Source: a virus. Taken from it: a DNA stretch of 46,428 bases. Below are positions 1-46,428 of this stretch, piece by piece. The stretch is taken from positions 1 through 46,428 of the IMG/VR virus record IMGVR_UViG_3300027742_000004. One strand, written 5' to 3'. The stretch's first letter is position 1. Each line of letters begins with the position of its first letter. Below the pieces are notes generated by a model. The model was not told where the DNA came from and did not search any database. It was given only the letters and a program-made list of their open reading frames with translations. The position numbers and the translations under genes were made by a program.

Positions 1-99
1 CCGCGCTGGTGCAACGCGTTCGCGTTCGGGATCGCACCGATCAGCGCGTGCGCCAAGCGCCGAGCCAGCCCTCGGTTATCTGAGTGTTTCATGGTTCAG
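1..99. repeat. Terminal overlap, identical to 46330-46428; the contig closes into a 46,329-bp circle
   Basis: Read directly: the same 99 nt (ccgcgctggtgcaacgcg...gtttcatggttcag) occur at both ends. The overlap lies inside coding sequence. Confidence 0.95.
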
Positions 100-395
100 T
101 CCTTTTCTATTGCGAGGAACGCGGGGCGCGTCCCGATTTCTTTACGGTCTTTGCCCGGGGCGATCGACAACCGCCCGAAAGCATCCTTGTACATCGGCGC
201 GTCCATCACGAGCGTGTCCAGCCGACACTTCGATCCGACAGACGTGCTGCCGTCGGCGTTCAAACGGACGAAGCCGCCCTTGGCCTTGACGTACAGCTCG
301 CCGTTGTTTCGCGTCGCGACCGGTACCTCGCGGTACACGCCACCCTCGACGATCACTGCGACCTCACCCTCGCGCAGCTGGAACATCCCGCTCAT
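96..395 (-). CDS. Hypothetical early protein (99 aa from MSGMFQLREG)
   Basis: Minus-strand ORF. The ATG at 395 overlaps the upstream stop (ATGA at 392-395). The stop at 96-98 lies 3 nt before the start of the next gene across the circular junction. Confidence 0.6.
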   Translation of the reverse strand: MSGMFQLREGEVAVIVEGGVYREVPVATRNNGELYVKAKGGFVRLNADGSTSVGSKCRLDTLVMDAPMYKDAFGRLSIAPGKDRKEIGTRPAFLAIEKD

Positions 396-919
396 ACGGT
401 CGCCAGCGCCGCGACCGCGGCGATCCACGTTGCAACGAGGAACACCGCGAGCAGCGCGCGGTGGAGCCGCGTGGTGTCGAGCTTGCGCCCCAGATCGTAG
501 ACTTCTGCGCGCATCTGCGTGAGCGCCGCGTACGTGCAGTCGAGTTCCTCGCCGTACTCTTTCCTGACCTGTTGAACACGGTTGTCTATTTCCGCTCGCC
601 GGATCGCGACCATACGCGCCGCCTCGGTCGCATCGCGCAACAGGGCGGCGGTCTTATCCAGCTTGTGCAGCGCGTCGGTGTTGGCCGTACTGGCACGCTC
701 GGCGTCCTGCGCCATGTTGCGTACGGTGGCGTTCGCCTTTGGCGTCGGGCGCTCGAGCAGCTTGTGAAGGTTGACCCGCGCCGCGCGCATGTCGTTGATT
801 ACTTCTGCGATCGCGTCGCGCGTATCGCGCAGCTTGTGGTACGCGCGCACGTACATGTGCTGCTTGTCTTCCTCGTTCTCTTTGGCGTTCACGTTCGCCC
901 CGTATTCTTCAGTCGTCAT
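392..919 (-). CDS. Hypothetical coiled-coil protein with a C-terminal transmembrane anchor
   Basis: ORF 392..931. I prefer the ATG at 919 (MTTEEYG), which has GGAGA 6 nt upstream. The body is long and helical, rich in charged residues. The C-terminus ALLAVFLVATWIAAVAALATV is hydrophobic. Confidence 0.6.
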   Translation of the reverse strand: MTTEEYGANVNAKENEEDKQHMYVRAYHKLRDTRDAIAEVINDMRAARVNLHKLLERPTPKANATVRNMAQDAERASTANTDALHKLDKTAALLRDATEAARMVAIRRAEIDNRVQQVRKEYGEELDCTYAALTQMRAEVYDLGRKLDTTRLHRALLAVFLVATWIAAVAALATV

Positions 920-990
920 GGCTATCTCCATCAGGTTGTCGTGCTCTGGCGCACGCGATCCCGGCCCGCGCGGAGCCGGTCACGGCTGCG
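920..990 (-). promoter_or_regulatory. Early-operon intercistronic element, copy A (GC hairpin, GATC, small hairpin, ACAACCTGATGGAGA leader)
   Basis: Imperfect GC hairpin at 961-979, GATC at 957-960, 5-bp/6-nt-loop hairpin at 940-955, and a 17-nt block at 925-941 identical to 4741-4757. Confidence 0.6.
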
Positions 991-1392
991 TCAGAGTGCG
1001 ACGTACGCGCCGCTGCGCAGCAGTGTGAAACCGTCGGTCGTCGTGAGGTTTACGTGAGTAGTTTTCATAATTGTCATAGGCGGGTCGACGCGCCCGTCAC
1101 GGTATAGCATATCAACGGCGCCGCCGGAGCGTACGCACATGAACGCGTCCTGCCCCGCCGTGTGCACTTGAAATATGTCGTCGTTCGCGGCTACATCGCG
1201 CATCGACATGACGTAGCACGGGGACATGCCGCCCAGCCACCCGCCCCAGCCGTGCTCGACCGGGTCTTTCAGCTTGCCCGTGGCGCGCAGTGTGTCCATG
1301 GCGCGGGTGAAACGGGCGTGTCCGTGCAGCGTGTTATCGTCGATCTCGAAAACGACGACGTCGTTGGTCAGGTCGGTCAGATCGTAGGTCAT
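991..1392 (-). CDS. Hypothetical early protein (133 aa)
   Basis: Clean ORF with ATG at 1392. The leader CAACCCGAAAGGACC lies upstream. No motif recognised. Confidence 0.6.
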   Translation of the reverse strand: MTYDLTDLTNDVVVFEIDDNTLHGHARFTRAMDTLRATGKLKDPVEHGWGGWLGGMSPCYVMSMRDVAANDDIFQVHTAGQDAFMCVRSGGAVDMLYRDGRVDPPMTIMKTTHVNLTTTDGFTLLRSGAYVAL

Positions 1393-1422
1393 TGTTTTGG
1401 TCCTTTCGGGTTGCGCTATAGT

Positions 1423-1446
1423 AGGTACCTAGCATCTCGGGTACCT
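1423..1446. promoter_or_regulatory. Tandem AGGTACCT boxes, copy 1 (AGGTACCT at 1423-1430, GGGTACCT at 1439-1446)
   Basis: Intergenic, upstream of the 991..1392 gene. Same architecture as the copies at 2345, 5312, 40792 and 41095. Confidence 0.6.
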
Positions 1447-1468
1447 GTAGTCAAGTGTCGCGTTTCGT

Positions 1469-1672
1469 TTAGCCGAACAGTTCATCCAGCAGGTCGCCGA
1501 TCTCGGCGATCTCGGCCAGCTCGAGGCTTATCTCGACAGTCAACATTCGGTAGTCGCAGCAAGGGCAGGTGCGCCGACGCTGCACCGTCTCGAAGCCGAA
1601 ACGGTGCAGCGTACGCGTGTCTTTAACTTGCAGCTTCGACCCGTCTTTCGGGCAGGTGACGACGCTTTTCAT
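1469..1672 (-). CDS. Small zinc-ribbon protein resembling the N-terminus of NrdR
   Basis: MKSVVTCPKDGSKLQVKDTR...RRRTCPCCDYRMLTVE resembles the NrdR zinc ribbon (CxxC...RRRxCxxCxxRFTTxE), but the first knuckle is degenerate. The ATG at 1672 has AGGA upstream. The listed GTG at 1693 is an alternative start. Confidence 0.4.
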   Translation of the reverse strand: MKSVVTCPKDGSKLQVKDTRTLHRFGFETVQRRRTCPCCDYRMLTVEISLELAEIAEIGDLLDELFG

Positions 1673-1689
1673 CTCAATTTTCCTTTCGT

Positions 1690-2310
1690 TCACGCCTCGA
1701 CCATGACTTGCTCGCAGTCACCGCAGCGTACGTAGATACCCTCTTTGCCCCACACGTTATTGCCGCACTCGGGGCAGGTGTGTTTGACCTTGGAACGGTC
1801 GGCCTTCCGCAGCACGCCGACACGCTTCGAGAACAGCGACATGTCGAACCCGGCGCGCGCGATCGCCTCGTCGCAGGCGGCGTCAAACCGTCCGCCTTCG
1901 TCAATGGTGTGCGTGAAGTTCCGCCCAGATCGCTTGCCCGCGCAGTTGCCGACCCCGACCGGGGTCAGGCCGATGCGTTCCATCCATTCGCACCATTCTT
2001 TGTTGTGCCCGGTCTTGGAAGGCTTGCCGAAGCAGTGCTGCTCGTGGTGGACCATCTCGTGCGCGAGGGTGGACAGCACCTCTTTCGGCGTGCGGCCCAT
2101 GCTCTCGGGGTTCAGCGCGATCTCGCTCATCTGCGCGTTTTCCTCGCCCTGTACCTGCCACATGTCTTGCCAGAAGTAGCCGTGCGCGTTGCGCTTGCGG
2201 TGCAGCACGATGATCGCCGGCGGCAGGCGCCCGTCGAACAGCTCGGCGTTGAAGTGGTCGAACGCGGCGTACAGGGTGTCATAGACGGCCTTGGTTTTGT
2301 TGTCGGTCAT
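1690..2310 (-). CDS. SprT-like zinc metalloprotease domain protein with a C-terminal zinc ribbon
   Basis: HEMVHH (HExxH) in a SprT-like context (YFW..., LAHEMVHHEQH). C-terminal CPECG...CGDC. Confidence 0.75.
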   Translation of the reverse strand: MTDNKTKAVYDTLYAAFDHFNAELFDGRLPPAIIVLHRKRNAHGYFWQDMWQVQGEENAQMSEIALNPESMGRTPKEVLSTLAHEMVHHEQHCFGKPSKTGHNKEWCEWMERIGLTPVGVGNCAGKRSGRNFTHTIDEGGRFDAACDEAIARAGFDMSLFSKRVGVLRKADRSKVKHTCPECGNNVWGKEGIYVRCGDCEQVMVEA

Positions 2311-2344
2311 GTCGAGGTTCCTTCGGTTAAAAACATATCGTACG

Positions 2345-2372
2345 ACGTACCTAACACGCTTCAGGTACCTAG
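2345..2372. promoter_or_regulatory. Tandem AGGTACCT boxes, copy 2 (ACGTACCT at 2345-2352, AGGTACCT at 2363-2370)
   Basis: Intergenic, upstream of the SprT-like gene. The box starts are 18 nt apart. Confidence 0.6.
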
Positions 2373-2381
2373 GTCAAGCCC

Positions 2382-2579
2382 TCATCGCCGCGGCCTGCGG
2401 AACTCACCCGCGCGCACCGCCGCGTTGAACCGCTCTACCACCTCGGGGTCGTCAAACACCCATTGCCGCACGCCGCGCTCGGCGACGTATGAGCTGTGCT
2501 CGCCGTACTCGGCCACCGGCACGAGATCGGGGCAGACGTCGGTGCCTGTGGCGGTCATGCCGCGCTTGTCATTGGTCAT
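2382..2579 (-). CDS. Hypothetical protein (65 aa)
   Basis: ORF in the operon frame. No motif recognised. Confidence 0.45.
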   Translation of the reverse strand: MTNDKRGMTATGTDVCPDLVPVAEYGEHSSYVAERGVRQWVFDDPEVVERFNAAVRAGEFRRPRR

Positions 2580-2582
2580 GTG

Positions 2583-2930
2583 TCAGTCCTCCATTAAAGC
2601 TAGGTTGCGCGATAGCGCCTTGGCAATCCTGTCGCGCGCGGGCTTGTCAATGTACCCGATCTGCGTCGCGCCCGCTAGGATGCGCAGAGGCTGTATCATC
2701 ACCCACGCGCCGCAGTGGCCGAACTTCGGGTGCCCTGTGGCGATCGCCCCCGTGTAATCGCCCTGTGACGTGATCGCGACGACGCACACCTGCTGATCCC
2801 AGCTTCCGTGTCCGTCCTCGACCCACAACACCATCCACGGTCGGGGCTTCATGCAGCCCCAGCCGTGTCGGAACACCGTACCCGGCGCCAGTGGCGCCGG
2901 GGGTGTGTCTCCGCGCTCGCGGCTGGTCAT
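2583..2930 (-). CDS. PemK/MazF-like (CcdB/MazF fold) protein
   Basis: PGTVFRH...KPRPWMVLWVED...VCVVAITSQ...AWVMIQPLRILAGATQIGYIDKPARDRIAKAL follows the MazF layout by eye (GD..., RPxVVL, xVxPxTSQ, late Q/R strand, C-terminal helix). Confidence 0.45.
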   Translation of the reverse strand: MTSRERGDTPPAPLAPGTVFRHGWGCMKPRPWMVLWVEDGHGSWDQQVCVVAITSQGDYTGAIATGHPKFGHCGAWVMIQPLRILAGATQIGYIDKPARDRIAKALSRNLALMED

Positions 2931-3211
2931 AGGACCAAGAGGCGCTCGATCTCGTGTTCCAGCGCGCGCATGTACGTCTCGGCGTGCGACATGCGCACTT
3001 CCAGCTTTTGCACGTCGCCATGTGCGACCGAGCCTTCTTCCGGTTGTTCCATGTCGACGTCGTTTACACCGAGCAGGCGATCCGTGTTCGCCCGCAGCTG
3101 CGCCACCTTGTCCGATAGCTTGGCGATATGGTCGTACATGCGGTCGTGTAGCTCGTCGAGCCGCCCGCTGTGCTGTGCGCCAAGGGTGGTCATTGCTTGT
3201 GCCTTGTCCAT
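2927..3211 (-). CDS. Hypothetical coiled-coil protein (94 aa)
   Basis: ATG at 3211 with GGAGAC upstream. Its stop overlaps the start of the PemK-like gene (ATGA at 2927-2930). Confidence 0.55.
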   Translation of the reverse strand: MDKAQAMTTLGAQHSGRLDELHDRMYDHIAKLSDKVAQLRANTDRLLGVNDVDMEQPEEGSVAHGDVQKLEVRMSHAETYMRALEHEIERLLVL

Positions 3212-3281
3212 AGTCTCAGTCTCCGTTGTCGAGCAGGATCGCTCAGTGACGCCGCCCGCCCGGGGCGGCGCTGCTGAGGGG
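3212..3281 (-). promoter_or_regulatory. Early-operon intercistronic element, copy C
   Basis: 8-bp GC hairpin at 3250-3270 (CGCCGCCC/GGGCGGCG), a small hairpin at 3231-3244 with GATC in its loop, then CTCGACAACGGAGAC before the ATG at 3211. Confidence 0.5.
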
Positions 3282-3563
3282 TCAGTAATCTTTGCCGTCG
3301 CCCGGTACGTCAGACGCGCGCACGCTCATCGCGGCTAGGCTCTTGGGCGGTACACGCGCTTGGTCAGCGTCAATCGCTTCGAGGATTTCCTTGATCTTGA
3401 TGCGGTGGGCGACGATGAACGAGATGGAGCGGTGGTCCAGCTGAGGGCCGCTCGCCGTGGTCTGCCTTTGTCTAGCAAACTCCATCAAGTCAGCGGCGCC
3501 CGCGCTGGCGCGGGTCGTGTGCAGAGTGCCGTCTTCGGCCCGGTATGCGGTGGTCTTTTCCAT
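3282..3563 (-). CDS. Hypothetical protein (93 aa)
   Basis: ORF with ATG at 3563. The leader CCAACCTGAAAGGAC lies upstream. Confidence 0.55.
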   Translation of the reverse strand: MEKTTAYRAEDGTLHTTRASAGAADLMEFARQRQTTASGPQLDHRSISFIVAHRIKIKEILEAIDADQARVPPKSLAAMSVRASDVPGDGKDY

Positions 3564-3599
3564 TGTAGTGTCCTTTCAGGTTGGTGGTCAGTTGTGCGC

Positions 3600-3947
3600 T
3601 TACAGCAGATACTCGGCGATCCACTCTTTCAGCTCGTCGGTGGTGCGAGCTTCGCGGAAACGCCGCTCTCTGGTCGCCTCGTGCTTGCGCTGAAGGTCCA
3701 GCTCGTGCGCGGCTTCCATACAGAAGTGGCACACCGTGTCACCGCGGGCGTGCGCTGCTGCGCCGACTTTGCCGGTGCAGCTCGTCGAGATACCGCTCGC
3801 GCAGTCCGGTTGTAGCGCGCGGGCCTTCAGCGCGGTGTCGCGCTTGTCAGCGTACACGTGTCCGTGGGCCTCGCAGTAACGCTTGTGCCCCCAGCGGCGG
3901 TGATACACCGCCTGCTCGCGGCACCCGTCCTTCTTGCACTGTGGCAT
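3600..3947 (-). CDS. Cys/His-rich putative zinc-binding protein
   Basis: MPQCKKDGC...YCEAHGH...CHFC. I prefer the ATG at 3947, which has GGAG 6 nt upstream. The listed start at 3959 is TTG. Confidence 0.5.
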   Translation of the reverse strand: MPQCKKDGCREQAVYHRRWGHKRYCEAHGHVYADKRDTALKARALQPDCASGISTSCTGKVGAAAHARGDTVCHFCMEAAHELDLQRKHEATRERRFREARTTDELKEWIAEYLL

Positions 3948-4500
3948 GGTCGTCTCCAATCATCTCGCGAAGTTGTGCCTCTTGGTTTGCCCGTGCGGTG
4001 TCCCATGCGGTGTCCCCTGCGGCGCCCCGTGCGGCGCCCCATGCGGCGCCCCGTGCGGCGGCCCGTGCGGCGGCCCGTGCGGCGTCCCATGCGGCGCCCC
4101 ATGCGGCGCCCCGTGCGGCGTCCCGTGCGGCGGCCCGTGCGGCGTCCCATGCGGCGTCCCGTGCGGCGTCCAGATCTTCATCTGTGGCGGTGTCATCACG
4201 TGCCGTTTCGATTGCCTTGCGTGGCCTGTTGTCGTCGGGGTATTTCGCCTCAAACAAGCGCAGCACCTGTTCAGCACACCACGCGGAAAAGTGTCGGTTC
4301 AGGCGGTCGTCCGGCATACCGTGGGACAGCACCCACAAGGCGTCATCCAAGTCGTTACTGTCCAGCACCGTCAGCAGATCAAGCGGCTCGTCGTCTGCTT
4401 TGGTTTTGCCGAGGTGCGCCAGCAGCTTTTTCCAGCCTTCTTCGCAGGGCGAGGCTGTGCGAATGCGGTTCAACGTGGTTGTCGTGTTGTATGCGGTCAT
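3847..4500 (-). CDS. Repeat protein: alpha-helical N-domain followed by 15 tetrapeptide x-A-A-[R/W] repeats
   Basis: DAARDAAWDAARAAARDAARGAAWGAAWDAARAAARAAARGAAWGAARGAAGDTAWDTAR is encoded by the 12-nt tandem repeat. The 3' end overlaps the next gene by about 100 nt, so the true C-terminus is uncertain. Confidence 0.55.
   Translation of the reverse strand: MTAYNTTTTLNRIRTASPCEEGWKKLLAHLGKTKADDEPLDLLTVLDSNDLDDALWVLSHGMPDDRLNRHFSAWCAEQVLRLFEAKYPDDNRPRKAIETARDDTATDEDLDAARDAAWDAARAAARDAARGAAWGAAWDAARAAARAAARGAAWGAARGAAGDTAWDTARANQEAQLREMIGDDHATVQEGRVPRAGGVSPPLGAQALLRGPRTRVR
3990..4169. repeat. Tandem repeat, 15 copies of a 12-nt unit (cccRtgcggYgN)
   Basis: Counted unit by unit from the sequence. 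All six frames are open across it, which produces the spurious PHG-repeat and RRTG-repeat ORFs. Confidence 0.95.
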
Positions 4501-4501
4501 G

Positions 4502-4735
4502 TCACTGAACCTTCCCAGTCTCGATCGCGTTCGCGATCTTGCGCATGTTCTCGACGATCAAGGTTTTTTCGGGGTCGTCTATGTCGTAAGGCAGCGAGCC
4601 GAGCTCGATCGCATCGTCGACAACATCGCCGCGCAGCGCCTCGGACAGCACATAAATCAGCTGCTCTTCGTTGTCGCGCAGCATATCAGCCATCTGGTCG
4701 CGCCCGATCTGGGTCACAGTGGTATAGTCGGTCAT
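4502..4735 (-). CDS. Small, strongly acidic hypothetical protein (77 aa)
   Basis: MTDYTTVTQIGRDQMADMLRDNEEQL...DIDDPEKTLIVEN. The ATG at 4735 is preceded by GGAGAC. Confidence 0.55.
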   Translation of the reverse strand: MTDYTTVTQIGRDQMADMLRDNEEQLIYVLSEALRGDVVDDAIELGSLPYDIDDPEKTLIVENMRKIANAIETGKVQ

Positions 4736-4806
4736 GTTCGTCTCCATCAGGTTGTCGAGCCTGAGTGCTCGGGATCGGGGCGGCGCGCCGCCCCTCACCG
4801 GAAAAC
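4736..4806 (-). promoter_or_regulatory. Early-operon intercistronic element, copy B
   Basis: 18-nt perfect palindrome GGGGCGGCGCGCCGCCCC at 4777-4794, GGATC at 4772-4776, 5-bp/6-nt-loop hairpin at 4756-4771, and a 17-nt block at 4741-4757 identical to 925-941. Confidence 0.6.
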
Positions 4807-5280
4807 TCAGAACGACGGGTTGCGCTTGTCGTGGTGCCCTTGAACCATGGCGAAGGTGCCGCCGCTTAGCCAGCGCGCAGATAGGCTCTTGGGGACACTT
4901 CTACTGGGCGCGTGACGGTGGAACACCGTGCCGTCGTCTGTCTTGATACGGTGCATGGACGGCGAGATGCTGGCGATTTTGCCGCACGGGCAATAGTCAC
5001 CGTTGAAACCCATGCTGACCGCGTCGCCGACCTTCGGCGCTCGAATGACGTCATACCGCGGCATGACGCGAGGGCCGGCGTCGACGGGGAGGTAAAGCTC
5101 ACCCATGAACCGACTAGCCGCGGCAGCGTAGTCCGTCGCGCTACCTATGCTGGGCATCATATCACCGCGGTGGACGATACGACCACCAGCGCGGTTTATG
5201 ACTTCTCGTTCTTCGCGGCTCGGGGTTTCTTCGGTTACTTGGACGACGTTGTGTTCGTCGTTGAGGATAATGTAGAGCAT
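4807..5280 (-). CDS. Hypothetical protein (157 aa), first gene of the early operon
   Basis: ATG at 5280 (MLYIILNDEH). The leader CAACCGAAAGAGAGACC and AGGTACCT box copy 3 lie just upstream. The N-terminal extension of the listed ORF runs into the non-coding repeat region. Confidence 0.6.
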   Translation of the reverse strand: MLYIILNDEHNVVQVTEETPSREEREVINRAGGRIVHRGDMMPSIGSATDYAAAASRFMGELYLPVDAGPRVMPRYDVIRAPKVGDAVSMGFNGDYCPCGKIASISPSMHRIKTDDGTVFHRHAPSRSVPKSLSARWLSGGTFAMVQGHHDKRNPSF

Positions 5281-5311
5281 CTGTCTGGTCTCTCTTTCGG
5301 TTGCGTATGAC

Positions 5312-5337
5312 AGGTACCTAGCACCTGTCAGGTACTC
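5312..5337. promoter_or_regulatory. Tandem AGGTACCT boxes, copy 3 (AGGTACCT at 5312-5319, AGGTACTC at 5330-5337)
   Basis: Lies immediately upstream of the first early gene. The box starts are 18 nt apart. Confidence 0.6.
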
Positions 5338-5443
5338 GTACAAGTGCTTATTTAGCAACACTCTCGATGCGCTGAAAAATGTGTCACGAGTGCTGATACA
5401 CTTTTCGGGGCGCTCAATATTGACGTTCCTGTTGCGTTCCGTT

Positions 5444-5805
5444 TTGGGACATGTCCCAAGGGGTCGGTTTTTGGTACGTGTCCCAAGCTCGTGTCCCAAG
5501 AATTTGTGTTTGGCGCCAGCTGGTTAGCGCCTCTTGGGACTTTGGGACACGAACTTTTAATAGTTTTTCGGGGAACTTAAATAGGTTAATGTTCCCCTTT
5601 TGTTCTTTTATACAAATTCTGTAATAAATTTGGGACTTTTTCGTGTCCCAAAGTCCCAAAACGCCGCAAGCCGTTGAGATCACAGCGGAAATCTTGGGAC
5701 ACGCAATCCACGGTTGAATGTCCCAAGATCGCCGCCAAAACGCGCAAGCCGTTGTAAACGCAGGCGTAATCGCTTGGGACACGGGACATTTGCCCCGTGT
5801 CCCAA
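5444..5805. repeat. Iteron-like array: 13 perfect TTGGGAC heptamers (consensus yTTGGGACACG) in both orientations around an AT-rich core
   Basis: Plus-orientation copies start at 5444, 5534, 5542, 5630, 5694 and 5774. Minus-orientation copies start at 5453, 5480, 5493, 5645, 5653, 5720 and 5799. A degenerate copy is at 5782. I found only one other copy in the rest of the window (about 18492). Confidence 0.9.
5551..5632. other. AT-rich core of the non-coding hub, with stem-loop GGGGAAC-N14-GTTCCCC (5570-5597) followed by a T-rich tract
   Basis: This is the most AT-rich stretch I noticed in an otherwise GC-rich window, and TTGGGAC repeats flank it. Confidence 0.7.
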
Positions 5806-5831
5806 ACTTTTTACAACCAGAAGGGTAGTAT

Positions 5832-6497
5832 TTGACGCTTCGCCGCGACGCGTGTAGTTTCCGCCGCATGAGCACGAGCACACCTGACACCCCGATCGAC
5901 CGCGCGAAGTTCGACGTTCACCCCAACGTCGACGCCAGCTTCACGACGCGCGTGCTGTTGCCGCGCAAACGCCGCATGGTGGACGCGTACGTGCGCACCG
6001 GATCACTGAAGGCCGCGGCAGAGGCGAGCGGCTACAGCCCCGGCACGGTCAAGAAGTACATCGAGACCGACAAGGACGTGCAGAAAGCGATCGGCGAGAT
6101 CGTCGACCAAGCCGCGATCCTGTCAGGCGTGACGCTGGAGCGCGTGCTGCAAGAGTACGCACGCATCGCCTTCGCCGACATCGGTGAGCTTGTGGACCTG
6201 TTGAAGGTCTCAGACAGCCCGGACGACGTGCTGCTGGCGCTATCTGATCTACCGTCGGACATCACCGCCGCTATCTCGGAGATCAACCTAGACCGTACGA
6301 CGAAGAGCACAGATGACGGAGACGTCGTCACGGGACGCGTCAAGATCAAGCTGCTCGACAAGAAGGGAGCGCTGCAAGACCTCGGGCGGATGCTGAGCCT
6401 GTTCAAGGACACGATCGTCGTCGAGGACACCCGCGGGTTCGGGGACCGGTTGGAACGCGCGATACAGAAAATAGAAAGGTTGGGCGATGACGAGTAG
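5832..6497 (+). CDS. terS: Terminase small subunit
   Basis: RMVDAYVRTGSLKAAAEASGYSPGTVKKYI (HTH) and ...LERVLQEYARIAFADIGELVD are typical of Terminase_2-type small subunits, and the gene lies directly upstream of terL. The start is ambiguous: TTG at 5832 (GAAGGG upstream) or ATG at 5868. Confidence 0.8.
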   Translation: MTLRRDACSFRRMSTSTPDTPIDRAKFDVHPNVDASFTTRVLLPRKRRMVDAYVRTGSLKAAAEASGYSPGTVKKYIETDKDVQKAIGEIVDQAAILSGVTLERVLQEYARIAFADIGELVDLLKVSDSPDDVLLALSDLPSDITAAISEINLDRTTKSTDDGDVVTGRVKIKLLDKKGALQDLGRMLSLFKDTIVVEDTRGFGDRLERAIQKIERLGDDE

Positions 6498-6741
6498 CCC
6501 GGGCGAACTGGTTGAAATTGAGTGGGTCGACAGCGCGTCGTACGACGCATGGCACCGCGACGACGGCGAAGAGTACGCGCTCGTGTTTTGCACGACGGTC
6601 GGCTATCTCACACGCGAGCACGCGGATCGCTTAGTAGTGGTGCAGAGCTCGAACAACGCCGAGCAGCGCGCCGGGGTGATGATAATCCCGCTAGCGTGCG
6701 TCCGACGCGTGACCGTACTAGGGCCGCAGCAGCATGGCTAA
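6487..6741 (+). CDS. Hypothetical protein (84 aa) between terS and terL
   Basis: ATG with GAAAGG upstream. It overlaps both neighbouring genes by a few nt. Confidence 0.5.
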   Translation: MTSSPGELVEIEWVDSASYDAWHRDDGEEYALVFCTTVGYLTREHADRLVVVQSSNNAEQRAGVMIIPLACVRRVTVLGPQQHG

Positions 6742-8251
6742 GCCGAGCCTGAGCTCGAAAGAGCTGGACCAGCTCGCCGATCTGGCGGCAGCTGCACGCT
6801 ACGACCCGCTGTTGTGGGCCGAGACGGCGTGGGAGTGGGGGCAGGGTGATCTGAAGGGCAAAGACATCCGCTTTTGGCAGGCCGAGATCATGGACGAGAT
6901 CGCGGAGCACCTGCAAAACCCTGAAACACGCTACACACCGCTGAAGATTTCCGTGGCGTCCGGGCACGGGATCGGCAAATCCGCAGAGATGGGCATGGTG
7001 TCGAACTGGGCGATGTCGTGCCACCGTGGCGCCCGCGTGGTTATCACTGCGAACACCGAGGGGCAGCTGCGTACGAAGACCTCGCCCGAGGTGGCGAAGT
7101 GGTTCTCGACGTCAGTGTCTGCGCCGCTGTTCGACATCGACACGCTCAGCATCAAGGCCAAGCAAGAGACGAAGGACATGGCGTGGTCGATGGACTTCAC
7201 GCCGTGGTCAGAACACAACACCGAAGCGTTCGCGGGTTTGCACAACGAGGGCCGGATCATCGTGCTGTTGATGGACGAGGCGTCCGGGATCGCGGCTAAA
7301 ATCTGGGAGGTCGCCGAGGGCGCGCTGACCGACGAGAACACGATCCTGATCTGGATCGCTTTCGGGAACCCGACGCAGAACAAGGGTGAGTTCCGCAACT
7401 GTTTCAAGCACACGATCGGCAACGACTGGAAAACCAAACAGATCGACAGCCGCACGGTCGAGGGCACGAACAAGGAATATCTGGACGGGCTGGTGCGCAA
7501 GTACGGCGAGGACAGCGACCGGATCAAGGTGCGTGTGCGCGGAATGTTCCCGTCGTCGTCCAGCCGCCAGATGATCCCGACGCATGTCGTAGACGCAGCG
7601 TACGGGCGGCACTACCCCAAGAGCAGCTATGACTTCGCCCCGGTGATCCTGACGTGCGATCCGGCGTGGACGGGGAGCGACGATCTGGTGATCGCCAAGC
7701 GGCAAGGTCTCGTGTTCGAGATACTCGACGTGATCCCGAAGAACGACAACGACATCGAGATCGCGACCAAGATCGCGCGGTACGAAGACAAGTACGACGC
7801 CGACGCGGTGTTCATCGACCTCGGTTACGGGACAGGTATCGCATCCGCGGGCAAGACATGGGGCCGCTCGTGGGAGCTGATAAACTTCGGCGCAAAGTCG
7901 CCCGAGCCCGGCTTCGCTGACATGCGCGCGTTTATGTACAATGCCGCGCAAACGTGGATGGAAGAGGGTGGGTCGATCCCGCCGGATAACGGCCTGTACG
8001 AAGAGCTGCTGTCGATCGAGACCCTGCCGGACAACAACGGGATCGTGCGTCTGAAATCGAAGGAGCAGATGCGCGAGGACGACAACACGGCGTCCCCCAA
8101 CAAGGCCGACGGGCTGGCGCTCAGTTTCGCGCGCCCGGTCGTAAAAAAGCGGCAGACCGATCGCGACGCGGAGTTGCGCAACCGGCAGGCGCTGGCGCAG
8201 GCGAGCAGCAAGTACATAAACCAGCACGGCGAGTACGACCCGCACGCCTGA
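6734..8251 (+). CDS. terL: Terminase large subunit
   Basis: Walker A-like VASGHGIGKS, Walker B LLMDEA, a C-terminal nuclease-like region, and its position next to terS and the portal. Confidence 0.9.
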   Translation: MAKPSLSSKELDQLADLAAAARYDPLLWAETAWEWGQGDLKGKDIRFWQAEIMDEIAEHLQNPETRYTPLKISVASGHGIGKSAEMGMVSNWAMSCHRGARVVITANTEGQLRTKTSPEVAKWFSTSVSAPLFDIDTLSIKAKQETKDMAWSMDFTPWSEHNTEAFAGLHNEGRIIVLLMDEASGIAAKIWEVAEGALTDENTILIWIAFGNPTQNKGEFRNCFKHTIGNDWKTKQIDSRTVEGTNKEYLDGLVRKYGEDSDRIKVRVRGMFPSSSSRQMIPTHVVDAAYGRHYPKSSYDFAPVILTCDPAWTGSDDLVIAKRQGLVFEILDVIPKNDNDIEIATKIARYEDKYDADAVFIDLGYGTGIASAGKTWGRSWELINFGAKSPEPGFADMRAFMYNAAQTWMEEGGSIPPDNGLYEELLSIETLPDNNGIVRLKSKEQMREDDNTASPNKADGLALSFARPVVKKRQTDRDAELRNRQALAQASSKYINQHGEYDPHA

Positions 8252-8307
8252 TAGACACCGGAGCGGTCGTGCGGTAAGGTGCGCGAAACGAACGAGCAGG
8301 ACAGACC

Positions 8308-8526
8308 ATGTGCAAGGTGAAGACGCCCAGTTACACACCGCCCCCGTCGTACGCACGGGCAGCGGAACCGGACAACGCCGCGATGTATGACGAGGCCATG
8401 ACCCGTGCAGCGACACGCGGCGGCGGCGTGCAGCGCAGCACGATCTTGTCCGGCCTGCGCGGCACAACCAAACCCCCGACGCTCGGGGCGCAGACCGGCG
8501 TGCGCAACGCGACGGTGCTGGGGTAA
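8308..8526 (+). CDS. Small hypothetical protein (72 aa), possibly virion-associated
   Basis: ORF between terL and the portal. Pro/Thr/Gly-rich. No motif recognised. Confidence 0.45.
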   Translation: MCKVKTPSYTPPPSYARAAEPDNAAMYDEAMTRAATRGGGVQRSTILSGLRGTTKPPTLGAQTGVRNATVLG

Positions 8527-8529
8527 ACC

Positions 8530-10227
8530 ATGGACGACGAGAAACGCATCAAACAGCTAAACGCGGTCGGGGACAGCTTGAAAGAGCTGCGGCGTCCGTA
8601 CGAGCCGCACTTCGCCGATCTGGGCGACAACTTCATGCCGCGCCGATCGAGGTTCTCAAAGGGCAAGGACGGACGACCGGCGAATGCCGTGAACAGCCGC
8701 ATCCTCAACGGCAAGCCGCGGCTTGCGCTGCGTACGCTGCAAGGCGGGATGCACGCCGGGATCACCAGCCCGGCGCGCCCGTGGTTTCGCCTGATCCCGA
8801 AGGACGACGGGCTGCGTGATTACGCGCCGGTCAAAGAACACCTGAGCGCAGCCCAGCGCGAGATGCGGCAACTGCTGCAATCGTCCGGCCTGTACACGAT
8901 GCTGCACACCATGTGGGGCGATCTCGGGCTGTTCGGCTACGACGTCGCGATCGTGGAAGACCACGCGATGCGTGGTCTGCACGGACAGGCGCTGGTCCCC
9001 GGCGAGAGCTGGATCGGAGCCAACGCATCCGGCATGATTGACGCGCTGTACCGCGAATACCGCGCGACGGTGAAGCAGCAGGTCGCGAAGTTCGTGTACC
9101 GCAACGATCCGCAGAACATCCCCGACTGGTCCAAGGTCGACGGCGCCGTAAAGCGTGCGTGGGACAACGGGAACCACGGCGAGCGGATGCCTGTGCGGCA
9201 CCTGATTATGCCGCGGTACGCCCGCGACCCGAACCGCCCGACCGCGGACAACAAGCCCGTGATGTCGGTGTACTGGGACGAGCGCGGCAACATCATGGGA
9301 GACTTGGGCTACGACATCAGTCCGATCCTCGCATCGCGGTGGGACGCCGAGGGGACCGACACGTACGCCAACTCCCCGGCGATGGACGCGCTGGGCGACG
9401 CCAAAGAGCTGCAACGCAAAGAGCGGGATAAGGCCGAGGCAATCCGGCGCATGAACCGCCCGCCGATGAACGCACCCAACGACATGCGCAACAGCCCGTT
9501 CTCGCTGATGCCCGAGGCGGTCAACTTTATGACCGACCCCTCGAACGGCATGACGCCGGCGATAAAGGTCATGCCGCCGATCAGTGAGATGCGCGAAGAC
9601 ATCAGGGACAGCGAAGACCGGATCGACGAGGCGATGTACGCCAACCTGTTCCTGATGATCTCGAACCTCGACCGGCGCCAGATCACGGCGCGCGAGGTCG
9701 ACGAGCGTCACGAAGAGAAGCTGCTCGGGCTGGGCCCGGTGCTGGAACGTCAGCACCAAGAGAAGCTGTCAGTGATTATCCGCCGCACGTACAACAAGGT
9801 CGTTGACAGCGGGCGCGTGCCGCCGCTGCCGCCCGAGCTGGCCGAGATGGGCGTCGAGATCGACTACATCTCGACGCTGGGTCAGGCGATGAAGGCCGTG
9901 GCGACCGGCGGGATCGAGCGCCTGTACGGTTTTGTCGGCAACGTGTCGGCGGTCGACGGGTCGGTACTGGACAACATGAACAACGACGAAGCGACGCGCG
10001 AGTACGCGGACATGGTCGGTGTACCGCCGAACGTGGTTCGCCCGGCCAGCGAAGTCGAAGACCTGCGTAAGCAACGCGCGGATCAGATCAAAGCCCAGCA
10101 GGCGATGGATCAGGCGCAGCAGATGGCAGAGACCGCGCAGAGCGGCGCCAACGCGTCGAAGGTGCTGTCTGAGGCGGGGCAGCCACGCGGTGACCGGGAC
10201 ATTCTCGGCGAGCTTGGCCTTGGTTGA
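8530..10227 (+). CDS. Portal protein (podovirus head-to-tail connector type)
   Basis: The N-terminus ...PYEPHFADLGDNFMPRRSRF...LNGKPRLALRTLQGGMHAGITSPARPWFRL is characteristic of T7 gp8-like connectors. Size and position also fit. Confidence 0.85.
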   Translation: MDDEKRIKQLNAVGDSLKELRRPYEPHFADLGDNFMPRRSRFSKGKDGRPANAVNSRILNGKPRLALRTLQGGMHAGITSPARPWFRLIPKDDGLRDYAPVKEHLSAAQREMRQLLQSSGLYTMLHTMWGDLGLFGYDVAIVEDHAMRGLHGQALVPGESWIGANASGMIDALYREYRATVKQQVAKFVYRNDPQNIPDWSKVDGAVKRAWDNGNHGERMPVRHLIMPRYARDPNRPTADNKPVMSVYWDERGNIMGDLGYDISPILASRWDAEGTDTYANSPAMDALGDAKELQRKERDKAEAIRRMNRPPMNAPNDMRNSPFSLMPEAVNFMTDPSNGMTPAIKVMPPISEMREDIRDSEDRIDEAMYANLFLMISNLDRRQITAREVDERHEEKLLGLGPVLERQHQEKLSVIIRRTYNKVVDSGRVPPLPPELAEMGVEIDYISTLGQAMKAVATGGIERLYGFVGNVSAVDGSVLDNMNNDEATREYADMVGVPPNVVRPASEVEDLRKQRADQIKAQQAMDQAQQMAETAQSGANASKVLSEAGQPRGDRDILGELGLG

Positions 10228-10259
10228 CGCGAGCGGGTAAATGAGGGTATGACGATCAG

Positions 10260-10574
10260 ATGAACCAGAGCAACATGTCCAGAGGCCAAAAACGGGCCGC
10301 GCAGCAGATGCGAAACGACGTGGAAGCCGTGCTGGCGCACGAGCCGACTATGCGTTTCCTGTGTCGCATTCTGGTCGAGTGCAGGTACCATGAAGACCCT
10401 TTCGCCGGCAACAGCAACACGACGTTCAGGAATGTCGGCGAACAGGAAGCAGCACGGAAGATCGTACGCGCCTTGCAGGCAGTCGACCCGGACGCGCTGG
10501 TAAAGCTGCTGACTGTTGCAGCCAAACAACGTGGCCGAACAGGCGACGTACAGGAAAGAACTGACGATGAATAA
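10260..10574 (+). CDS. Hypothetical protein (104 aa)
   Basis: ORF between the portal and the scaffold. Confidence 0.5.
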   Translation: MNQSNMSRGQKRAAQQMRNDVEAVLAHEPTMRFLCRILVECRYHEDPFAGNSNTTFRNVGEQEAARKIVRALQAVDPDALVKLLTVAAKQRGRTGDVQERTDDE

Positions 10575-11334
10575 GTACACACTGTTGCAGCTCTTCCAGA
10601 TCAAAACTGCCCTGTTTGCACCGGCTGAAGAAGCAGGTGGGGGTGGCGACACGACTGACGGAGAGGCAAAAGGCAGCGATGGGGTTGGTGAAGCAGAGGA
10701 TACCTCGACCACCGACACGGTTCTGGGCGGCGATCAGGCGGACGGTAAAACCGACGACACTGGCGATGCGACAGACGACGACGCCAAAGACGACGACGAA
10801 GCCGGCGAAGGCAAGGACGACAAGGACGAGACCCCCGACGAAGCCGATCAGGTGCCCGAGGATGGATCGTACGAGTTTGAACTGCCTGAAGGCGTTGAAC
10901 TGAGCGACGAAGACAAGGAGAGCTGGTCGAAACAGTTTTCCGAGATCGGCCTGACGCGCGCGCAAGCGCAGTCGCTGATCGCAGCGCAGGCGGAACGGGT
11001 GGCGGGCGAGCAGAAGGCGTTCAGCGACTTCTTGCAGAAGCAGCAATCCGACCATCTGGAAGCGGCCAAGAAGGACAAGGACATCGGTGGCGACAAATGG
11101 GCTGAGACCCAAAAGCTCGCAAACGCTGGCCTGAAACTGCTGGGCGGCGACGCGATCAAAAAGCTGATCCTTTCGTCGGGGAACGGCAACAATCCCGAGA
11201 TGATCCGCGAGCTGCGGCGCCTCGGTGAACTTGCCAAGGACGACACCTTCGAGAGCGGCTCGTCGACAGAAGCGACCGTGCCCACGGAAAAATCGTGGTA
11301 CGGAGACACGACACCCGATACCAAGAAAGGCTAA
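10567..11334 (+). CDS. Scaffolding protein
   Basis: Very acidic, low-complexity N-half (DTTDGEAKGSDG...DDDAKDDDEAGEGKDDKDE) and a helical C-half. It lies immediately upstream of the capsid gene. The ATG at 10567 has AGGAAAG upstream. Confidence 0.7.
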   Translation: MNKYTLLQLFQIKTALFAPAEEAGGGGDTTDGEAKGSDGVGEAEDTSTTDTVLGGDQADGKTDDTGDATDDDAKDDDEAGEGKDDKDETPDEADQVPEDGSYEFELPEGVELSDEDKESWSKQFSEIGLTRAQAQSLIAAQAERVAGEQKAFSDFLQKQQSDHLEAAKKDKDIGGDKWAETQKLANAGLKLLGGDAIKKLILSSGNGNNPEMIRELRRLGELAKDDTFESGSSTEATVPTEKSWYGDTTPDTKKG

Positions 11335-11337
11335 AAC

Positions 11338-12333
11338 ATGGCAACGGTAGGGAATACGTATCTGACGCTGGCGGACCTTCGTCGGCAGCAGAACAAAGAC
11401 GACACCATCGCGGACATCCTCGAGATCATGGCGCAAGAGCTGCCCATGCTGGGCGACGGACCTGCGATCGAATGTAACTCGGGTGACGAGCACCTGACCA
11501 CGATCCGCGCAGGGCTGCCCTCGCCGACGTGGCGTAAGCTGTACACCGGCGTGCAGCCGTCGAAAGGCACCACGACCCAGATCAAGGACAGCACCGGGTA
11601 TCTGGAAGACTGGTCCGAAGTCGACGCGAAGCTGGTCGACAAAGCGAAGAACCCGCAGAAGTTCCGCATGAACGAAGCGACGGCGCATATCCACGGGATC
11701 GCGCAAGAGCTGGGGCGTACGGTGATCTACGGCGACACGACCACCGACCCCGAGAAGTTTCTGGGCATCGAAGCGCGGTACAACTCGCTGACCGCCGCGA
11801 ACGGCAACCAGATCGTTGACGCCGGCGGGACCGGCAGCGACAACACCTCGATCTGGTTCATCGGCTGGGGCGAAATGGGTACGCACTTCCTGTACCCCGA
11901 AGGCTCGGAAGCCGGCCTGAAGCGCGAAGACAAAGGTCTGGACACCACCAAGGACGCCAACGGCGGCCTGTACGATGTCTACCGCGAGAAGTTCTCGCAG
12001 GACGTCGGGCTGACCGTCCGTGACTGGCGTGTGAACGCGCGGATCGCGAACATCGACGTAACCGCGCTGACCTCGGATGCAGCGACGGGCGCCGACCTGA
12101 TCGACCTCATGGTCACGGCGTACTACCGTCTCGACAACCCGGGGCGCACGGGCACCAACACCGTGATCTACTGCTCGCGCACGATCGCGGAGTACCTGCA
12201 CAAGCAGGCGATGAACAAGACGAACGTCAACCTGACGCTGTCTGAAGTCGAAGGCCGCCCGATCGTCAAGTTCCTCGGCTACGAAATCCGCCGCATGGAC
12301 ACGATCCTCGAGACGGAAGAGCGCGTCGTCTAA
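11338..12333 (+). CDS. Major capsid protein (HK97-fold, epsilon15/BPP-1-like by position and resemblance)
   Basis: 331 aa, follows the scaffold and precedes a Bbp16-like protein. A hairpin lies downstream. Confidence 0.8.
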   Translation: MATVGNTYLTLADLRRQQNKDDTIADILEIMAQELPMLGDGPAIECNSGDEHLTTIRAGLPSPTWRKLYTGVQPSKGTTTQIKDSTGYLEDWSEVDAKLVDKAKNPQKFRMNEATAHIHGIAQELGRTVIYGDTTTDPEKFLGIEARYNSLTAANGNQIVDAGGTGSDNTSIWFIGWGEMGTHFLYPEGSEAGLKREDKGLDTTKDANGGLYDVYREKFSQDVGLTVRDWRVNARIANIDVTALTSDAATGADLIDLMVTAYYRLDNPGRTGTNTVIYCSRTIAEYLHKQAMNKTNVNLTLSEVEGRPIVKFLGYEIRRMDTILETEERVV

Positions 12334-12347
12334 GACGTAGCGTTCAC

Positions 12348-12369
12348 CGGCGTCCCTAACGGGGCGCCG
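12348..12369 (+). terminator. Stem-loop downstream of the capsid gene (8-bp stem with one G-U pair, loop TAAC)
   Basis: GGCGTCCC-TAAC-GGGGCGCC. There is no U-tract, so it may be an attenuator or stabiliser rather than a full terminator. Confidence 0.35.
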
Positions 12370-12395
12370 TCCACGCACACACAAGGAAAAGACCA

Positions 12396-12827
12396 ATGAT
12401 TTATGATGCAGAGAGCCTGTTCTCGGATGCGCAGGCGATCACCGCCACCGCCGCTTCGACGAACGTGATCGACCTTGGCACGCCCGGTACGCCGCAGCAC
12501 GCCAAGGGGCCGATCTCGCAAGACCTCGGTCGTGCGACTGCGAAGCCGTGGCGTATCCAAGTCGTCGAGAGCTTCAACAACCTGACCAGCCTGACCGTCG
12601 CGGTACAGGTCGACGACAACGAAGCCTTCGCATCGCCGAAGACTGTTGGCTCGATCGTCGTCCCGCTGGCCAATCTGGTTGCAGGGTACGTGATCCCGCC
12701 CGAGTACATCCCGGCGGGGACCAACGAGCGGTATCTGCGGCTGTACTACACCGTGACCGGCACGGCGCCGACCGCCGGCGCGATCACTGCCGGGCTGGTG
12801 TTCGGCAACGAAGGCTGGGCCGTCTGA
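12396..12827 (+). CDS. Capsid decoration/cement protein (Bbp16-like)
   Basis: 143 aa. MIYDAE...AQAITATAASTNVIDLG...YLRLYYTV has the layout of BPP-1 Bbp16-type proteins, and the gene is adjacent to the capsid gene. Confidence 0.6.
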   Translation: MIYDAESLFSDAQAITATAASTNVIDLGTPGTPQHAKGPISQDLGRATAKPWRIQVVESFNNLTSLTVAVQVDDNEAFASPKTVGSIVVPLANLVAGYVIPPEYIPAGTNERYLRLYYTVTGTAPTAGAITAGLVFGNEGWAV

Positions 12828-13303
12828 TGGACGTCGTGGCAACCCAGAAGGGCAAGTACGGGCAGCTGCGTGACCGCGGTGACGTGTTCACGCTGACCGA
12901 TCCTGAACACCACAGCAAGGTCTGGATGGCTGAGATGGGGACGCCGGAAGCGGAGGCTGTGCTGCGTGAGACGGGCGTAACCGCCGGGATCACGCAAGAA
13001 CAGATCGACGCCGAGGTCACTGCGGCAGGTCTGAAGGCCAGCGAGAGCGTCAAAGTCAAGGCGCTGCAAGCACGCGTCGCGGAGCTCGAAAAAGAGCTGG
13101 AAGACGCGCGCAAAAACGCGGCGGCTGAACCCGAGCCCAAGCCCGAGCCCGGGCCCGAGCCCGGGCCCGAGCCCGAGCCCGAGCCCCAACCCGAGCCCGA
13201 GCCCCAACCCGACCCGGGGCAGGCAGGCACCGCGACTGATCCCAAAGAGGTCGCGGACACCGAGCAGCCGAAGCGCGCGACACGCCGCACCCGGCGCGCA
13301 TGA
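12827..13303 (+). CDS. Hypothetical head-module protein with a coiled coil, an (E/x-P)15 repeat and a basic tail
   Basis: The ATG at 12827 overlaps the previous stop by one nt (TGATG). Contains ...EPEPKPEPGPEPGPEPEPEPQPEPEPQPDP...KRATRRTRRA. Confidence 0.6.
   Translation: MDVVATQKGKYGQLRDRGDVFTLTDPEHHSKVWMAEMGTPEAEAVLRETGVTAGITQEQIDAEVTAAGLKASESVKVKALQARVAELEKELEDARKNAAAEPEPKPEPGPEPGPEPEPEPQPEPEPQPDPGQAGTATDPKEVADTEQPKRATRRTRRA
13127..13216 (+). repeat. Hexanucleotide (GAGCCC-type) tandem repeat encoding 15 x-Pro dipeptides
   Basis: Read codon by codon in frame with the 12827..13303 CDS. Confidence 0.9.
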
Positions 13304-13307
13304 GCAA

Positions 13308-13333
13308 GTGACGGGCGCTACGGCGCCCGTCAC
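13308..13333 (+). terminator. 10-bp stem-loop after the head module (GTGACGGGCG-CTACGG-CGCCCGTCAC)
   Basis: Perfect inverted repeat 5 nt after the stop codon. No U-tract. Confidence 0.4.
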
Positions 13334-13357
13334 GGTTAACACACAAAGGGTGGCACT

Positions 13358-13972
13358 ATGGCCGTAGCGAGCAAAATCGACATCTGCAACATGGCCCTTG
13401 CGCACCTCGGCAAGCCCAGCATCACCAGTCTGACAGACGGCAGCCCTGAAGCACGCACGTGTGCGCGGCTGTACGACGGCGCGAGACGCGCGAGCTTGGT
13501 CAGAAGCCCGTGGACATTTGCGCGCCGTACGCGTGCGCTGTCCGTCGTGGCGGACAACCCGCTGAGCGACTTCTGGTCGACCCGGTACGATCTTCCGAAA
13601 GACATGCTGAAGATACACCGCCTGCTCGAAGACCCGTCGGACCCGATGGGCAACCATCTTCCGATCGCGTCGTATGTCGAAGAAGGCTCGGTATTCGCTA
13701 ACACGGAAGGGCTGTACCTGCTGTTCATCGTCGACAGTGAGCAGACGCAACGGTGGTCCGCGCTGTTCGACGACGCGGTCGCTTTGCAGCTGGCCGCGCG
13801 GATGGCGCCCACGCTGACGCGTCGTAAAGGTGACGTCAACGAGCTGCGCGATGCGTACGTCGACGCGATCGGGCTCGCCGCGGAGGTTGACGGGCAGCAA
13901 GAGAGCGCGACATACACATTCCACGAGGGCGGGTACGCGGACGATCGAGCCGCCGGCAGCGTCTGGGAGTAA
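13358..13972 (+). CDS. Tail tubular protein A / adaptor (T7 gp11-like)
   Basis: The N-terminus KIDICNMALAHLGKPSITSLTDGSPEARTCARLYD...W.FA is typical of podovirus gp11-like proteins. The gene precedes the gp12-like gene. Confidence 0.65.
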   Translation: MAVASKIDICNMALAHLGKPSITSLTDGSPEARTCARLYDGARRASLVRSPWTFARRTRALSVVADNPLSDFWSTRYDLPKDMLKIHRLLEDPSDPMGNHLPIASYVEEGSVFANTEGLYLLFIVDSEQTQRWSALFDDAVALQLAARMAPTLTRRKGDVNELRDAYVDAIGLAAEVDGQQESATYTFHEGGYADDRAAGSVWE

Positions 13973-13975
13973 CAC

Positions 13976-16552
13976 ATGGTCCGTATTGTCCAAGGGTCGT
14001 TGAACGGCGGCATCATCTCTGGCGGGATGTACGCCCGGACAGACACCGAGAAGTTTCAGAAGGGTCTGAAAGACGCGGTCAACGTGTTCGTCAGGCCGCA
14101 AGGCGGGGTGTCCAACCGAGCGGGCTTCGCCGGCGCCACGCGTTTCGATACGTCGAACGGCGTGGCGTCGCAGTGGCTGCTGCCCTTCTCGTTCAACACC
14201 GAACAGACCTACCACCTCGAGTTCGCCGACGCGGCGTTCCGGGTGATCCGTAGCGGCGCGTACGTGCTGGATACGACGGTCGGCGAGATCGGGATCACGG
14301 CGGTGACAACGGCTGCCGCGGCGAAGATCACTCTGACCGATCCGCTGGACGCCGCGAAGTTCCCTGTCGGGTGCCTCGCGTATCTGACAGACCCCGCGGG
14401 GTCGCACGCGCTTCACGAGGCGTACGTACGCGTGACCGGAGCAGCAGGCGCAGACCTGTCGTTCGAGGTTTTCGACGGCACCGAGCTGGACACGACTGTG
14501 GGAGCGTGGGGCGCGATCGGCGCGGGGGCCGCGCTGCAAAAGGTGTACGAAGTGGCGCACACGTACGCGCTGGCTGATCTTCCTGACGTCGCGTACGCTC
14601 AGGACGCAGACACGATGTACTTGACGCATGACTTGTACCCGCCGCGCAAGGTCGGCAGGTTCGATCACGACGACTGGTTTATCTCGGACGTCGTGTTCGC
14701 GCCCAGTGTGGCGCAGGTGCAGACGGCGACGGCGACGATCACCGCGGCAACGAAGACGAACCCGGTGGTTGTGACCGCCGCAGCGCACGGTCTGGCGGAG
14801 GGCGACGGGTTCTCGATCGCGGACGTGGCAGGCATGATCGAGATCAATAACAAGGTGTTCACAGCCGGCGCGGTAACGACCGACACGGTCGAGCTGAAAG
14901 ATATGGCAGGCGAGCCGGTGGACGGCACCGCGTACGTCGCCTACACGAGTGGCGGCGCGATCAGCTCGCCCGGCACAGCGTACAAGCTGAGCGCCGACGC
15001 CGACCCGCTGGACCTTGTGACGTACAGCTACGCCGTCGCGGCAATCGACAGCGACACTTTCGGCGAAGGGCTGCCGACCGAACTCTTCACAGTTGACAAC
15101 GATCTCTTCTACAAGGGCGGCGTGAACTACATCGGATGGCGGGCAGTGCCCGACGCGTCGCGTTACGCGGTGTATCGCATGTACGCAGGGTCGCTCGGCT
15201 ACATCGGCACCACGGTGAGCACGGTTTTCACCGACGAAAACATCACGGCGGACACAGCGACAGGCGTTCGGCTCGATCGAAATCCGTTTGCGGCAGCCGG
15301 GGATTACCCCGCGGTGGTCTCGTTTTACGAGCAACGGCTCATTTTTGCGGCGACGATCAATGATCCGCAGCTGGTGGAAGCGTCGCGCGTCGGGGACGTT
15401 GAGAATTTCTGCAACTCGTACCCGGCGCTGCCGGATGATGCGTTCCGGTTCCGTGTGCGCGACCGGCGGGTGAACCATATCCGGGCGCTGGTGCCGGCGG
15501 AGAGCTTGACGATCCTGACGAGCGGCGGCGAGTGGGAGATCGCACCGCAAGGCGACGGCGAGTATCTTCGTCCCGACAAGCGCCGGTTGTCACCGCGCAC
15601 CAACTACGGATCGTCGGCGCTGCCGCCGCTGTTTACCGGCAGCGTGGTGCTTTACATCGAGCCGTCGAAGAACGTCGTACGGGACTACCGACCGAACGAT
15701 TTCAGCACGCCGCCGGGCGATCTCACGATCGTCGCGCGCGATCTGTTCGAGGATCGCGAGATCGTGTCTTGGACGTACGCAGCGGCGCCGCACAAACTGG
15801 TTTGGGCGGCGCTGGACGACGGTACGCTGCTGTCTATGACGTACGTGCCCGAGCATGACGTATGGGCGTGGACGCGGCACGATATGGGGACTGCGAAGGT
15901 AAAGCAGGTCAGCTCGGTGAGAGAAGGGAATGACGACGTTGTCTATGCGGTCGTCGCGCGGCAGTTGGGCGGTAAAACCGTGACGCTGACCGAGCGACTG
16001 GCGCGGCGTGAAGACACCGACATCAAGCTGGCGATGTATCTGGACGCGGGATATATCGCGGACTTTGGCGGGCCTGTGTCGACGGTTCAGGGGCTGCTGC
16101 ACCTGCGCGGCGAGACGGTGACCGTGCTCGCGGACGGAGACGTGATCGAGGGTCTGGTCGTCGACCAGACAGGGACTGTCGATCTCGGGACGCGCGCGGC
16201 GACAAACATCAGCGTCGGGCTGTCGTACGAAAGCCTGATCGAGACGCTCGACGTGCAGTTCGAGATCAAGAACTACGGCTCGTCGGACGGGCGGTACAAG
16301 GCGACCGCCGAGATGTCGCTGAAAATACGACGTACACGCGGTATCGAGACGGGCACGTCGCTTGACCGGATGCACGGTAGCAAAGAGTGGACGGCTGATC
16401 TCGTCGGCGGCCCGATCCCGTTGAAGTCTGAGACGCAGCTGGTGACCGTGTCCGGCGACTGGGACCGGGACGCGACGATGTACGCGCGTCAACGAAACCC
16501 GCTGCCAATGACGATACTCAGCATCGGGCCGGACTGGGAGGTATCAGAGTGA
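13976..16552 (+). CDS. Tail tubular protein B / nozzle (T7 gp12-like)
   Basis: 858 aa. The N-terminus ...FQKGLKDAVNVFVRPQGGVSNRAGF...QWLLPFSFNTEQTYHLEF fits, as do size and synteny. Confidence 0.7.
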   Translation: MVRIVQGSLNGGIISGGMYARTDTEKFQKGLKDAVNVFVRPQGGVSNRAGFAGATRFDTSNGVASQWLLPFSFNTEQTYHLEFADAAFRVIRSGAYVLDTTVGEIGITAVTTAAAAKITLTDPLDAAKFPVGCLAYLTDPAGSHALHEAYVRVTGAAGADLSFEVFDGTELDTTVGAWGAIGAGAALQKVYEVAHTYALADLPDVAYAQDADTMYLTHDLYPPRKVGRFDHDDWFISDVVFAPSVAQVQTATATITAATKTNPVVVTAAAHGLAEGDGFSIADVAGMIEINNKVFTAGAVTTDTVELKDMAGEPVDGTAYVAYTSGGAISSPGTAYKLSADADPLDLVTYSYAVAAIDSDTFGEGLPTELFTVDNDLFYKGGVNYIGWRAVPDASRYAVYRMYAGSLGYIGTTVSTVFTDENITADTATGVRLDRNPFAAAGDYPAVVSFYEQRLIFAATINDPQLVEASRVGDVENFCNSYPALPDDAFRFRVRDRRVNHIRALVPAESLTILTSGGEWEIAPQGDGEYLRPDKRRLSPRTNYGSSALPPLFTGSVVLYIEPSKNVVRDYRPNDFSTPPGDLTIVARDLFEDREIVSWTYAAAPHKLVWAALDDGTLLSMTYVPEHDVWAWTRHDMGTAKVKQVSSVREGNDDVVYAVVARQLGGKTVTLTERLARREDTDIKLAMYLDAGYIADFGGPVSTVQGLLHLRGETVTVLADGDVIEGLVVDQTGTVDLGTRAATNISVGLSYESLIETLDVQFEIKNYGSSDGRYKATAEMSLKIRRTRGIETGTSLDRMHGSKEWTADLVGGPIPLKSETQLVTVSGDWDRDATMYARQRNPLPMTILSIGPDWEVSE

Positions 16553-17019
16553 GCATTCGCATCGTACCGATTGACAAGCCTAACGACGCAACGCGCAGCG
16601 TGTCGCTGAGACTACGCGACGAGGACGTACACGAGCTGTGGGCACTGGGTCGGGTAGCGCCGAAAGAGGCTGTGGTGCGGTCGGTGCAGATGTCGACCGA
16701 GGCGTACGTGGTGATGGCGGACGATGAACCGATTGCGGTCTTCGGGGTGTACATCCCGGTGCTGGGGCGCACGGGTGTGCCGTGGTTTCTGGGGACACGC
16801 GAGGTTGACCGGCACGCGCGCGCATACGTGCGGATGGGGCGGAGATACATCGCGCACCTGCTGGATCGTTGCGACGTGCTGATGAACATGGCGTCTGCGG
16901 AGAGCACGACGTCGCTGCGCTTCCTATCTGCCATGGGCTTTGATATACACGAACCAGTGGTGCTGCCGAGCGGCGCACGCGCGGTGACCTTCAGCATGGA
17001 GAAAAACGACAATGTGTGA
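16549..17019 (+). CDS. T7 gp13-like / GNAT-fold-like virion assembly protein
   Basis: 156 aa in the gp13 position. The layout (...PIAVFGV...G.PWFLGT...N.....S..S.RFL.A.GF) resembles acetyltransferase-fold gp13-family proteins. By eye only. Confidence 0.4.
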   Translation: MSIRIVPIDKPNDATRSVSLRLRDEDVHELWALGRVAPKEAVVRSVQMSTEAYVVMADDEPIAVFGVYIPVLGRTGVPWFLGTREVDRHARAYVRMGRRYIAHLLDRCDVLMNMASAESTTSLRFLSAMGFDIHEPVVLPSGARAVTFSMEKNDNV

Positions 17020-17512
17020 ACCGACCACGCTAATGATCGCGAGCACAGTTGTCAGCACGCTGGGGACGATGCAGCAGGCGTCTGCGGCGTCTGCAAACGC
17101 CAAGTTCCAACAGCAGATCGCGCTGGATAACGCCGCGCGGACGACCGAGCAGATGCGCGACGCGAACGAACGCGGCGCGGATCAGGAGCAACAGGTCAGG
17201 GCCGAGGGTGCTAAGGTGCTCGCGAACACCCGCGGCGCGCTGGCGGCCAATAACATGGACCTGACAGTGGGCTCGCCGCTGGACACGATCTTGCAGACCA
17301 GCATGGAAGTCGAGCGTGACGCGTATCGCGTCCGTCGGAACACGCAGTACGAGGTGCGCGATCTCGAGATGCAGCGCACGAACCAGCTGAACCAGTCCAG
17401 CGCGTACGGCGCCGAGGCTAAAAACGCGCGCACGGCGGGCTTCATCGCCGGCGCGGGGACCGCGCTGAGTGGCGCGTCGGACGTCTACAAATATCGAGCG
17501 TCGATCGAGTAA
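17012..17512 (+). CDS. Internal virion protein (T7 gp14-like)
   Basis: 166 aa with an N-terminal hydrophobic segment (TLMIASTVVSTLG) and a helical, Gln/Ala-rich body. It sits in the gp14 position. Confidence 0.55.
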   Translation: MCEPTTLMIASTVVSTLGTMQQASAASANAKFQQQIALDNAARTTEQMRDANERGADQEQQVRAEGAKVLANTRGALAANNMDLTVGSPLDTILQTSMEVERDAYRVRRNTQYEVRDLEMQRTNQLNQSSAYGAEAKNARTAGFIAGAGTALSGASDVYKYRASIE

Positions 17513-17521
17513 GGGGCGGCA

Positions 17522-19936
17522 ATGGCAAGTGTACCGGAATATGAGCGCAGGGTTCAGCTGCGTGCGGAGAACCAGCAAGGTGTCAACGTACGCACGTCCG
17601 CAGACACCTTCGGGGCTCAGGTGGGCCGCGCGGCTGAGCAGGTTGGCGTCGGCATGGCTGACGCGGCTGCCGCGATCGACTACCGCGACCAGCTAAACGC
17701 TGACGCCGAGGCGCGCGAGGCGTACGACAACTACCGATACGATCAGCGCGAGGCGTTGCGTGCACCAGAAACCGGCTACCTGAACCGCACCGGCGGGAAC
17801 GCAGCGGGGGCGCAGCAAGACGCCGAGGCCAAGCTCGACGATCTCGACAAGCGCCACGGCGAGGGACTGTCGCCGCGCGCGCGCAAGAAGTATGACGCGC
17901 TTGTCGGCGAACTGAAGGATCAGGCGCACCAGAGCCTGCTCACGCACACGTCGGGCGAGAGCCGTAACTACATCGTGAACCAGCGTAAATCCACGATCTC
18001 GGGTTACGTGGAAGAAGCCGCGACCAACTGGAATGACGAGGCGCTGTTCGAGCGTAACCTCGGGCTGGCGCTGGCTGAGCAGACACAGCTGGCAAACCTG
18101 CAAGGCTGGGACGCCGCGTCCCAAGAGCGGGCGGCGGAGGAGCTGGTATCGCAGACGTTCCGACAGCGCATCATCCTAGCCGCGACGAACGACCCGATCG
18201 CAGCCAAAGAGCTGCTGGACAACAGCCGAGACATGTTGAACGCGGCTGATGAGCACGCGCTCGACACCAACTTGAAGCAGCTCGTGATCGACGCTAAAGC
18301 GACGCGCGCGGTGCAGCCGTTCGTCCGCCGCGGCGGCGGCGGCGCAGACCCGTACCTGAGCTCGGTGACGCGTGCGGAAAGCGGCGGTAACCCGAATGCG
18401 GCAAACAACAAGGCAAATCCCGGCGTCGCCGCGGCTGACGGGAGCGCGTCGTCTGCGCTGGGGCCGCACCAGTTCCTGCGCGGCACGTACCTTGGGACAG
18501 TAAAAGAGCTGCGCGCAGCCGGGGGCGCCAAGTGGGCCGAAGGTTTGACCGACGACGAGATCGCGGCAACGCGTACGGACACCGCGAAAGAAGGTGAAGT
18601 CTTCACGTTCTTCAGAGAAGGTAACCAGAAGCAGCTGCGCGCCGAGGGCTTCGAGGTGACGCCGGTCAACGAGTACGCCCTGCATCACTTCGGTGACGGC
18701 GGCGGGCTGGCGCTGCTGAGGCTCGCCCGCGGCAAGCCGGGCGCAGACCTGCTGGAAGTCTTCGGGAAAGGGTTGGACGCGGTGCTGAAGGCCAACCCGC
18801 AGTTCAAAGGCAAGACCGCTGGCGAAGCGTACGACTGGCTCGCAAGTCACTTGGGCGCGGACGCGAAGCAAGCCGCGGGGGCGCCGTACTTCGACGGGCG
18901 CGCGGCGATCCAAGCCGCGATGGCAATCGAAGACCCCGAGGTGCAGGCCGCGGCGATGCAGAAGATCGCCAACATGATGGCGATGCAGGACCGGGCGAAC
19001 GCACAAGACCGTGAGAGCGCGCAGAAGGAAGCGTGGGATGGCTACGTGCAGACCGGCGCTACGAACCTGCCGCTCGAGATGCGCAGCCGCATGGGGCAGG
19101 CAGGGTGGGTCGCCTTCCAGAACGCTGTCAAGAACGACCAGCAAGGGGTCGACGTGACCGACGAGCAGACGTGGGAAAATCTCACACGCGCGGCGTCGGA
19201 CCCGAAGAGTTTCGTGGAGATCAATCTCGAGGCGCACCGCGCGAACTTGACAAAATCGGACTACCGCAGCTTCGTACTGGCGCAAGAGGCCGCGCGCGCA
19301 GCCCTGTCTAAAAAGGCGCTCACTACTGAGCAAGCACGGGACAATATGAACTTCGCGAAAATGTTCACCGCGGCAGAGCCGGTGTACGAGGCGATTGTCG
19401 ACAAGACGGCACCGGCGAAACGCTCGCAGGAGAAGCGTCAGCAGAAAGTTGAGTTCGAGCGCAGCCTGATGCAGTTGGCGAAGGAGTTCTTCGATCGCGA
19501 GAAGCGCGAGCCGAACACGGACGAGGTGCGGCAGATGGCGGCGGTAATGACGCTGCCGGTTGAGTTCTACCGCCCGGACGCAGGTTTCTGGGGCGGCGGG
19601 CCCGATGGGGTCAATGAGCTCGGCTCGGGGGCACTGTTCCAAGCGGCCCAGCGCGGGTCGGACGTACGGTACCGCATCGCGGTCGAGTACGACGACATCC
19701 CTATCGCGGATCGGGCGGACATCGCAGCGCAGCTGCTGCGCACCACCGGGGCGCTGCCGTCGGAGGAAGATGTCACGGAAGTATACGAGCAACGCCAGCT
19801 GATGAGCGTCGGGCTGCCGCCGCATGTCGATGTCAGCACGGTACCTGAGTGGTTGAAAGAGGCCGAGAAGGGTGTTAATCCTGACGTCACCGACGACGAA
19901 TTGGTGGAGCTGTACCAGCTGTACCTGATGAAGTAA
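17522..19936 (+). CDS. Internal virion protein with a lytic transglycosylase (SLT-like) domain (gp15 position)
   Basis: SVTRAESGGNPNAANN...SSALGPHQFLRGTY matches the SLT catalytic E-S and G-x-x-Q blocks. 804 aa, between the gp14-like protein and the giant ORF. Confidence 0.65.
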   Translation: MASVPEYERRVQLRAENQQGVNVRTSADTFGAQVGRAAEQVGVGMADAAAAIDYRDQLNADAEAREAYDNYRYDQREALRAPETGYLNRTGGNAAGAQQDAEAKLDDLDKRHGEGLSPRARKKYDALVGELKDQAHQSLLTHTSGESRNYIVNQRKSTISGYVEEAATNWNDEALFERNLGLALAEQTQLANLQGWDAASQERAAEELVSQTFRQRIILAATNDPIAAKELLDNSRDMLNAADEHALDTNLKQLVIDAKATRAVQPFVRRGGGGADPYLSSVTRAESGGNPNAANNKANPGVAAADGSASSALGPHQFLRGTYLGTVKELRAAGGAKWAEGLTDDEIAATRTDTAKEGEVFTFFREGNQKQLRAEGFEVTPVNEYALHHFGDGGGLALLRLARGKPGADLLEVFGKGLDAVLKANPQFKGKTAGEAYDWLASHLGADAKQAAGAPYFDGRAAIQAAMAIEDPEVQAAAMQKIANMMAMQDRANAQDRESAQKEAWDGYVQTGATNLPLEMRSRMGQAGWVAFQNAVKNDQQGVDVTDEQTWENLTRAASDPKSFVEINLEAHRANLTKSDYRSFVLAQEAARAALSKKALTTEQARDNMNFAKMFTAAEPVYEAIVDKTAPAKRSQEKRQQKVEFERSLMQLAKEFFDREKREPNTDEVRQMAAVMTLPVEFYRPDAGFWGGGPDGVNELGSGALFQAAQRGSDVRYRIAVEYDDIPIADRADIAAQLLRTTGALPSEEDVTEVYEQRQLMSVGLPPHVDVSTVPEWLKEAEKGVNPDVTDDELVELYQLYLMK

Positions 19937-19950
19937 CGACAGGAGCAGGC

Positions 19951-22900
19951 ATGGCCGACGAGCGCGACGAGTATCTGAAGTGGCGCGAGGCCGACAAGGT
20001 CGAACGCGGTGCGACGACGCAGGCTGACGACTACAACGCGTGGCGCGAAACTCAGCGAGACAGCGCAGCACAGAAAGCCTTGCTAGCGATCGAGAGCGCC
20101 AAGCCTGCGCCCGGCGCGGTCGCGGCGATCGGGCGCGCGAGCGACGCGACCCAGATGGGCTACGAGCTGCCGGCAGACCTGCTGACCGACGATGCGTCGG
20201 AGCTGACCAAGCGTGTCGAGCGCAACACTCGTATGCAGCAGCTGCGCGCGTCGTCCAAGCTGGCAGAGTGGGTGGCTGAAGACCCGATCAACGCGGCGCT
20301 GGCGCAGAGTGAGCTGCGCAGCTTGTCGACTTTGGGCGGCCTGTTGCAGAGCACCGCGAAGGTCGGTGATCGTGTGACGCGCGGGTCGTTCTACAAGGTC
20401 AAGGCCGACCGCGCCGTGGCGACGCTGGATGAACTTCAGACCGTGCGCGCGGACAAAACACGATCCTTCGGCGGGATCGTTGACGATCTGAAAGATGAGA
20501 TCGACACGACGAATGTGGACGCCAACCCGCTGTACACTGTCACGAAGACGTACGCGAAAGCGTTGAGCCGCTTCGCGTCCTCGCGTCTCATGTTTGCTGG
20601 CGACGAGCAGCTCGACGCATACGAAAAAGAGCTTAGCGGCTACGTCGACAAGGCGCTCGCTGAGCGAAGCGGGTATCTTGAGAAGCTGGAACGTGACTAC
20701 GGGATGTCGGCACGTGTGGCTCGTGGTCGGCAGACCATCCAAGACATCGGCGAGCTCGAGGGTGTGGGCGCGCAGCTGTCCGGGCTCGGCGAGTTCATTG
20801 TCAACGATCCGGGCGCCTTCAGCGAGTGGATGGCAAACGTGCTGATCGACAGCTCGCCGGGGCTCGTGGCCGGTGCGGTGGCGACGCGAGTTACCGGGAG
20901 CCCGGCAGCGGGTGCGACGGCGATGGGCCTCACCTCGTACAGCATGAGCAGCAGCAGCGCGTACGACCAGTTCGTCCGCGAGGCCGGGTACGACCTGAGA
21001 GACCCCGAACAGCGCGCGGCCTTCGTGAATGACCCGGCGGCACGCCGCAAGATGAAAGATCGCGCGTTCGCGTACGGCGCGGTTGTCGGTATTATCGACG
21101 CGGCGTCGGGCGGCGTCGCCGCGAGTACGCTCGCGAAAAATGTGTACGGCGAACATATCTTGCAGGCCGTGACGCAGGCGGTGATGGGCAGCAGCGGCGA
21201 GTTGCTGGGGCAGCTGGCGTCGGGACAAGACATCAACATTATCGAAGTCGCGATTGAGGGGCTCGCTGAGTTCGCGACCGCGCCGCTGGAAGCGACGTTT
21301 GTCGGCGGGCGTTACTTGCAAAACTTGCGATCCGCGCGGCAGGATCAGCAGTTCTTCGAGGCGCTGGCGACCTCGGCGGCGGGCAGCGACATGCGCAAGA
21401 AAGTCCCGGCCAAATATCGCGAAGCCGTCGCTAAGCTGACCGCGGACGGCCCGCTCGAGACGCTGTTCGTGGATGCGCAAGGGTTGGACGAATTGTTCCA
21501 GAGCGATCCCGAGGGGGTGACCGCTGAGCAGTTTCTCTCGGCTGTCCCGAATGTTGACATCGCAGCGTTCCGCCGGGCGCTGACCGATGGGGGTGTGGTC
21601 GAGATACCGACGGCGTCGTACGCGTCTGACATCGCGGGTACGCGCTTCGACGAGCTGGTACGCGATCACCTGCGCACGAAACCGGAAAACATGAGCGCGG
21701 CGGAGCTGCGCGCGTATCGTGCGCAGCTGGAAGAGCTGTCCGCACAGGCGCAGCAGGCCGCCGAAGCCAGCGAGAGCGGGCAAACCGAGCTCGAGAAATC
21801 CGCGGAGACGGCACGCGTTGAGCTGGTGTCTGCGCTGCGCCGGGCCGGACGAGCGCCCGACATCGCTGAGCGTGAAGCACTTCAGGCGGTCGCGTTCGCG
21901 CGCACACTGTCGGCGCGTCTCGGTATCACGATGGATGCGTTCTTGCAGCGGTATCCGCTGGCGCAGGTGCAAGGGGTGCTCGAAGCGTCGGGCGGTCAGG
22001 TATCACGGGTGACCGCGGACGCGATGGCCCGCGCGCGCTCGGGCGACGTTAATGATCCTTTGGCGACGGTGTTGAGAGGCGCGGCGGAAGCTGCGGGTCT
22101 CGATCTCGCGACGGCTGAGCCGGCTGAGCTCGAGGCGGCGGTCGAGCAGGTGTACGGTCCCGCAGCGGGCCCGGTCCTGCTGAACCAGATCGGAGCGCCG
22201 ACGGTGACCGGGCTGGACGGCGCGATCACGCCGGACTTCCTGCGTAGCGACGGGTGGGGCGTGGTCACGGCGGCGCGCGGCGTGGAAGCCGACGCAGAGC
22301 AGAACGCGGCGCTCGAGGCTGAGCTGCGCGAGCGGGGTATCCAATTCAAGACGATGTCCGGCATGTACAAAGGCACGCCCGACGGAACGTCGTACATGAT
22401 CTTCGCCGACGCGGCGACCGTACGCGAGCTCGGCGCCAAGTACGGGCAGGAGAGTGTGCTCACGAACGAAGGTCTCGTCTACATGGATGGATCGCCGTCG
22501 ACCGCGCTCGACCCCGACGATCTCGCGATCGGTGACGACGCGACCGCGCGCGAGTTTTACTCGGTCATGGACGACGGTACGGCGTGGTCGGCGGGGTTCG
22601 CGGAAGAGCTGACGCAGGGTCCGGTGTATGATCGTGCGAAGATCGAAGCCCGTGCGGCGGAGCTCGCCGCAGAGATGCAGCCGCTCGCGGGGGCGCCGCG
22701 CGTCCAAGGTGCCACGGGACCGGACCCTATGCTGGTCGCGGTCGCCGAGGCGTACGCCGAGGCAAACGGCATCAGCTACCGTAGGCAGGCTGAGTTCGTG
22801 GAAGTCGATGCTGAGCGCGGCGAGCGGATCGCGGCGGCGTTCGAGGCTATGCCGGCGACGCCCGATCAGAAGTTGACGCAAGCCGCGTACAAACAGCTGA

Positions 22901-25900
22901 TCGAGCAGACCCGTGCGCAGTACGATGCGCTCGTAGCCGCGGGCTACGTGTTCTGGTTCTTCGACCCGAACAACGACCCGTACAAAGGCAACCCGTGGGG
23001 GGCGATGCGTGACCTGCGCGCGAACCGCAGCATGGGCGTCTACCCGACTGACGACGGCTTCGGGACCAGTGATCTTGACGTATCGCAAAACCCGCTGCTC
23101 GCGGACACCGGGCTCGAGTGGGCGTACGGCACGCCGGACGGCGAGACTCGCCCGGTGACGGCGAACGACCTGTTCCGTGCGGTCCACGACGCGTTCGGGC
23201 ACGGCGTAGAAGGCGCGGGCTTCCGTGCGCGCGGTGAAGAGAACGCGTGGCAGGCGCATGTCCGGTTGTTCAAGGGCTGGGCGATCGCCGCACTAACCAC
23301 GGAGACGCGCGGGCAGAACAGCTGGCTGAACTACGGGCCGCACGGTGAAGCGAACCGGACGGCGGCTGTGGACGAGACGGTCTTCGCGGACCAGAAAGCC
23401 GGGCTGTTGCCTGAGTGGGTCTGGAAAGAGGGGATCGCAGAAGACGAGATACCCACGGTTCCGGTCAACGGAGACGGCACTGTCACACTGGTACACTGGT
23501 CTGACGAAGTGCGTGACACGATCGACCCGGCGCAGGCCGGGACGGGGCCGCTGCGCGGCGTCGAGCGCAACCGTCGGGGACCGAACAAGGCGTTCTACGG
23601 CGTCAGCGTCGGGCGTCCGGGCGGGTACCGCAAAGAGAACCTTGGTCCGATCCGGCACGAGGTGCGTGTAGCAGCGCGCGACCTGTACGATCTGGCGCGC
23701 GATCCCGACGGGATCGTGGGGCGTATCCCCGATGATCTGCCCGCGGCGCAGCGCGTAGGCTGGGTCGAAGAACAGATCGCCGCCGCGGGGTTCCGTGGCT
23801 ACGTAGTGACGAACAGCTCGCAAGGAGCGACAGCCGCGCTTTTCGACGCAGCGACGCCGGACAGCGTACGGGACGACCGTACGGTCGAGCTGTTCCAGTC
23901 CGGCGCGCAGCCGGACTTCTTCAGCGCGTTGACACAGCAGGTCGCGCTCGCGAAGCAGAAGAGCGCGACCGCGAAAGACTGGAAGGCGATCATCGGGAAG
24001 CTGCCCGGTATCAAGAAGGCCGAGATCGAGTGGTCCGGCGTGTACGACTGGTTGGACACCCAAGAAGGGCAGGTAGCGCGCGAGACGGTTGCGGCGTTCC
24101 TGCGGAATAACGAAGTCGAGGTCGAGACGTTGCTGCGCGGCGGCGGGGACAGCTCGTTCGAGATATACGAAGACGGCTACGATACCAAAGACCCGGACTA
24201 CGCTTGGCTCGCGACGGAGACGGAAGAACAGCTCGAATTTTTGCGGGAGCAGTTCGTCGACAAGATGAACGATCCGACCAACGAAGACTTCGAGGGCACC
24301 GATTGGACAGTGGCCGACATCCCCGAGGCGGACGCAGAAGTCTTGGAGGAGCGCGCGCACGATAATGCGTACGACGCGTACTATGAAAGCGCGGACCTCG
24401 AGTACAGGTTCACCATCACAGACGAAGAGGGCGATTACCGCACAGAGGTGGTGACGCGCAGCGGCACGGACGGGTCGTACGAGTGGGAGGGCGACACATA
24501 CCGGAACGAGGACGAGCTGCACGAAGCGTTCCGCGAGCGGTACAGCACGGTCGGCGAGGGCTTTGTCGGCGAGGCCAGCTGGGGAGAGTGGGTCGAAGAC
24601 GGCGGCGAGAACTACCGTGAAATTTTGCTCACGGTGCCGTTCCTCGAAGACCGGGGACCGAACGCGCTGCGCGAGCGTGTGCAACCCTTCGTCAACAAAA
24701 ACCACTACGACAACCCGAATATCGTCGTCCACGCGCGGGTCAACGATCGCCGGGCGGCGGACGGAAGCCGTGTCTTGTTCGTGGAAGAAGTGCAGTCGGA
24801 CCTCGGGTCGTTCTGGCGCGGAAAGGAAGTGCCGACGCGTGAGCAGCTGCGGCGGCTCGAGGCGGCGCGGATCGCGTACGAGGACGCGACAAACGCGCAA
24901 GTGGAGGCGCGAGCGGCGCTGTGGGACGAGGTAGAGCGCATCGCTGCGCTACCCGGCACGCGGCTAGACACAGAAAAAACGAGCAACGCAGCGCGACAGC
25001 TTCACGATCTTTGGGTGTATCGTTACGCGCCGAGCGACAGCGTAGAACGCGCGGATCAGGAGTTCTACGCCACCGGCCCCGCTGCGGCGCAACGACGGCT
25101 GCTGGATGCCGCGTTGCCGCAGCGCGGCGACGCAGAGTTTGACGCTGTGCTTGGTAGGTACCAAGAGCTTAACGAAGCCCACGAGGCGGCGGTCGCGCGC
25201 GGCAACGAGGCGGCGGCGGAGCTTTCGCGCGCACGAGACAAGACACGGAATAGCCAGCCCATGACGCCTTTCGAGGGCGAGGCGTATTACGCGCTGATGA
25301 TGAAACGTCTGCTGAAGATGGCGGCAGAGCAGGGCGCGGACAAGCTGGCGTGGACGCCGGCGTACATGCAGGCGCGGCGCTGGTCTGGCGCGGTGCAAAA
25401 CGTAATCAACGAAATCCGCTGGTCTGGCGACGCTACGGCTGAGTTTGACACAGAGACGTCGTCCGTGGCCGATCTTAGAGCCTCGCTGGCGACGCGGGCG
25501 GAGGCGCAACGGGTGCTGATCGACGCGATGCGCGACGAAGTTATGCGCGAGGGCGGTATCCCTGAAGCGGCGCGCGGAGCCGTGCGTGTCGAGAGCACGT
25601 CGTACGACGTTGCTGAGTTCGTGCTGTCGGAGGACGAGACCGTCGAGCCGGACCCGGCGGACTACAGCACGACGTTCGTGGCAGCGGTGCCGGTCTTCCG
25701 CGCGGCGCTGGCCCGGTTGCGCGACCAAGCCGCCCCCGCGGCAGTCACGTTTGATGAAGCCGCAGCGTCGGCGCTGACCGCGGCCAAGACGTACTCGGAA
25801 CGCACGCGAACGACGGTTCGCACGCGCGAGGTGGTGTTGGACGGCGTGAACGGAACGGACGTGATCTCTGTTCGTACCGACACGGGCGAAGTCGTTTCCG

Positions 25901-28900
25901 GTGCGATTGGCAAAGAGAACGTGCAGGGGCAGAAACTCGCTGACATCCTCGGCGGGACGATGGCGCAGCGTATCCTCGGTGAGCCGACCGGCACGATCGA
26001 AAAGCAAAACATTGTCGTCGGCGGCGACGGCTACGTGATTAGCTACGACCAGCAGATCAAGAAGTTCGTCGAAAAGTTCGCGAAGCGTTACGGCTCGAAA
26101 GTGACTGTCGACGCGACCATGCCGGACTTCGCGCGCGACACCGTCTCGGACCCTGTCGTACACGCGATCGAGAGTGTAGGCGCCGCGGAGGTACTGCGCA
26201 GACTACAAGCGCGACCGGATCACGACGCCGAAGCGTTCGCAGTGGCGCGGCGTGATTTTATCGCGGCGAGAGAAGCGTTCGTCACGGATGCGCGTCAAAC
26301 CATCGCGCGGCGTCAGCTACAGCTCGACGCAGACAGGAAATCTCTGATCGACGCGTGGGCGGAGCAAGGACGACCCGTACCGGAGCGTGAGCTCGCGGCG
26401 CTGGATCATCGACAGAGTAACCTCGCCCGTGACAGCGCGCTACTTGACGACATGGACGGGACAAATGACCGCTTTGACGGCGAAAGCGAGAAGTTGGCCG
26501 ACGCAAGTTTTGTCCGCGCGCTGCACAGCAAAGGTTACGATGTACAAGGCGTTCTGACCGCAGACGAGCTACCGCAAGGTGACGCGGTCTGGTCCGTCGA
26601 CATCACCGACAAGATGCGCGAAGCCGCGTCGCAGGCGCAGCCGCTGTTCCAGCGGCGGCCCGACGGCGCGCGCGGCTCGATCCTGCTACCGACGGAACCC
26701 GGCCGCGCGCCGCTGGTGTCGCTGTTCCCGAAGGCTGACCTGTCTACCTTCCTGCACGAGAGCGGGCACTATTACCTGCACGTCCTGCAAGACATCATCG
26801 CGCAAGGCGACGCGCCCGAAGGGCTCGCGAAAGACTGGGACACGATCCGCAACTGGTGGGCAGGGAATATCGAAGGGATCGCCAAGGACGGCGGCGTGTC
26901 TCAGGATCAGGTCGCGGTGTACCTGCGCGACGGGACGACCGGCGACATGGACATCGACCGCAAGGTGAACGTGGGCCTGCAAGAGCAGTGGGCGCGCGGG
27001 TACGAACAGTACCTGCTGGAAGGCAAGTCGCCGTCCCTCGCGCTGCGCACGGCCTTCGAGGCGTTTAGCGCGTGGCTGTTGAGCGTGTATCGTGGCGTAC
27101 GCGGCACGAACGTCGAGATCAACGACGAGCTGCGCGGGGTGTTTGACCGCCTGTTGGCGACCGATGAAGAGATCGCGTCGGCGTCGGCGGACAGCAACAT
27201 GGGCGAGCTGGTGGCTCGGTCTGCCGAGGCGCTCGGTGTCACGGAAGAAGAGTACCAACGGCTCGTCGAGCTGTCTAACGAAGCGCGGGACGAAGCACGT
27301 CAGCAGATGCTGCTGGATGTCATGGCGCCGGTGCGCCGCGCGCGGACTGCCGAGTACCGCGAAGAGCGCGCCAAGGTAGAAGCCGAGGTCCGCGACAAGG
27401 TGAACGCGAAGCCGGCGAACCGGGTTCGTGAATGGCTCGGCAACGAGCGGTGGCTGGGCGCGGGTGACGAAGACCCGAACCCGAGGAAGCTGCCGCTCGA
27501 CCTGCGGATCAATCGGCAGAGCGTGATCGACAACTACGGGCGCGAGGTGCTGGACGCACTGCCCCGAGGCAGTCGTCCGCTGACCACGAGCGAGACCACG
27601 CTGACCGCGGACGACGTCGCGGGCTGGTTCGGCTACCGCTCGGGCAGCGAGATGCTCGACGACGTCACGACGTCGCCCCGCGCGGAGGACGAGATCAAGG
27701 CGCGCACGGATGCGGAGATGCGCAGCCGGTACGGCGATCCGCTCGGCGACGGGTCGATCGAAGAGAGCGCGGTGAAGGCGCTGCACGGCGAGAAGCGCGG
27801 GCAGTTGCTCGCGGCTGAGCTGCGCGCGATCGGTAAGACCGCGCGCAAAGGCAAGACGACGACGCGCAGTCAAGCGCGTGAGATCGCCCGGCGCACCATC
27901 CGGGCGCTGCCGATCGCTAAGGCGGTGCGTAGCGGGCAATACCTCATGGCTGAGCGCCGCGCTGGTGAACGCGCGGCGCAGGCGGTGGCCCGCGGCGACA
28001 TGGACGAGGCGTATCAGGCCAAGCGCGAACAGCTGTTGAACCACCAGCTCTACATGGAGAGCAAAGCCGCGGACGAGGTGCTGTCGAAAGTCGAGAAACG
28101 CGTCGCCAAGCTGAAGAAAAAGTCCGTGCGCAAGAACCTCGCGGGTGAGTATCTCGAGGCGATTGACGACATCCTGACGTCGTACGACTTCCGTAAGTCG
28201 GTGACGCAGCGGCAGGCGCAGCGCCGGGCCGGGCTGGTGGCGTACGTCGAGATGATGAAAGCGGCGGGGCGCGAGAACGAGCTCGCGATCCCGGCGTACG
28301 TGCTCGACGAGGCCCGGCGCCGTCCGTACAAGACGCTGCCGGTGAACGAGCTCGAGGGCGTACTGGACAGCCTGCGCAACATCGAACACACGGCGCGCAT
28401 GAAGCAGAAGCTGCGCGACGCCCAGCGCGAGCGCGACCTGACCGCGACCGTCGAGGGCGTCACCGCGGAGATGGAAGCCAACCTGAAGGACAACGCGCCG
28501 AACCGGGTGGCTACGCCGGGCGAGCGCGCACGCGGCGGGTTGCGAGAGTTCGCGAACCTGCTGTTGAACGCGGACACTCTGCTGCGCAAGATCGGCGGGT
28601 TCGAGATGGGCGCCGCGTACGACGCGATCAAAGCGCCGATCGACGCCGCAGCGGACATGGCGTCCGTCATGCGCGCCGAGGCTGCCGAGGCGTTCGAGCA
28701 GCTGTACAGCGTATACAGCCGGGGCGACCGGCGGCGCATGGCGACGCGCGTGTTCTACAAGGAGCTCGGCGGGTCGTTCACGAAGTGGGACTTGATCTCT
28801 GCGGCGCTGAACATGGGCAACGCCGAGAACCTGTCGCGTCTGATGGACAAGGACAGCGGCGCGGGTTTCACCGCGGAGCAGGTCGACTTTATCAAGGCCA

Positions 28901-30495
28901 AGCTGGACGCACGCGATTGGGCGTTCGTGCAGAGCTCGTGGGATTACATCAACTCGTTCTGGCCGTTGATCGAAGCGCGTGAACGCCGGCTGACCGGGAC
29001 GGCGCCGAAGAAGGTGCAGGCCACTGAAGTCGACACGCCGTACGGTACGTTCGACGGGGGTTACTACCCGATCCGCTACCGTGGGGACATCTCTGGCATG
29101 GTGGCGTCTGAAGAGCTCGCCGAGGTCCAGCAGCGGATGATGGCCGGGCGGTTCGGCAAGGCGCAGACGCGCGCGGGGCACCTCGAAGAACGGGCCATGG
29201 GGTCCGGCGGGCGTGTCTTGCAGCTCGGCATGGAGGTCATGCACCAGCACGTCGGACAGGTGATCCACGATCTCGCCTTCTCGGAGGCTGTGTCGAATAC
29301 TTGGCGTGTCCTGCAAGACCCCCGTGTTCGCGGTATGTTCGAGCGTAAAGGTCTGCTGAAAGACCACCAAGCTCTCGAGCTGTGGGTGCAGGACACCGCG
29401 ACCGGGCAGCTGGCCGCGGGCGGCGTCTTCGGACGGCTGGCGTTGAAGGCGAAGAACGGCTTCACCCTGTCCAAGCTGGCGTTCAACCTGAGCACCGTCG
29501 CGATCCAGCTCACCGGCATCGCGCAGTCCATGGTCGTGATCGGTGCGAAGGACATGGCGGTAGGGTACAGCACGTACTTGTCGAACCCGATGCGCACGTC
29601 GGCGGAGCTGGTCGAGATGTCGCCGTTCATGCGCGAGCGTGAGACGACGTTCAACCGCGACATCAACGACATCCTTGGCGATGTCATGGTCGGGCCCGCG
29701 GCGTCGCGGTCCAAACGGTTCCAGCAGGGTATCGCGCGAGTAGGTTTCTGGCTGATGCAGAAGGTCCAGTTCTACGGGGTCGACGTGCCGACGTGGTACG
29801 GCGCGTACGCGCAGGGGCTGCGCAAATTCGCGACCGAGGAGAAAGCCCGCGCGTACGCCGACCGCATGGTCGCCCGCGCGCAGGCGTCGGGCGTCGTCTC
29901 GGATCGTTCGGCCTTCGAGCGAGGCACGCTGTCGGCGGACACCCGGCAGAACGGCTTCGTCCGGTTGTTCACCGCGCTGGGCTCGTACATGTTCGCGAAA
30001 GGGAACGTAGCGTACGAGGTCATGGGGCGCACGCGGCGGGACGTCGACGGCTTCAACGCGAAGAGCTTTGGTGCGGCGCTGAAAGGCGCGGCGGACATGA
30101 CGATGCTCTTCACGATCGAAGCGATCGCGTACAACCTGATAAAAGGCACGCTGCCCGGCATGGGCGACGACGACGAAGAAAGCTGGGCGCTGTTCCTCGC
30201 GAAAGAGACCGCGCTGTCGATGATGTCCACGATCCCCGGCGTGCGCGATCTGGGCTCGAGCCTGTCGGGTTTTGAAGCCGGCGCGTACGGGTCGATCCTC
30301 GAGACCATGACAAAGCCTGTGATCCAAGGCGCGCAGGGCGAGGCCGACATCGCGTTGTTCAAGGCGCTGAGCGGGGCGCTCGGCGTCGCGACGGGTCTTC
30401 CGTCGGGGCAGTTGAACCGCACTGTCGATGCGTGGTATAGGCTTGAAGAAGGTGAAGACGTTGCCCCGGTGGAGTTCATCATGGGGCGTAGATAG
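19951..30495 (+). CDS. Giant 3,514-aa internal virion/ejection protein, multi-domain (polyvalent)
   Basis: One uninterrupted ORF in the T7 gp16 position. Hydrophobic Gly/Ala-rich segments occur in the N-terminal region, and several hydrophobic helices in the last roughly 600 aa. HESGH (HExxH) is at 26755-26769 and HDAFGH at 23185-23202. Confidence 0.8.
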   Translation: MADERDEYLKWREADKVERGATTQADDYNAWRETQRDSAAQKALLAIESAKPAPGAVAAIGRASDATQMGYELPADLLTDDASELTKRVERNTRMQQLRASSKLAEWVAEDPINAALAQSELRSLSTLGGLLQSTAKVGDRVTRGSFYKVKADRAVATLDELQTVRADKTRSFGGIVDDLKDEIDTTNVDANPLYTVTKTYAKALSRFASSRLMFAGDEQLDAYEKELSGYVDKALAERSGYLEKLERDYGMSARVARGRQTIQDIGELEGVGAQLSGLGEFIVNDPGAFSEWMANVLIDSSPGLVAGAVATRVTGSPAAGATAMGLTSYSMSSSSAYDQFVREAGYDLRDPEQRAAFVNDPAARRKMKDRAFAYGAVVGIIDAASGGVAASTLAKNVYGEHILQAVTQAVMGSSGELLGQLASGQDINIIEVAIEGLAEFATAPLEATFVGGRYLQNLRSARQDQQFFEALATSAAGSDMRKKVPAKYREAVAKLTADGPLETLFVDAQGLDELFQSDPEGVTAEQFLSAVPNVDIAAFRRALTDGGVVEIPTASYASDIAGTRFDELVRDHLRTKPENMSAAELRAYRAQLEELSAQAQQAAEASESGQTELEKSAETARVELVSALRRAGRAPDIAEREALQAVAFARTLSARLGITMDAFLQRYPLAQVQGVLEASGGQVSRVTADAMARARSGDVNDPLATVLRGAAEAAGLDLATAEPAELEAAVEQVYGPAAGPVLLNQIGAPTVTGLDGAITPDFLRSDGWGVVTAARGVEADAEQNAALEAELRERGIQFKTMSGMYKGTPDGTSYMIFADAATVRELGAKYGQESVLTNEGLVYMDGSPSTALDPDDLAIGDDATAREFYSVMDDGTAWSAGFAEELTQGPVYDRAKIEARAAELAAEMQPLAGAPRVQGATGPDPMLVAVAEAYAEANGISYRRQAEFVEVDAERGERIAAAFEAMPATPDQKLTQAAYKQLIEQTRAQYDALVAAGYVFWFFDPNNDPYKGNPWGAMRDLRANRSMGVYPTDDGFGTSDLDVSQNPLLADTGLEWAYGTPDGETRPVTANDLFRAVHDAFGHGVEGAGFRARGEENAWQAHVRLFKGWAIAALTTETRGQNSWLNYGPHGEANRTAAVDETVFADQKAGLLPEWVWKEGIAEDEIPTVPVNGDGTVTLVHWSDEVRDTIDPAQAGTGPLRGVERNRRGPNKAFYGVSVGRPGGYRKENLGPIRHEVRVAARDLYDLARDPDGIVGRIPDDLPAAQRVGWVEEQIAAAGFRGYVVTNSSQGATAALFDAATPDSVRDDRTVELFQSGAQPDFFSALTQQVALAKQKSATAKDWKAIIGKLPGIKKAEIEWSGVYDWLDTQEGQVARETVAAFLRNNEVEVETLLRGGGDSSFEIYEDGYDTKDPDYAWLATETEEQLEFLREQFVDKMNDPTNEDFEGTDWTVADIPEADAEVLEERAHDNAYDAYYESADLEYRFTITDEEGDYRTEVVTRSGTDGSYEWEGDTYRNEDELHEAFRERYSTVGEGFVGEASWGEWVEDGGENYREILLTVPFLEDRGPNALRERVQPFVNKNHYDNPNIVVHARVNDRRAADGSRVLFVEEVQSDLGSFWRGKEVPTREQLRRLEAARIAYEDATNAQVEARAALWDEVERIAALPGTRLDTEKTSNAARQLHDLWVYRYAPSDSVERADQEFYATGPAAAQRRLLDAALPQRGDAEFDAVLGRYQELNEAHEAAVARGNEAAAELSRARDKTRNSQPMTPFEGEAYYALMMKRLLKMAAEQGADKLAWTPAYMQARRWSGAVQNVINEIRWSGDATAEFDTETSSVADLRASLATRAEAQRVLIDAMRDEVMREGGIPEAARGAVRVESTSYDVAEFVLSEDETVEPDPADYSTTFVAAVPVFRAALARLRDQAAPAAVTFDEAAASALTAAKTYSERTRTTVRTREVVLDGVNGTDVISVRTDTGEVVSGAIGKENVQGQKLADILGGTMAQRILGEPTGTIEKQNIVVGGDGYVISYDQQIKKFVEKFAKRYGSKVTVDATMPDFARDTVSDPVVHAIESVGAAEVLRRLQARPDHDAEAFAVARRDFIAAREAFVTDARQTIARRQLQLDADRKSLIDAWAEQGRPVPERELAALDHRQSNLARDSALLDDMDGTNDRFDGESEKLADASFVRALHSKGYDVQGVLTADELPQGDAVWSVDITDKMREAASQAQPLFQRRPDGARGSILLPTEPGRAPLVSLFPKADLSTFLHESGHYYLHVLQDIIAQGDAPEGLAKDWDTIRNWWAGNIEGIAKDGGVSQDQVAVYLRDGTTGDMDIDRKVNVGLQEQWARGYEQYLLEGKSPSLALRTAFEAFSAWLLSVYRGVRGTNVEINDELRGVFDRLLATDEEIASASADSNMGELVARSAEALGVTEEEYQRLVELSNEARDEARQQMLLDVMAPVRRARTAEYREERAKVEAEVRDKVNAKPANRVREWLGNERWLGAGDEDPNPRKLPLDLRINRQSVIDNYGREVLDALPRGSRPLTTSETTLTADDVAGWFGYRSGSEMLDDVTTSPRAEDEIKARTDAEMRSRYGDPLGDGSIEESAVKALHGEKRGQLLAAELRAIGKTARKGKTTTRSQAREIARRTIRALPIAKAVRSGQYLMAERRAGERAAQAVARGDMDEAYQAKREQLLNHQLYMESKAADEVLSKVEKRVAKLKKKSVRKNLAGEYLEAIDDILTSYDFRKSVTQRQAQRRAGLVAYVEMMKAAGRENELAIPAYVLDEARRRPYKTLPVNELEGVLDSLRNIEHTARMKQKLRDAQRERDLTATVEGVTAEMEANLKDNAPNRVATPGERARGGLREFANLLLNADTLLRKIGGFEMGAAYDAIKAPIDAAADMASVMRAEAAEAFEQLYSVYSRGDRRRMATRVFYKELGGSFTKWDLISAALNMGNAENLSRLMDKDSGAGFTAEQVDFIKAKLDARDWAFVQSSWDYINSFWPLIEARERRLTGTAPKKVQATEVDTPYGTFDGGYYPIRYRGDISGMVASEELAEVQQRMMAGRFGKAQTRAGHLEERAMGSGGRVLQLGMEVMHQHVGQVIHDLAFSEAVSNTWRVLQDPRVRGMFERKGLLKDHQALELWVQDTATGQLAAGGVFGRLALKAKNGFTLSKLAFNLSTVAIQLTGIAQSMVVIGAKDMAVGYSTYLSNPMRTSAELVEMSPFMRERETTFNRDINDILGDVMVGPAASRSKRFQQGIARVGFWLMQKVQFYGVDVPTWYGAYAQGLRKFATEEKARAYADRMVARAQASGVVSDRSAFERGTLSADTRQNGFVRLFTALGSYMFAKGNVAYEVMGRTRRDVDGFNAKSFGAALKGAADMTMLFTIEAIAYNLIKGTLPGMGDDDEESWALFLAKETALSMMSTIPGVRDLGSSLSGFEAGAYGSILETMTKPVIQGAQGEADIALFKALSGALGVATGLPSGQLNRTVDAWYRLEEGEDVAPVEFIMGRR

Positions 30496-30506
30496 GATAC
30501 ACGCAC

Positions 30507-33500
30507 ATGACCGTCTCTGAAAACGAAGCTCTCTATTCTGGCCCGTACCTCGGGGGCACCAGCGCGGTCGTCTTCGACTACGACTTCACCGCGCCGGCGG
30601 AGACCGATGTCCTCGTTCTGGTGACGAACGTATCCACGGGTGACCAGACTGAGCTGACGCTCGCGACGGACTACACGGTCGCCGGCGCGGGCGTGAGCGG
30701 CGGTGGCACGATTACCCTCGTGGACGCTGCCCGCGTCCCGGCGGGTTTCGTGATGAGCATCGCGCCCAACATTCCGTACAACCAGACACGCCCGTTCACC
30801 GCGCAGACGTCGACGACGTTGCCCGAGCTCGAGGCGGCGCTCGACAAGCTGACGCTGCTGACGCGCCAGCTGCTCGGCGACGTGACCCGCGCGATCAAAG
30901 TCCCGGTGGGCGAGGATTTCCCGTCCGATGCTGAAGCGTGGCTGCGGTCCTTCCTCAGCGCAGAGCTCGCCGCAGCGGTGGGCGCTGTCGGTTCGCTCGG
31001 TATGTGGCACGTCGACGCGGCGAGCGCGGGCACGTTCCGCGGGCTGTCGACAGGGCAGTCCCCTGTCGTACGCGCGACGACTGTGCCCGTCGGCGGCATC
31101 ATTCCCACGATCCCCGAGACCGTCCGGTTCTGGGACAACGCGACGGACACGTTCGTCGCCAGTGACGGTTCCGACGATTACCTGCTGAACTATGTGCCGT
31201 TGATCGCCAAACGCATCAACGAGCGTACGACGATCCCGGTTGACTGGATCGCGACCGGCAAGGGCGCGACCGGGATCGAAGGTTGGACCGGCAGCGCGGC
31301 GGACAGATCGACGCACACGGTGAACCTTGACGAAGCTGCGCTCGTGGGCGTGCTCGTCGGCGACGTCGTGAGCTGGCCGGCTGACGACGCCGTGTTCCCC
31401 GACGGCACGGGCGTCGTTACGGCGGTGACGGACAGCGGCGCGACCGGCGTGCTCAGTCTGCGCATCACCTCGGGCCGTTCGATGGGCGACAATTACCAGC
31501 TGTTCGACGAGAGCGGCGTGAAGATCGGACGCGTCAACGGCGAGCCGGACACGACGAACCGCGAGCAATTCGTCGAGATCGTTAACAAATTCGACAAGAC
31601 CGGCTGGACCGAACCGCTGCACTACTTCCTGTATGGTGGGTTCGAGGCGAACGGTCTGGACGCGCACGAGACTTTGATCTTCCTGCGCGACGAGTTCTAC
31701 GACGTCCTGATCGCGGAGCTCGAAGCGTTCGGCATCATCGGAAAAGACACCCGCATCGCGATCGTGTCCAGCTATCACAAGCTGGTCGACGAGTACATCG
31801 CATACGATTACAACCGGGCGCCCGGCGATCAGTACGTGATGGCGCAGCATGACGCGCGCGCGGTCTTCGTGCCGACGACCGGGCTGTCGTGCGAGCCCGC
31901 AGAAGAAGCGGTTAACGCAGGGGTGCATCTCGGGTTCGACGCGATCCAGAAAGTTCCTGACCGCTTCGAGGCCGCGCTGGTGTACGGAAACTCGGGCGCT
32001 AACCCGGCGGTGCTGGACGCGATGGACGCCTTTGGTAACCTTGGGTTTGCCCCGTGGGTCGAGCGTAACGCGGTCACAGCTGACACCACGCTGGCGCTGT
32101 CGCAGTGCATGGGCGGCGTCGTGCAGGTGGACACGTCCGGCGGGCCTATCACGCTGTCGCTGCCCGACCTGACCGCCGTGTCCGCGTGGCAGTCCGTGCG
32201 GCGCGCGTATAGCGTGTTCATCAATGTCACCGACGCGAGCAACCCGCTGACGATCGCGGGCAACGGCAAGAACTTCCGCACGCCGTCCAACCGCACGTCG
32301 CTGGCGACGCTGGAAGTGACTGGGACCGGGCTGGTCGAGATCATGTACCGCGGCAACTGGTACGTCTGGGATCACACGCACACGACAGACGCGTCGCCCG
32401 CCGTGATCCGCGACACCGCGCTGGCCGTCACCAACTCGGACAACCCGCTGAAACGGATGGAGTTCGTGCTCGACGATCTGGTCGCGTCGCGTACGCTGTA
32501 CGTCCCGGCGGTACACTTCGGCGAGATGGCGTTGATTACCGCCGACCCGGTCGCGAACCTCGCCGCGATCAACCAAGCCCTCGCGGACAGCGCGACGTCC
32601 GGGCGCCCGTTCCGCCAGATCGGGCTGGGCAGCATCCCGATCGACGGTATCATCCGCCCGCCCACGGGCGCGCGCTTCGTCTGGGAGATGTCGGGCTCGC
32701 AGCTGGTGCCGCAGAGCGACCAAGCGAACGGCTTTATCCGGCCCAGCGTTGACGCAAACTACATGACCGACGCGGACATCGTCGGCGTCCGTATCCGTCC
32801 CGAGGTCGACGGTGCGACTGGTCTGCTCTACACGGGCAACGGCATCGTGGGGCGGTTCCGGCGCTGCCGCGTCGACGGGCTGGACGTACACTACGAGGGC
32901 GATCAGGCGGGTCTGTTCGTCGTCGAAGACTGCACGTTCAACGACCTGCGCTACCACACGGACAGCACCGATGGCGGCACCGGCGGGCCGCGTGTCTTGG
33001 GCGGTCGCAACACCACGTTCCACAACACCGGCGGGAACTCGGGCGACGACGGCCCGCAGCTCACGCCGGCGAAGACGGGCGTGTTCGCGAACCTGAACAT
33101 CGACGGCGTTGTCTTCAACGGTGGCTGGGCGACGTCGCACGGGCGTCCGTTTATTGTCCTCGTCGACAGCACGCTGACATGCTCCATCACCAACAGCGGA
33201 ATGCGCAACATGGTCGGCGTTGGCGAGGATACTGTGTGGAACCCGAACGCCGAGGCGGTCGTCGTAGGCCATCGCGGCGCGACCGGCTGGTGTACGAACA
33301 TCATCATGGACAACATCCAGATCGACGAGGCGAGCCGCGCATCTGCCGTCGGAATTGCCTCCGGCCTGAAAGTGCAGGGTGCCGTGCGCAGCTCGGAGTT
33401 TGACGTGTCGGTCATTAACCCGGCGCGCCGCCTGCTGACCGTGGAGGACGACCCGACCACGCTTCGCGTCCCGATGGACAACACGATCCGCATTCGGTCG

Positions 33501-33851
33501 AACATGGCGCCGCGGAATACGGCGAGTGCGCAGACTGCGATCAGCGTCGCCCAAGGCACGCGCAACACGATCACCCCCGACATCGTCGCCCCGGCGGGCT
33601 CGCACGCTATTCTCGACGCGGGTACGTACACGCACATCAAAGACGGAAGCGTTCGAGACGTAGCTTCCGGCTTCGCGGGGCTGCGCGTCAGCGCCGGCGC
33701 CAACGCCCGCATGTCGGGCACGGCGCTGACCGGCGTCGGCAACGCGTACTCGTACGCCGCCGGGCCCGCGGCGACAGGCTGGGTTCACGACTGCGATCTC
33801 GGCGGGATGTCCGGCGTCGGCGCGGTGCTCACCAGCAACAACAAGCCGTAA
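30507..33851 (+). CDS. Tail fibre/tailspike with a probable esterase-like central region and a beta-helix C-terminal region
   Basis: The N-terminus (YSGPYLGGTSAVVFDYDF...DYTV...TLPELEAALDKLTLLTRQL) is typical of phage tail-fibre N-domains. The central blocks GQSP / GKGATGIEGW / YGGFEANG / GVHLGFD resemble SGNH/SASA esterases. The C-terminal part has repeated N/G/T/V-rich strands typical of pectin-lyase folds. Confidence 0.65.
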   Translation: MTVSENEALYSGPYLGGTSAVVFDYDFTAPAETDVLVLVTNVSTGDQTELTLATDYTVAGAGVSGGGTITLVDAARVPAGFVMSIAPNIPYNQTRPFTAQTSTTLPELEAALDKLTLLTRQLLGDVTRAIKVPVGEDFPSDAEAWLRSFLSAELAAAVGAVGSLGMWHVDAASAGTFRGLSTGQSPVVRATTVPVGGIIPTIPETVRFWDNATDTFVASDGSDDYLLNYVPLIAKRINERTTIPVDWIATGKGATGIEGWTGSAADRSTHTVNLDEAALVGVLVGDVVSWPADDAVFPDGTGVVTAVTDSGATGVLSLRITSGRSMGDNYQLFDESGVKIGRVNGEPDTTNREQFVEIVNKFDKTGWTEPLHYFLYGGFEANGLDAHETLIFLRDEFYDVLIAELEAFGIIGKDTRIAIVSSYHKLVDEYIAYDYNRAPGDQYVMAQHDARAVFVPTTGLSCEPAEEAVNAGVHLGFDAIQKVPDRFEAALVYGNSGANPAVLDAMDAFGNLGFAPWVERNAVTADTTLALSQCMGGVVQVDTSGGPITLSLPDLTAVSAWQSVRRAYSVFINVTDASNPLTIAGNGKNFRTPSNRTSLATLEVTGTGLVEIMYRGNWYVWDHTHTTDASPAVIRDTALAVTNSDNPLKRMEFVLDDLVASRTLYVPAVHFGEMALITADPVANLAAINQALADSATSGRPFRQIGLGSIPIDGIIRPPTGARFVWEMSGSQLVPQSDQANGFIRPSVDANYMTDADIVGVRIRPEVDGATGLLYTGNGIVGRFRRCRVDGLDVHYEGDQAGLFVVEDCTFNDLRYHTDSTDGGTGGPRVLGGRNTTFHNTGGNSGDDGPQLTPAKTGVFANLNIDGVVFNGGWATSHGRPFIVLVDSTLTCSITNSGMRNMVGVGEDTVWNPNAEAVVVGHRGATGWCTNIIMDNIQIDEASRASAVGIASGLKVQGAVRSSEFDVSVINPARRLLTVEDDPTTLRVPMDNTIRIRSNMAPRNTASAQTAISVAQGTRNTITPDIVAPAGSHAILDAGTYTHIKDGSVRDVASGFAGLRVSAGANARMSGTALTGVGNAYSYAAGPAATGWVHDCDLGGMSGVGAVLTSNNKP

Positions 33852-33861
33852 AGGATAGGTA

Positions 33862-34614
33862 ATGGAACGTAACTTCGACAAGAGCATGACCGAGGCGTAC
33901 AAACACGAAGGCGGGTACGTCGATCACCCCAGCGACCCCGGCGGCGCGACCAACATGGGTATTACGATCGGCACGCTGAGCGCGGCGCGGGGATACCGTG
34001 TCACCAAGCGCGACGTACGCAACCTCACACGCGCCGAGGCGTCCGGTATCTACCGCCGTAATTACTGGGACCGTGTCCGCGGTGATGATCTGCCTGCCGG
34101 TCTGGACTACGTCACGTTCGACGCCGCGATCAACTCGGGCCCGGCGCGCGGCGCCAAGTGGACACAGCGCGCGCTCGGTGTTGCTGCCGACGGTAAAATC
34201 GGCAACCTGACGATCAAGGCCGCCCGCGCGGCGCAGCCGATCCCCGCGGTGAAGGCGGCCTGCGCCGAGCGCCTGCGCTTCCTGCGCAGTCTTCGCAACT
34301 GGAAGACCTTTGGTCGTGGTTGGGGTCGACGTGTCGCAGAGGTAGAAGTGAAGGCTGTTGTCATGGCCGGCGCCACGTCTGTCGATCTGGCGCGCGAGGC
34401 CAAGACCGCGAAGAAGACGAGAGACGCGCAGGTGACCGGGGCTGTCGGCGGGTCTGCCGGGTCGCTCTCGCTGCCTTCGACGAACCTGCCCGAGCTGGTT
34501 ACGTACGGCGCCGTCGCGGTTGCAGTTGTCGTCGGTGTTGTGCTACTTATGCGGGCAGCACAGCAGGGCGCGCGGCACGCCGCCTACGTAGCAGCAGGAG
34601 CAAACAATGACTAA
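33862..34614 (+). CDS. Endolysin, GH108 muramidase plus PG_binding_3, with a C-terminal transmembrane segment
   Basis: EAYKHEGGYVDHPSDPGGATNMGIT is the GH108 signature. ...AADGKIGNLTI... is PG-binding-like. The C-terminus LVTYGAVAVAVVVGVVLLM is hydrophobic. Confidence 0.85.
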   Translation: MERNFDKSMTEAYKHEGGYVDHPSDPGGATNMGITIGTLSAARGYRVTKRDVRNLTRAEASGIYRRNYWDRVRGDDLPAGLDYVTFDAAINSGPARGAKWTQRALGVAADGKIGNLTIKAARAAQPIPAVKAACAERLRFLRSLRNWKTFGRGWGRRVAEVEVKAVVMAGATSVDLAREAKTAKKTRDAQVTGAVGGSAGSLSLPSTNLPELVTYGAVAVAVVVGVVLLMRAAQQGARHAAYVAAGANND

Positions 34615-34825
34615 ACCGTTTCTGAAGTCGAAGACCGTCTGGGTGAACCTGCTGACCGCGGTTCCGTCGGTTGGCGCTCTCATGCTGGCGATGCTGGGTG
34701 ATTTGCAAACGCTCGGCGTGTCCAGCGACACGACGGTCGTAGCAGGCGCGGTGATCGCACTGGCAATCAGCATCGCGAACATCCTGCTGCGTCTCGTGAC
34801 GAGCACAGCGGTCACGTTGAAATGA
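34607..34825 (+). CDS. Putative holin (72 aa, two predicted TM helices)
   Basis: WVNLLTAVPSVGALMLAMLG and VVAGAVIALAISIANILLRLV. Its start overlaps the end of the endolysin gene. Confidence 0.6.
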   Translation: MTKPFLKSKTVWVNLLTAVPSVGALMLAMLGDLQTLGVSSDTTVVAGAVIALAISIANILLRLVTSTAVTLK

Positions 34826-35220
34826 TCGGCGCCGGTCTCGTAAAGTTCTTCGCGGGTGGCGGGCTGTCTGTTCTGGCAGACCGGCTCGCCGACGCGTACG
34901 AGGCGAAGCAACGCGCGACGACCGATAAAGAACGGATCGCGGCGGACGTTACGATCAATCAGCTCGAAGCGCGACAGACCGCGCTGATACAAGGGCAGGC
35001 CAGCTGGGTGTCGAAAGCTGTTCAGGCAGCGTGGGCGGCGCCCTTCGTGATCTACACGTCGAAGGTCGTCGTGTGGGACAAGGTGCTGAAGCTCGGCGTC
35101 ACGGACCCGCTGGGCGCGTACGAGCAGAACCTCGGGATGCTGGTCGCCGGGTTCTACTTCTTGGCTGTCGCCGGGCGCGGCATCGCGGCACAACTCGGGG
35201 GGCTGGCGCGTGGCCGTTGA
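34822..35220 (+). CDS. Membrane protein, lysis-cassette accessory (second holin, antiholin or spanin-like; unresolved)
   Basis: Hydrophobic segments AAPFVIYTSKVVVW and LGMLVAGFYFLAVAG with a central helical region. ATGA overlap with the holin gene. Confidence 0.45.
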   Translation: MIGAGLVKFFAGGGLSVLADRLADAYEAKQRATTDKERIAADVTINQLEARQTALIQGQASWVSKAVQAAWAAPFVIYTSKVVVWDKVLKLGVTDPLGAYEQNLGMLVAGFYFLAVAGRGIAAQLGGLARGR

Positions 35221-35788
35221 TCCTGAAGGCAGACTGCATCACTACGGCACGAACGTCGATTTCTGGTGGAAGGTGTCGCGCGCCGTCGGCGGCTTCCTCG
35301 GTCTCGCGTGGTTGGTATGGGTGCAGTTCCTCGGCGCGGGCGTCAAGTCCGCGTTCCAAGATTTCATCGGCGTCACTGAGGTGGTCGAGCGGCTCGAGTT
35401 CGTCGAGCAGTTCATGCCGCCGCCGCGTGTCGTCGACTGGAACGAGAGCGCCGCGAGGCAGGCCGGCAGCTGCACGTACGAAAGCTGCCCGTACGTCCTG
35501 AGCGGCGCGCGTACACCGTACGGTGAACACTGCGGCAGGCCGACCAACGTCGAGCCTTTCTTGCGCACGCGCGACGGCCAGAACATCCGCATCCGATACG
35601 ACAATTACACGCCCGTCGAACTGACCCGCGAGGTCACCGAGTTCACTGTGCCGCTGGTGATCCCGCGGTACATCCCGGCAGGTGACTACGAGTTCAGGAC
35701 GCGCGTCGTGTACCCCGATTGTGCGGGGCGCGGCGAGCCTATCCCGCGCGTGTCGCCGTGGTTCCCTTTGCAAGTGACGCGGCCCTAG
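35210..35788 (+). CDS. Membrane-anchored Cys-containing hypothetical protein (192 aa), last late gene
   Basis: GTG start at 35210 after a G-rich tract. N-terminal TM FLGLAWLVWVQFLGAGV. The extracytoplasmic part contains 4 Cys. Confidence 0.45.
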   Translation: MAVDPEGRLHHYGTNVDFWWKVSRAVGGFLGLAWLVWVQFLGAGVKSAFQDFIGVTEVVERLEFVEQFMPPPRVVDWNESAARQAGSCTYESCPYVLSGARTPYGEHCGRPTNVEPFLRTRDGQNIRIRYDNYTPVELTREVTEFTVPLVIPRYIPAGDYEFRTRVVYPDCAGRGEPIPRVSPWFPLQVTRP

Positions 35789-35791
35789 CAG

Positions 35792-35950
35792 CTAAGGCAG
35801 ATCGGGCGGCAGAACACCGACCTGACGCGCCACCCCCTCGAGCACCCTGACACTCGCGAGCGGCAGCGCCGGGATGATCCGGGCGATAAGCTCGCGGCGT
35901 ACGACGTCGGGATCGGGGAGCGTTTCAGGATCGGGTTGTTCTTCAGACAT
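35792..35950 (-). CDS. Small acidic hypothetical protein (52 aa)
   Basis: MSEEQPDPETLPDPDVVRRELIARII.... The ATG at 35950 overlaps the polymerase stop (TGATG). Not listed separately in the ORF track; the longer listed ORF overlaps the polymerase gene. Confidence 0.4.
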   Translation of the reverse strand: MSEEQPDPETLPDPDVVRRELIARIIPALPLASVRVLEGVARQVGVLPPDLP

Positions 35951-36999
35951 CAGTCCACCGTCTTCGTATAGTACCACGACGTCGACACCTCGGCCACCAG
36001 CGGCAAGTCGCTCGCCCACGAGGGGTTGAACCCCATGGCGTGCTCGAGCTCTTCTTCTGCCTGCTGGATCGCGCCCTCGTTGTCGTCCGTCTCGACGATC
36101 ACTTCGTCGTGCGTGTGACCGCACACACGCGCCGGGGCGGACAGCCAGACGTGCTCAGGCGCGCGCTGCGACGGCAGCAGGGGTGCCGGCGACAACCGCG
36201 TGACACAGTCTCGCAGCAACGAGCCGGCGGTCGCCTGCGTCACGTTCTCGGCCAGCACGCCGTACCACAGGGACCGGCGGTCGTAGCCGCGGCGGTACGT
36301 CAGCTCGGTCTTGGTCACAAGGTTACCTTCGCGATCCTCGCGCTCGCGACGCATCCATTTCAGGCCGGGGTACACCAGAGGGCGCCCGTCCGGCAGGAAG
36401 CACATCATCGTGCCCTTCATGTGGTCGGCGTCGAACATGTAGACAACGCGCCCCACGGGGTACGGAACACCGGGGTTTTCCATCGCGCCGAGAAAGGCCG
36501 TCCAGAGCGCGTCCCAGAACGCCCGCGCCCAGCGGTTATTCTCACGCCAGACGTCGACGATAACCTGCGCCTCGGCCTCGGTCAGCGAGATACCGTACGC
36601 GACAGCCATGTTCTGAAGCGCCCCGATCGCGCCGCCGAAGCCCAGCGACAGGACAGGGACTTTACCTTGCTGGCGCCAGTTCTTTGCCTCGGCGTCCTTC
36701 GCGCGGTACGCCGCCCACATTTCATGCACGTCCATATTGAGCACGTTCGCCGCCTCGTGCATGTAGATGTCCGGCACGTTCTTGTCGGCGTCTGACGCGC
36801 GAAAGATGTCCAGCACTTTTAGCGCGCCGCTGGTGTTCGCGAGCCACGGCAAGACGCGCGCCTCGATCGCCGACCAGTCGCCCCACACGAGCGTACGCCC
36901 GTCAGGTGCGGCAATCGTGGGCCGGATAAGTCTGGACAGTGCCCGGCCCGGCGAGCCGAAAGTGTCTTCAAAGTTCTTCAGGGATGTCAGGTCAATCAT
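35950..36999 (-). CDS. Family A DNA polymerase, C-terminal fragment (palm/fingers with motifs A, B and C)
   Basis: DWSAIEARVL (motif A), RQQGKVPVLSLGFGGAIGAL (motif B), GHTHDEVIVE (motif C). Confidence 0.85.
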   Translation of the reverse strand: MIDLTSLKNFEDTFGSPGRALSRLIRPTIAAPDGRTLVWGDWSAIEARVLPWLANTSGALKVLDIFRASDADKNVPDIYMHEAANVLNMDVHEMWAAYRAKDAEAKNWRQQGKVPVLSLGFGGAIGALQNMAVAYGISLTEAEAQVIVDVWRENNRWARAFWDALWTAFLGAMENPGVPYPVGRVVYMFDADHMKGTMMCFLPDGRPLVYPGLKWMRREREDREGNLVTKTELTYRRGYDRRSLWYGVLAENVTQATAGSLLRDCVTRLSPAPLLPSQRAPEHVWLSAPARVCGHTHDEVIVETDDNEGAIQQAEEELEHAMGFNPSWASDLPLVAEVSTSWYYTKTVD

Positions 37000-38246
37000 C
37001 AGGTCAATTCCAGTCCGCTAATAAATTCGATTGCGTCGGCTTCCATCGCGGGCTTGCGTTCTTCCATGCCGAGGAACGCGCGCGTGAGGTTGTGTACCTG
37101 CACCCCCCGCGATGAGTACCGCCCGGTCTGTTGCGCGCCGTTGAAAGTGTACTGCCCCGGCAGACGGTCGTCGTTTGTCAGCATCGGCAGCAGCTTCGCG
37201 AACTTCTTCGGTGTCGCGGACGCGCCGTACAGGCGCGTTTCCAACAGTTGCAGGACGTCGTACTCTTCGTCGGTGAGACCTTTGTCCGTGTCGATGCGTT
37301 CCAGCAGGACGATCAGTTTTTCCACCCGGTCACGGGCCAGTGACAGCGACGCCGCGACAAGACCGTCGCCCTCTTCGTCCTCTTCGTATTTCTTCACGAG
37401 GATGTCGACAGCCTCGGGTATGTGCTCGATCGCGTCGGCGACCCAGTTGGCGAGCGCGACGTGCTGGTTCACAGACCAGCAAGCCTCTTTGGTGTACTCG
37501 GACACCAGCACGTTGACCTGCCCGGCGTACACGTCGGCCAGCACCGCGGCGCGCTCAGCGAAGTGCCGGTCGATTGGTAGGCCGTACGCGTTCACCGTCT
37601 CGCTGGCCCAGTATTGTTCCCACTCCCAGCGCCACAAGGGGCGGGTCGCCTTGTACACTTCACGCAGCTCGATCACGTCGATGTCGGCGTAATCTCTGTA
37701 CGTTTCCCAGTCCTCGGGGTGCGTCTGAGGGGTGGCGCCGTCGGCGGGCGCGAACAACCCGATCAGGCGTTTGCCGTCCGGCAGTTTGCCGCCGCGCCCG
37801 ATAGCCTTCGAGGCGCCCTCGAGCTTGGCGGGCAGGTTCGCTGCGGCGGCCTGCGCCATGGTGTCGATAACTGTCCGTACAGGGAACAGCAGCTCGCGGC
37901 TCGGCGCCACGATACCGCCGTTGCATACGTTCCAGTCGAAGAAACTGTTGAACGCGGTGAACCACGCCTCGCCGCGCAGGGCACGTTCACGAAACTCTCG
38001 CAGGTCGTCTGGCGCGTCGTGCCAGCGCAACGTGTCGTCGAAGTCTTCCAAGTCCCAGCGCCGGATCGGGCCGTCGCCGATCGCGTAACGGAAGATCACG
38101 ACCTTGCAGCTCTTGCCATAGCGACCCGCGCCACATTGCGTCACGTCGCCCCAGCGCGGGTCGAGTAGATCGGGCAGGGCGCGCGTCTCGGTGTCGAAGA
38201 AACAGATGTCCTCGATGTCCGTCGTCAGTGGTTCCATTTGATCCAT
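36999..38246 (-). CDS. Family A DNA polymerase, N-terminal fragment (3'-5' exonuclease plus thumb)
   Basis: FFDTETR (Exo I), FNSFFDWNV (Exo II), YADIDVIEL (Exo III), QQTGRYSSRGVQVHN (the T-G-R block preceding motif A). I prefer the start at 38246 (MDQMEPL), which avoids overlapping the upstream gene. The stop overlaps the next ATG (TGATG at 36997-37001). Confidence 0.8.
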   Translation of the reverse strand: MDQMEPLTTDIEDICFFDTETRALPDLLDPRWGDVTQCGAGRYGKSCKVVIFRYAIGDGPIRRWDLEDFDDTLRWHDAPDDLREFRERALRGEAWFTAFNSFFDWNVCNGGIVAPSRELLFPVRTVIDTMAQAAAANLPAKLEGASKAIGRGGKLPDGKRLIGLFAPADGATPQTHPEDWETYRDYADIDVIELREVYKATRPLWRWEWEQYWASETVNAYGLPIDRHFAERAAVLADVYAGQVNVLVSEYTKEACWSVNQHVALANWVADAIEHIPEAVDILVKKYEEDEEGDGLVAASLSLARDRVEKLIVLLERIDTDKGLTDEEYDVLQLLETRLYGASATPKKFAKLLPMLTNDDRLPGQYTFNGAQQTGRYSSRGVQVHNLTRAFLGMEERKPAMEADAIEFISGLELT

Positions 38247-38301
38247 GTCAAAGTGTCCAATCAGGGTGGTCGGGCACGCCGGGATCGGCGTGCCCAGAAG
38301 G

Positions 38302-39114
38302 TCAGCGGCGCCGGCGGCGGCGCGTGCCTTCTTCTTGTTGCGGTTCGGGCACGACTTCGCCTTCGACGACGTCACCTTTCAGCTCGAGCGGGTCGTCTTC
38401 CGGCTCGTCTGCCGGGCCGTCGTCCTGCGGGTCCGTCGGTTCGTCAACGTCAACCCGTTCCTGCACCGATGCTGCGCCGTCGAGCGACACCCAGTCGACG
38501 ATGCGGATCACCGGGGTGTACGTACGACCCCACTTTTTGTGCATGTAGTGCTCGCCGTCGAGGTTGACGATCGGGACGACGTGCGCGGGGTCTTCGTCCA
38601 GCTGCAACATGATCTGGTCGATCAGCGCGTTCATGGCGCCGATACCGCCGACCGAGGTCGTCTTGAACAGCACTTGTTTGCCTTTGTGCGGCCCGGTCAT
38701 AAACTTCACGTCGACCGCGATCAGCTCACGCCATTCACACACCTTGTCGCCGTCCTTCGGGTCTTTGTGTACGGGCAGCGACGCCTTCGGGATCGCGTCC
38801 TGCCCGAGCGGGACAAGCTCTTCGCCGAGGTTCTCGTTCGACGCCCCGCGACCGGGACGGTCAGTCCAGCACGACCAGCCGGTACGGATCGACATCGGGT
38901 TGATCGCGCAGTCGTCGTCTTTCGTGACCTGCTCGTTCTCTTGCCCGAACACCCAGTTCCCATCCTGCAAAAAGCGCAGGTATTGCGAACCCTGCACGTC
39001 CGGCAGTTGGGCCTTGGTCTTTTGCAGCTTGCCCTTCAGCGCCTGTGCGGCGGCGAGTGCGGCGGCGTTTACGTTCGTCATTTCAGTTCCCATTTTTCGA
39101 TCTTCCTTTTTCAT
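38302..39114 (-). CDS. Putative ssDNA-binding protein (DUF2815-like by context)
   Basis: It sits between a DUF2800-like nuclease and PolA, as in the known phage replication module. It has an acidic Pro/Asp/Glu-rich C-terminal region. Alternative starts are at 39093 (best SD) and 39081. Confidence 0.45.
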   Translation of the reverse strand: MKKEDRKMGTEMTNVNAAALAAAQALKGKLQKTKAQLPDVQGSQYLRFLQDGNWVFGQENEQVTKDDDCAINPMSIRTGWSCWTDRPGRGASNENLGEELVPLGQDAIPKASLPVHKDPKDGDKVCEWRELIAVDVKFMTGPHKGKQVLFKTTSVGGIGAMNALIDQIMLQLDEDPAHVVPIVNLDGEHYMHKKWGRTYTPVIRIVDWVSLDGAASVQERVDVDEPTDPQDDGPADEPEDDPLELKGDVVEGEVVPEPQQEEGTRRRRRR

Positions 39115-39130
39115 AGATCATTGGTGAGGC

Positions 39131-40591
39131 TCACGCCTCGTCGGTACCACCGTTCAACGCGGCGATCTTGGACCCGAGGGCCGAAGCCTTGTCGGATGTC
39201 ATTTCAGGTGCGGGCAGCGAACTGTCCTCGCGCACCAGCGCAATTTTCGTCGACACGTTCGTGGCGATCATATCCTCGGGGACTTTGCGCTTGTCGGTTT
39301 TGAGCAGTTTCTCGGCGGCAGGCATCGAGATGATCTTGCGCGGCATGTACTGCTCGAGCTTGTACCGGCGGTTCTTGAAGAACTTCTTCAGCTCGTCTTC
39401 GCCGACAGACCAACCCCGGCGGGACGTGCTGCTCACGCCCAGACGGAACCCGTCGATCGAACGGCCTTCGTTCAACTGAGTGACCGCCGCTTCACGCACC
39501 ACCTTCACCCACTGCTCGACGTCAGCGGCGAGGTCCAGCAGCTCGGGCAGCAGCTCGTCGAAGGCGTTCGTGACCTCGCCCGTCTCAACGTCTATCTGCT
39601 CAATGTCCGCGACGCTGTCGACCTGCTGTTGCTTAGCCAGATCGCGCAGCGCGTTCATCTTTTCGCCGAACGTCGCCGAACGTCCTGCCCAGAGCGGGCA
39701 CACCGCCCGACACGTCGCGAAGTCACACCAGCTGCCTTTCGACACGGTCGCTTTTTCGCCGTGCTCGATCGCGTGTTCAACAGCCCCGACCAGCTCGGCG
39801 CGAAAGTCTTCCAGTTCACTGACCTGCACGACGTCCTCTGACGTCTTGTCCTCGTCGACACGCGGCTGGCAGATCGACAGGATCACCTCGCGCGTCTGGT
39901 CGATCTCGGTGAACGTGCCGGCGTTGTCCTTCGACGGGTCGCCGTCGATCGGCCCAAACATGTGCGGCAGTGTCGACGCCGCCGCGCGGGCGTAGAACTT
40001 CAGCTGCTGATTGTCGATCGCACTCACAGGTTTGCGCCCGAATTTCCAATCCCACACGCCCGACAGCGGGCCGCACTTCCAGATGATGTCGCTGGTGCCG
40101 AACGCACCTTCGTGCATGACAGCCTCGCCGTTCTTGTCAAAGACTGGCGCCCCGCTATCGTCGACCACCGGCGAGAAGACGCCGGGCATGGTGCAGCGGG
40201 TCTCGACCACGTAGTTGAAGTCTTCGCACCCGGTTTCAGCGACGATCTCTTCGATGAAGTTGTCGAACATGTCCAGCGCGGGTTGCCCCAGCTCGGCCCA
40301 GAGTTCTTCGTCGACCGTGTACGACCAGCCGCCTTCGGCATCACCCTTGTCTTCACGCGTGAAGGTGAACGGCAGCAGCTCTTCGGGTTTCTTATCGTGG
40401 TCGAGGATGATCGCCATCATCTCGTGCAGCGCGGTGCCTTCGCGGGCATAGACGCTGCCGGTGTCTTCAGGCACCAGCTGTTCCAGCGCGTAGCTGCGCG
40501 GGCAGTTGATCCGCCGGGCCGCCGTGGAGCCGCCGACAACCGTCGAGTGTTCTTCGGGTACTTCGTGCTTAGTATCAGGGGTCTCAGTCAT
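39131..40591 (-). CDS. PD-(D/E)XK nuclease, DUF2800/Cas4-like, with a C-terminal Cys cluster
   Basis: N-terminal GGSTAARRINCPRSY, GTALHE, DIIWK...WDWKFGRKPVSAIDNQQLKFYA (D...D/ExK...Q..Y), and CDFATCRAVCPLW. Confidence 0.7.
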   Translation of the reverse strand: MTETPDTKHEVPEEHSTVVGGSTAARRINCPRSYALEQLVPEDTGSVYAREGTALHEMMAIILDHDKKPEELLPFTFTREDKGDAEGGWSYTVDEELWAELGQPALDMFDNFIEEIVAETGCEDFNYVVETRCTMPGVFSPVVDDSGAPVFDKNGEAVMHEGAFGTSDIIWKCGPLSGVWDWKFGRKPVSAIDNQQLKFYARAAASTLPHMFGPIDGDPSKDNAGTFTEIDQTREVILSICQPRVDEDKTSEDVVQVSELEDFRAELVGAVEHAIEHGEKATVSKGSWCDFATCRAVCPLWAGRSATFGEKMNALRDLAKQQQVDSVADIEQIDVETGEVTNAFDELLPELLDLAADVEQWVKVVREAAVTQLNEGRSIDGFRLGVSSTSRRGWSVGEDELKKFFKNRRYKLEQYMPRKIISMPAAEKLLKTDKRKVPEDMIATNVSTKIALVREDSSLPAPEMTSDKASALGSKIAALNGGTDEA

Positions 40592-40598
40592 GGTTGTC

Positions 40599-40760
40599 TC
40601 ACTCTTCCTGTTTGCCGTTTTTGTCTTCAGGGTAGCACCCTTTGACGATCAGGTATTCGGCGATGTCGGACATATCCCAGCCACGATCTGTCGCCTCTTT
40701 CCGCAGACGCTCGCGCGCCTCGGGTGTCAGGAAGACCTTCTGTTGCTGTCTGCTCGCCAC
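40599..40760 (-). CDS. Ribbon-helix-helix (Arc/CopG-like) small DNA-binding protein, 53 aa; below the ORF track's shortest listed length (60 aa)
   Basis: My own translation: VASRQQQKVFLTPEARERLRKEATDRGWDMSDIAEYLIVKGCYPEDKNGKQEE. It has the beta-strand, helix, G, helix pattern of RHH proteins. GTG start at 40760 with GGGGAAAG upstream. It ends 7 nt before the nuclease ATG. Confidence 0.55.
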   Translation of the reverse strand: MASRQQQKVFLTPEARERLRKEATDRGWDMSDIAEYLIVKGCYPEDKNGKQEE

Positions 40761-40791
40761 GCTCTTTCCCCTTGTCTGGTGCCAGTAGTTG

Positions 40792-40817
40792 AAGTACCTA
40801 CGGCCTCGGAGGTACCT
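40792..40817. promoter_or_regulatory. Tandem AGGTACCT boxes, copy 4 (AAGTACCT at 40792-40799, AGGTACCT at 40810-40817), in the divergent replication control region
   Basis: Lies between the RHH gene (minus strand) and the VRR-NUC gene (plus strand). The proximal box abuts the VRR-NUC ATG at 40818 and overlaps its GGAGG. Confidence 0.6.
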
Positions 40818-41096
40818 ATGTCAACCGAAAAAGAAACAGACGTCGAAACCTTTTTGGATAAGCAGGTCGAGCGGCGTGGCGGTTTCACAGTCAAGCTGAA
40901 CCCGAAAGGCTACAAGGGCATTCCTGACCGCCTCGTCGTCCTGCCGGGGCGCATCATCTTTGTAGAACTGAAGCGCCCGAAGGGCGGCGTGCTCGCGCGT
41001 CTGCAAGCATGGTGGCTGTGCCGCTTCACCGATCTCGGGCACGAGGCTGTTTGTGTGAAGAACCGCGCCGAGGTGTTGTTGCTACTTGACGGCTAG
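40818..41096 (+). CDS. VRR-NUC domain nuclease
   Basis: ...GFTVKLNPKGYKGIPDRLVVLPGRIIFVELKRPKG... carries the PD-(D/E)XK core (D...ELK) typical of VRR-NUC. 92 aa. Confidence 0.75.
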   Translation: MSTEKETDVETFLDKQVERRGGFTVKLNPKGYKGIPDRLVVLPGRIIFVELKRPKGGVLARLQAWWLCRFTDLGHEAVCVKNRAEVLLLLDG

Positions 41097-41120
41097 GTAC
41101 CTGAGCGTGTAGGAGTACCA
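41095..41120. promoter_or_regulatory. Tandem AGGTACCT boxes, copy 5 (AGGTACCT at 41095-41102, GAGTACCA at 41113-41120)
   Basis: Overlaps the VRR-NUC stop codon and lies upstream of the 41145 gene. The box starts are 18 nt apart. Confidence 0.5.
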
Positions 41121-41144
41121 GACTGATTGAGAAAGGACTGACCA

Positions 41145-41480
41145 ATGACTGAACAAGATCGTATCGACAAAGCTCGGCAGTTTACGCTGTTGCGCGCCAC
41201 ACCGTCGGAGTTTGCTGCTGCTGAAATCAAGCGTTTGGAGGCCGAGAACAAACAGCTGCGCGCCGCACTTGCGGTGGCGCGCGACGAGGCGCTGGAAGAG
41301 GCGGCGGCAGTCGCTGGGGCGCGCCCCGCGTGGGTGATCGAGGTGAGCAGCTTTACGTTAGCCTCAGTGAGACCAGAGGACCGCGCGGAGCGTATTGCAT
41401 TTGAGCTGAGGTCGGCGATGCACGAAAAGGCGAAGACTGCCAAGGCCGGGGATACGTTCTGTGTGAGGGTGGTGGCATGA
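41145..41480 (+). CDS. Hypothetical protein (111 aa) with a coiled-coil N-terminus
   Basis: ATG with GAAAGGA upstream. ATGA overlap with the helicase gene. Confidence 0.55.
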   Translation: MTEQDRIDKARQFTLLRATPSEFAAAEIKRLEAENKQLRAALAVARDEALEEAAAVAGARPAWVIEVSSFTLASVRPEDRAERIAFELRSAMHEKAKTAKAGDTFCVRVVA

Positions 41481-42913
41481 GGAACTTCGACGACCTTCGG
41501 TCTGACCAGCAGTCGTGCATCGACGCGCTGTACAGCCGCGACCGCGCCTTCGTCGTCATGCGTATGGGCGGCGGTAAAACCGCGACCGCGCTGACCGCCA
41601 TAGACGAGCTGATCCGCGACGGTCACCGCCGTCGCGCGATCGTGGTCGCGCCGCCTCTTGTGGCGGCGACGGTGTGGCCCGGCGAGCCCGCCAAGTGGGA
41701 ACACCTTAGCGGCTTGACTGTGGAAGCGCCGAAAGGCGGGCCCGCCGAACGCGCGAAGCGCCTAGTCGAGAGCGACGCCGACGTGCTGGTGTTCAGCGAC
41801 GGCGTGTTGGGCTGGCTCGTGGAGCAGCTCGAGGCGCTGCCCGACGACAGTCCTCTGCTGGACATATTCGCGTACGACGAGCCCAAACTGAAAGAGCCCC
41901 GCGGTGCGATCGGGAAACTGCTGTGCCGTGTGAGCGAACGACAGAAGACCTTGTGGGTTTTCTCGGGGACACCGCGCCCGAACGGGTACGAGGACTTGTT
42001 CATGCCCGCGCGAGTGCTGGCGCCGCACCTGTGGGGTGACGACTTCGACGACTGGCGTCGTCGCAACTTCATGCCGATGGACTTCCACGGCTACCGTTGG
42101 GAGGTTCACGACTTCCGCGCACGGCAGCTGAACAAGGACGTGCAGACGTTCATGGTGCAGGCCGCAGAGCCGCCCGATACACGGAAGGGCACGCTCACCA
42201 GCGGCGCCGAGTTCGACATCGAGGTCGATCTTCCACCAGCGGCGCGCAAGAAGTACAAAGAGATGGAGCGCGACCTGATCGTCGCGGTGCAGAAGCAGGT
42301 CGAAGAGCTCGACGGCGACGTGTCGTACGAGGATGAGCTGGTCGTGGCGTTGACGCAGGCTGTCGCGTCGTCGAAGCTGGCCCAGCTCGCGCAGGGATTT
42401 CTGTATGGCGAAGAGGAGGACGACGAGAAAACCGTGCATCGTATCCACGCGGCCAAGATCGACGCGCTCACGTATCAGCTGGACGCGCTCGGCGACGAAC
42501 GGTCGGTGATCTGTTACGGTTTCCGCGACGATCTGGCGCGCGTGTCCGAGCTGCTGAAGAAGCAGAAGCGGTCGTACGGTGTGCTGGGCGGTGGTCGGTC
42601 GATCGCAGCCAAGATGCGCGACGTCGTCGCGTGGAACGAAGGCCGGCTGGACAACCTGATCCTGCACCCGGCGTCCGCCGGGCATGGGGTCGAGCTTCAG
42701 TTCGGCGGGCGCCGGATGCTGTGGTACACGCCGACGTGGTCCCCCGAGCAGTATGACCAGACGCTGAAACGGCTGGACAGGCCGGGGCAAGAGCGGCAGG
42801 TTTACAGCCACCAGATCATCGCGCGGGACACGGTCGACATCGTCAAGCGGAACCGCGTTGAATACAAGATGCGCGATCAAGACGCGTTCAAAGGCATGTT
42901 AGGATCGCTGTGA
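41477..42913 (+). CDS. SNF2/DEAD-like superfamily 2 helicase
   Basis: Walker A MRMGGGKTATAL, motif II FAYDEP, and C-terminal helicase blocks (...LILHPASAGHGVELQ...). Typical partner of VRR-NUC in phage replication modules. Confidence 0.7.
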   Translation: MRNFDDLRSDQQSCIDALYSRDRAFVVMRMGGGKTATALTAIDELIRDGHRRRAIVVAPPLVAATVWPGEPAKWEHLSGLTVEAPKGGPAERAKRLVESDADVLVFSDGVLGWLVEQLEALPDDSPLLDIFAYDEPKLKEPRGAIGKLLCRVSERQKTLWVFSGTPRPNGYEDLFMPARVLAPHLWGDDFDDWRRRNFMPMDFHGYRWEVHDFRARQLNKDVQTFMVQAAEPPDTRKGTLTSGAEFDIEVDLPPAARKKYKEMERDLIVAVQKQVEELDGDVSYEDELVVALTQAVASSKLAQLAQGFLYGEEEDDEKTVHRIHAAKIDALTYQLDALGDERSVICYGFRDDLARVSELLKKQKRSYGVLGGGRSIAAKMRDVVAWNEGRLDNLILHPASAGHGVELQFGGRRMLWYTPTWSPEQYDQTLKRLDRPGQERQVYSHQIIARDTVDIVKRNRVEYKMRDQDAFKGMLGSL

Positions 42914-43188
42914 TGGACCGCAAAGCCCTCGTAGAAGCCGACGGGTTCGTGTATTCCGTGCCATGGGCGCGTGGCAAACCCGAGCCGCTGCACCACAAAC
43001 ACCTCGCCGCAGTGGCGAGCGCGCGCGCGTACGTGTCCGCCGCCGCCGAGAACGAACTGCCTGACGACGACAGCACGCTGGTTCTGTCGTTCACCGCGGC
43101 GCGCGGCATACTGACGCTGATATATGTGAATAAGGCGGGCTCGTGCGCGTGGTCTGCTGACTGCGCGTACAACGCCCTAGAGTGCTGA
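42910..43188 (+). CDS. Hypothetical protein (92 aa)
   Basis: ORF with ATGA-type overlap to the helicase gene. No motif recognised. Confidence 0.45.
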   Translation: MMDRKALVEADGFVYSVPWARGKPEPLHHKHLAAVASARAYVSAAAENELPDDDSTLVLSFTAARGILTLIYVNKAGSCAWSADCAYNALEC

Positions 43189-43214
43189 AGCCGCAGCGGT
43201 TAAACTGCGGCTTC
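43187..43214 (+). terminator. 10-bp stem-loop GAAGCCGCAG-N8-CTGCGGCTTC overlapping the stop codon
   Basis: Perfect inverted repeat with no U-tract, followed by a 77-nt intergenic spacer that contains a single GTACCT half-site (43254-43259). Confidence 0.35.
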
Positions 43215-43291
43215 AACGACTGACTGAGATGCCCTGATAAGACACCGCATCTTGTACCTGCAACGAGATCAAACACAAGAGAAAATTTCCC

Positions 43292-45730
43292 ATGAGTTTC
43301 AAAACTGACAACGCTGCCGCCCAGACAGCCTTCCGTCTCGCCGCCTTGCGCAACGGATTTGTGCCGCTGCCAAATCACGATAAGCGTTGTTTTCTAAAGG
43401 GTTGGAACACGCTGAACGCGGACGAAGACACGATCAAGAGCTGGGAACGGAAGCTCGTGTACCAAGCGACGGGGCTGCGCGTAGAGGGCGGCATGTGCGC
43501 GATCGACATCGACATCGACGATCAAGATTTAGTGGGTCGCATCTGGGAACGCGCCGCTGCGCAATACCCCCAGCTGCGCGAAGCCTTGATCCGGTACGGC
43601 AGCGGCGCCAAGGAAATGTGGGTCTGCCGCACGGACGAAGAGTTCAGCGTTATCTTCTCGACGTCGCACGTCAAGCCGGGCTTCGATCCCGAAAGCAGTG
43701 ACGCCCCGGCGTACCGGCTGGAAGCCTTCGGCGGCGGGCACCCGCGCCAGATCGGCAGTAGCGGCGCGCACACGATGAAGAAGGACGGGTCAGGCTTCGC
43801 GGTCGGATATACTTGGGCCGACGACGAGAGCCCCGCCGAGGTTCGGCTGGACGCGCTGCCGGTGCTGGCGAAGTCAGCTGTGCTGGCGATCGCGTCTATC
43901 GCGAGCGAAGAGCTCGCCGCTGCGCAGTGGCCGCGCGTACGACGTTCTCGTACGGGCGAGAGTGCGCTCGCCGCGGTCTATGACCTGACCCCGACAATGC
44001 GCTTCGACTGTCTCGACGGCGTGACCCGTAACCTTGAGCAGCTGAAAGACTACGCGACCACGTCGAAGGACGCGCGCTGCTCGGCCAGCTGGACGGGCGA
44101 TCCGCAGTTCGTCAACCGGACCCGGTGCCTCGTCAGCATCGACCACACGGGGACCGTGTCTGTCCTCGAGACAGCTAACTGGACACGCCACCTGCCGGCG
44201 GACGAGATCGACCGTACGCGTACGCTGTACGAGCGCACCGTCGATCTGCGGGCCAAGATGGAAGAGGTCGGGTTCACGCTGGACCCCGACGCTTTCCCCG
44301 ACGCCCCGGCGTCGTTCACGGACGTGGTCTTCAAGCTGCTCGACGAGTGGTCGTGGTGCGGCTCGCGATCCTCCCAGTGCCTGCCGATCTACCGCGACGA
44401 AGAGCTGGGCATGAACCTGACCAACCTGCGCCTGACCATGTGCCAGTTCTCGTACGAGCGTGAAGGCCCGCGCGGCGGGGTCGTGTCGATCAATCCTGTC
44501 GACGCGTGGATCAAACATAGCCAGCGGCAGGACGTCGACGGCTATCGTTTCATGCCCGACCGCCCGCCCGGTATTTTTGCGACCGACGACGTACGCGCGA
44601 TCAACAGCTACCGCGCGCCGGTACACGAGCGTGTCGAGGACGACGCCGAGCGCGAGGGGTACGTGCGTCTGTGGGAAGACTTCCTGCACCACCTGCTGCC
44701 GAACGACGACGAACGCGAGTGGTTCATGGACTGGCTGGCGCACAAGAAGCAAAACCTCACGACGCCCGGCGTCGGGATCATCATGTACGCGCGAGAGTTC
44801 GGCGCCGGGCGGGGCTCGCTGTTCGAGATCATCGGTAGCGTCTTCGGTGACAAGTACGTGAACAGCGTGTCCGCGGACATGCTCATGGGCACCTCGTCGC
44901 AGGGTCAGTACACCGACTGGCTGGCCGACGCGCTCTTCGTCACGACAGACGAGGTGCTGCCCGACGGCGAAGAGGGTACCTCTATGGCGTGGCGGCGCAA
45001 GAAAGCGTTCGAGAAATTGAAGGAACGCATCGACCCGAAGCCGCGCCGCACCGACATCATCCGCAAGACCCTCCCCAACTACCAAGACTGGGTGTACGCG
45101 TCGTTCCTGCTGGCGACGAACCACGACAACGCGATCCCGATCCCTAAAGGCGACCGGCGGCTCACCGTGCTGACAAACACCGTCGTCCCGCTGGCCCGCA
45201 AGCCCGACCTGATGCGTCGCCTGAACAACGAGCGCAACCCCGCGATGAACCCGCGGTTTGCCAGCTGCATCGCGAGCTGGTTGGACGCGCGCGACGTCAC
45301 CGGGTTCAACGCGCACGTTGCGCCAGAGTTCTCGGGTAAGGCCAAGATGCAAGAAGCCAATATCACCGAGCTGGAAGGCTTGATCGACGACACGCTGGCG
45401 TTGATCCCGTACGACTGGACGACGCTGGACGTGGTTCTGGCGCGGGTCGACAACGCGCTCGTACGCGCCAATATCAAAGACAGCTACCCTGCGTGGCGCA
45501 AGGTCGCGACCGATCGCACCAAGGCTCTGTGGCACTCGAGCGGGCGTGCCTATGTGACACCGCAGCGCACGAGCAAGGCGATGATCCTGACCCGCACCGA
45601 CGAAGCCGCCGAGACCTTCCGTGTGCTGAGCGTGGACGAGCGGTGCGCAGAGTACGCCGACATGTCGCGGCTGGACAGCACCGCGTCGGCGCGCTTGCGC
45701 GCCCTGCGCGCCGGGATGTCGGAAGTCTAA
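43292..45730 (+). CDS. Bifunctional primase-polymerase (AEP/Prim-Pol N-domain) plus SF3 (D5/P4-like) helicase
   Basis: N-terminal ...GFVPLPNHDKRCFLKGW...GMCAIDIDIDD (DxD). C-terminal P-loop-like YAREFGAGRGSLF and Walker B ALFVTTDEV. 812 aa. Confidence 0.7.
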   Translation: MSFKTDNAAAQTAFRLAALRNGFVPLPNHDKRCFLKGWNTLNADEDTIKSWERKLVYQATGLRVEGGMCAIDIDIDDQDLVGRIWERAAAQYPQLREALIRYGSGAKEMWVCRTDEEFSVIFSTSHVKPGFDPESSDAPAYRLEAFGGGHPRQIGSSGAHTMKKDGSGFAVGYTWADDESPAEVRLDALPVLAKSAVLAIASIASEELAAAQWPRVRRSRTGESALAAVYDLTPTMRFDCLDGVTRNLEQLKDYATTSKDARCSASWTGDPQFVNRTRCLVSIDHTGTVSVLETANWTRHLPADEIDRTRTLYERTVDLRAKMEEVGFTLDPDAFPDAPASFTDVVFKLLDEWSWCGSRSSQCLPIYRDEELGMNLTNLRLTMCQFSYEREGPRGGVVSINPVDAWIKHSQRQDVDGYRFMPDRPPGIFATDDVRAINSYRAPVHERVEDDAEREGYVRLWEDFLHHLLPNDDEREWFMDWLAHKKQNLTTPGVGIIMYAREFGAGRGSLFEIIGSVFGDKYVNSVSADMLMGTSSQGQYTDWLADALFVTTDEVLPDGEEGTSMAWRRKKAFEKLKERIDPKPRRTDIIRKTLPNYQDWVYASFLLATNHDNAIPIPKGDRRLTVLTNTVVPLARKPDLMRRLNNERNPAMNPRFASCIASWLDARDVTGFNAHVAPEFSGKAKMQEANITELEGLIDDTLALIPYDWTTLDVVLARVDNALVRANIKDSYPAWRKVATDRTKALWHSSGRAYVTPQRTSKAMILTRTDEAAETFRVLSVDERCAEYADMSRLDSTASARLRALRAGMSEV

Positions 45731-45732
45731 AC

Positions 45733-45760
45733 AAAAAAGACCCCCGCCGAGGCGGGGGTC
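45733..45760 (-). terminator. Intrinsic terminator between convergent operons (9-bp GC stem, loop CGAG, U-tract on the minus-strand transcript)
   Basis: GACCCCCGC-CGAG-GCGGGGGTC at 45739-45760 with AAAAAA at 45733-45738, which reads as TTTTTT after the hairpin on the minus strand. Confidence 0.8.
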
Positions 45761-45783
45761 AAGTTGTCGAGGTGAGGGAGGAA

Positions 45784-46158
45784 TTACTCCTCTGGGTCAG
45801 ACAGTACCACACGTTCCGGGACGTAGCAACCGCGCGCGTCCATCATGGCTGTCAAGTTGTCCATCTCGAATTGAATGCTGATGAGCAGGTCCGCGATCGC
45901 TTGGTCGCTGTCCACGTCACGCAGCACGTACAGCCGCAGCACCAAGAACCGCCCGTCGGACATCTTGGCGTATCGTACGTTGACACGCTGCCCGAGGTCT
46001 TCACCGTTAAGCCCGATCCGGTCCACGATCTTCGCCGGCACGTACGCGGTGGTGCCGTCGTCCAGCTCAACGAACCCGTACCCGTCCGACTTTTCAGTCA
46101 GGGGCACGCTAGTGACTTTGCCGAAGCTCTCGTACACGTTTTCCATCCTGCCAACCAT
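45784..46158 (-). CDS. Cold-shock-domain/OB-like protein, last gene of the early operon
   Basis: GKVTSVPLTEKSDGYGFVELDDGTTAYVPAKIV...GQRVNVRY resembles the CspA core (G.V...KGFGFI..DDG...FVH...I...GQ.V). The ATG at 46158 overlaps the upstream stop (TGATG). Confidence 0.45.
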   Translation of the reverse strand: MVGRMENVYESFGKVTSVPLTEKSDGYGFVELDDGTTAYVPAKIVDRIGLNGEDLGQRVNVRYAKMSDGRFLVLRLYVLRDVDSDQAIADLLISIQFEMDNLTAMMDARGCYVPERVVLSDPEE

Positions 46159-46421
46159 CACGCGTGCCCCAACTTACGAGCGCGCACGACGGCGCGGCGT
46201 TTCGCGGCTTTACGCTGGTTCGCCTTGACGCCCCGGCCCCGCTTTCCAAATGGTGCGAGGCGCCAGTGCTCGACGTTTTTCATCGGCGGCGGCGAGTTGG
46301 CGGCCAGCGTCACCGCGGCTTCAAACAGCCCGCGCTGGTGCAACGCGTTCGCGTTCGGGATCGCACCGATCAGCGCGTGCGCCAAGCGCCGAGCCAGCCC
46401 TCGGTTATCTGAGTGTTTCAT
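46158..46421 (-). CDS. Hypothetical basic protein (87 aa); its 5' end is duplicated at 1-92 by the terminal overlap
   Basis: ORF with a Lys/Arg-rich C-terminus (KRGRGVKANQRKAAKRRAVVRARK). It spans the circular junction. Confidence 0.5.
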   Translation of the reverse strand: MKHSDNRGLARRLAHALIGAIPNANALHQRGLFEAAVTLAANSPPPMKNVEHWRLAPFGKRGRGVKANQRKAAKRRAVVRARKLGHA

Positions 46422-46428
46422 GGTTCAG
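46330..46428. repeat. Second copy of the terminal overlap (identical to 1-99)
   Basis: Direct comparison of the two ends. Confidence 0.95.

What the first reader, a model, noticed from the sequence alone, without database searches (positions are those of the whole stretch)
5338..5868. AT-rich non-coding hub with 13 TTGGGAC iterons in both orientations: candidate replication origin and/or packaging site
Seen directly: about 590 nt between the divergent early (minus) and late (plus) operons carry no credible gene.

Thirteen perfect TTGGGAC heptamers (extended consensus yTTGGGACACG) lie within 362 bp. Six are in plus orientation and seven in minus. They include a perfect palindromic pair, TTGGGAC-AT-GTCCCAA, at 5444-5459. 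For a given 7-mer counted on both strands, the chance expectation in 362 bp is well below one. I found only one other copy in the remaining 46 kb.

The repeats flank an AT-rich core of about 80 bp (5551-5632) with a GGGGAAC-N14-GTTCCCC stem-loop.

There is also a higher-order repeat of roughly 60 bp (5645-5703 and 5720-5783). Each copy has GTCCCAA ... CAAAACGC(C)GCAAGCCGTTG ... CTTGGGACACG.

Established knowledge: iterons flanking an AT-rich unwinding element are the classic origin layout. Repeated sites just upstream of terS are also how terminase small subunits recognise pac or cos.

Which protein binds here is unknown. The Prim-Pol/SF3 helicase, TerS and the RHH protein are candidates.
Basis: partly seen in the sequence, partly recalled or inferred. 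Interest (0 to 1): 0.65.

Follow-up and report, generated by a model that had tools for sequence, protein, structure and literature searches.

The report
Likely phage replication origin with iterons
The repeat-filled gap upstream of the terminase genes of this marine phage is most likely its replication origin, built like the known origins of satellite elements such as SaPIs and P4; a DNA-packaging role is not excluded.

Summary
Thirteen perfect TTGGGAC copies (6 plus, 7 minus) lie in 5444-5805, where about 0.04 are expected. They flank the genome's single AT-rich minimum, 5552-5631, with GC 0.25 against a genome mean of 0.64.

The sites closest to the core are mirror-symmetric. They include a perfect 20-bp inverted repeat placed 86 bp apart.

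The window is a circularly assembled 46.3-kb podovirus related to Octadecabacter phage OANV1. Nine relatives keep the same grammar with a GGGAC core: sites point at the AT core from both sides.

More distant relatives have the same kind of module with a different heptamer in each lineage. In about ten lineages it begins in, or within 0.7 kb after, the 3' end of the primase-polymerase/SF3-helicase gene. In several of these it is separated from terS by other genes.

The window's homologue of that protein has a confidently modelled C-terminal domain with winged-helix topology. This is the layout described for SaPI origins.

My best reading is an iteron-type origin (about 0.58). A TerS pac/cos site (about 0.2) or a dual role cannot be excluded, because no raw reads were available for terminus mapping. 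It is a new member of a known kind, of moderate interest.

The parts
5281..5867 (.). Whole non-coding hub between the leftward early gene (4807-5280, minus) and terS
   Evidence: ORF list and sequence. The leftward gene product matches phrog_9742 of unknown function. No Rfam family reaches its threshold.
5306..5341 (-). Leftward early promoter, TTGTAC-N17-TAGGTA, carrying the AGGTACC/AGTACC motif. It is not part of the iteron array.
   Evidence: It is one of five intergenic CTTGAC-N17/18-TAGGTA(CC) elements. The motif pair is conserved next to the leftward gene in L001, L003, L004, L005, L035 and L039. In Mel-JY33 it stays next to terS although the iteron module lies elsewhere.
5444..5553 (.). 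Left iteron set: six TTGGGAC sites (5444+, 5453-, 5480-, 5493-, 5534+, 5542+), ending in a tandem pair that points at the AT core
   Evidence: The same '>(>)' arrangement lies left of the core in nine hubs of the lineage.
5552..5631 (.). AT-rich core, the presumed DNA-unwinding element, containing the hairpin GGGGAAC-N14-GTTCCCC (5570-5597)
   Evidence: It is the genome-wide GC minimum (0.25 against a mean of 0.638, sd 0.058) and the least stable 60-bp window. An AT-rich core at the same place is present in all relatives.
5630..5805 (.). Right iteron set: seven TTGGGAC sites (5630+, 5645-, 5653-, 5694+, 5720-, 5774+, 5799-). The tandem pair 5645-/5653- points back at the core.
   Evidence: '<<' lies right of the core in eight of the nine hubs of the lineage.
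5534..5659 (.). Perfect 20-bp inverted repeat (5534-5553 and 5640-5659) bracketing the core, able to extrude as a cruciform
   Evidence: I1, I13. The single-strand DNA fold gives -29.8 kcal/mol, z = -7.0 against shuffles.
5640..5786 (+). Two direct repeats of about 70 bp (5640-5706 and 5715-5786). Each is bounded by a minus and a plus iteron and holds CCAAAACG(C)CGCAAGCCGTTG.
   Evidence: The pairwise alignment matches in 52 of 73 columns. The inner box is not conserved in relatives.
43292..45730 (+). Primase-polymerase/SF3-type helicase (812 aa), the proposed initiator. Its C-terminal winged-helix-like domain is encoded at 45359-45727.
   Evidence: Pfam DUF5906. A family profile matches the NrS-1 phage polymerase helicase domain, PDB 6k9c, at E 1.6e-22. 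The AlphaFold2 model of residues 690-812 has pLDDT 90.6 and pTM 0.82 with a beta-alpha-alpha-alpha-beta-beta topology; the top Foldseek hits are forkhead/wHTH domains but are not significant.
5868..6497 (+). terS (209 aa, Terminase_2 family, N-terminal HTH), the rival candidate binder
   Evidence: Pfam PF03592, E 1e-15. It is 64% identical to OANV1 gp1.
6734..8251 (+). terL (505 aa)
   Evidence: It is 78-79% identical to OANV1 TerL and 46-50% identical to the TerL of epsilon15, phiV10 and related phages.

Best explanation
The array is the phage's replication origin. It is of the iteron type used by self-loading SF3-helicase initiators.

Proposed mechanism:
1. The 812-aa primase-polymerase/helicase (43292-45730) binds the yTTGGGACA iterons through its C-terminal winged-helix-like domain.
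2. Two oligomers assemble on the two opposed iteron sets.
3. They melt the AT-rich core between them (5552-5631).
4. The helicase loads itself, and its own primase-polymerase domain primes synthesis, probably in both directions.

What is shown: the array, its symmetry, the unique AT minimum, conservation of the grammar, its linkage to the primase-helicase gene in relatives, and the helicase homology.

What is inferred: that this protein binds these sites, that melting happens there, and that replication starts there.

The leftward early promoter at 5306-5341 is a separate element that shares the same gap.
For: 1. Statistics and symmetry. There are 13 sites where 0.04 are expected. Their positions are mirrored about 5596.5, and a perfect 20-bp inverted repeat brackets the core.

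2. The core is the only strongly AT-rich, easily melted stretch in 46 kb.

3. Conservation. Nine hubs of the same lineage (TerL 63-79% identical where measured) hold 7-14 GGGAC copies where about 1 is expected. In all nine a site points at the AT core from the left, and in eight a tandem pair points back from the right. The spacers between sites diverge.

4. Linkage to the helicase gene. An unbiased k-mer cluster scan of loci fetched through primase-polymerase homology finds the same grammar with a different heptamer in each lineage. It coincides with the local AT minimum and starts inside, or within 0.7 kb after, the 3' end of that gene:
- CCCGGGTCC in Mel-JY33 and Nsp-JY18
- AAGTGCC in L006
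- TGTTGA in L013, L015 and L017
- GGTGTTGTG in L012
- CAAGGGA in L014
- ACTACAC in L016
- CCCATCCC in L018
- CACGGAC in L022
- ACTGTAC in L027
- TGCAACA in L028
.

5. Separation from terS. In Mel-JY33/Nsp-JY18, L027 and L028 the module is cut off from terS by 2-5 leftward genes. In L006, L014 and L016 it is 1.1-2.4 kb away.

6. A second array. L013, L015, L017 and L032 carry a separate repeat array, all in one direction, directly before terS. That leaves the inverted-iteron module free for another job.

7. The initiator has the right build. It has an SF3-type helicase (profile against PDB 6k9c, E 1.6e-22) followed by a confidently modelled domain with winged-helix topology.

8. Match to the published SaPI origin. 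There, 6-12 short iterons lie just 3' of rep, with an AT-rich centre and at least two iterons on each side pointing in opposite directions. They are read by a C-terminal winged-helix domain of a self-loading helicase, and SaPI5 has a fused Pri-Rep (PMC9371898).
Against: - In the window and its whole lineage the module is not next to the primase-helicase gene. It is 5.9 kb away around the circle, with only a terminator-like hairpin after the gene. It is always 0.06-0.7 kb upstream of terS.
- terS follows the primase-helicase gene in all these genomes, so adjacency to one often implies nearness to the other.
- The winged-helix assignment is not statistically supported (best Foldseek E about 0.9).
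- Neither the primase-helicase C-terminus nor TerS tracks the iteron difference among L012, L013 and L017.
- There is no experimental or read-level evidence of initiation here. GC skew turns near 3-5 kb, but that also follows gene orientation.
Confidence: 0.58

Rival explanations
1. The array is a packaging recognition site (pac or cos). TerS oligomers bind the heptamers on both sides, and TerL cuts in or near the AT-rich core. This resembles P1 pac (hexamers on both sides of the cut) or SPP1 pacL-pacC-pacR.
For: - The array ends 63 nt before the terS start in the window. It lies within 0.7 kb upstream of terS in all nine hubs of the lineage.
- TerS belongs to the Terminase_2 (SPP1 G1P-type) family and has an N-terminal HTH. 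That HTH is nearly identical in OANV1, which shares the GGGAC core.
- In every relative the module lies upstream of terS on the circular map.
Against: - In Mel-JY33/Nsp-JY18, L027 and L028 the module abuts or overlaps the primase-helicase gene and is separated from terS by leftward genes with their own promoter region.
- Several relatives have a separate one-directional repeat array directly before terS.
- L012 and L017 have TerS N-termini that are 90% identical but different iterons, whereas L013 and L017 share an iteron at 73%. This is weak evidence.
- The site spacing is irregular (8 to 88 bp), which does not fit DNA wrapping around a TerS ring.
Confidence: 0.2
2. The array has a dual role. 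The same module serves as origin and as packaging signal. In this lineage it moved next to terS because TerS, or a TerS-helicase complex, also uses it.
For: This is the only lineage in which the module has left the primase-helicase gene, and it then sits immediately before terS in every member. The window has no separate repeat array before or inside terS.
Against: No direct evidence exists. Inserting or inverting an early gene block explains the new position just as well. L003, L009, L026, L035 and L039 have an extra ORF between the module and terS.
Confidence: 0.1
3. The array is a set of operators for a phage transcription factor (such as the RHH-like protein) that controls the divergent early and late promoters, perhaps by DNA looping.
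For: In the window the array lies between divergently transcribed operons. The palindrome at 5444-5459 looks like a dimer operator. A possible promoter lies in the AT core.
Against: - In L026 the module is flanked by same-strand genes on both sides.
- In Mel-JY33, L018 and others it lies at the end of a gene, away from the divergent promoters. The leftward promoter motif stays by terS without it.
- The promoters of this phage carry a different motif, AGGTACC.
- No regulator was identified among the early proteins.
Confidence: 0.05
4. The array is a plasmid-type partition centromere, with heptad repeats bound by a ParB- or omega-like protein.
For: Short repeats in both orientations resemble centromeres bound by RHH proteins. 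This comparison rests on my own knowledge, not on a test here.
Against: No ParA or ParB-like gene was found among the proteins scanned. The genome looks like a lytic podovirus. The AT core flanked by opposed sites is not a centromere feature.
Confidence: 0.02

Closest known systems
SaPI (Staphylococcus aureus pathogenicity island) replication origins with Rep / Pri-Rep self-loading helicases
   Same: Both have 6-12 short iterons in two sets around a central AT-rich region. Both have at least two iterons on each side pointing in opposite directions. In both, the initiator is an SF3-type helicase with a C-terminal DNA-binding domain, fused to a primase in SaPI5 (PMC9371898). In about ten related phage lineages the module also lies just 3' of the initiator gene.
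   Different: In the window the module is 5.9 kb from the initiator gene. The iterons are 7-10 nt rather than 5-6. There is no detectable sequence homology to the SaPI Rep C-terminal domain. The host element is a 46-kb lytic-type podovirus, not a satellite.
Satellite phage P4 ori and crr with the alpha primase-helicase (from my own knowledge)
   Same: P4 alpha is a primase plus SF3 helicase plus a C-terminal winged-helix origin-binding domain. It binds octamer iterons found in both orientations. The crr element is made of two direct repeats that each carry iterons, like the two 70-bp repeats at 5640-5786.
   Different: P4 splits its iterons between two loci several kb apart. The iteron sequence is unrelated. 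The P4 alpha origin-binding domain did not appear among the Foldseek hits.
Polyomavirus and papillomavirus core origins (large T antigen GAGGC pentamers; E1 binding sites) (from my own knowledge)
   Same: Short sites in inverted pairs next to an AT-rich tract direct head-to-head loading of two SF3 helicase hexamers.
   Different: Those are eukaryotic viruses with far fewer sites and a different origin-binding fold.
Phage P1 pac site and SPP1 pacL-pacC-pacR (from my own knowledge)
   Same: Repeated short sites lie on both sides of a central region, close to the terminase genes. The SPP1 TerS belongs to the same Pfam family as the window's TerS.
   Different: Those sites lie in or at the terminase genes and are defined by mapped cleavage. 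Here no termini are known, and related modules lie away from terS.
Phage lambda ori (four iterons plus an AT-rich region inside gene O) (from my own knowledge)
   Same: Iterons lie next to an AT-rich unwinding element, physically tied to the initiator gene. This parallels the relatives whose iterons start inside the primase-helicase gene.
   Different: [quoted passage not shown] Its initiator is not a helicase and recruits the host DnaB.

Membership tests
Iteron-type origin of a self-loading SF3-helicase initiator (SaPI/P4 type) | Multiple copies of a short (5-8 nt) iteron, far above chance | tested here: met
   There are 13 perfect heptamers where 0.04 are expected.
Iteron-type origin of a self-loading SF3-helicase initiator (SaPI/P4 type) | Two iteron sets flank a central AT-rich region, with at least two on each side pointing in opposite directions | tested here: met
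   5534+/5542+ and 5645-/5653- bracket the core 5552-5631 (GC 0.25). The pattern recurs in nine hubs, with the right-hand pair in eight of them.
Iteron-type origin of a self-loading SF3-helicase initiator (SaPI/P4 type) | The origin lies immediately downstream of the initiator gene | tested here: not met
   In the window the module is 5.9 kb from the end of the gene at 45730. The feature is met in about ten other lineages of the same phage group.
Iteron-type origin of a self-loading SF3-helicase initiator (SaPI/P4 type) | The element encodes an SF3-type helicase initiator | tested here: met
   Pfam DUF5906. The family profile matches the NrS-1 polymerase helicase domain, PDB 6k9c, at E 1.6e-22.
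Iteron-type origin of a self-loading SF3-helicase initiator (SaPI/P4 type) | The initiator has a C-terminal winged-helix origin-binding domain | tested here: inconclusive
   The model of residues 690-812 has pLDDT 90.6 and a winged-helix-like topology. The top Foldseek hits are forkhead/wHTH-DNA complexes, but E is about 1 and TM 0.4-0.5.
Iteron-type origin of a self-loading SF3-helicase initiator (SaPI/P4 type) | Specific initiator binding, melting of the AT region, and initiation of replication at the site | not testable with these tools
   This needs EMSA or footprinting, permanganate probing, and marker-frequency or plasmid-replication assays.
Terminase recognition site (pac/cos) | Virion DNA ends, or the first headful cut, map at the site | not testable with these tools
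   Only assembled contigs of two public runs were available, with no raw reads. The window is a circular assembly with a 99-bp overlap.
Terminase recognition site (pac/cos) | The site is linked to terS across relatives | tested here: inconclusive
   It lies within 0.7 kb of terS in the GGGAC lineage. It is separated from terS by 1-2.4 kb of genes in Mel-JY33/Nsp-JY18, L006, L014, L016, L027 and L028.
Terminase recognition site (pac/cos) | The site sequence co-varies with the TerS DNA-binding domain | tested here: inconclusive
   L012 and L017 have TerS N-termini 90% identical but different iterons. L013 and L017 are 73% identical and share an iteron. All larger iteron changes coincide with changes in both TerS and the primase-helicase.
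Operator array of divergent promoters | The array lies between, and overlaps, the regulated promoters in all relatives | tested here: not met
   L026 has same-strand genes on both sides. In Mel-JY33, L018 and L028 the module lies at a gene's 3' end, away from the divergent promoter region.

The most novel reading that the evidence does not exclude
In this lineage one iteron module has been taken over for two jobs. The primase-helicase and the small terminase would both read the same GGGAC array, coupling the start of replication to the start of packaging. That would explain why the module left the helicase gene and settled directly before terS.
Probability: 0.1. Interest if true: 0.6.

Novelty: new member of a known kind. 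Interest (0 to 1): 0.4.

Why it matters
If the reading is right, it locates the origin and names the initiator for a widespread, almost unstudied group of marine and freshwater podoviruses. The group includes the cultured Octadecabacter phage OANV1 and two cyanophages.

It also gives a simple rule for finding origins in metagenomic relatives: look for opposed heptamers around the genome's AT minimum, usually at the 3' end of the primase-helicase gene.

The many lineage-specific iterons, each paired with one protein family, form a natural data set for studying how initiator specificity evolves. The mechanism itself is already well known from SaPIs, P4 and small eukaryotic DNA viruses, so this extends known biology rather than changing it.

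Tried and rejected
- Terminus mapping. Two public runs hold the sequence, but only as assembled contigs. One contig breaks in a coding tandem repeat near 4127, not in the hub.
- A single-protein TerS scan of viral contigs found nothing. The TerS alignment scan found only the same lineage.
- A search for natural recombinants (same TerS with a different primase-helicase, or the reverse) found none. The L012/L013/L017 comparison was not decisive.
- The CGCAAGCCGTTG box inside the 70-bp repeats was considered as a TerS site. It is not conserved in relatives, so I dropped it.
- No repeat array lies inside or just before terS in the window.
- Rfam matches were all far below their thresholds.
- Foldseek of both C-terminal models gave no significant hit.
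- Pfam and PHROGs found no further DNA-binding protein among the early genes.
- Literature searches for the packaging mode of epsilon15- or BPP-1-like terminases, and for the two cyanophages, found nothing usable. The OANV1 paper says only that its ORF numbering was started at terS, and gives no termini.
- GC skew was judged uninformative because it follows gene orientation.
- L024 (primase-helicase 51% identical) shows no module within 9 kb downstream; its terS end was not retrieved.
Full report
WHAT IS THERE

The window is a complete, circularly assembled phage genome. Its first 99 bases repeat at its end, so the unique length is 46,329 bp and the window ends are arbitrary.

It is colinear with Octadecabacter Antarctic BD virus 1 (OANV1, MW805363), a cultured podovirus. 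TerL is 78-79% identical, TerS 64% and the primase-polymerase 67%. TerL is 46-50% identical to those of epsilon15, phiV10 and related phages.

The finding lies in the 587-nt gap between a leftward early gene (4807-5280) and terS (5868-6497).

CHECKING THE OBSERVATION

Local composition predicts 0.04 copies in the 362 bp they span.

Two more copies lie elsewhere, at 18118 and 18492. Both are within chance.

The extended consensus is yTTGGGACA(c/t)(g/t).

The palindrome at 5444-5459, the GGGGAAC-N14-GTTCCCC hairpin at 5570-5597 and the higher-order direct repeat are all real. The repeat spans 5640-5706 and 5715-5786 and matches in 52 of 73 aligned columns.

- The three sites nearest the core on each side mirror each other exactly about position 5596.5. 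In addition, 5534-5553 is the perfect reverse complement of 5640-5659.
- The core 5552-5631 is the AT minimum of the whole genome. Its GC is 0.25 against a mean of 0.638 (sd 0.058), and the next lowest window is 0.41. It also holds the least stable 60-bp duplex.

THE GAP IS COMPOSITE

Its left end holds a sigma-70-like promoter for the leftward operon: TTGTAC-N17-TAGGTA at 5341-5313 on the minus strand. It is built around a different motif, AGGTACC. That motif marks five intergenic promoter-like sites in the genome, with 21 AGGTACY hits where 3 are expected. The heptamer array is a separate element.

CLOSE RELATIVES

Scans of viral contigs with TerL, TerS and primase-polymerase alignments, plus exact-protein look-ups, gave nine hubs of the same lineage: the window, L001, L003, L004, L005, L009, L026, L035 and L039.

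Each holds 7-14 copies of GGGAC where about one is expected. In all nine, a site (usually a tandem pair) points at an AT-rich core from the left. In eight of the nine a tandem pair points back from the right. A GGGAC-NN-GTCCC palindrome sits further left in six of them (window, L001, L003, L004, L035, L039) and in the partial hub of L002. The spacers between sites and the core sequence itself diverge.

The array is therefore a selected feature.

DISTANT RELATIVES

I ran an unbiased scan for clustered strand-symmetric k-mers on loci fetched through primase-polymerase homology. It found the same grammar with a different heptamer in each lineage. In each case it coincides with the local AT minimum and begins inside, or within 0.7 kb after, the 3' end of the primase-polymerase gene:
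- CCCGGGTCC in the cyanophages Mel-JY33 and Nsp-JY18
- AAGTGCC in L006
- TGTTGA in L013, L015 and L017
- GGTGTTGTG in L012
- CAAGGGA in L014
- ACTACAC in L016
- CCCATCCC in L018
- CACGGAC in L022
- ACTGTAC in L027
- TGCAACA in L028
.

In Mel-JY33/Nsp-JY18, L027 and L028 the module is separated from terS by two to five leftward genes. The short divergent gap before terS then keeps only the AGGTAC-type promoter motif.

In L026 the module lies between genes of the same strand.

So the module can be separated both from terS and from the divergent promoters. Its most constant neighbour is the primase-helicase gene. The window's lineage is the exception: a block of early genes, 5.9 kb in the window, lies between that gene and the module.

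A SECOND ARRAY IN SOME RELATIVES

L013, L015, L017 and L032 carry a second array made of direct repeats that all face one way. It lies between the inverted-iteron module and terS. That is where a TerS recognition site would be expected, so packaging and the inverted-iteron module appear to be distinct functions there. L032's TerS is 44% identical to the window's.

The window has no such second array, so a shared role cannot be excluded for it.

THE CANDIDATE INITIATOR

The 812-aa protein at 43292-45730 matches Pfam DUF5906. A profile of its family matches the helicase domain of the NrS-1 phage polymerase (PDB 6k9c) at E 1.6e-22.

The N-terminal part shows primase-polymerase-like motifs, read directly from the sequence: a DxD motif in AIDIDIDD and a conserved GAHT. 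Only 2 of 20 homologues reach even a weak Pfam Prim-Pol match.

Residues 690-812 fold in AlphaFold2 with pLDDT 90.6 and pTM 0.82. The fold is a beta-alpha-alpha-alpha-beta-beta unit followed by helices, which is a winged-helix topology. The top Foldseek hits are forkhead and wHTH domains bound to DNA. None is significant, with E about 1 and TM 0.4-0.5. I count this as suggestive only.

COMPARISON WITH KNOWN SYSTEMS

The layout matches the published description of SaPI origins. Those have 6-12 short iterons just downstream of rep, an AT-rich centre, and at least two iterons on each side pointing in opposite directions. They are read by the C-terminal winged-helix domain of a self-loading helicase, and two hexamers are thought to load on either side of the AT region. 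SaPI5 has a fused primase-Rep (PMC9371898).

From my own knowledge, P4 alpha with its ori and crr, and the polyomavirus and papillomavirus origins, work on the same principle.

One defining SaPI feature, the origin immediately 3' of the initiator gene, is not met in the window, although relatives meet it. I therefore say that it works like such an origin and file it as a new member of that kind, with that caveat.

RIVALS

- Packaging site. This stays alive because the module lies directly before terS throughout the window's lineage, TerS has an HTH, and no termini could be mapped: only assembled contigs were available.
- Co-variation. The test among L012, L013 and L017 was not decisive. It leaned slightly against TerS, because the TerS N-termini of L012 and L017 are 90% identical although their iterons differ.
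- Operator array. Its positions in relatives argue against this.
- Partition centromere. No partition genes were found among the proteins scanned.

My estimates are: origin 0.58, TerS site 0.20, dual role 0.10, operator 0.05, centromere 0.02, and the small remainder for anything else.

VERDICT

The 'packaging' half is unresolved.

The element is a new member of a known kind of origin, in an understudied phage group. OANV1 is cultured, so the question can be tested directly.

Noticed in passing
window 1423-1446, 2363-2370, 5312-5336, 40793-40817, 41095-41118: A second motif family. AGGTACC(T) palindromes give 21 AGGTACY hits where 3 are expected. They form five intergenic sigma-70-like promoters, CTTGAC-N17/18-TAGGTA(CC), each with another (A)GTACC in the spacer. 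The motif pair is conserved in relatives, including Mel-JY33. These are probably the early promoters and perhaps also a regulator's site.
   Followed up: partly
window 40599-40760 (minus): A 53-aa ORF, MASRQQQKVFLTPEARERLRKEATDRGW..., that looks like a ribbon-helix-helix protein. It lies beside the second divergent region (40.6-41.1 kb), which carries AGGTACC promoters. It has no Pfam or PHROG match.
   Followed up: partly
L013 6080-6290; L015 10986-11125; L017 2800-2930; L032 2375-2585: Some relatives have a second array of direct repeats that all face one way, placed between the inverted-iteron module and terS: GGTGCGT x5, CTGGTGC x7, GGTGCCAGC x7 and GCGCGACAAGC x6. This is a candidate TerS recognition site. 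The L015 contig ends inside its array.
   Followed up: partly
window 5372-5386; L001 48008-48075; L003 1022-1082; L004 2735-2770; L035 1565-1617: A third conserved motif, AATGCGCTGAGA / GCGCTGAAAAATG, lies between the leftward promoter and the first iterons in all hubs of the lineage. It is often present in both orientations. Its function is unknown.
   Followed up: no
window 5600-5632 and aligned cores of L003, L009, L035: The right part of the AT core is semi-conserved (TTTGTACAAATTTAT...TATAGG) and resembles the phage's own promoter pattern. Several relatives also have a GGTACC there. A rightward promoter may sit inside the core, reading towards terS.
   Followed up: no
L005 2790-2990 (same contig as L010): This hub carries four copies of AAGTGCC/GGCACTT beside its GGGAC sites. 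AAGTGCC is the iteron of the distant lineage L006. It may be a trace of an origin exchange, or a second binder.
   Followed up: no
window 19951-30495 (plus): A single 3514-aa ORF. Its OANV1 counterpart (2986 aa) is annotated as a BPP-1 bbp10-like lysin. The Mel-JY33 counterpart is about 4000 aa.
   Followed up: no
window 3847-4500 (minus): An early gene with an Imm5-like domain (PF21805) and a run of AARDAAWGAA-type tandem repeats. The public assembly of the source run breaks its contig inside this repeat, near 4127.
   Followed up: partly
window 1-99 and 46330-46428: An exact 99-bp terminal overlap, typical of an assembler's circular contig. The true genome is 46,329 bp, and the window ends say nothing about the physical termini.
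   Followed up: yes
L003 1494-1934; L009 about 13720-14130; L035/L039 2085-2468; L026 19543-20223: Several members of the lineage have an extra ORF of 127-226 aa between the module and terS. The window lacks it. The ORFs of L003 and L035 are not obviously alike.
   Followed up: no
window 5655-5941: A 2025 public run (X2) holds only two 151-nt pieces matching the queried stretch (4300-7300), at about 99% identity. They cover the right arm of the module and the start of terS. This is probably low coverage of a near-identical phage.
   Followed up: no

Follow-up and report, generated by a model that had tools for sequence, protein, structure and literature searches.

A giant Bbp10-family protein, a probable ejection protein, with a hypervariable, modular insert in a BPP-1/epsilon15-type podophage

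Introduction

Short-tailed phages must pass restriction, BREX and similar barriers before phage transcription begins, and at that moment they have no tools but the proteins that were packaged in the capsid and enter the cell with the DNA. Hardies et al. 2016 (PMC4819975) listed Bbp10 of Bordetella phage BPP-1 as a homolog of T7 IVP-D, described candidates for IVP-C and for IVP-D in general as extensively alpha-helical, and noted that IVP-D homologs "variably host ... domains destined for the cytoplasm". The same study assigned to IVP-D homology a C-terminal region of N4 gp50, upstream of which lies an enzyme that acts in the cytoplasm (PMC4819975). PhiXacm4-11 gp35, a relative of Bbp10, has been assigned in the literature as a gp16-analog core protein, and the Bbp10 family is already treated there as the equivalent of T7 gp16 (IVP-D).

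A second line of work, on polyvalent proteins, is also relevant. The polyvalent-protein concept and its metallopeptidase hub domain were described by Iyer et al. 2017 (PMC5512222), who placed a metallopeptidase in the N4 region required for encapsidation (PMC5512222). One polyvalent protein, Phi24B gp47 (2,811 aa), has been found in virions by proteomics.

Here we describe a 3,514-residue protein encoded in a 46,428-nt stretch of viral DNA (IMG/VR record IMGVR_UViG_3300027742_000004; hereafter, the window), which combines features of both groups.

Results

The giant ORF is a single gene within an ejection-protein cassette

The giant ORF and its neighbours are arranged as follows.

17012..17512, + strand: gp14-like internal virion protein, 166 aa; first in a trio of ejection-protein genes
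17522..19936, + strand: gp15-like internal virion protein, 804 aa, with a predicted lytic domain; phrog_10475 and phrog_1044 'endolysin'
19951..30495, + strand: giant ORF, 3,514 aa; Bbp10-family protein and probable ejection protein in the gp16 / IVP-D position
30507..33851, + strand: tail fibre, 1,114 aa; bounds the ejection-protein cassette downstream

The two ends of the window share an overlap of exactly 99 nt, indicating that it is a circular assembly of 46,329 bp, of which the giant ORF occupies 22.8%. The ORF opens with an ATG preceded by an AGGAG ribosome-binding site 7-8 nt 5' of the start. Its frame contains the terminal stop only, while each of the other two frames is broken by ~100 stops, and in every 900-nt window along its length GC3 is 78-91% and GC2 42-51%. 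The identical 3,514-aa product is encoded on four contigs from at least two sources, among them ENA ERZ27237536 (46,470 bp) and JGI 3300001749 (44,623 bp), and recovery of the same product from ENA and JGI assemblies that are independent of each other speaks against a frameshift or an assembly artefact. The giant ORF is one genuine gene with a coding signal that is even from end to end. Antisense ORFs of 1,213 and 1,376 aa are also present in the window.

The neighbouring genes belong to a conserved cassette. The 166-aa protein matches phrog_418 'internal virion protein' (E 6e-21), and Pfam PF24072 T7_gp14 is recorded for an identical product. The 804-aa protein, which contains no cysteine, is syntenic with BPP-1 Bbp11, annotated as transglycosylase-containing. 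The N-terminal ~130 aa of the tail fibre match tail-fibre and tail-protein PHROGs, and a separate endolysin is encoded at 33862-34614. This synteny is kept in OANV1, BPP-1, Nsp-JY18, CP2, SR18, AF and MZH0603. A first-pass annotation, made from the letters of the window, had reported a single 3,514-codon frame making up ~23% of the genome, flanked by gp14-like (166 aa) and gp15-like (804 aa) genes and a downstream tail fibre; the frame, its GC3 profile, the independent assemblies and the PHROG and Pfam matches all agree with that description. Its placement of the ORF in the gp16 position is likewise borne out by homology to Bbp10. The phage itself belongs to the BPP-1/epsilon15 type and is not T7-like in the strict sense.

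The giant protein is a new large member of the Bbp10 family

The giant protein is a new large member of the BPP-1 Bbp10 family, to which it is homologous from end to end. The match to phrog_9880 covers aa 2220-3508 (1,033 bits) and blastp aligns the C-terminal ~1,260 aa (aa 2256-3512) with Bbp10 at E 1.6e-137; identity over the C-terminal core is 75% to OANV1 gp16 and 30% to Bbp10. Comparison of its architecture with that of 84 relatives revealed a fixed order: a conserved N-terminal region, a hypervariable insert and a C-terminal core of ~1,245 aa, which starts with an invariant HExxH module and carries two conserved hydrophobic helices in its end part. The segments of the giant protein are listed below.

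19951..22155, + strand: conserved N-terminal region, aa 1-735; 50% identity to OANV1 gp16 over aa 13-735
22129..22590, + strand: candidate cargo module D, aa ~727-880; DUF3293-family, SAM-lyase-like from the Pfam matches of its homologs
22621..23490, + strand: candidate cargo module A, aa ~891-1180; widespread unannotated domain in which RxVHDxFGH...GEENAxQxH...ETRGQNSWLN is invariant
23491..23850, + strand: candidate cargo module M1180, aa ~1181-1300; common to OANV1 gp16, the relatives L012, L034 and L013, and Nsp-JY18
23851..25470, + strand: tripartite candidate cargo block, aa ~1301-1840 (~540 aa); three conserved parts
25771..26250, + strand: candidate cargo module M1960, aa ~1941-2100; in ~75 of 150 representatives, and in Nsp-JY18, L034, L013 and the further relative L039
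26587..27390, + strand: HExxH module at the start of the conserved core, aa ~2213-2480; with invariant residues in 8 family members
27391..30492, + strand: remaining C-terminal core, aa ~2481-3514; homology to phrog_9880, OANV1 gp16 and Bbp10

Across the 84 relatives the insert ranges from 57 to 2,001 aa and measures 1,530 aa here. Basal members of 1,900-2,100 aa are almost devoid of it, and relatives of 2,986, 3,485, 3,799 and 4,012 aa exist, such that the size of the giant protein is not unique. Comparison with its closest relatives, L034 and L012, reveals cassette swaps, with other modules occupying a given position. The family has a hotspot between N-terminal region and core at which modules are inserted and swapped; here it holds at least six, ~1,500 aa in total. 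The globular span (aa ~735-2212) comes to ~1,480-1,530 aa, shorter than the ~2,000 aa first estimated. No internal repeats were found in the giant protein.

Within the N-terminal region, the segment termed N2 (aa ~460-735) is common to the family including BPP-1 and was detected in most of the 84 relatives; Bbp10 aligns here to aa 476-776. Residues 290-460 are rich in Ala (17.5%), Gly (10.5%) and Ser (8.8%), with a hydropathy peak at aa 377-395, in line with the Gly/Ala/Ser-rich hydrophobic stretch earlier reported near aa 290-420. A match to LPD22 at aa 51-139 is sub-threshold (26.3 bits against a cutoff of 28.6). The C-terminal core is rich in Ala, Arg, Glu and Leu, contains a GGYYPxxY motif at aa 3036-3043, and was all-helical in the one segment modelled. 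In the last ~600 aa, where the first-pass annotation had noted several hydrophobic helices, two lie at aa 3176-3198 and 3380-3397, but their hydrophobicity is moderate: the peaks, which recur ~340 aa from the C-terminus in 4/7 relatives and ~150 aa from it in 6/7, reach Kyte-Doolittle values near 1.5 and are only marginally transmembrane-like.

The giant protein contains no cysteine in 3,514 aa and the Bbp10 family 17 in 196,737 residues, compared with 0.51% in the other proteins of this phage. T7 gp15, T7 gp16 and N4 gp50 also contain none. The cysteine-poor composition of the protein and its family is compatible with translocation.

The insert is built from modules shared with other giant proteins

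At least six discrete modules, each with its own distribution, are combined in the insert, and they recur in varying combinations in other giant proteins of phages or mobile elements, where their partners include ART-PolyVal, MuF_C, LPD3, LPD23, LPD37, LPD38, LPD39 and PBECR5. Constellations of invariant His, Asp, Glu, Arg and Gln residues occur within them. In the giant protein itself none of the polyvalent-protein Pfam models (LPD, MPTase-PolyVal, ART-PolyVal and others) reaches its cutoff, and MPTase-PolyVal gives no match. Pfam also returned no RNA polymerase, methyltransferase or helicase match, just as inspection by eye had suggested. The multi-module 'polyvalent' reading put forward earlier, with DarB, N4 vRNAP and the polyvalent proteins as its precedents, is supported by the thousands of giant polyvalent-type proteins with which the central region has modules in common; the enzymatic activity of the cargo, part of the same reading, is a prediction.

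Module D is the only one of these modules with a link, albeit a weak one, to a known enzyme family, the SAM lyases. Among segments of module D homologs, 12 of 14 match DUF3293 (PF11697; best E 4.7e-17) and 9 of 14 match S-AdoMet_lyase (PF23780; best E 4.7e-6, with matches counted to E<=1), while the window's own copy stays below both cutoffs (22.3 bits against 25 and 15.3 bits against 28, respectively). Alignment with the T3 SAM lyase by hhalign gave E 0.0035 and a probability of 9%, with the G-x-Y and Q motifs in register: the module D invariants G85/Y87 and Q114-E-S116 (segment numbering) align with G-C-Y and Q of the T3 SAMase. With Gly56-x-Tyr58, Glu69 and Gln104 of Svi3-3 as reference residues, no clear invariant acidic residue in module D matches the catalytic Glu69.

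Module A contains the HDAFGH motif (nt 23185-23202). It has at least 843 matches, with ~60% identity among the matches listed, occurs also as a stand-alone gene, and has no Pfam assignment. Its AlphaFold2 model is confident (pLDDT 90.4, pTM 0.88), yet Foldseek found no neighbour in the PDB (best E 0.95); the 21 viral matches in BFVD are all uncharacterised or polyvalent-type proteins. The tripartite block has invariant polar motifs and comprises part (i) at aa ~1305-1400, part (ii) at aa ~1540-1632 (GGxNYRExL...H...NxxxHxRxxxR...EExQSD) and part (iii) at aa ~1766-1832 (PxxPF...KR...WTxxxxQxxRW/Y). Both segments that had been singled out here by eye, NPNIVVHARVNDRR at nt 24712-24753 and LFVEEVQSD at nt 24775-24801, lie where they were placed. 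The block is common to more than 100 of the 150 top representative giants and essentially absent from plasmids; the region containing it (aa 1180-2215) is matched by 6,207 representative proteins at E<=1e-3. Neither Pfam nor a PDB profile search produced a match for the block.

The HExxH module belongs to the conserved core

The HESGH sequence lies at nt 26755-26769, where the first-pass annotation, whose coordinates for HDAFGH were equally right, had located it as one of the central cargo modules. Its distribution is that of a core element. In 8 family members S2265, T2266, H2269, E2270, G2272, H2273, E2345, R2349, E2352 and Y2354 are invariant, and the giant protein shows the ST..HE.GH motif followed by the E..AR..E.YL block, as is characteristic of the family. 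In nearly all of the 84 relatives the distance from HExxH to the C-terminus is 1,176-1,349 aa (median 1,244); it is ~1,245 aa here. Judged from this conservation, the module is the invariant first module of the core rather than cargo. In unrelated proteins, the same module comes after MuF_C, LPD3 or ART-PolyVal.

Evidence for a protease fold was sought without success. Seven family members gave no significant Pfam peptidase match (M78, M32 and DUF6782 appeared only at E 0.014-0.1), and a PDB profile search with the module gave no match. In the AlphaFold model the helical core has a pLDDT of 80-98, and HExxH as well as E2345 and E2352, which lie 72-79 aa downstream of it, fall in helical segments. 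Foldseek with this model found nothing in the PDB at E<=0.001, its top 50 matches included no peptidase, and the confident region is purely helical, lacking a zincin beta-sheet. This failure is not decisive, because the 64 residues upstream of the HExxH helix, the expected site of the sheet, were modelled at pLDDT <50. The protease cargo originally proposed is left with no significant Pfam match, PDB profile match or zincin structural neighbour. Overall, the profile and structure searches which that annotation had suggested yielded a DUF3293/SAM-lyase-like domain, through the homologs of module D, but no PDB neighbour for module A or the HExxH module. Its suggestion that most domains may be uncharacterised agrees with the absence from Pfam of module A, the tripartite block and the HExxH module.

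Discussion

We favour, with a probability of roughly 0.7, the reading that this BPP-1/epsilon15-type podophage has in the giant protein its largest internal virion (ejection) protein, a functional counterpart of T7 gp16 (IVP-D) that has been enlarged into a 'polyvalent' effector carrier. A few copies would be packed in the capsid core. On infection the cysteine-free polypeptide would be threaded unfolded through the portal-tail channel ahead of the DNA, and the conserved core with its hydrophobic helices would help to build a trans-envelope conduit. The extra ~1,500 aa of modules are probably injected into the host with the DNA. The cargo modules (DUF3293/SAM-lyase-like domain, new-fold HDAFGH domain, tripartite EExQSD block) would then reach the cytoplasm at time zero and act on host defence or metabolism before phage gene expression. 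The HExxH module would most likely be a zincin-like autoprocessing peptidase, or else a metal-dependent assembly or encapsidation element, by analogy with the metallopeptidase domain of that N4 vRNAP region on which encapsidation depends. Set against T7-like gp16, the N4 gp50 C-terminal domain and epsilon15 gp16/gp17 in hhalign, the core family reached probabilities no higher than 4.4%, in a set-up that lacks power, as it also fails to link T7 with N4.

A purely structural role, in which the additional 1,500 aa of a giant ejectosome or 'ruler' protein serve only to make the trans-envelope channel or the internal core longer or more stable and have no enzymatic or effector function, appears unlikely to us. 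An insert whose size varies 35-fold despite similar capsid genomes (40-57 kb contigs) is an ill fit for a ruler. The protein is also free of internal repeats and built from discrete modules that are swapped between close relatives and occur outside the gp16 family (module A even by itself). The modules, moreover, bear the invariant residue constellations described above, and the family of module D is predicted to be related to SAM lyases. Against this must be set that most of the giant protein lacks a recognisable enzyme family, that the composition of the core and its all-helical modelled segment accord with the helicity reported for IVP-C/IVP-D candidates, and that basal members function almost without an insert.

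Less likely still is a virion-associated lysin, in which the HExxH module would act as a metallopeptidase on peptidoglycan and so breach the cell wall for the short tail. The invariance of HExxH fits this idea, the phi24B authors propose peptidoglycan degradation by the metallopeptidase of their giant ejection protein, and GenBank annotations of OANV1 gp16, Nsp-JY18 and BPP-1 Bbp10 read 'lysin containing a beta/gamma crystallin motif'. That label, however, derives from similarity to Bbp10 and a motif-based label on Bbp10 itself; Pfam, NCBIfam and PHROGs detect no lytic, crystallin or peptidase family, the HExxH model matches no cell-wall peptidases, and muralytic function already resides in the adjacent gp15-like protein, with a separate endolysin encoded downstream. 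An artefactual fusion of ordinary genes through sequencing or assembly errors, or a pseudogene-like read-through favoured by high G+C, is effectively refuted: high-GC genomes do yield long spurious ORFs, as the antisense ones in this window illustrate, but the identical ORF recurs in independent assemblies, its strong and even GC3 signal is confined to one frame, and in relatives, cultured phages among them, the collinear counterpart is likewise a single ORF, of 2,825-4,012 aa.

Within the effector-carrier reading, we tentatively raise the possibility that the insert carries at least two uncharacterised enzyme families, module A and the tripartite 'EExQSD' block, delivered at DNA entry together with a SAM-lyase-like DUF3293 domain, likewise injected, which could disarm BREX or SAM-dependent restriction ahead of the DNA's exposure. 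The hotspot might then be a swappable 'payload bay' for pre-expressed anti-defence enzymes, released by the HExxH module.

Polyvalent proteins and IVP-D homologs that host cytoplasmic domains have already been published, and the value of the present analysis lies in candidate discovery rather than in a new principle. A compact 46-kb phage displays what is probably a conserved ejection scaffold serving as carrier with an exchangeable payload region, and module A, the EExQSD block and the HExxH module are unnamed, highly conserved domains that may harbour new anti-defence or host-takeover activities. The 'lysin / crystallin-motif' annotation now spreading through GenBank for the Bbp10 family is misleading and is corrected by these results.

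Comparison with known systems

The phage SAM lyases T3 gp0.3 and Svi3-3 resemble module D in the SAM-binding G-x-Y and Q(-E-S) motifs of Svi3-3, which are invariant in module D, but the inter-motif loop is shorter in module D and Glu69 lacks a clear equivalent. SAM lyases are small, trimeric, early-expressed enzymes, whereas module D is embedded in a giant virion protein and its activity is predicted.

T7 gp16 (1,318 aa) shares with the giant protein the position after gp14-like and gp15-like genes and before the tail fibre, as well as the absence of cysteine. It differs in carrying a lytic transglycosylase at its own N-terminus, where here the lytic domain is in the gp15-like protein, and in having neither a cargo insert nor a conserved HExxH at the equivalent place. 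The two show no similarity detectable by hhalign, in a set-up of low power.

The N4 virion RNA polymerase gp50 (3,500 aa) is also giant and free of cysteine; it is encapsidated and injected, as the giant protein would be. The only HExxH of gp50 is found 1,272 aa from its C-terminus, compared with 1,245 aa in the giant protein, an architectural coincidence for which no alignment was obtained. The cargo of the giant protein is not an RNA polymerase, and neither sequence nor profile comparison gave a significant match to the C-terminal domain of N4 gp50.

Polyvalent proteins (Iyer et al. 2017; P1 DarB/DdrB, phi24B gp47) also unite many unrelated modules in one polypeptide, and the near-threshold LPD22 and DUF3293 matches and the HExxH module as a hub beside the cargo are further points of likeness. 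The carrier here is a probable ejection protein of the gp16 type, and not one associated with MuF/portal or with conjugation, and the most conserved modules (A, tripartite block, HExxH) fall outside Pfam.

The closest systems are the members of the Bbp10 family: BPP-1 Bbp10, Xanthomonas CP2 ORF24, PhiXacm4-11 gp35, Caulobacter SR18 gp040c, Pseudomonas AF gp16, Octadecabacter OANV1 (OANTBDV-1) gp16 and the Nostoc phage Nsp-JY18 'lysin'. These occupy the same genomic slot, lack cysteine and have a homologous N2, a ~1,250-aa C-terminal core at 30-75% identity, the invariant HExxH and, in most relatives, hydrophobic peaks in corresponding places. The insert of Bbp10 (2,052 aa) is ~190 aa long, in contrast to 1,530 aa in the giant protein. 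Modules D, A, M1180 and M1960 and the tripartite block occur together in only one of the relatives examined, Nsp-JY18 (4,012 aa), where their order differs and further sequence is present.

The giant gene is a single frame in the gp16 position

Positions 1-99 and 46330-46428 of the window are exactly identical (99 nt), indicating that it is a circular assembly and a complete genome of 46,329 bp, of which the giant ORF makes up 22.8%. ORF listing and translation confirmed the single open frame described in the first-pass annotation, 19951..30495 (+), which starts with ATG and encodes 3,514 aa, and each motif quoted there was recovered in its place. An AGGAG sits 7-8 nt 5' of the ATG; 14 nt separate the ORF from the stop of the upstream 804-aa gene, and 11 nt its end from the next ATG. 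In each 900-nt window of the ORF, GC3 is 78-91% and GC2 42-51%, and the terminal stop is the only one in the coding frame, the other two frames holding 100 and 96. The exact 3,514-aa product is recorded on four contigs, including ENA ERZ27237536 (46,470 bp) and JGI 3300001749 (44,623 bp). Together, the one-frame coding signal and the identical products effectively close off a frameshift or assembly error, and an artefact, in which the ORF would not be one real gene, is scarcely credible. Two antisense ORFs, 26686-30327 (-) of 1,213 aa and 29772-33902 (-) of 1,376 aa, overlap with the giant and tail-fibre genes; we read them as non-genic, the usual by-product of GC3-rich sense frames. No tRNA genes were found in the window.

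Genes identified around the giant ORF by PHROG scan
6734-8251, terminase
8530-10227, portal
11338-12333, major capsid protein
13976-16552, tail tube B
17012-17512, internal virion protein, 166 aa (Pfam T7_gp14 on the product)
17522-19936, 804-aa protein with 'endolysin' family matches
30507-33851, tail fibre N-terminus
33862-34614, endolysin

The gp16 slot proposed for the giant ORF is borne out by these neighbors, namely the T7_gp14 protein, the 804-aa 'endolysin'-matching protein and the tail fibre. In the tail fibre (1,114 aa), matches to known tail-fibre or tail proteins are confined to the first ~130 aa; the distal ~980 aa, which have no PHROG match, are presumably receptor-binding.

The giant protein belongs to the Bbp10 family

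No close DNA relative of the window was found among 50,697 phage records. Protein comparison gave matches to 50 phage records over the C-terminal 1,300 aa, with 75% identity to gp16 of the Octadecabacter Antarctic virus OANV1 (2,986 aa), 50% to the Nsp-JY18 'lysin' (Nostoc phage, 4,012 aa) and a near-identical protein of Microcystis phage Mel-JY33, and ~30% to Xanthomonas CP2 ORF24 (2,478 aa), Caulobacter SR18 gp040c (2,002 aa), BPP-1 Bbp10 (2,052 aa), Pseudomonas AF gp16 (2,213 aa) and a Vibrio MZH0603 protein (1,902 aa). In every relative named, the homolog gene is flanked by a lytic gp15-like gene and a tail fibre/spike gene. The profile phrog_9880 spans aa 2220-3508 with 1,033 bits, and the window protein is a Bbp10-family member carrying all three defining features. 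The matches to Nsp-JY18 (homolog at 3886-15924 of its locus) and Mel-JY33, two phages deposited with different cyanobacterial hosts, are all but identical, sharing the same query span and identity.

Hardies et al. 2016 listed Bbp10 as the BPP-1 homolog of IVP-D, the T7 gp16 type (PMC4819975). The IVP-D assignment of the family is taken from that study rather than from a sequence test of our own; hhalign comparisons of the core with T7 gp16, the N4 gp50 C-terminal domain and epsilon15 gp16/gp17 were non-significant, whether with single sequences or family profiles, in a set-up that also fails to link T7 with N4. A 2026 preprint treats PhiXacm4-11 gp35 (CP2 group, 2,300 aa) as a gp16 analog, the model of which showed no PDB similarity.

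A lysin, the function under which both cyanophage homologs are annotated, is nonetheless very unlikely. The Antarctic-phage paper named gp16 a lysin solely from similarity to Bbp10, the 'lysin / crystallin motif' label appears to have been propagated via that similarity, and no domain search made here supports it for the Bbp10-like family. Larger relatives are already in GenBank, mislabelled as lysins.

A conserved scaffold surrounds an insertion hotspot

Three parts emerged from pairwise BLAST, with a variable middle (aa ~735-2212) separating an N-region (aa 1-735) from a core (aa ~2213-3514). The N-region is 50% identical to that of OANV1, and aa 476-776 align with BPP-1 as well. We examined a family set (n = 84) drawn from the giant ORFs of 80 of at least 585 IMG/VR relatives, plus 8 reference proteins. 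Lengths have a median of 2,301 aa and a maximum of 4,012, entries below ~1,900 aa appearing to be cut by the locus end. The ST..HE..H motif hardly varies in its distance from the C-terminus (median 1,244 aa, most 1,176-1,349), whereas the stretch between the end of the conserved N-region segment N2 and the HExxH motif ranges from 57 to 2,001 aa; the window insert, 1,530 aa, is the third largest of the 84.

The closest relative (L034, 3,485 aa) is collinear with the window protein except at two sites: ~325 unrelated residues stand in place of aa 885-1153, which correspond to module A, and aa 1839-1958 are missing. A further relative (L012) lacks module D and has ~340 aa in place of aa 1324-2224. 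These differences provide direct evidence for cassette exchange at the hotspot.

The variable middle carries autonomous modules

Scans of the whole protein and of 450-aa windows against Pfam and NCBIfam returned only sub-threshold matches, to LPD22 (aa 51-139 of the N-region, 26.3 bits against a cutoff of 28.6) and DUF3293. Searching the PDB with the full-length sequence returned nothing, and PDB profile searches with module A, module D, the HExxH module and parts ii and iii of the EExQSD block gave nothing significant.

Module D (aa ~727-880) is the source of the DUF3293 match, at 22.3 bits in the window copy. Homologous segments match DUF3293 in 12 of 14 cases (best E 4.7e-17) and S-AdoMet_lyase in 9 of 14 (best E 4.7e-6), so that the assignment is supported at the family level by sequence profiles, the window copy itself being sub-threshold. 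An hhalign comparison of the module D family with residues 12-150 of the 152-residue T3 SAM lyase was weak (E 0.0035, probability 9%), with G-x-Y and Q in register. In the Svi3-3 SAM lyase, Gly56, Glu69 and Gln104 are strictly conserved and Tyr58 packs on the substrate (PMC7877911). Module D likewise has invariant G-x-Y and Q-E-S motifs but lacks an invariant acidic residue where Svi3-3 has Glu69. A relationship to the SAM-lyase superfamily is plausible.

Module A (aa ~891-1180) has at least 843 matches, with ~60% identity among the matches listed, and invariant residues that include R-x-V-H-D-x-F-G-H, G-E-E-N-A-x-Q-x-H and E-T-R-G-Q-N-S-W-L-N. It has no Pfam assignment. Its AlphaFold2 model is confident (pLDDT 90.4, pTM 0.88), yet Foldseek found no neighbor in the PDB (best E 0.95); in BFVD there were 21 matches, all to viral proteins that are either uncharacterised or carry MuF, ART-PolyVal or LPD domains, one of them from mycobacteriophage Spud. 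An HD phosphohydrolase was rejected for want of a Pfam or fold match. The RelA/SpoT annotation of a MinM2 homolog was also rejected, Pfam lending it no support. The start of the module (window 22621-22800, aa ~891-950; GPDxxLVxVAExYAxxNGI) weakly matches PDB 3duf chain I (E 0.055), the peripheral-subunit-binding (E3-binding, PSBD) domain of dihydrolipoyl acetyltransferase.

Module A also exists as a stand-alone gene. On a 46.4-kb contig with an integrase (L185, 8001-12167), a separate 369-aa module A gene is followed, a few genes on, by one that contains LPD38, an arrangement indicating that payload modules can be individually encoded. In two other loci (L186, 8001-13486; L187, 6749-12234), a 511-aa stand-alone module A protein is followed directly by a Cys-free 1,316-aa protein that has no Pfam match and adjoins replication genes (Prim-Pol, AAA_24). 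The latter, tested in L186 as a split-off core, showed no relationship to the core of Bbp10; it may represent a different type of injected protein.

For aa 1180-2215, a word-indexed homolog search gave 2 matches, and an exhaustive HMMER search was used instead, which at E<=1e-3 yielded 6,207 representatives, mostly giants of 1,400-7,483 aa among those listed. More than 100 of the best 150 representatives contain the EExQSD block (aa ~1301-1840), about half have aa ~1941-2100 and only 37 the gp16-type core, while aa 1181-1300 are common to a handful of relatives. Invariant polar motifs mark the three conserved parts of the block (part ii with Y-R-E, H, R...R and E-x-Q-S-D, part iii with P..P...K...R); the block is unrecognised by Pfam. 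An origin in conjugative elements was rejected, as the block is essentially absent from 72,556 plasmids, with just one weak match.

The HExxH module is part of the conserved core

The first-pass annotation had counted the HExxH motif among the cargo. Our data place it in the core: S2265, T2266, H2269, E2270, G2272 and H2273 are invariant in 8 members, as are E2345, A2348, R2349, E2352, Y2354, GGYYPxxY (aa 3036-3043) and many other positions, and the motif keeps a nearly constant distance from the C-terminus. Also in the core are two helices of moderate hydrophobicity (aa 3176-3198 and 3380-3397), matched in relatives by hydrophobic peaks ~340 aa (4 of 7) and ~150 aa (6 of 7) from the C-terminus.

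Short proteins not belonging to the gp16 family carry the module as well, immediately following a MuF_C, LPD3 or ART-PolyVal domain. This is the kind of position that Iyer et al. give for zincin-like metallopeptidases (MPTases), which they describe as a polyvalent-protein hub with a proposed role in autoprocessing (PMC5512222). Pfam searches with seven members gave motif-level echoes only (M78, M32 and DUF6782, E 0.014-0.1). The AlphaFold2 model, in which the 64 residues N-terminal to the HExxH helix are unmodelled, is all-helical, with pLDDT 69.7 overall and 80-98 for aa ~2264-2394; Foldseek against the PDB found no match at E<=0.001 and no peptidase in the top 50. The module is a candidate zincin by motif; Pfam, PDB profile and Foldseek searches did not confirm the fold.

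Cysteine avoidance and function

The giant protein contains no cysteine, and the 84 family members together have 17 in 196,737 residues; by comparison, cysteine averages 0.51% in ten other proteins of the window phage. T7 gp15, T7 gp16 and N4 gp50 (3,500 aa) have none, nor do the window gp15-like protein and portal. Such avoidance is compatible with unfolded passage through the tail channel and an oxidising periplasm.

The best-supported reading is that the giant protein is a gp16-type ejection protein doubling as a polyvalent effector carrier. Of the polyvalent-protein precedent invoked in the first-pass annotation, the combinatorial aspect held, but every match to a curated Pfam model fell below its cutoff. 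A purely structural giant protein is unlikely; no internal repeats were found, and a tape-measure-like repeat protein was rejected on that ground. By analogy with T7, N4, phi24B and polyvalent proteins in the literature, the protein would be packaged in the capsid core and ejected ahead of the DNA, the core and its hydrophobic helices would form a conduit, and the cargo would act in the cytoplasm, with the HExxH module having a processing or assembly role. A tentative proposal is that the middle serves as a payload bay for new anti-defence enzymes, one injected effector being SAM-lyase-like.

Comparison with known ejection proteins

Giant IVP-D-type proteins hosting cytoplasm-destined domains, and polyvalent proteins, have been published. 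In the words of Hardies et al., internal virion proteins 'variably host ... domains destined for the cytoplasm'; their examples are the N4 vRNAP and the methylase-bearing H66 gp60 (PMC4819975). As far as we found, the quantitative scaffold/hotspot picture and the near-absolute cysteine avoidance in the Bbp10-like family are apparently undescribed, as is the finding that its most conserved modules (module A, the EExQSD block and the HExxH module) fall outside Pfam, and module A outside known folds as well. The C-terminal regions of N4 gp50 and the window protein gave no alignment, by a method also unable to link T7 with N4. The sole HExxH of N4 gp50 (aa 2228) lies 1,272 aa from the C-terminus, compared with 1,245 in the window protein and 1,255 in Bbp10, and Iyer et al. 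put an MPTase in the N4 region on which encapsidation depends (PMC5512222).
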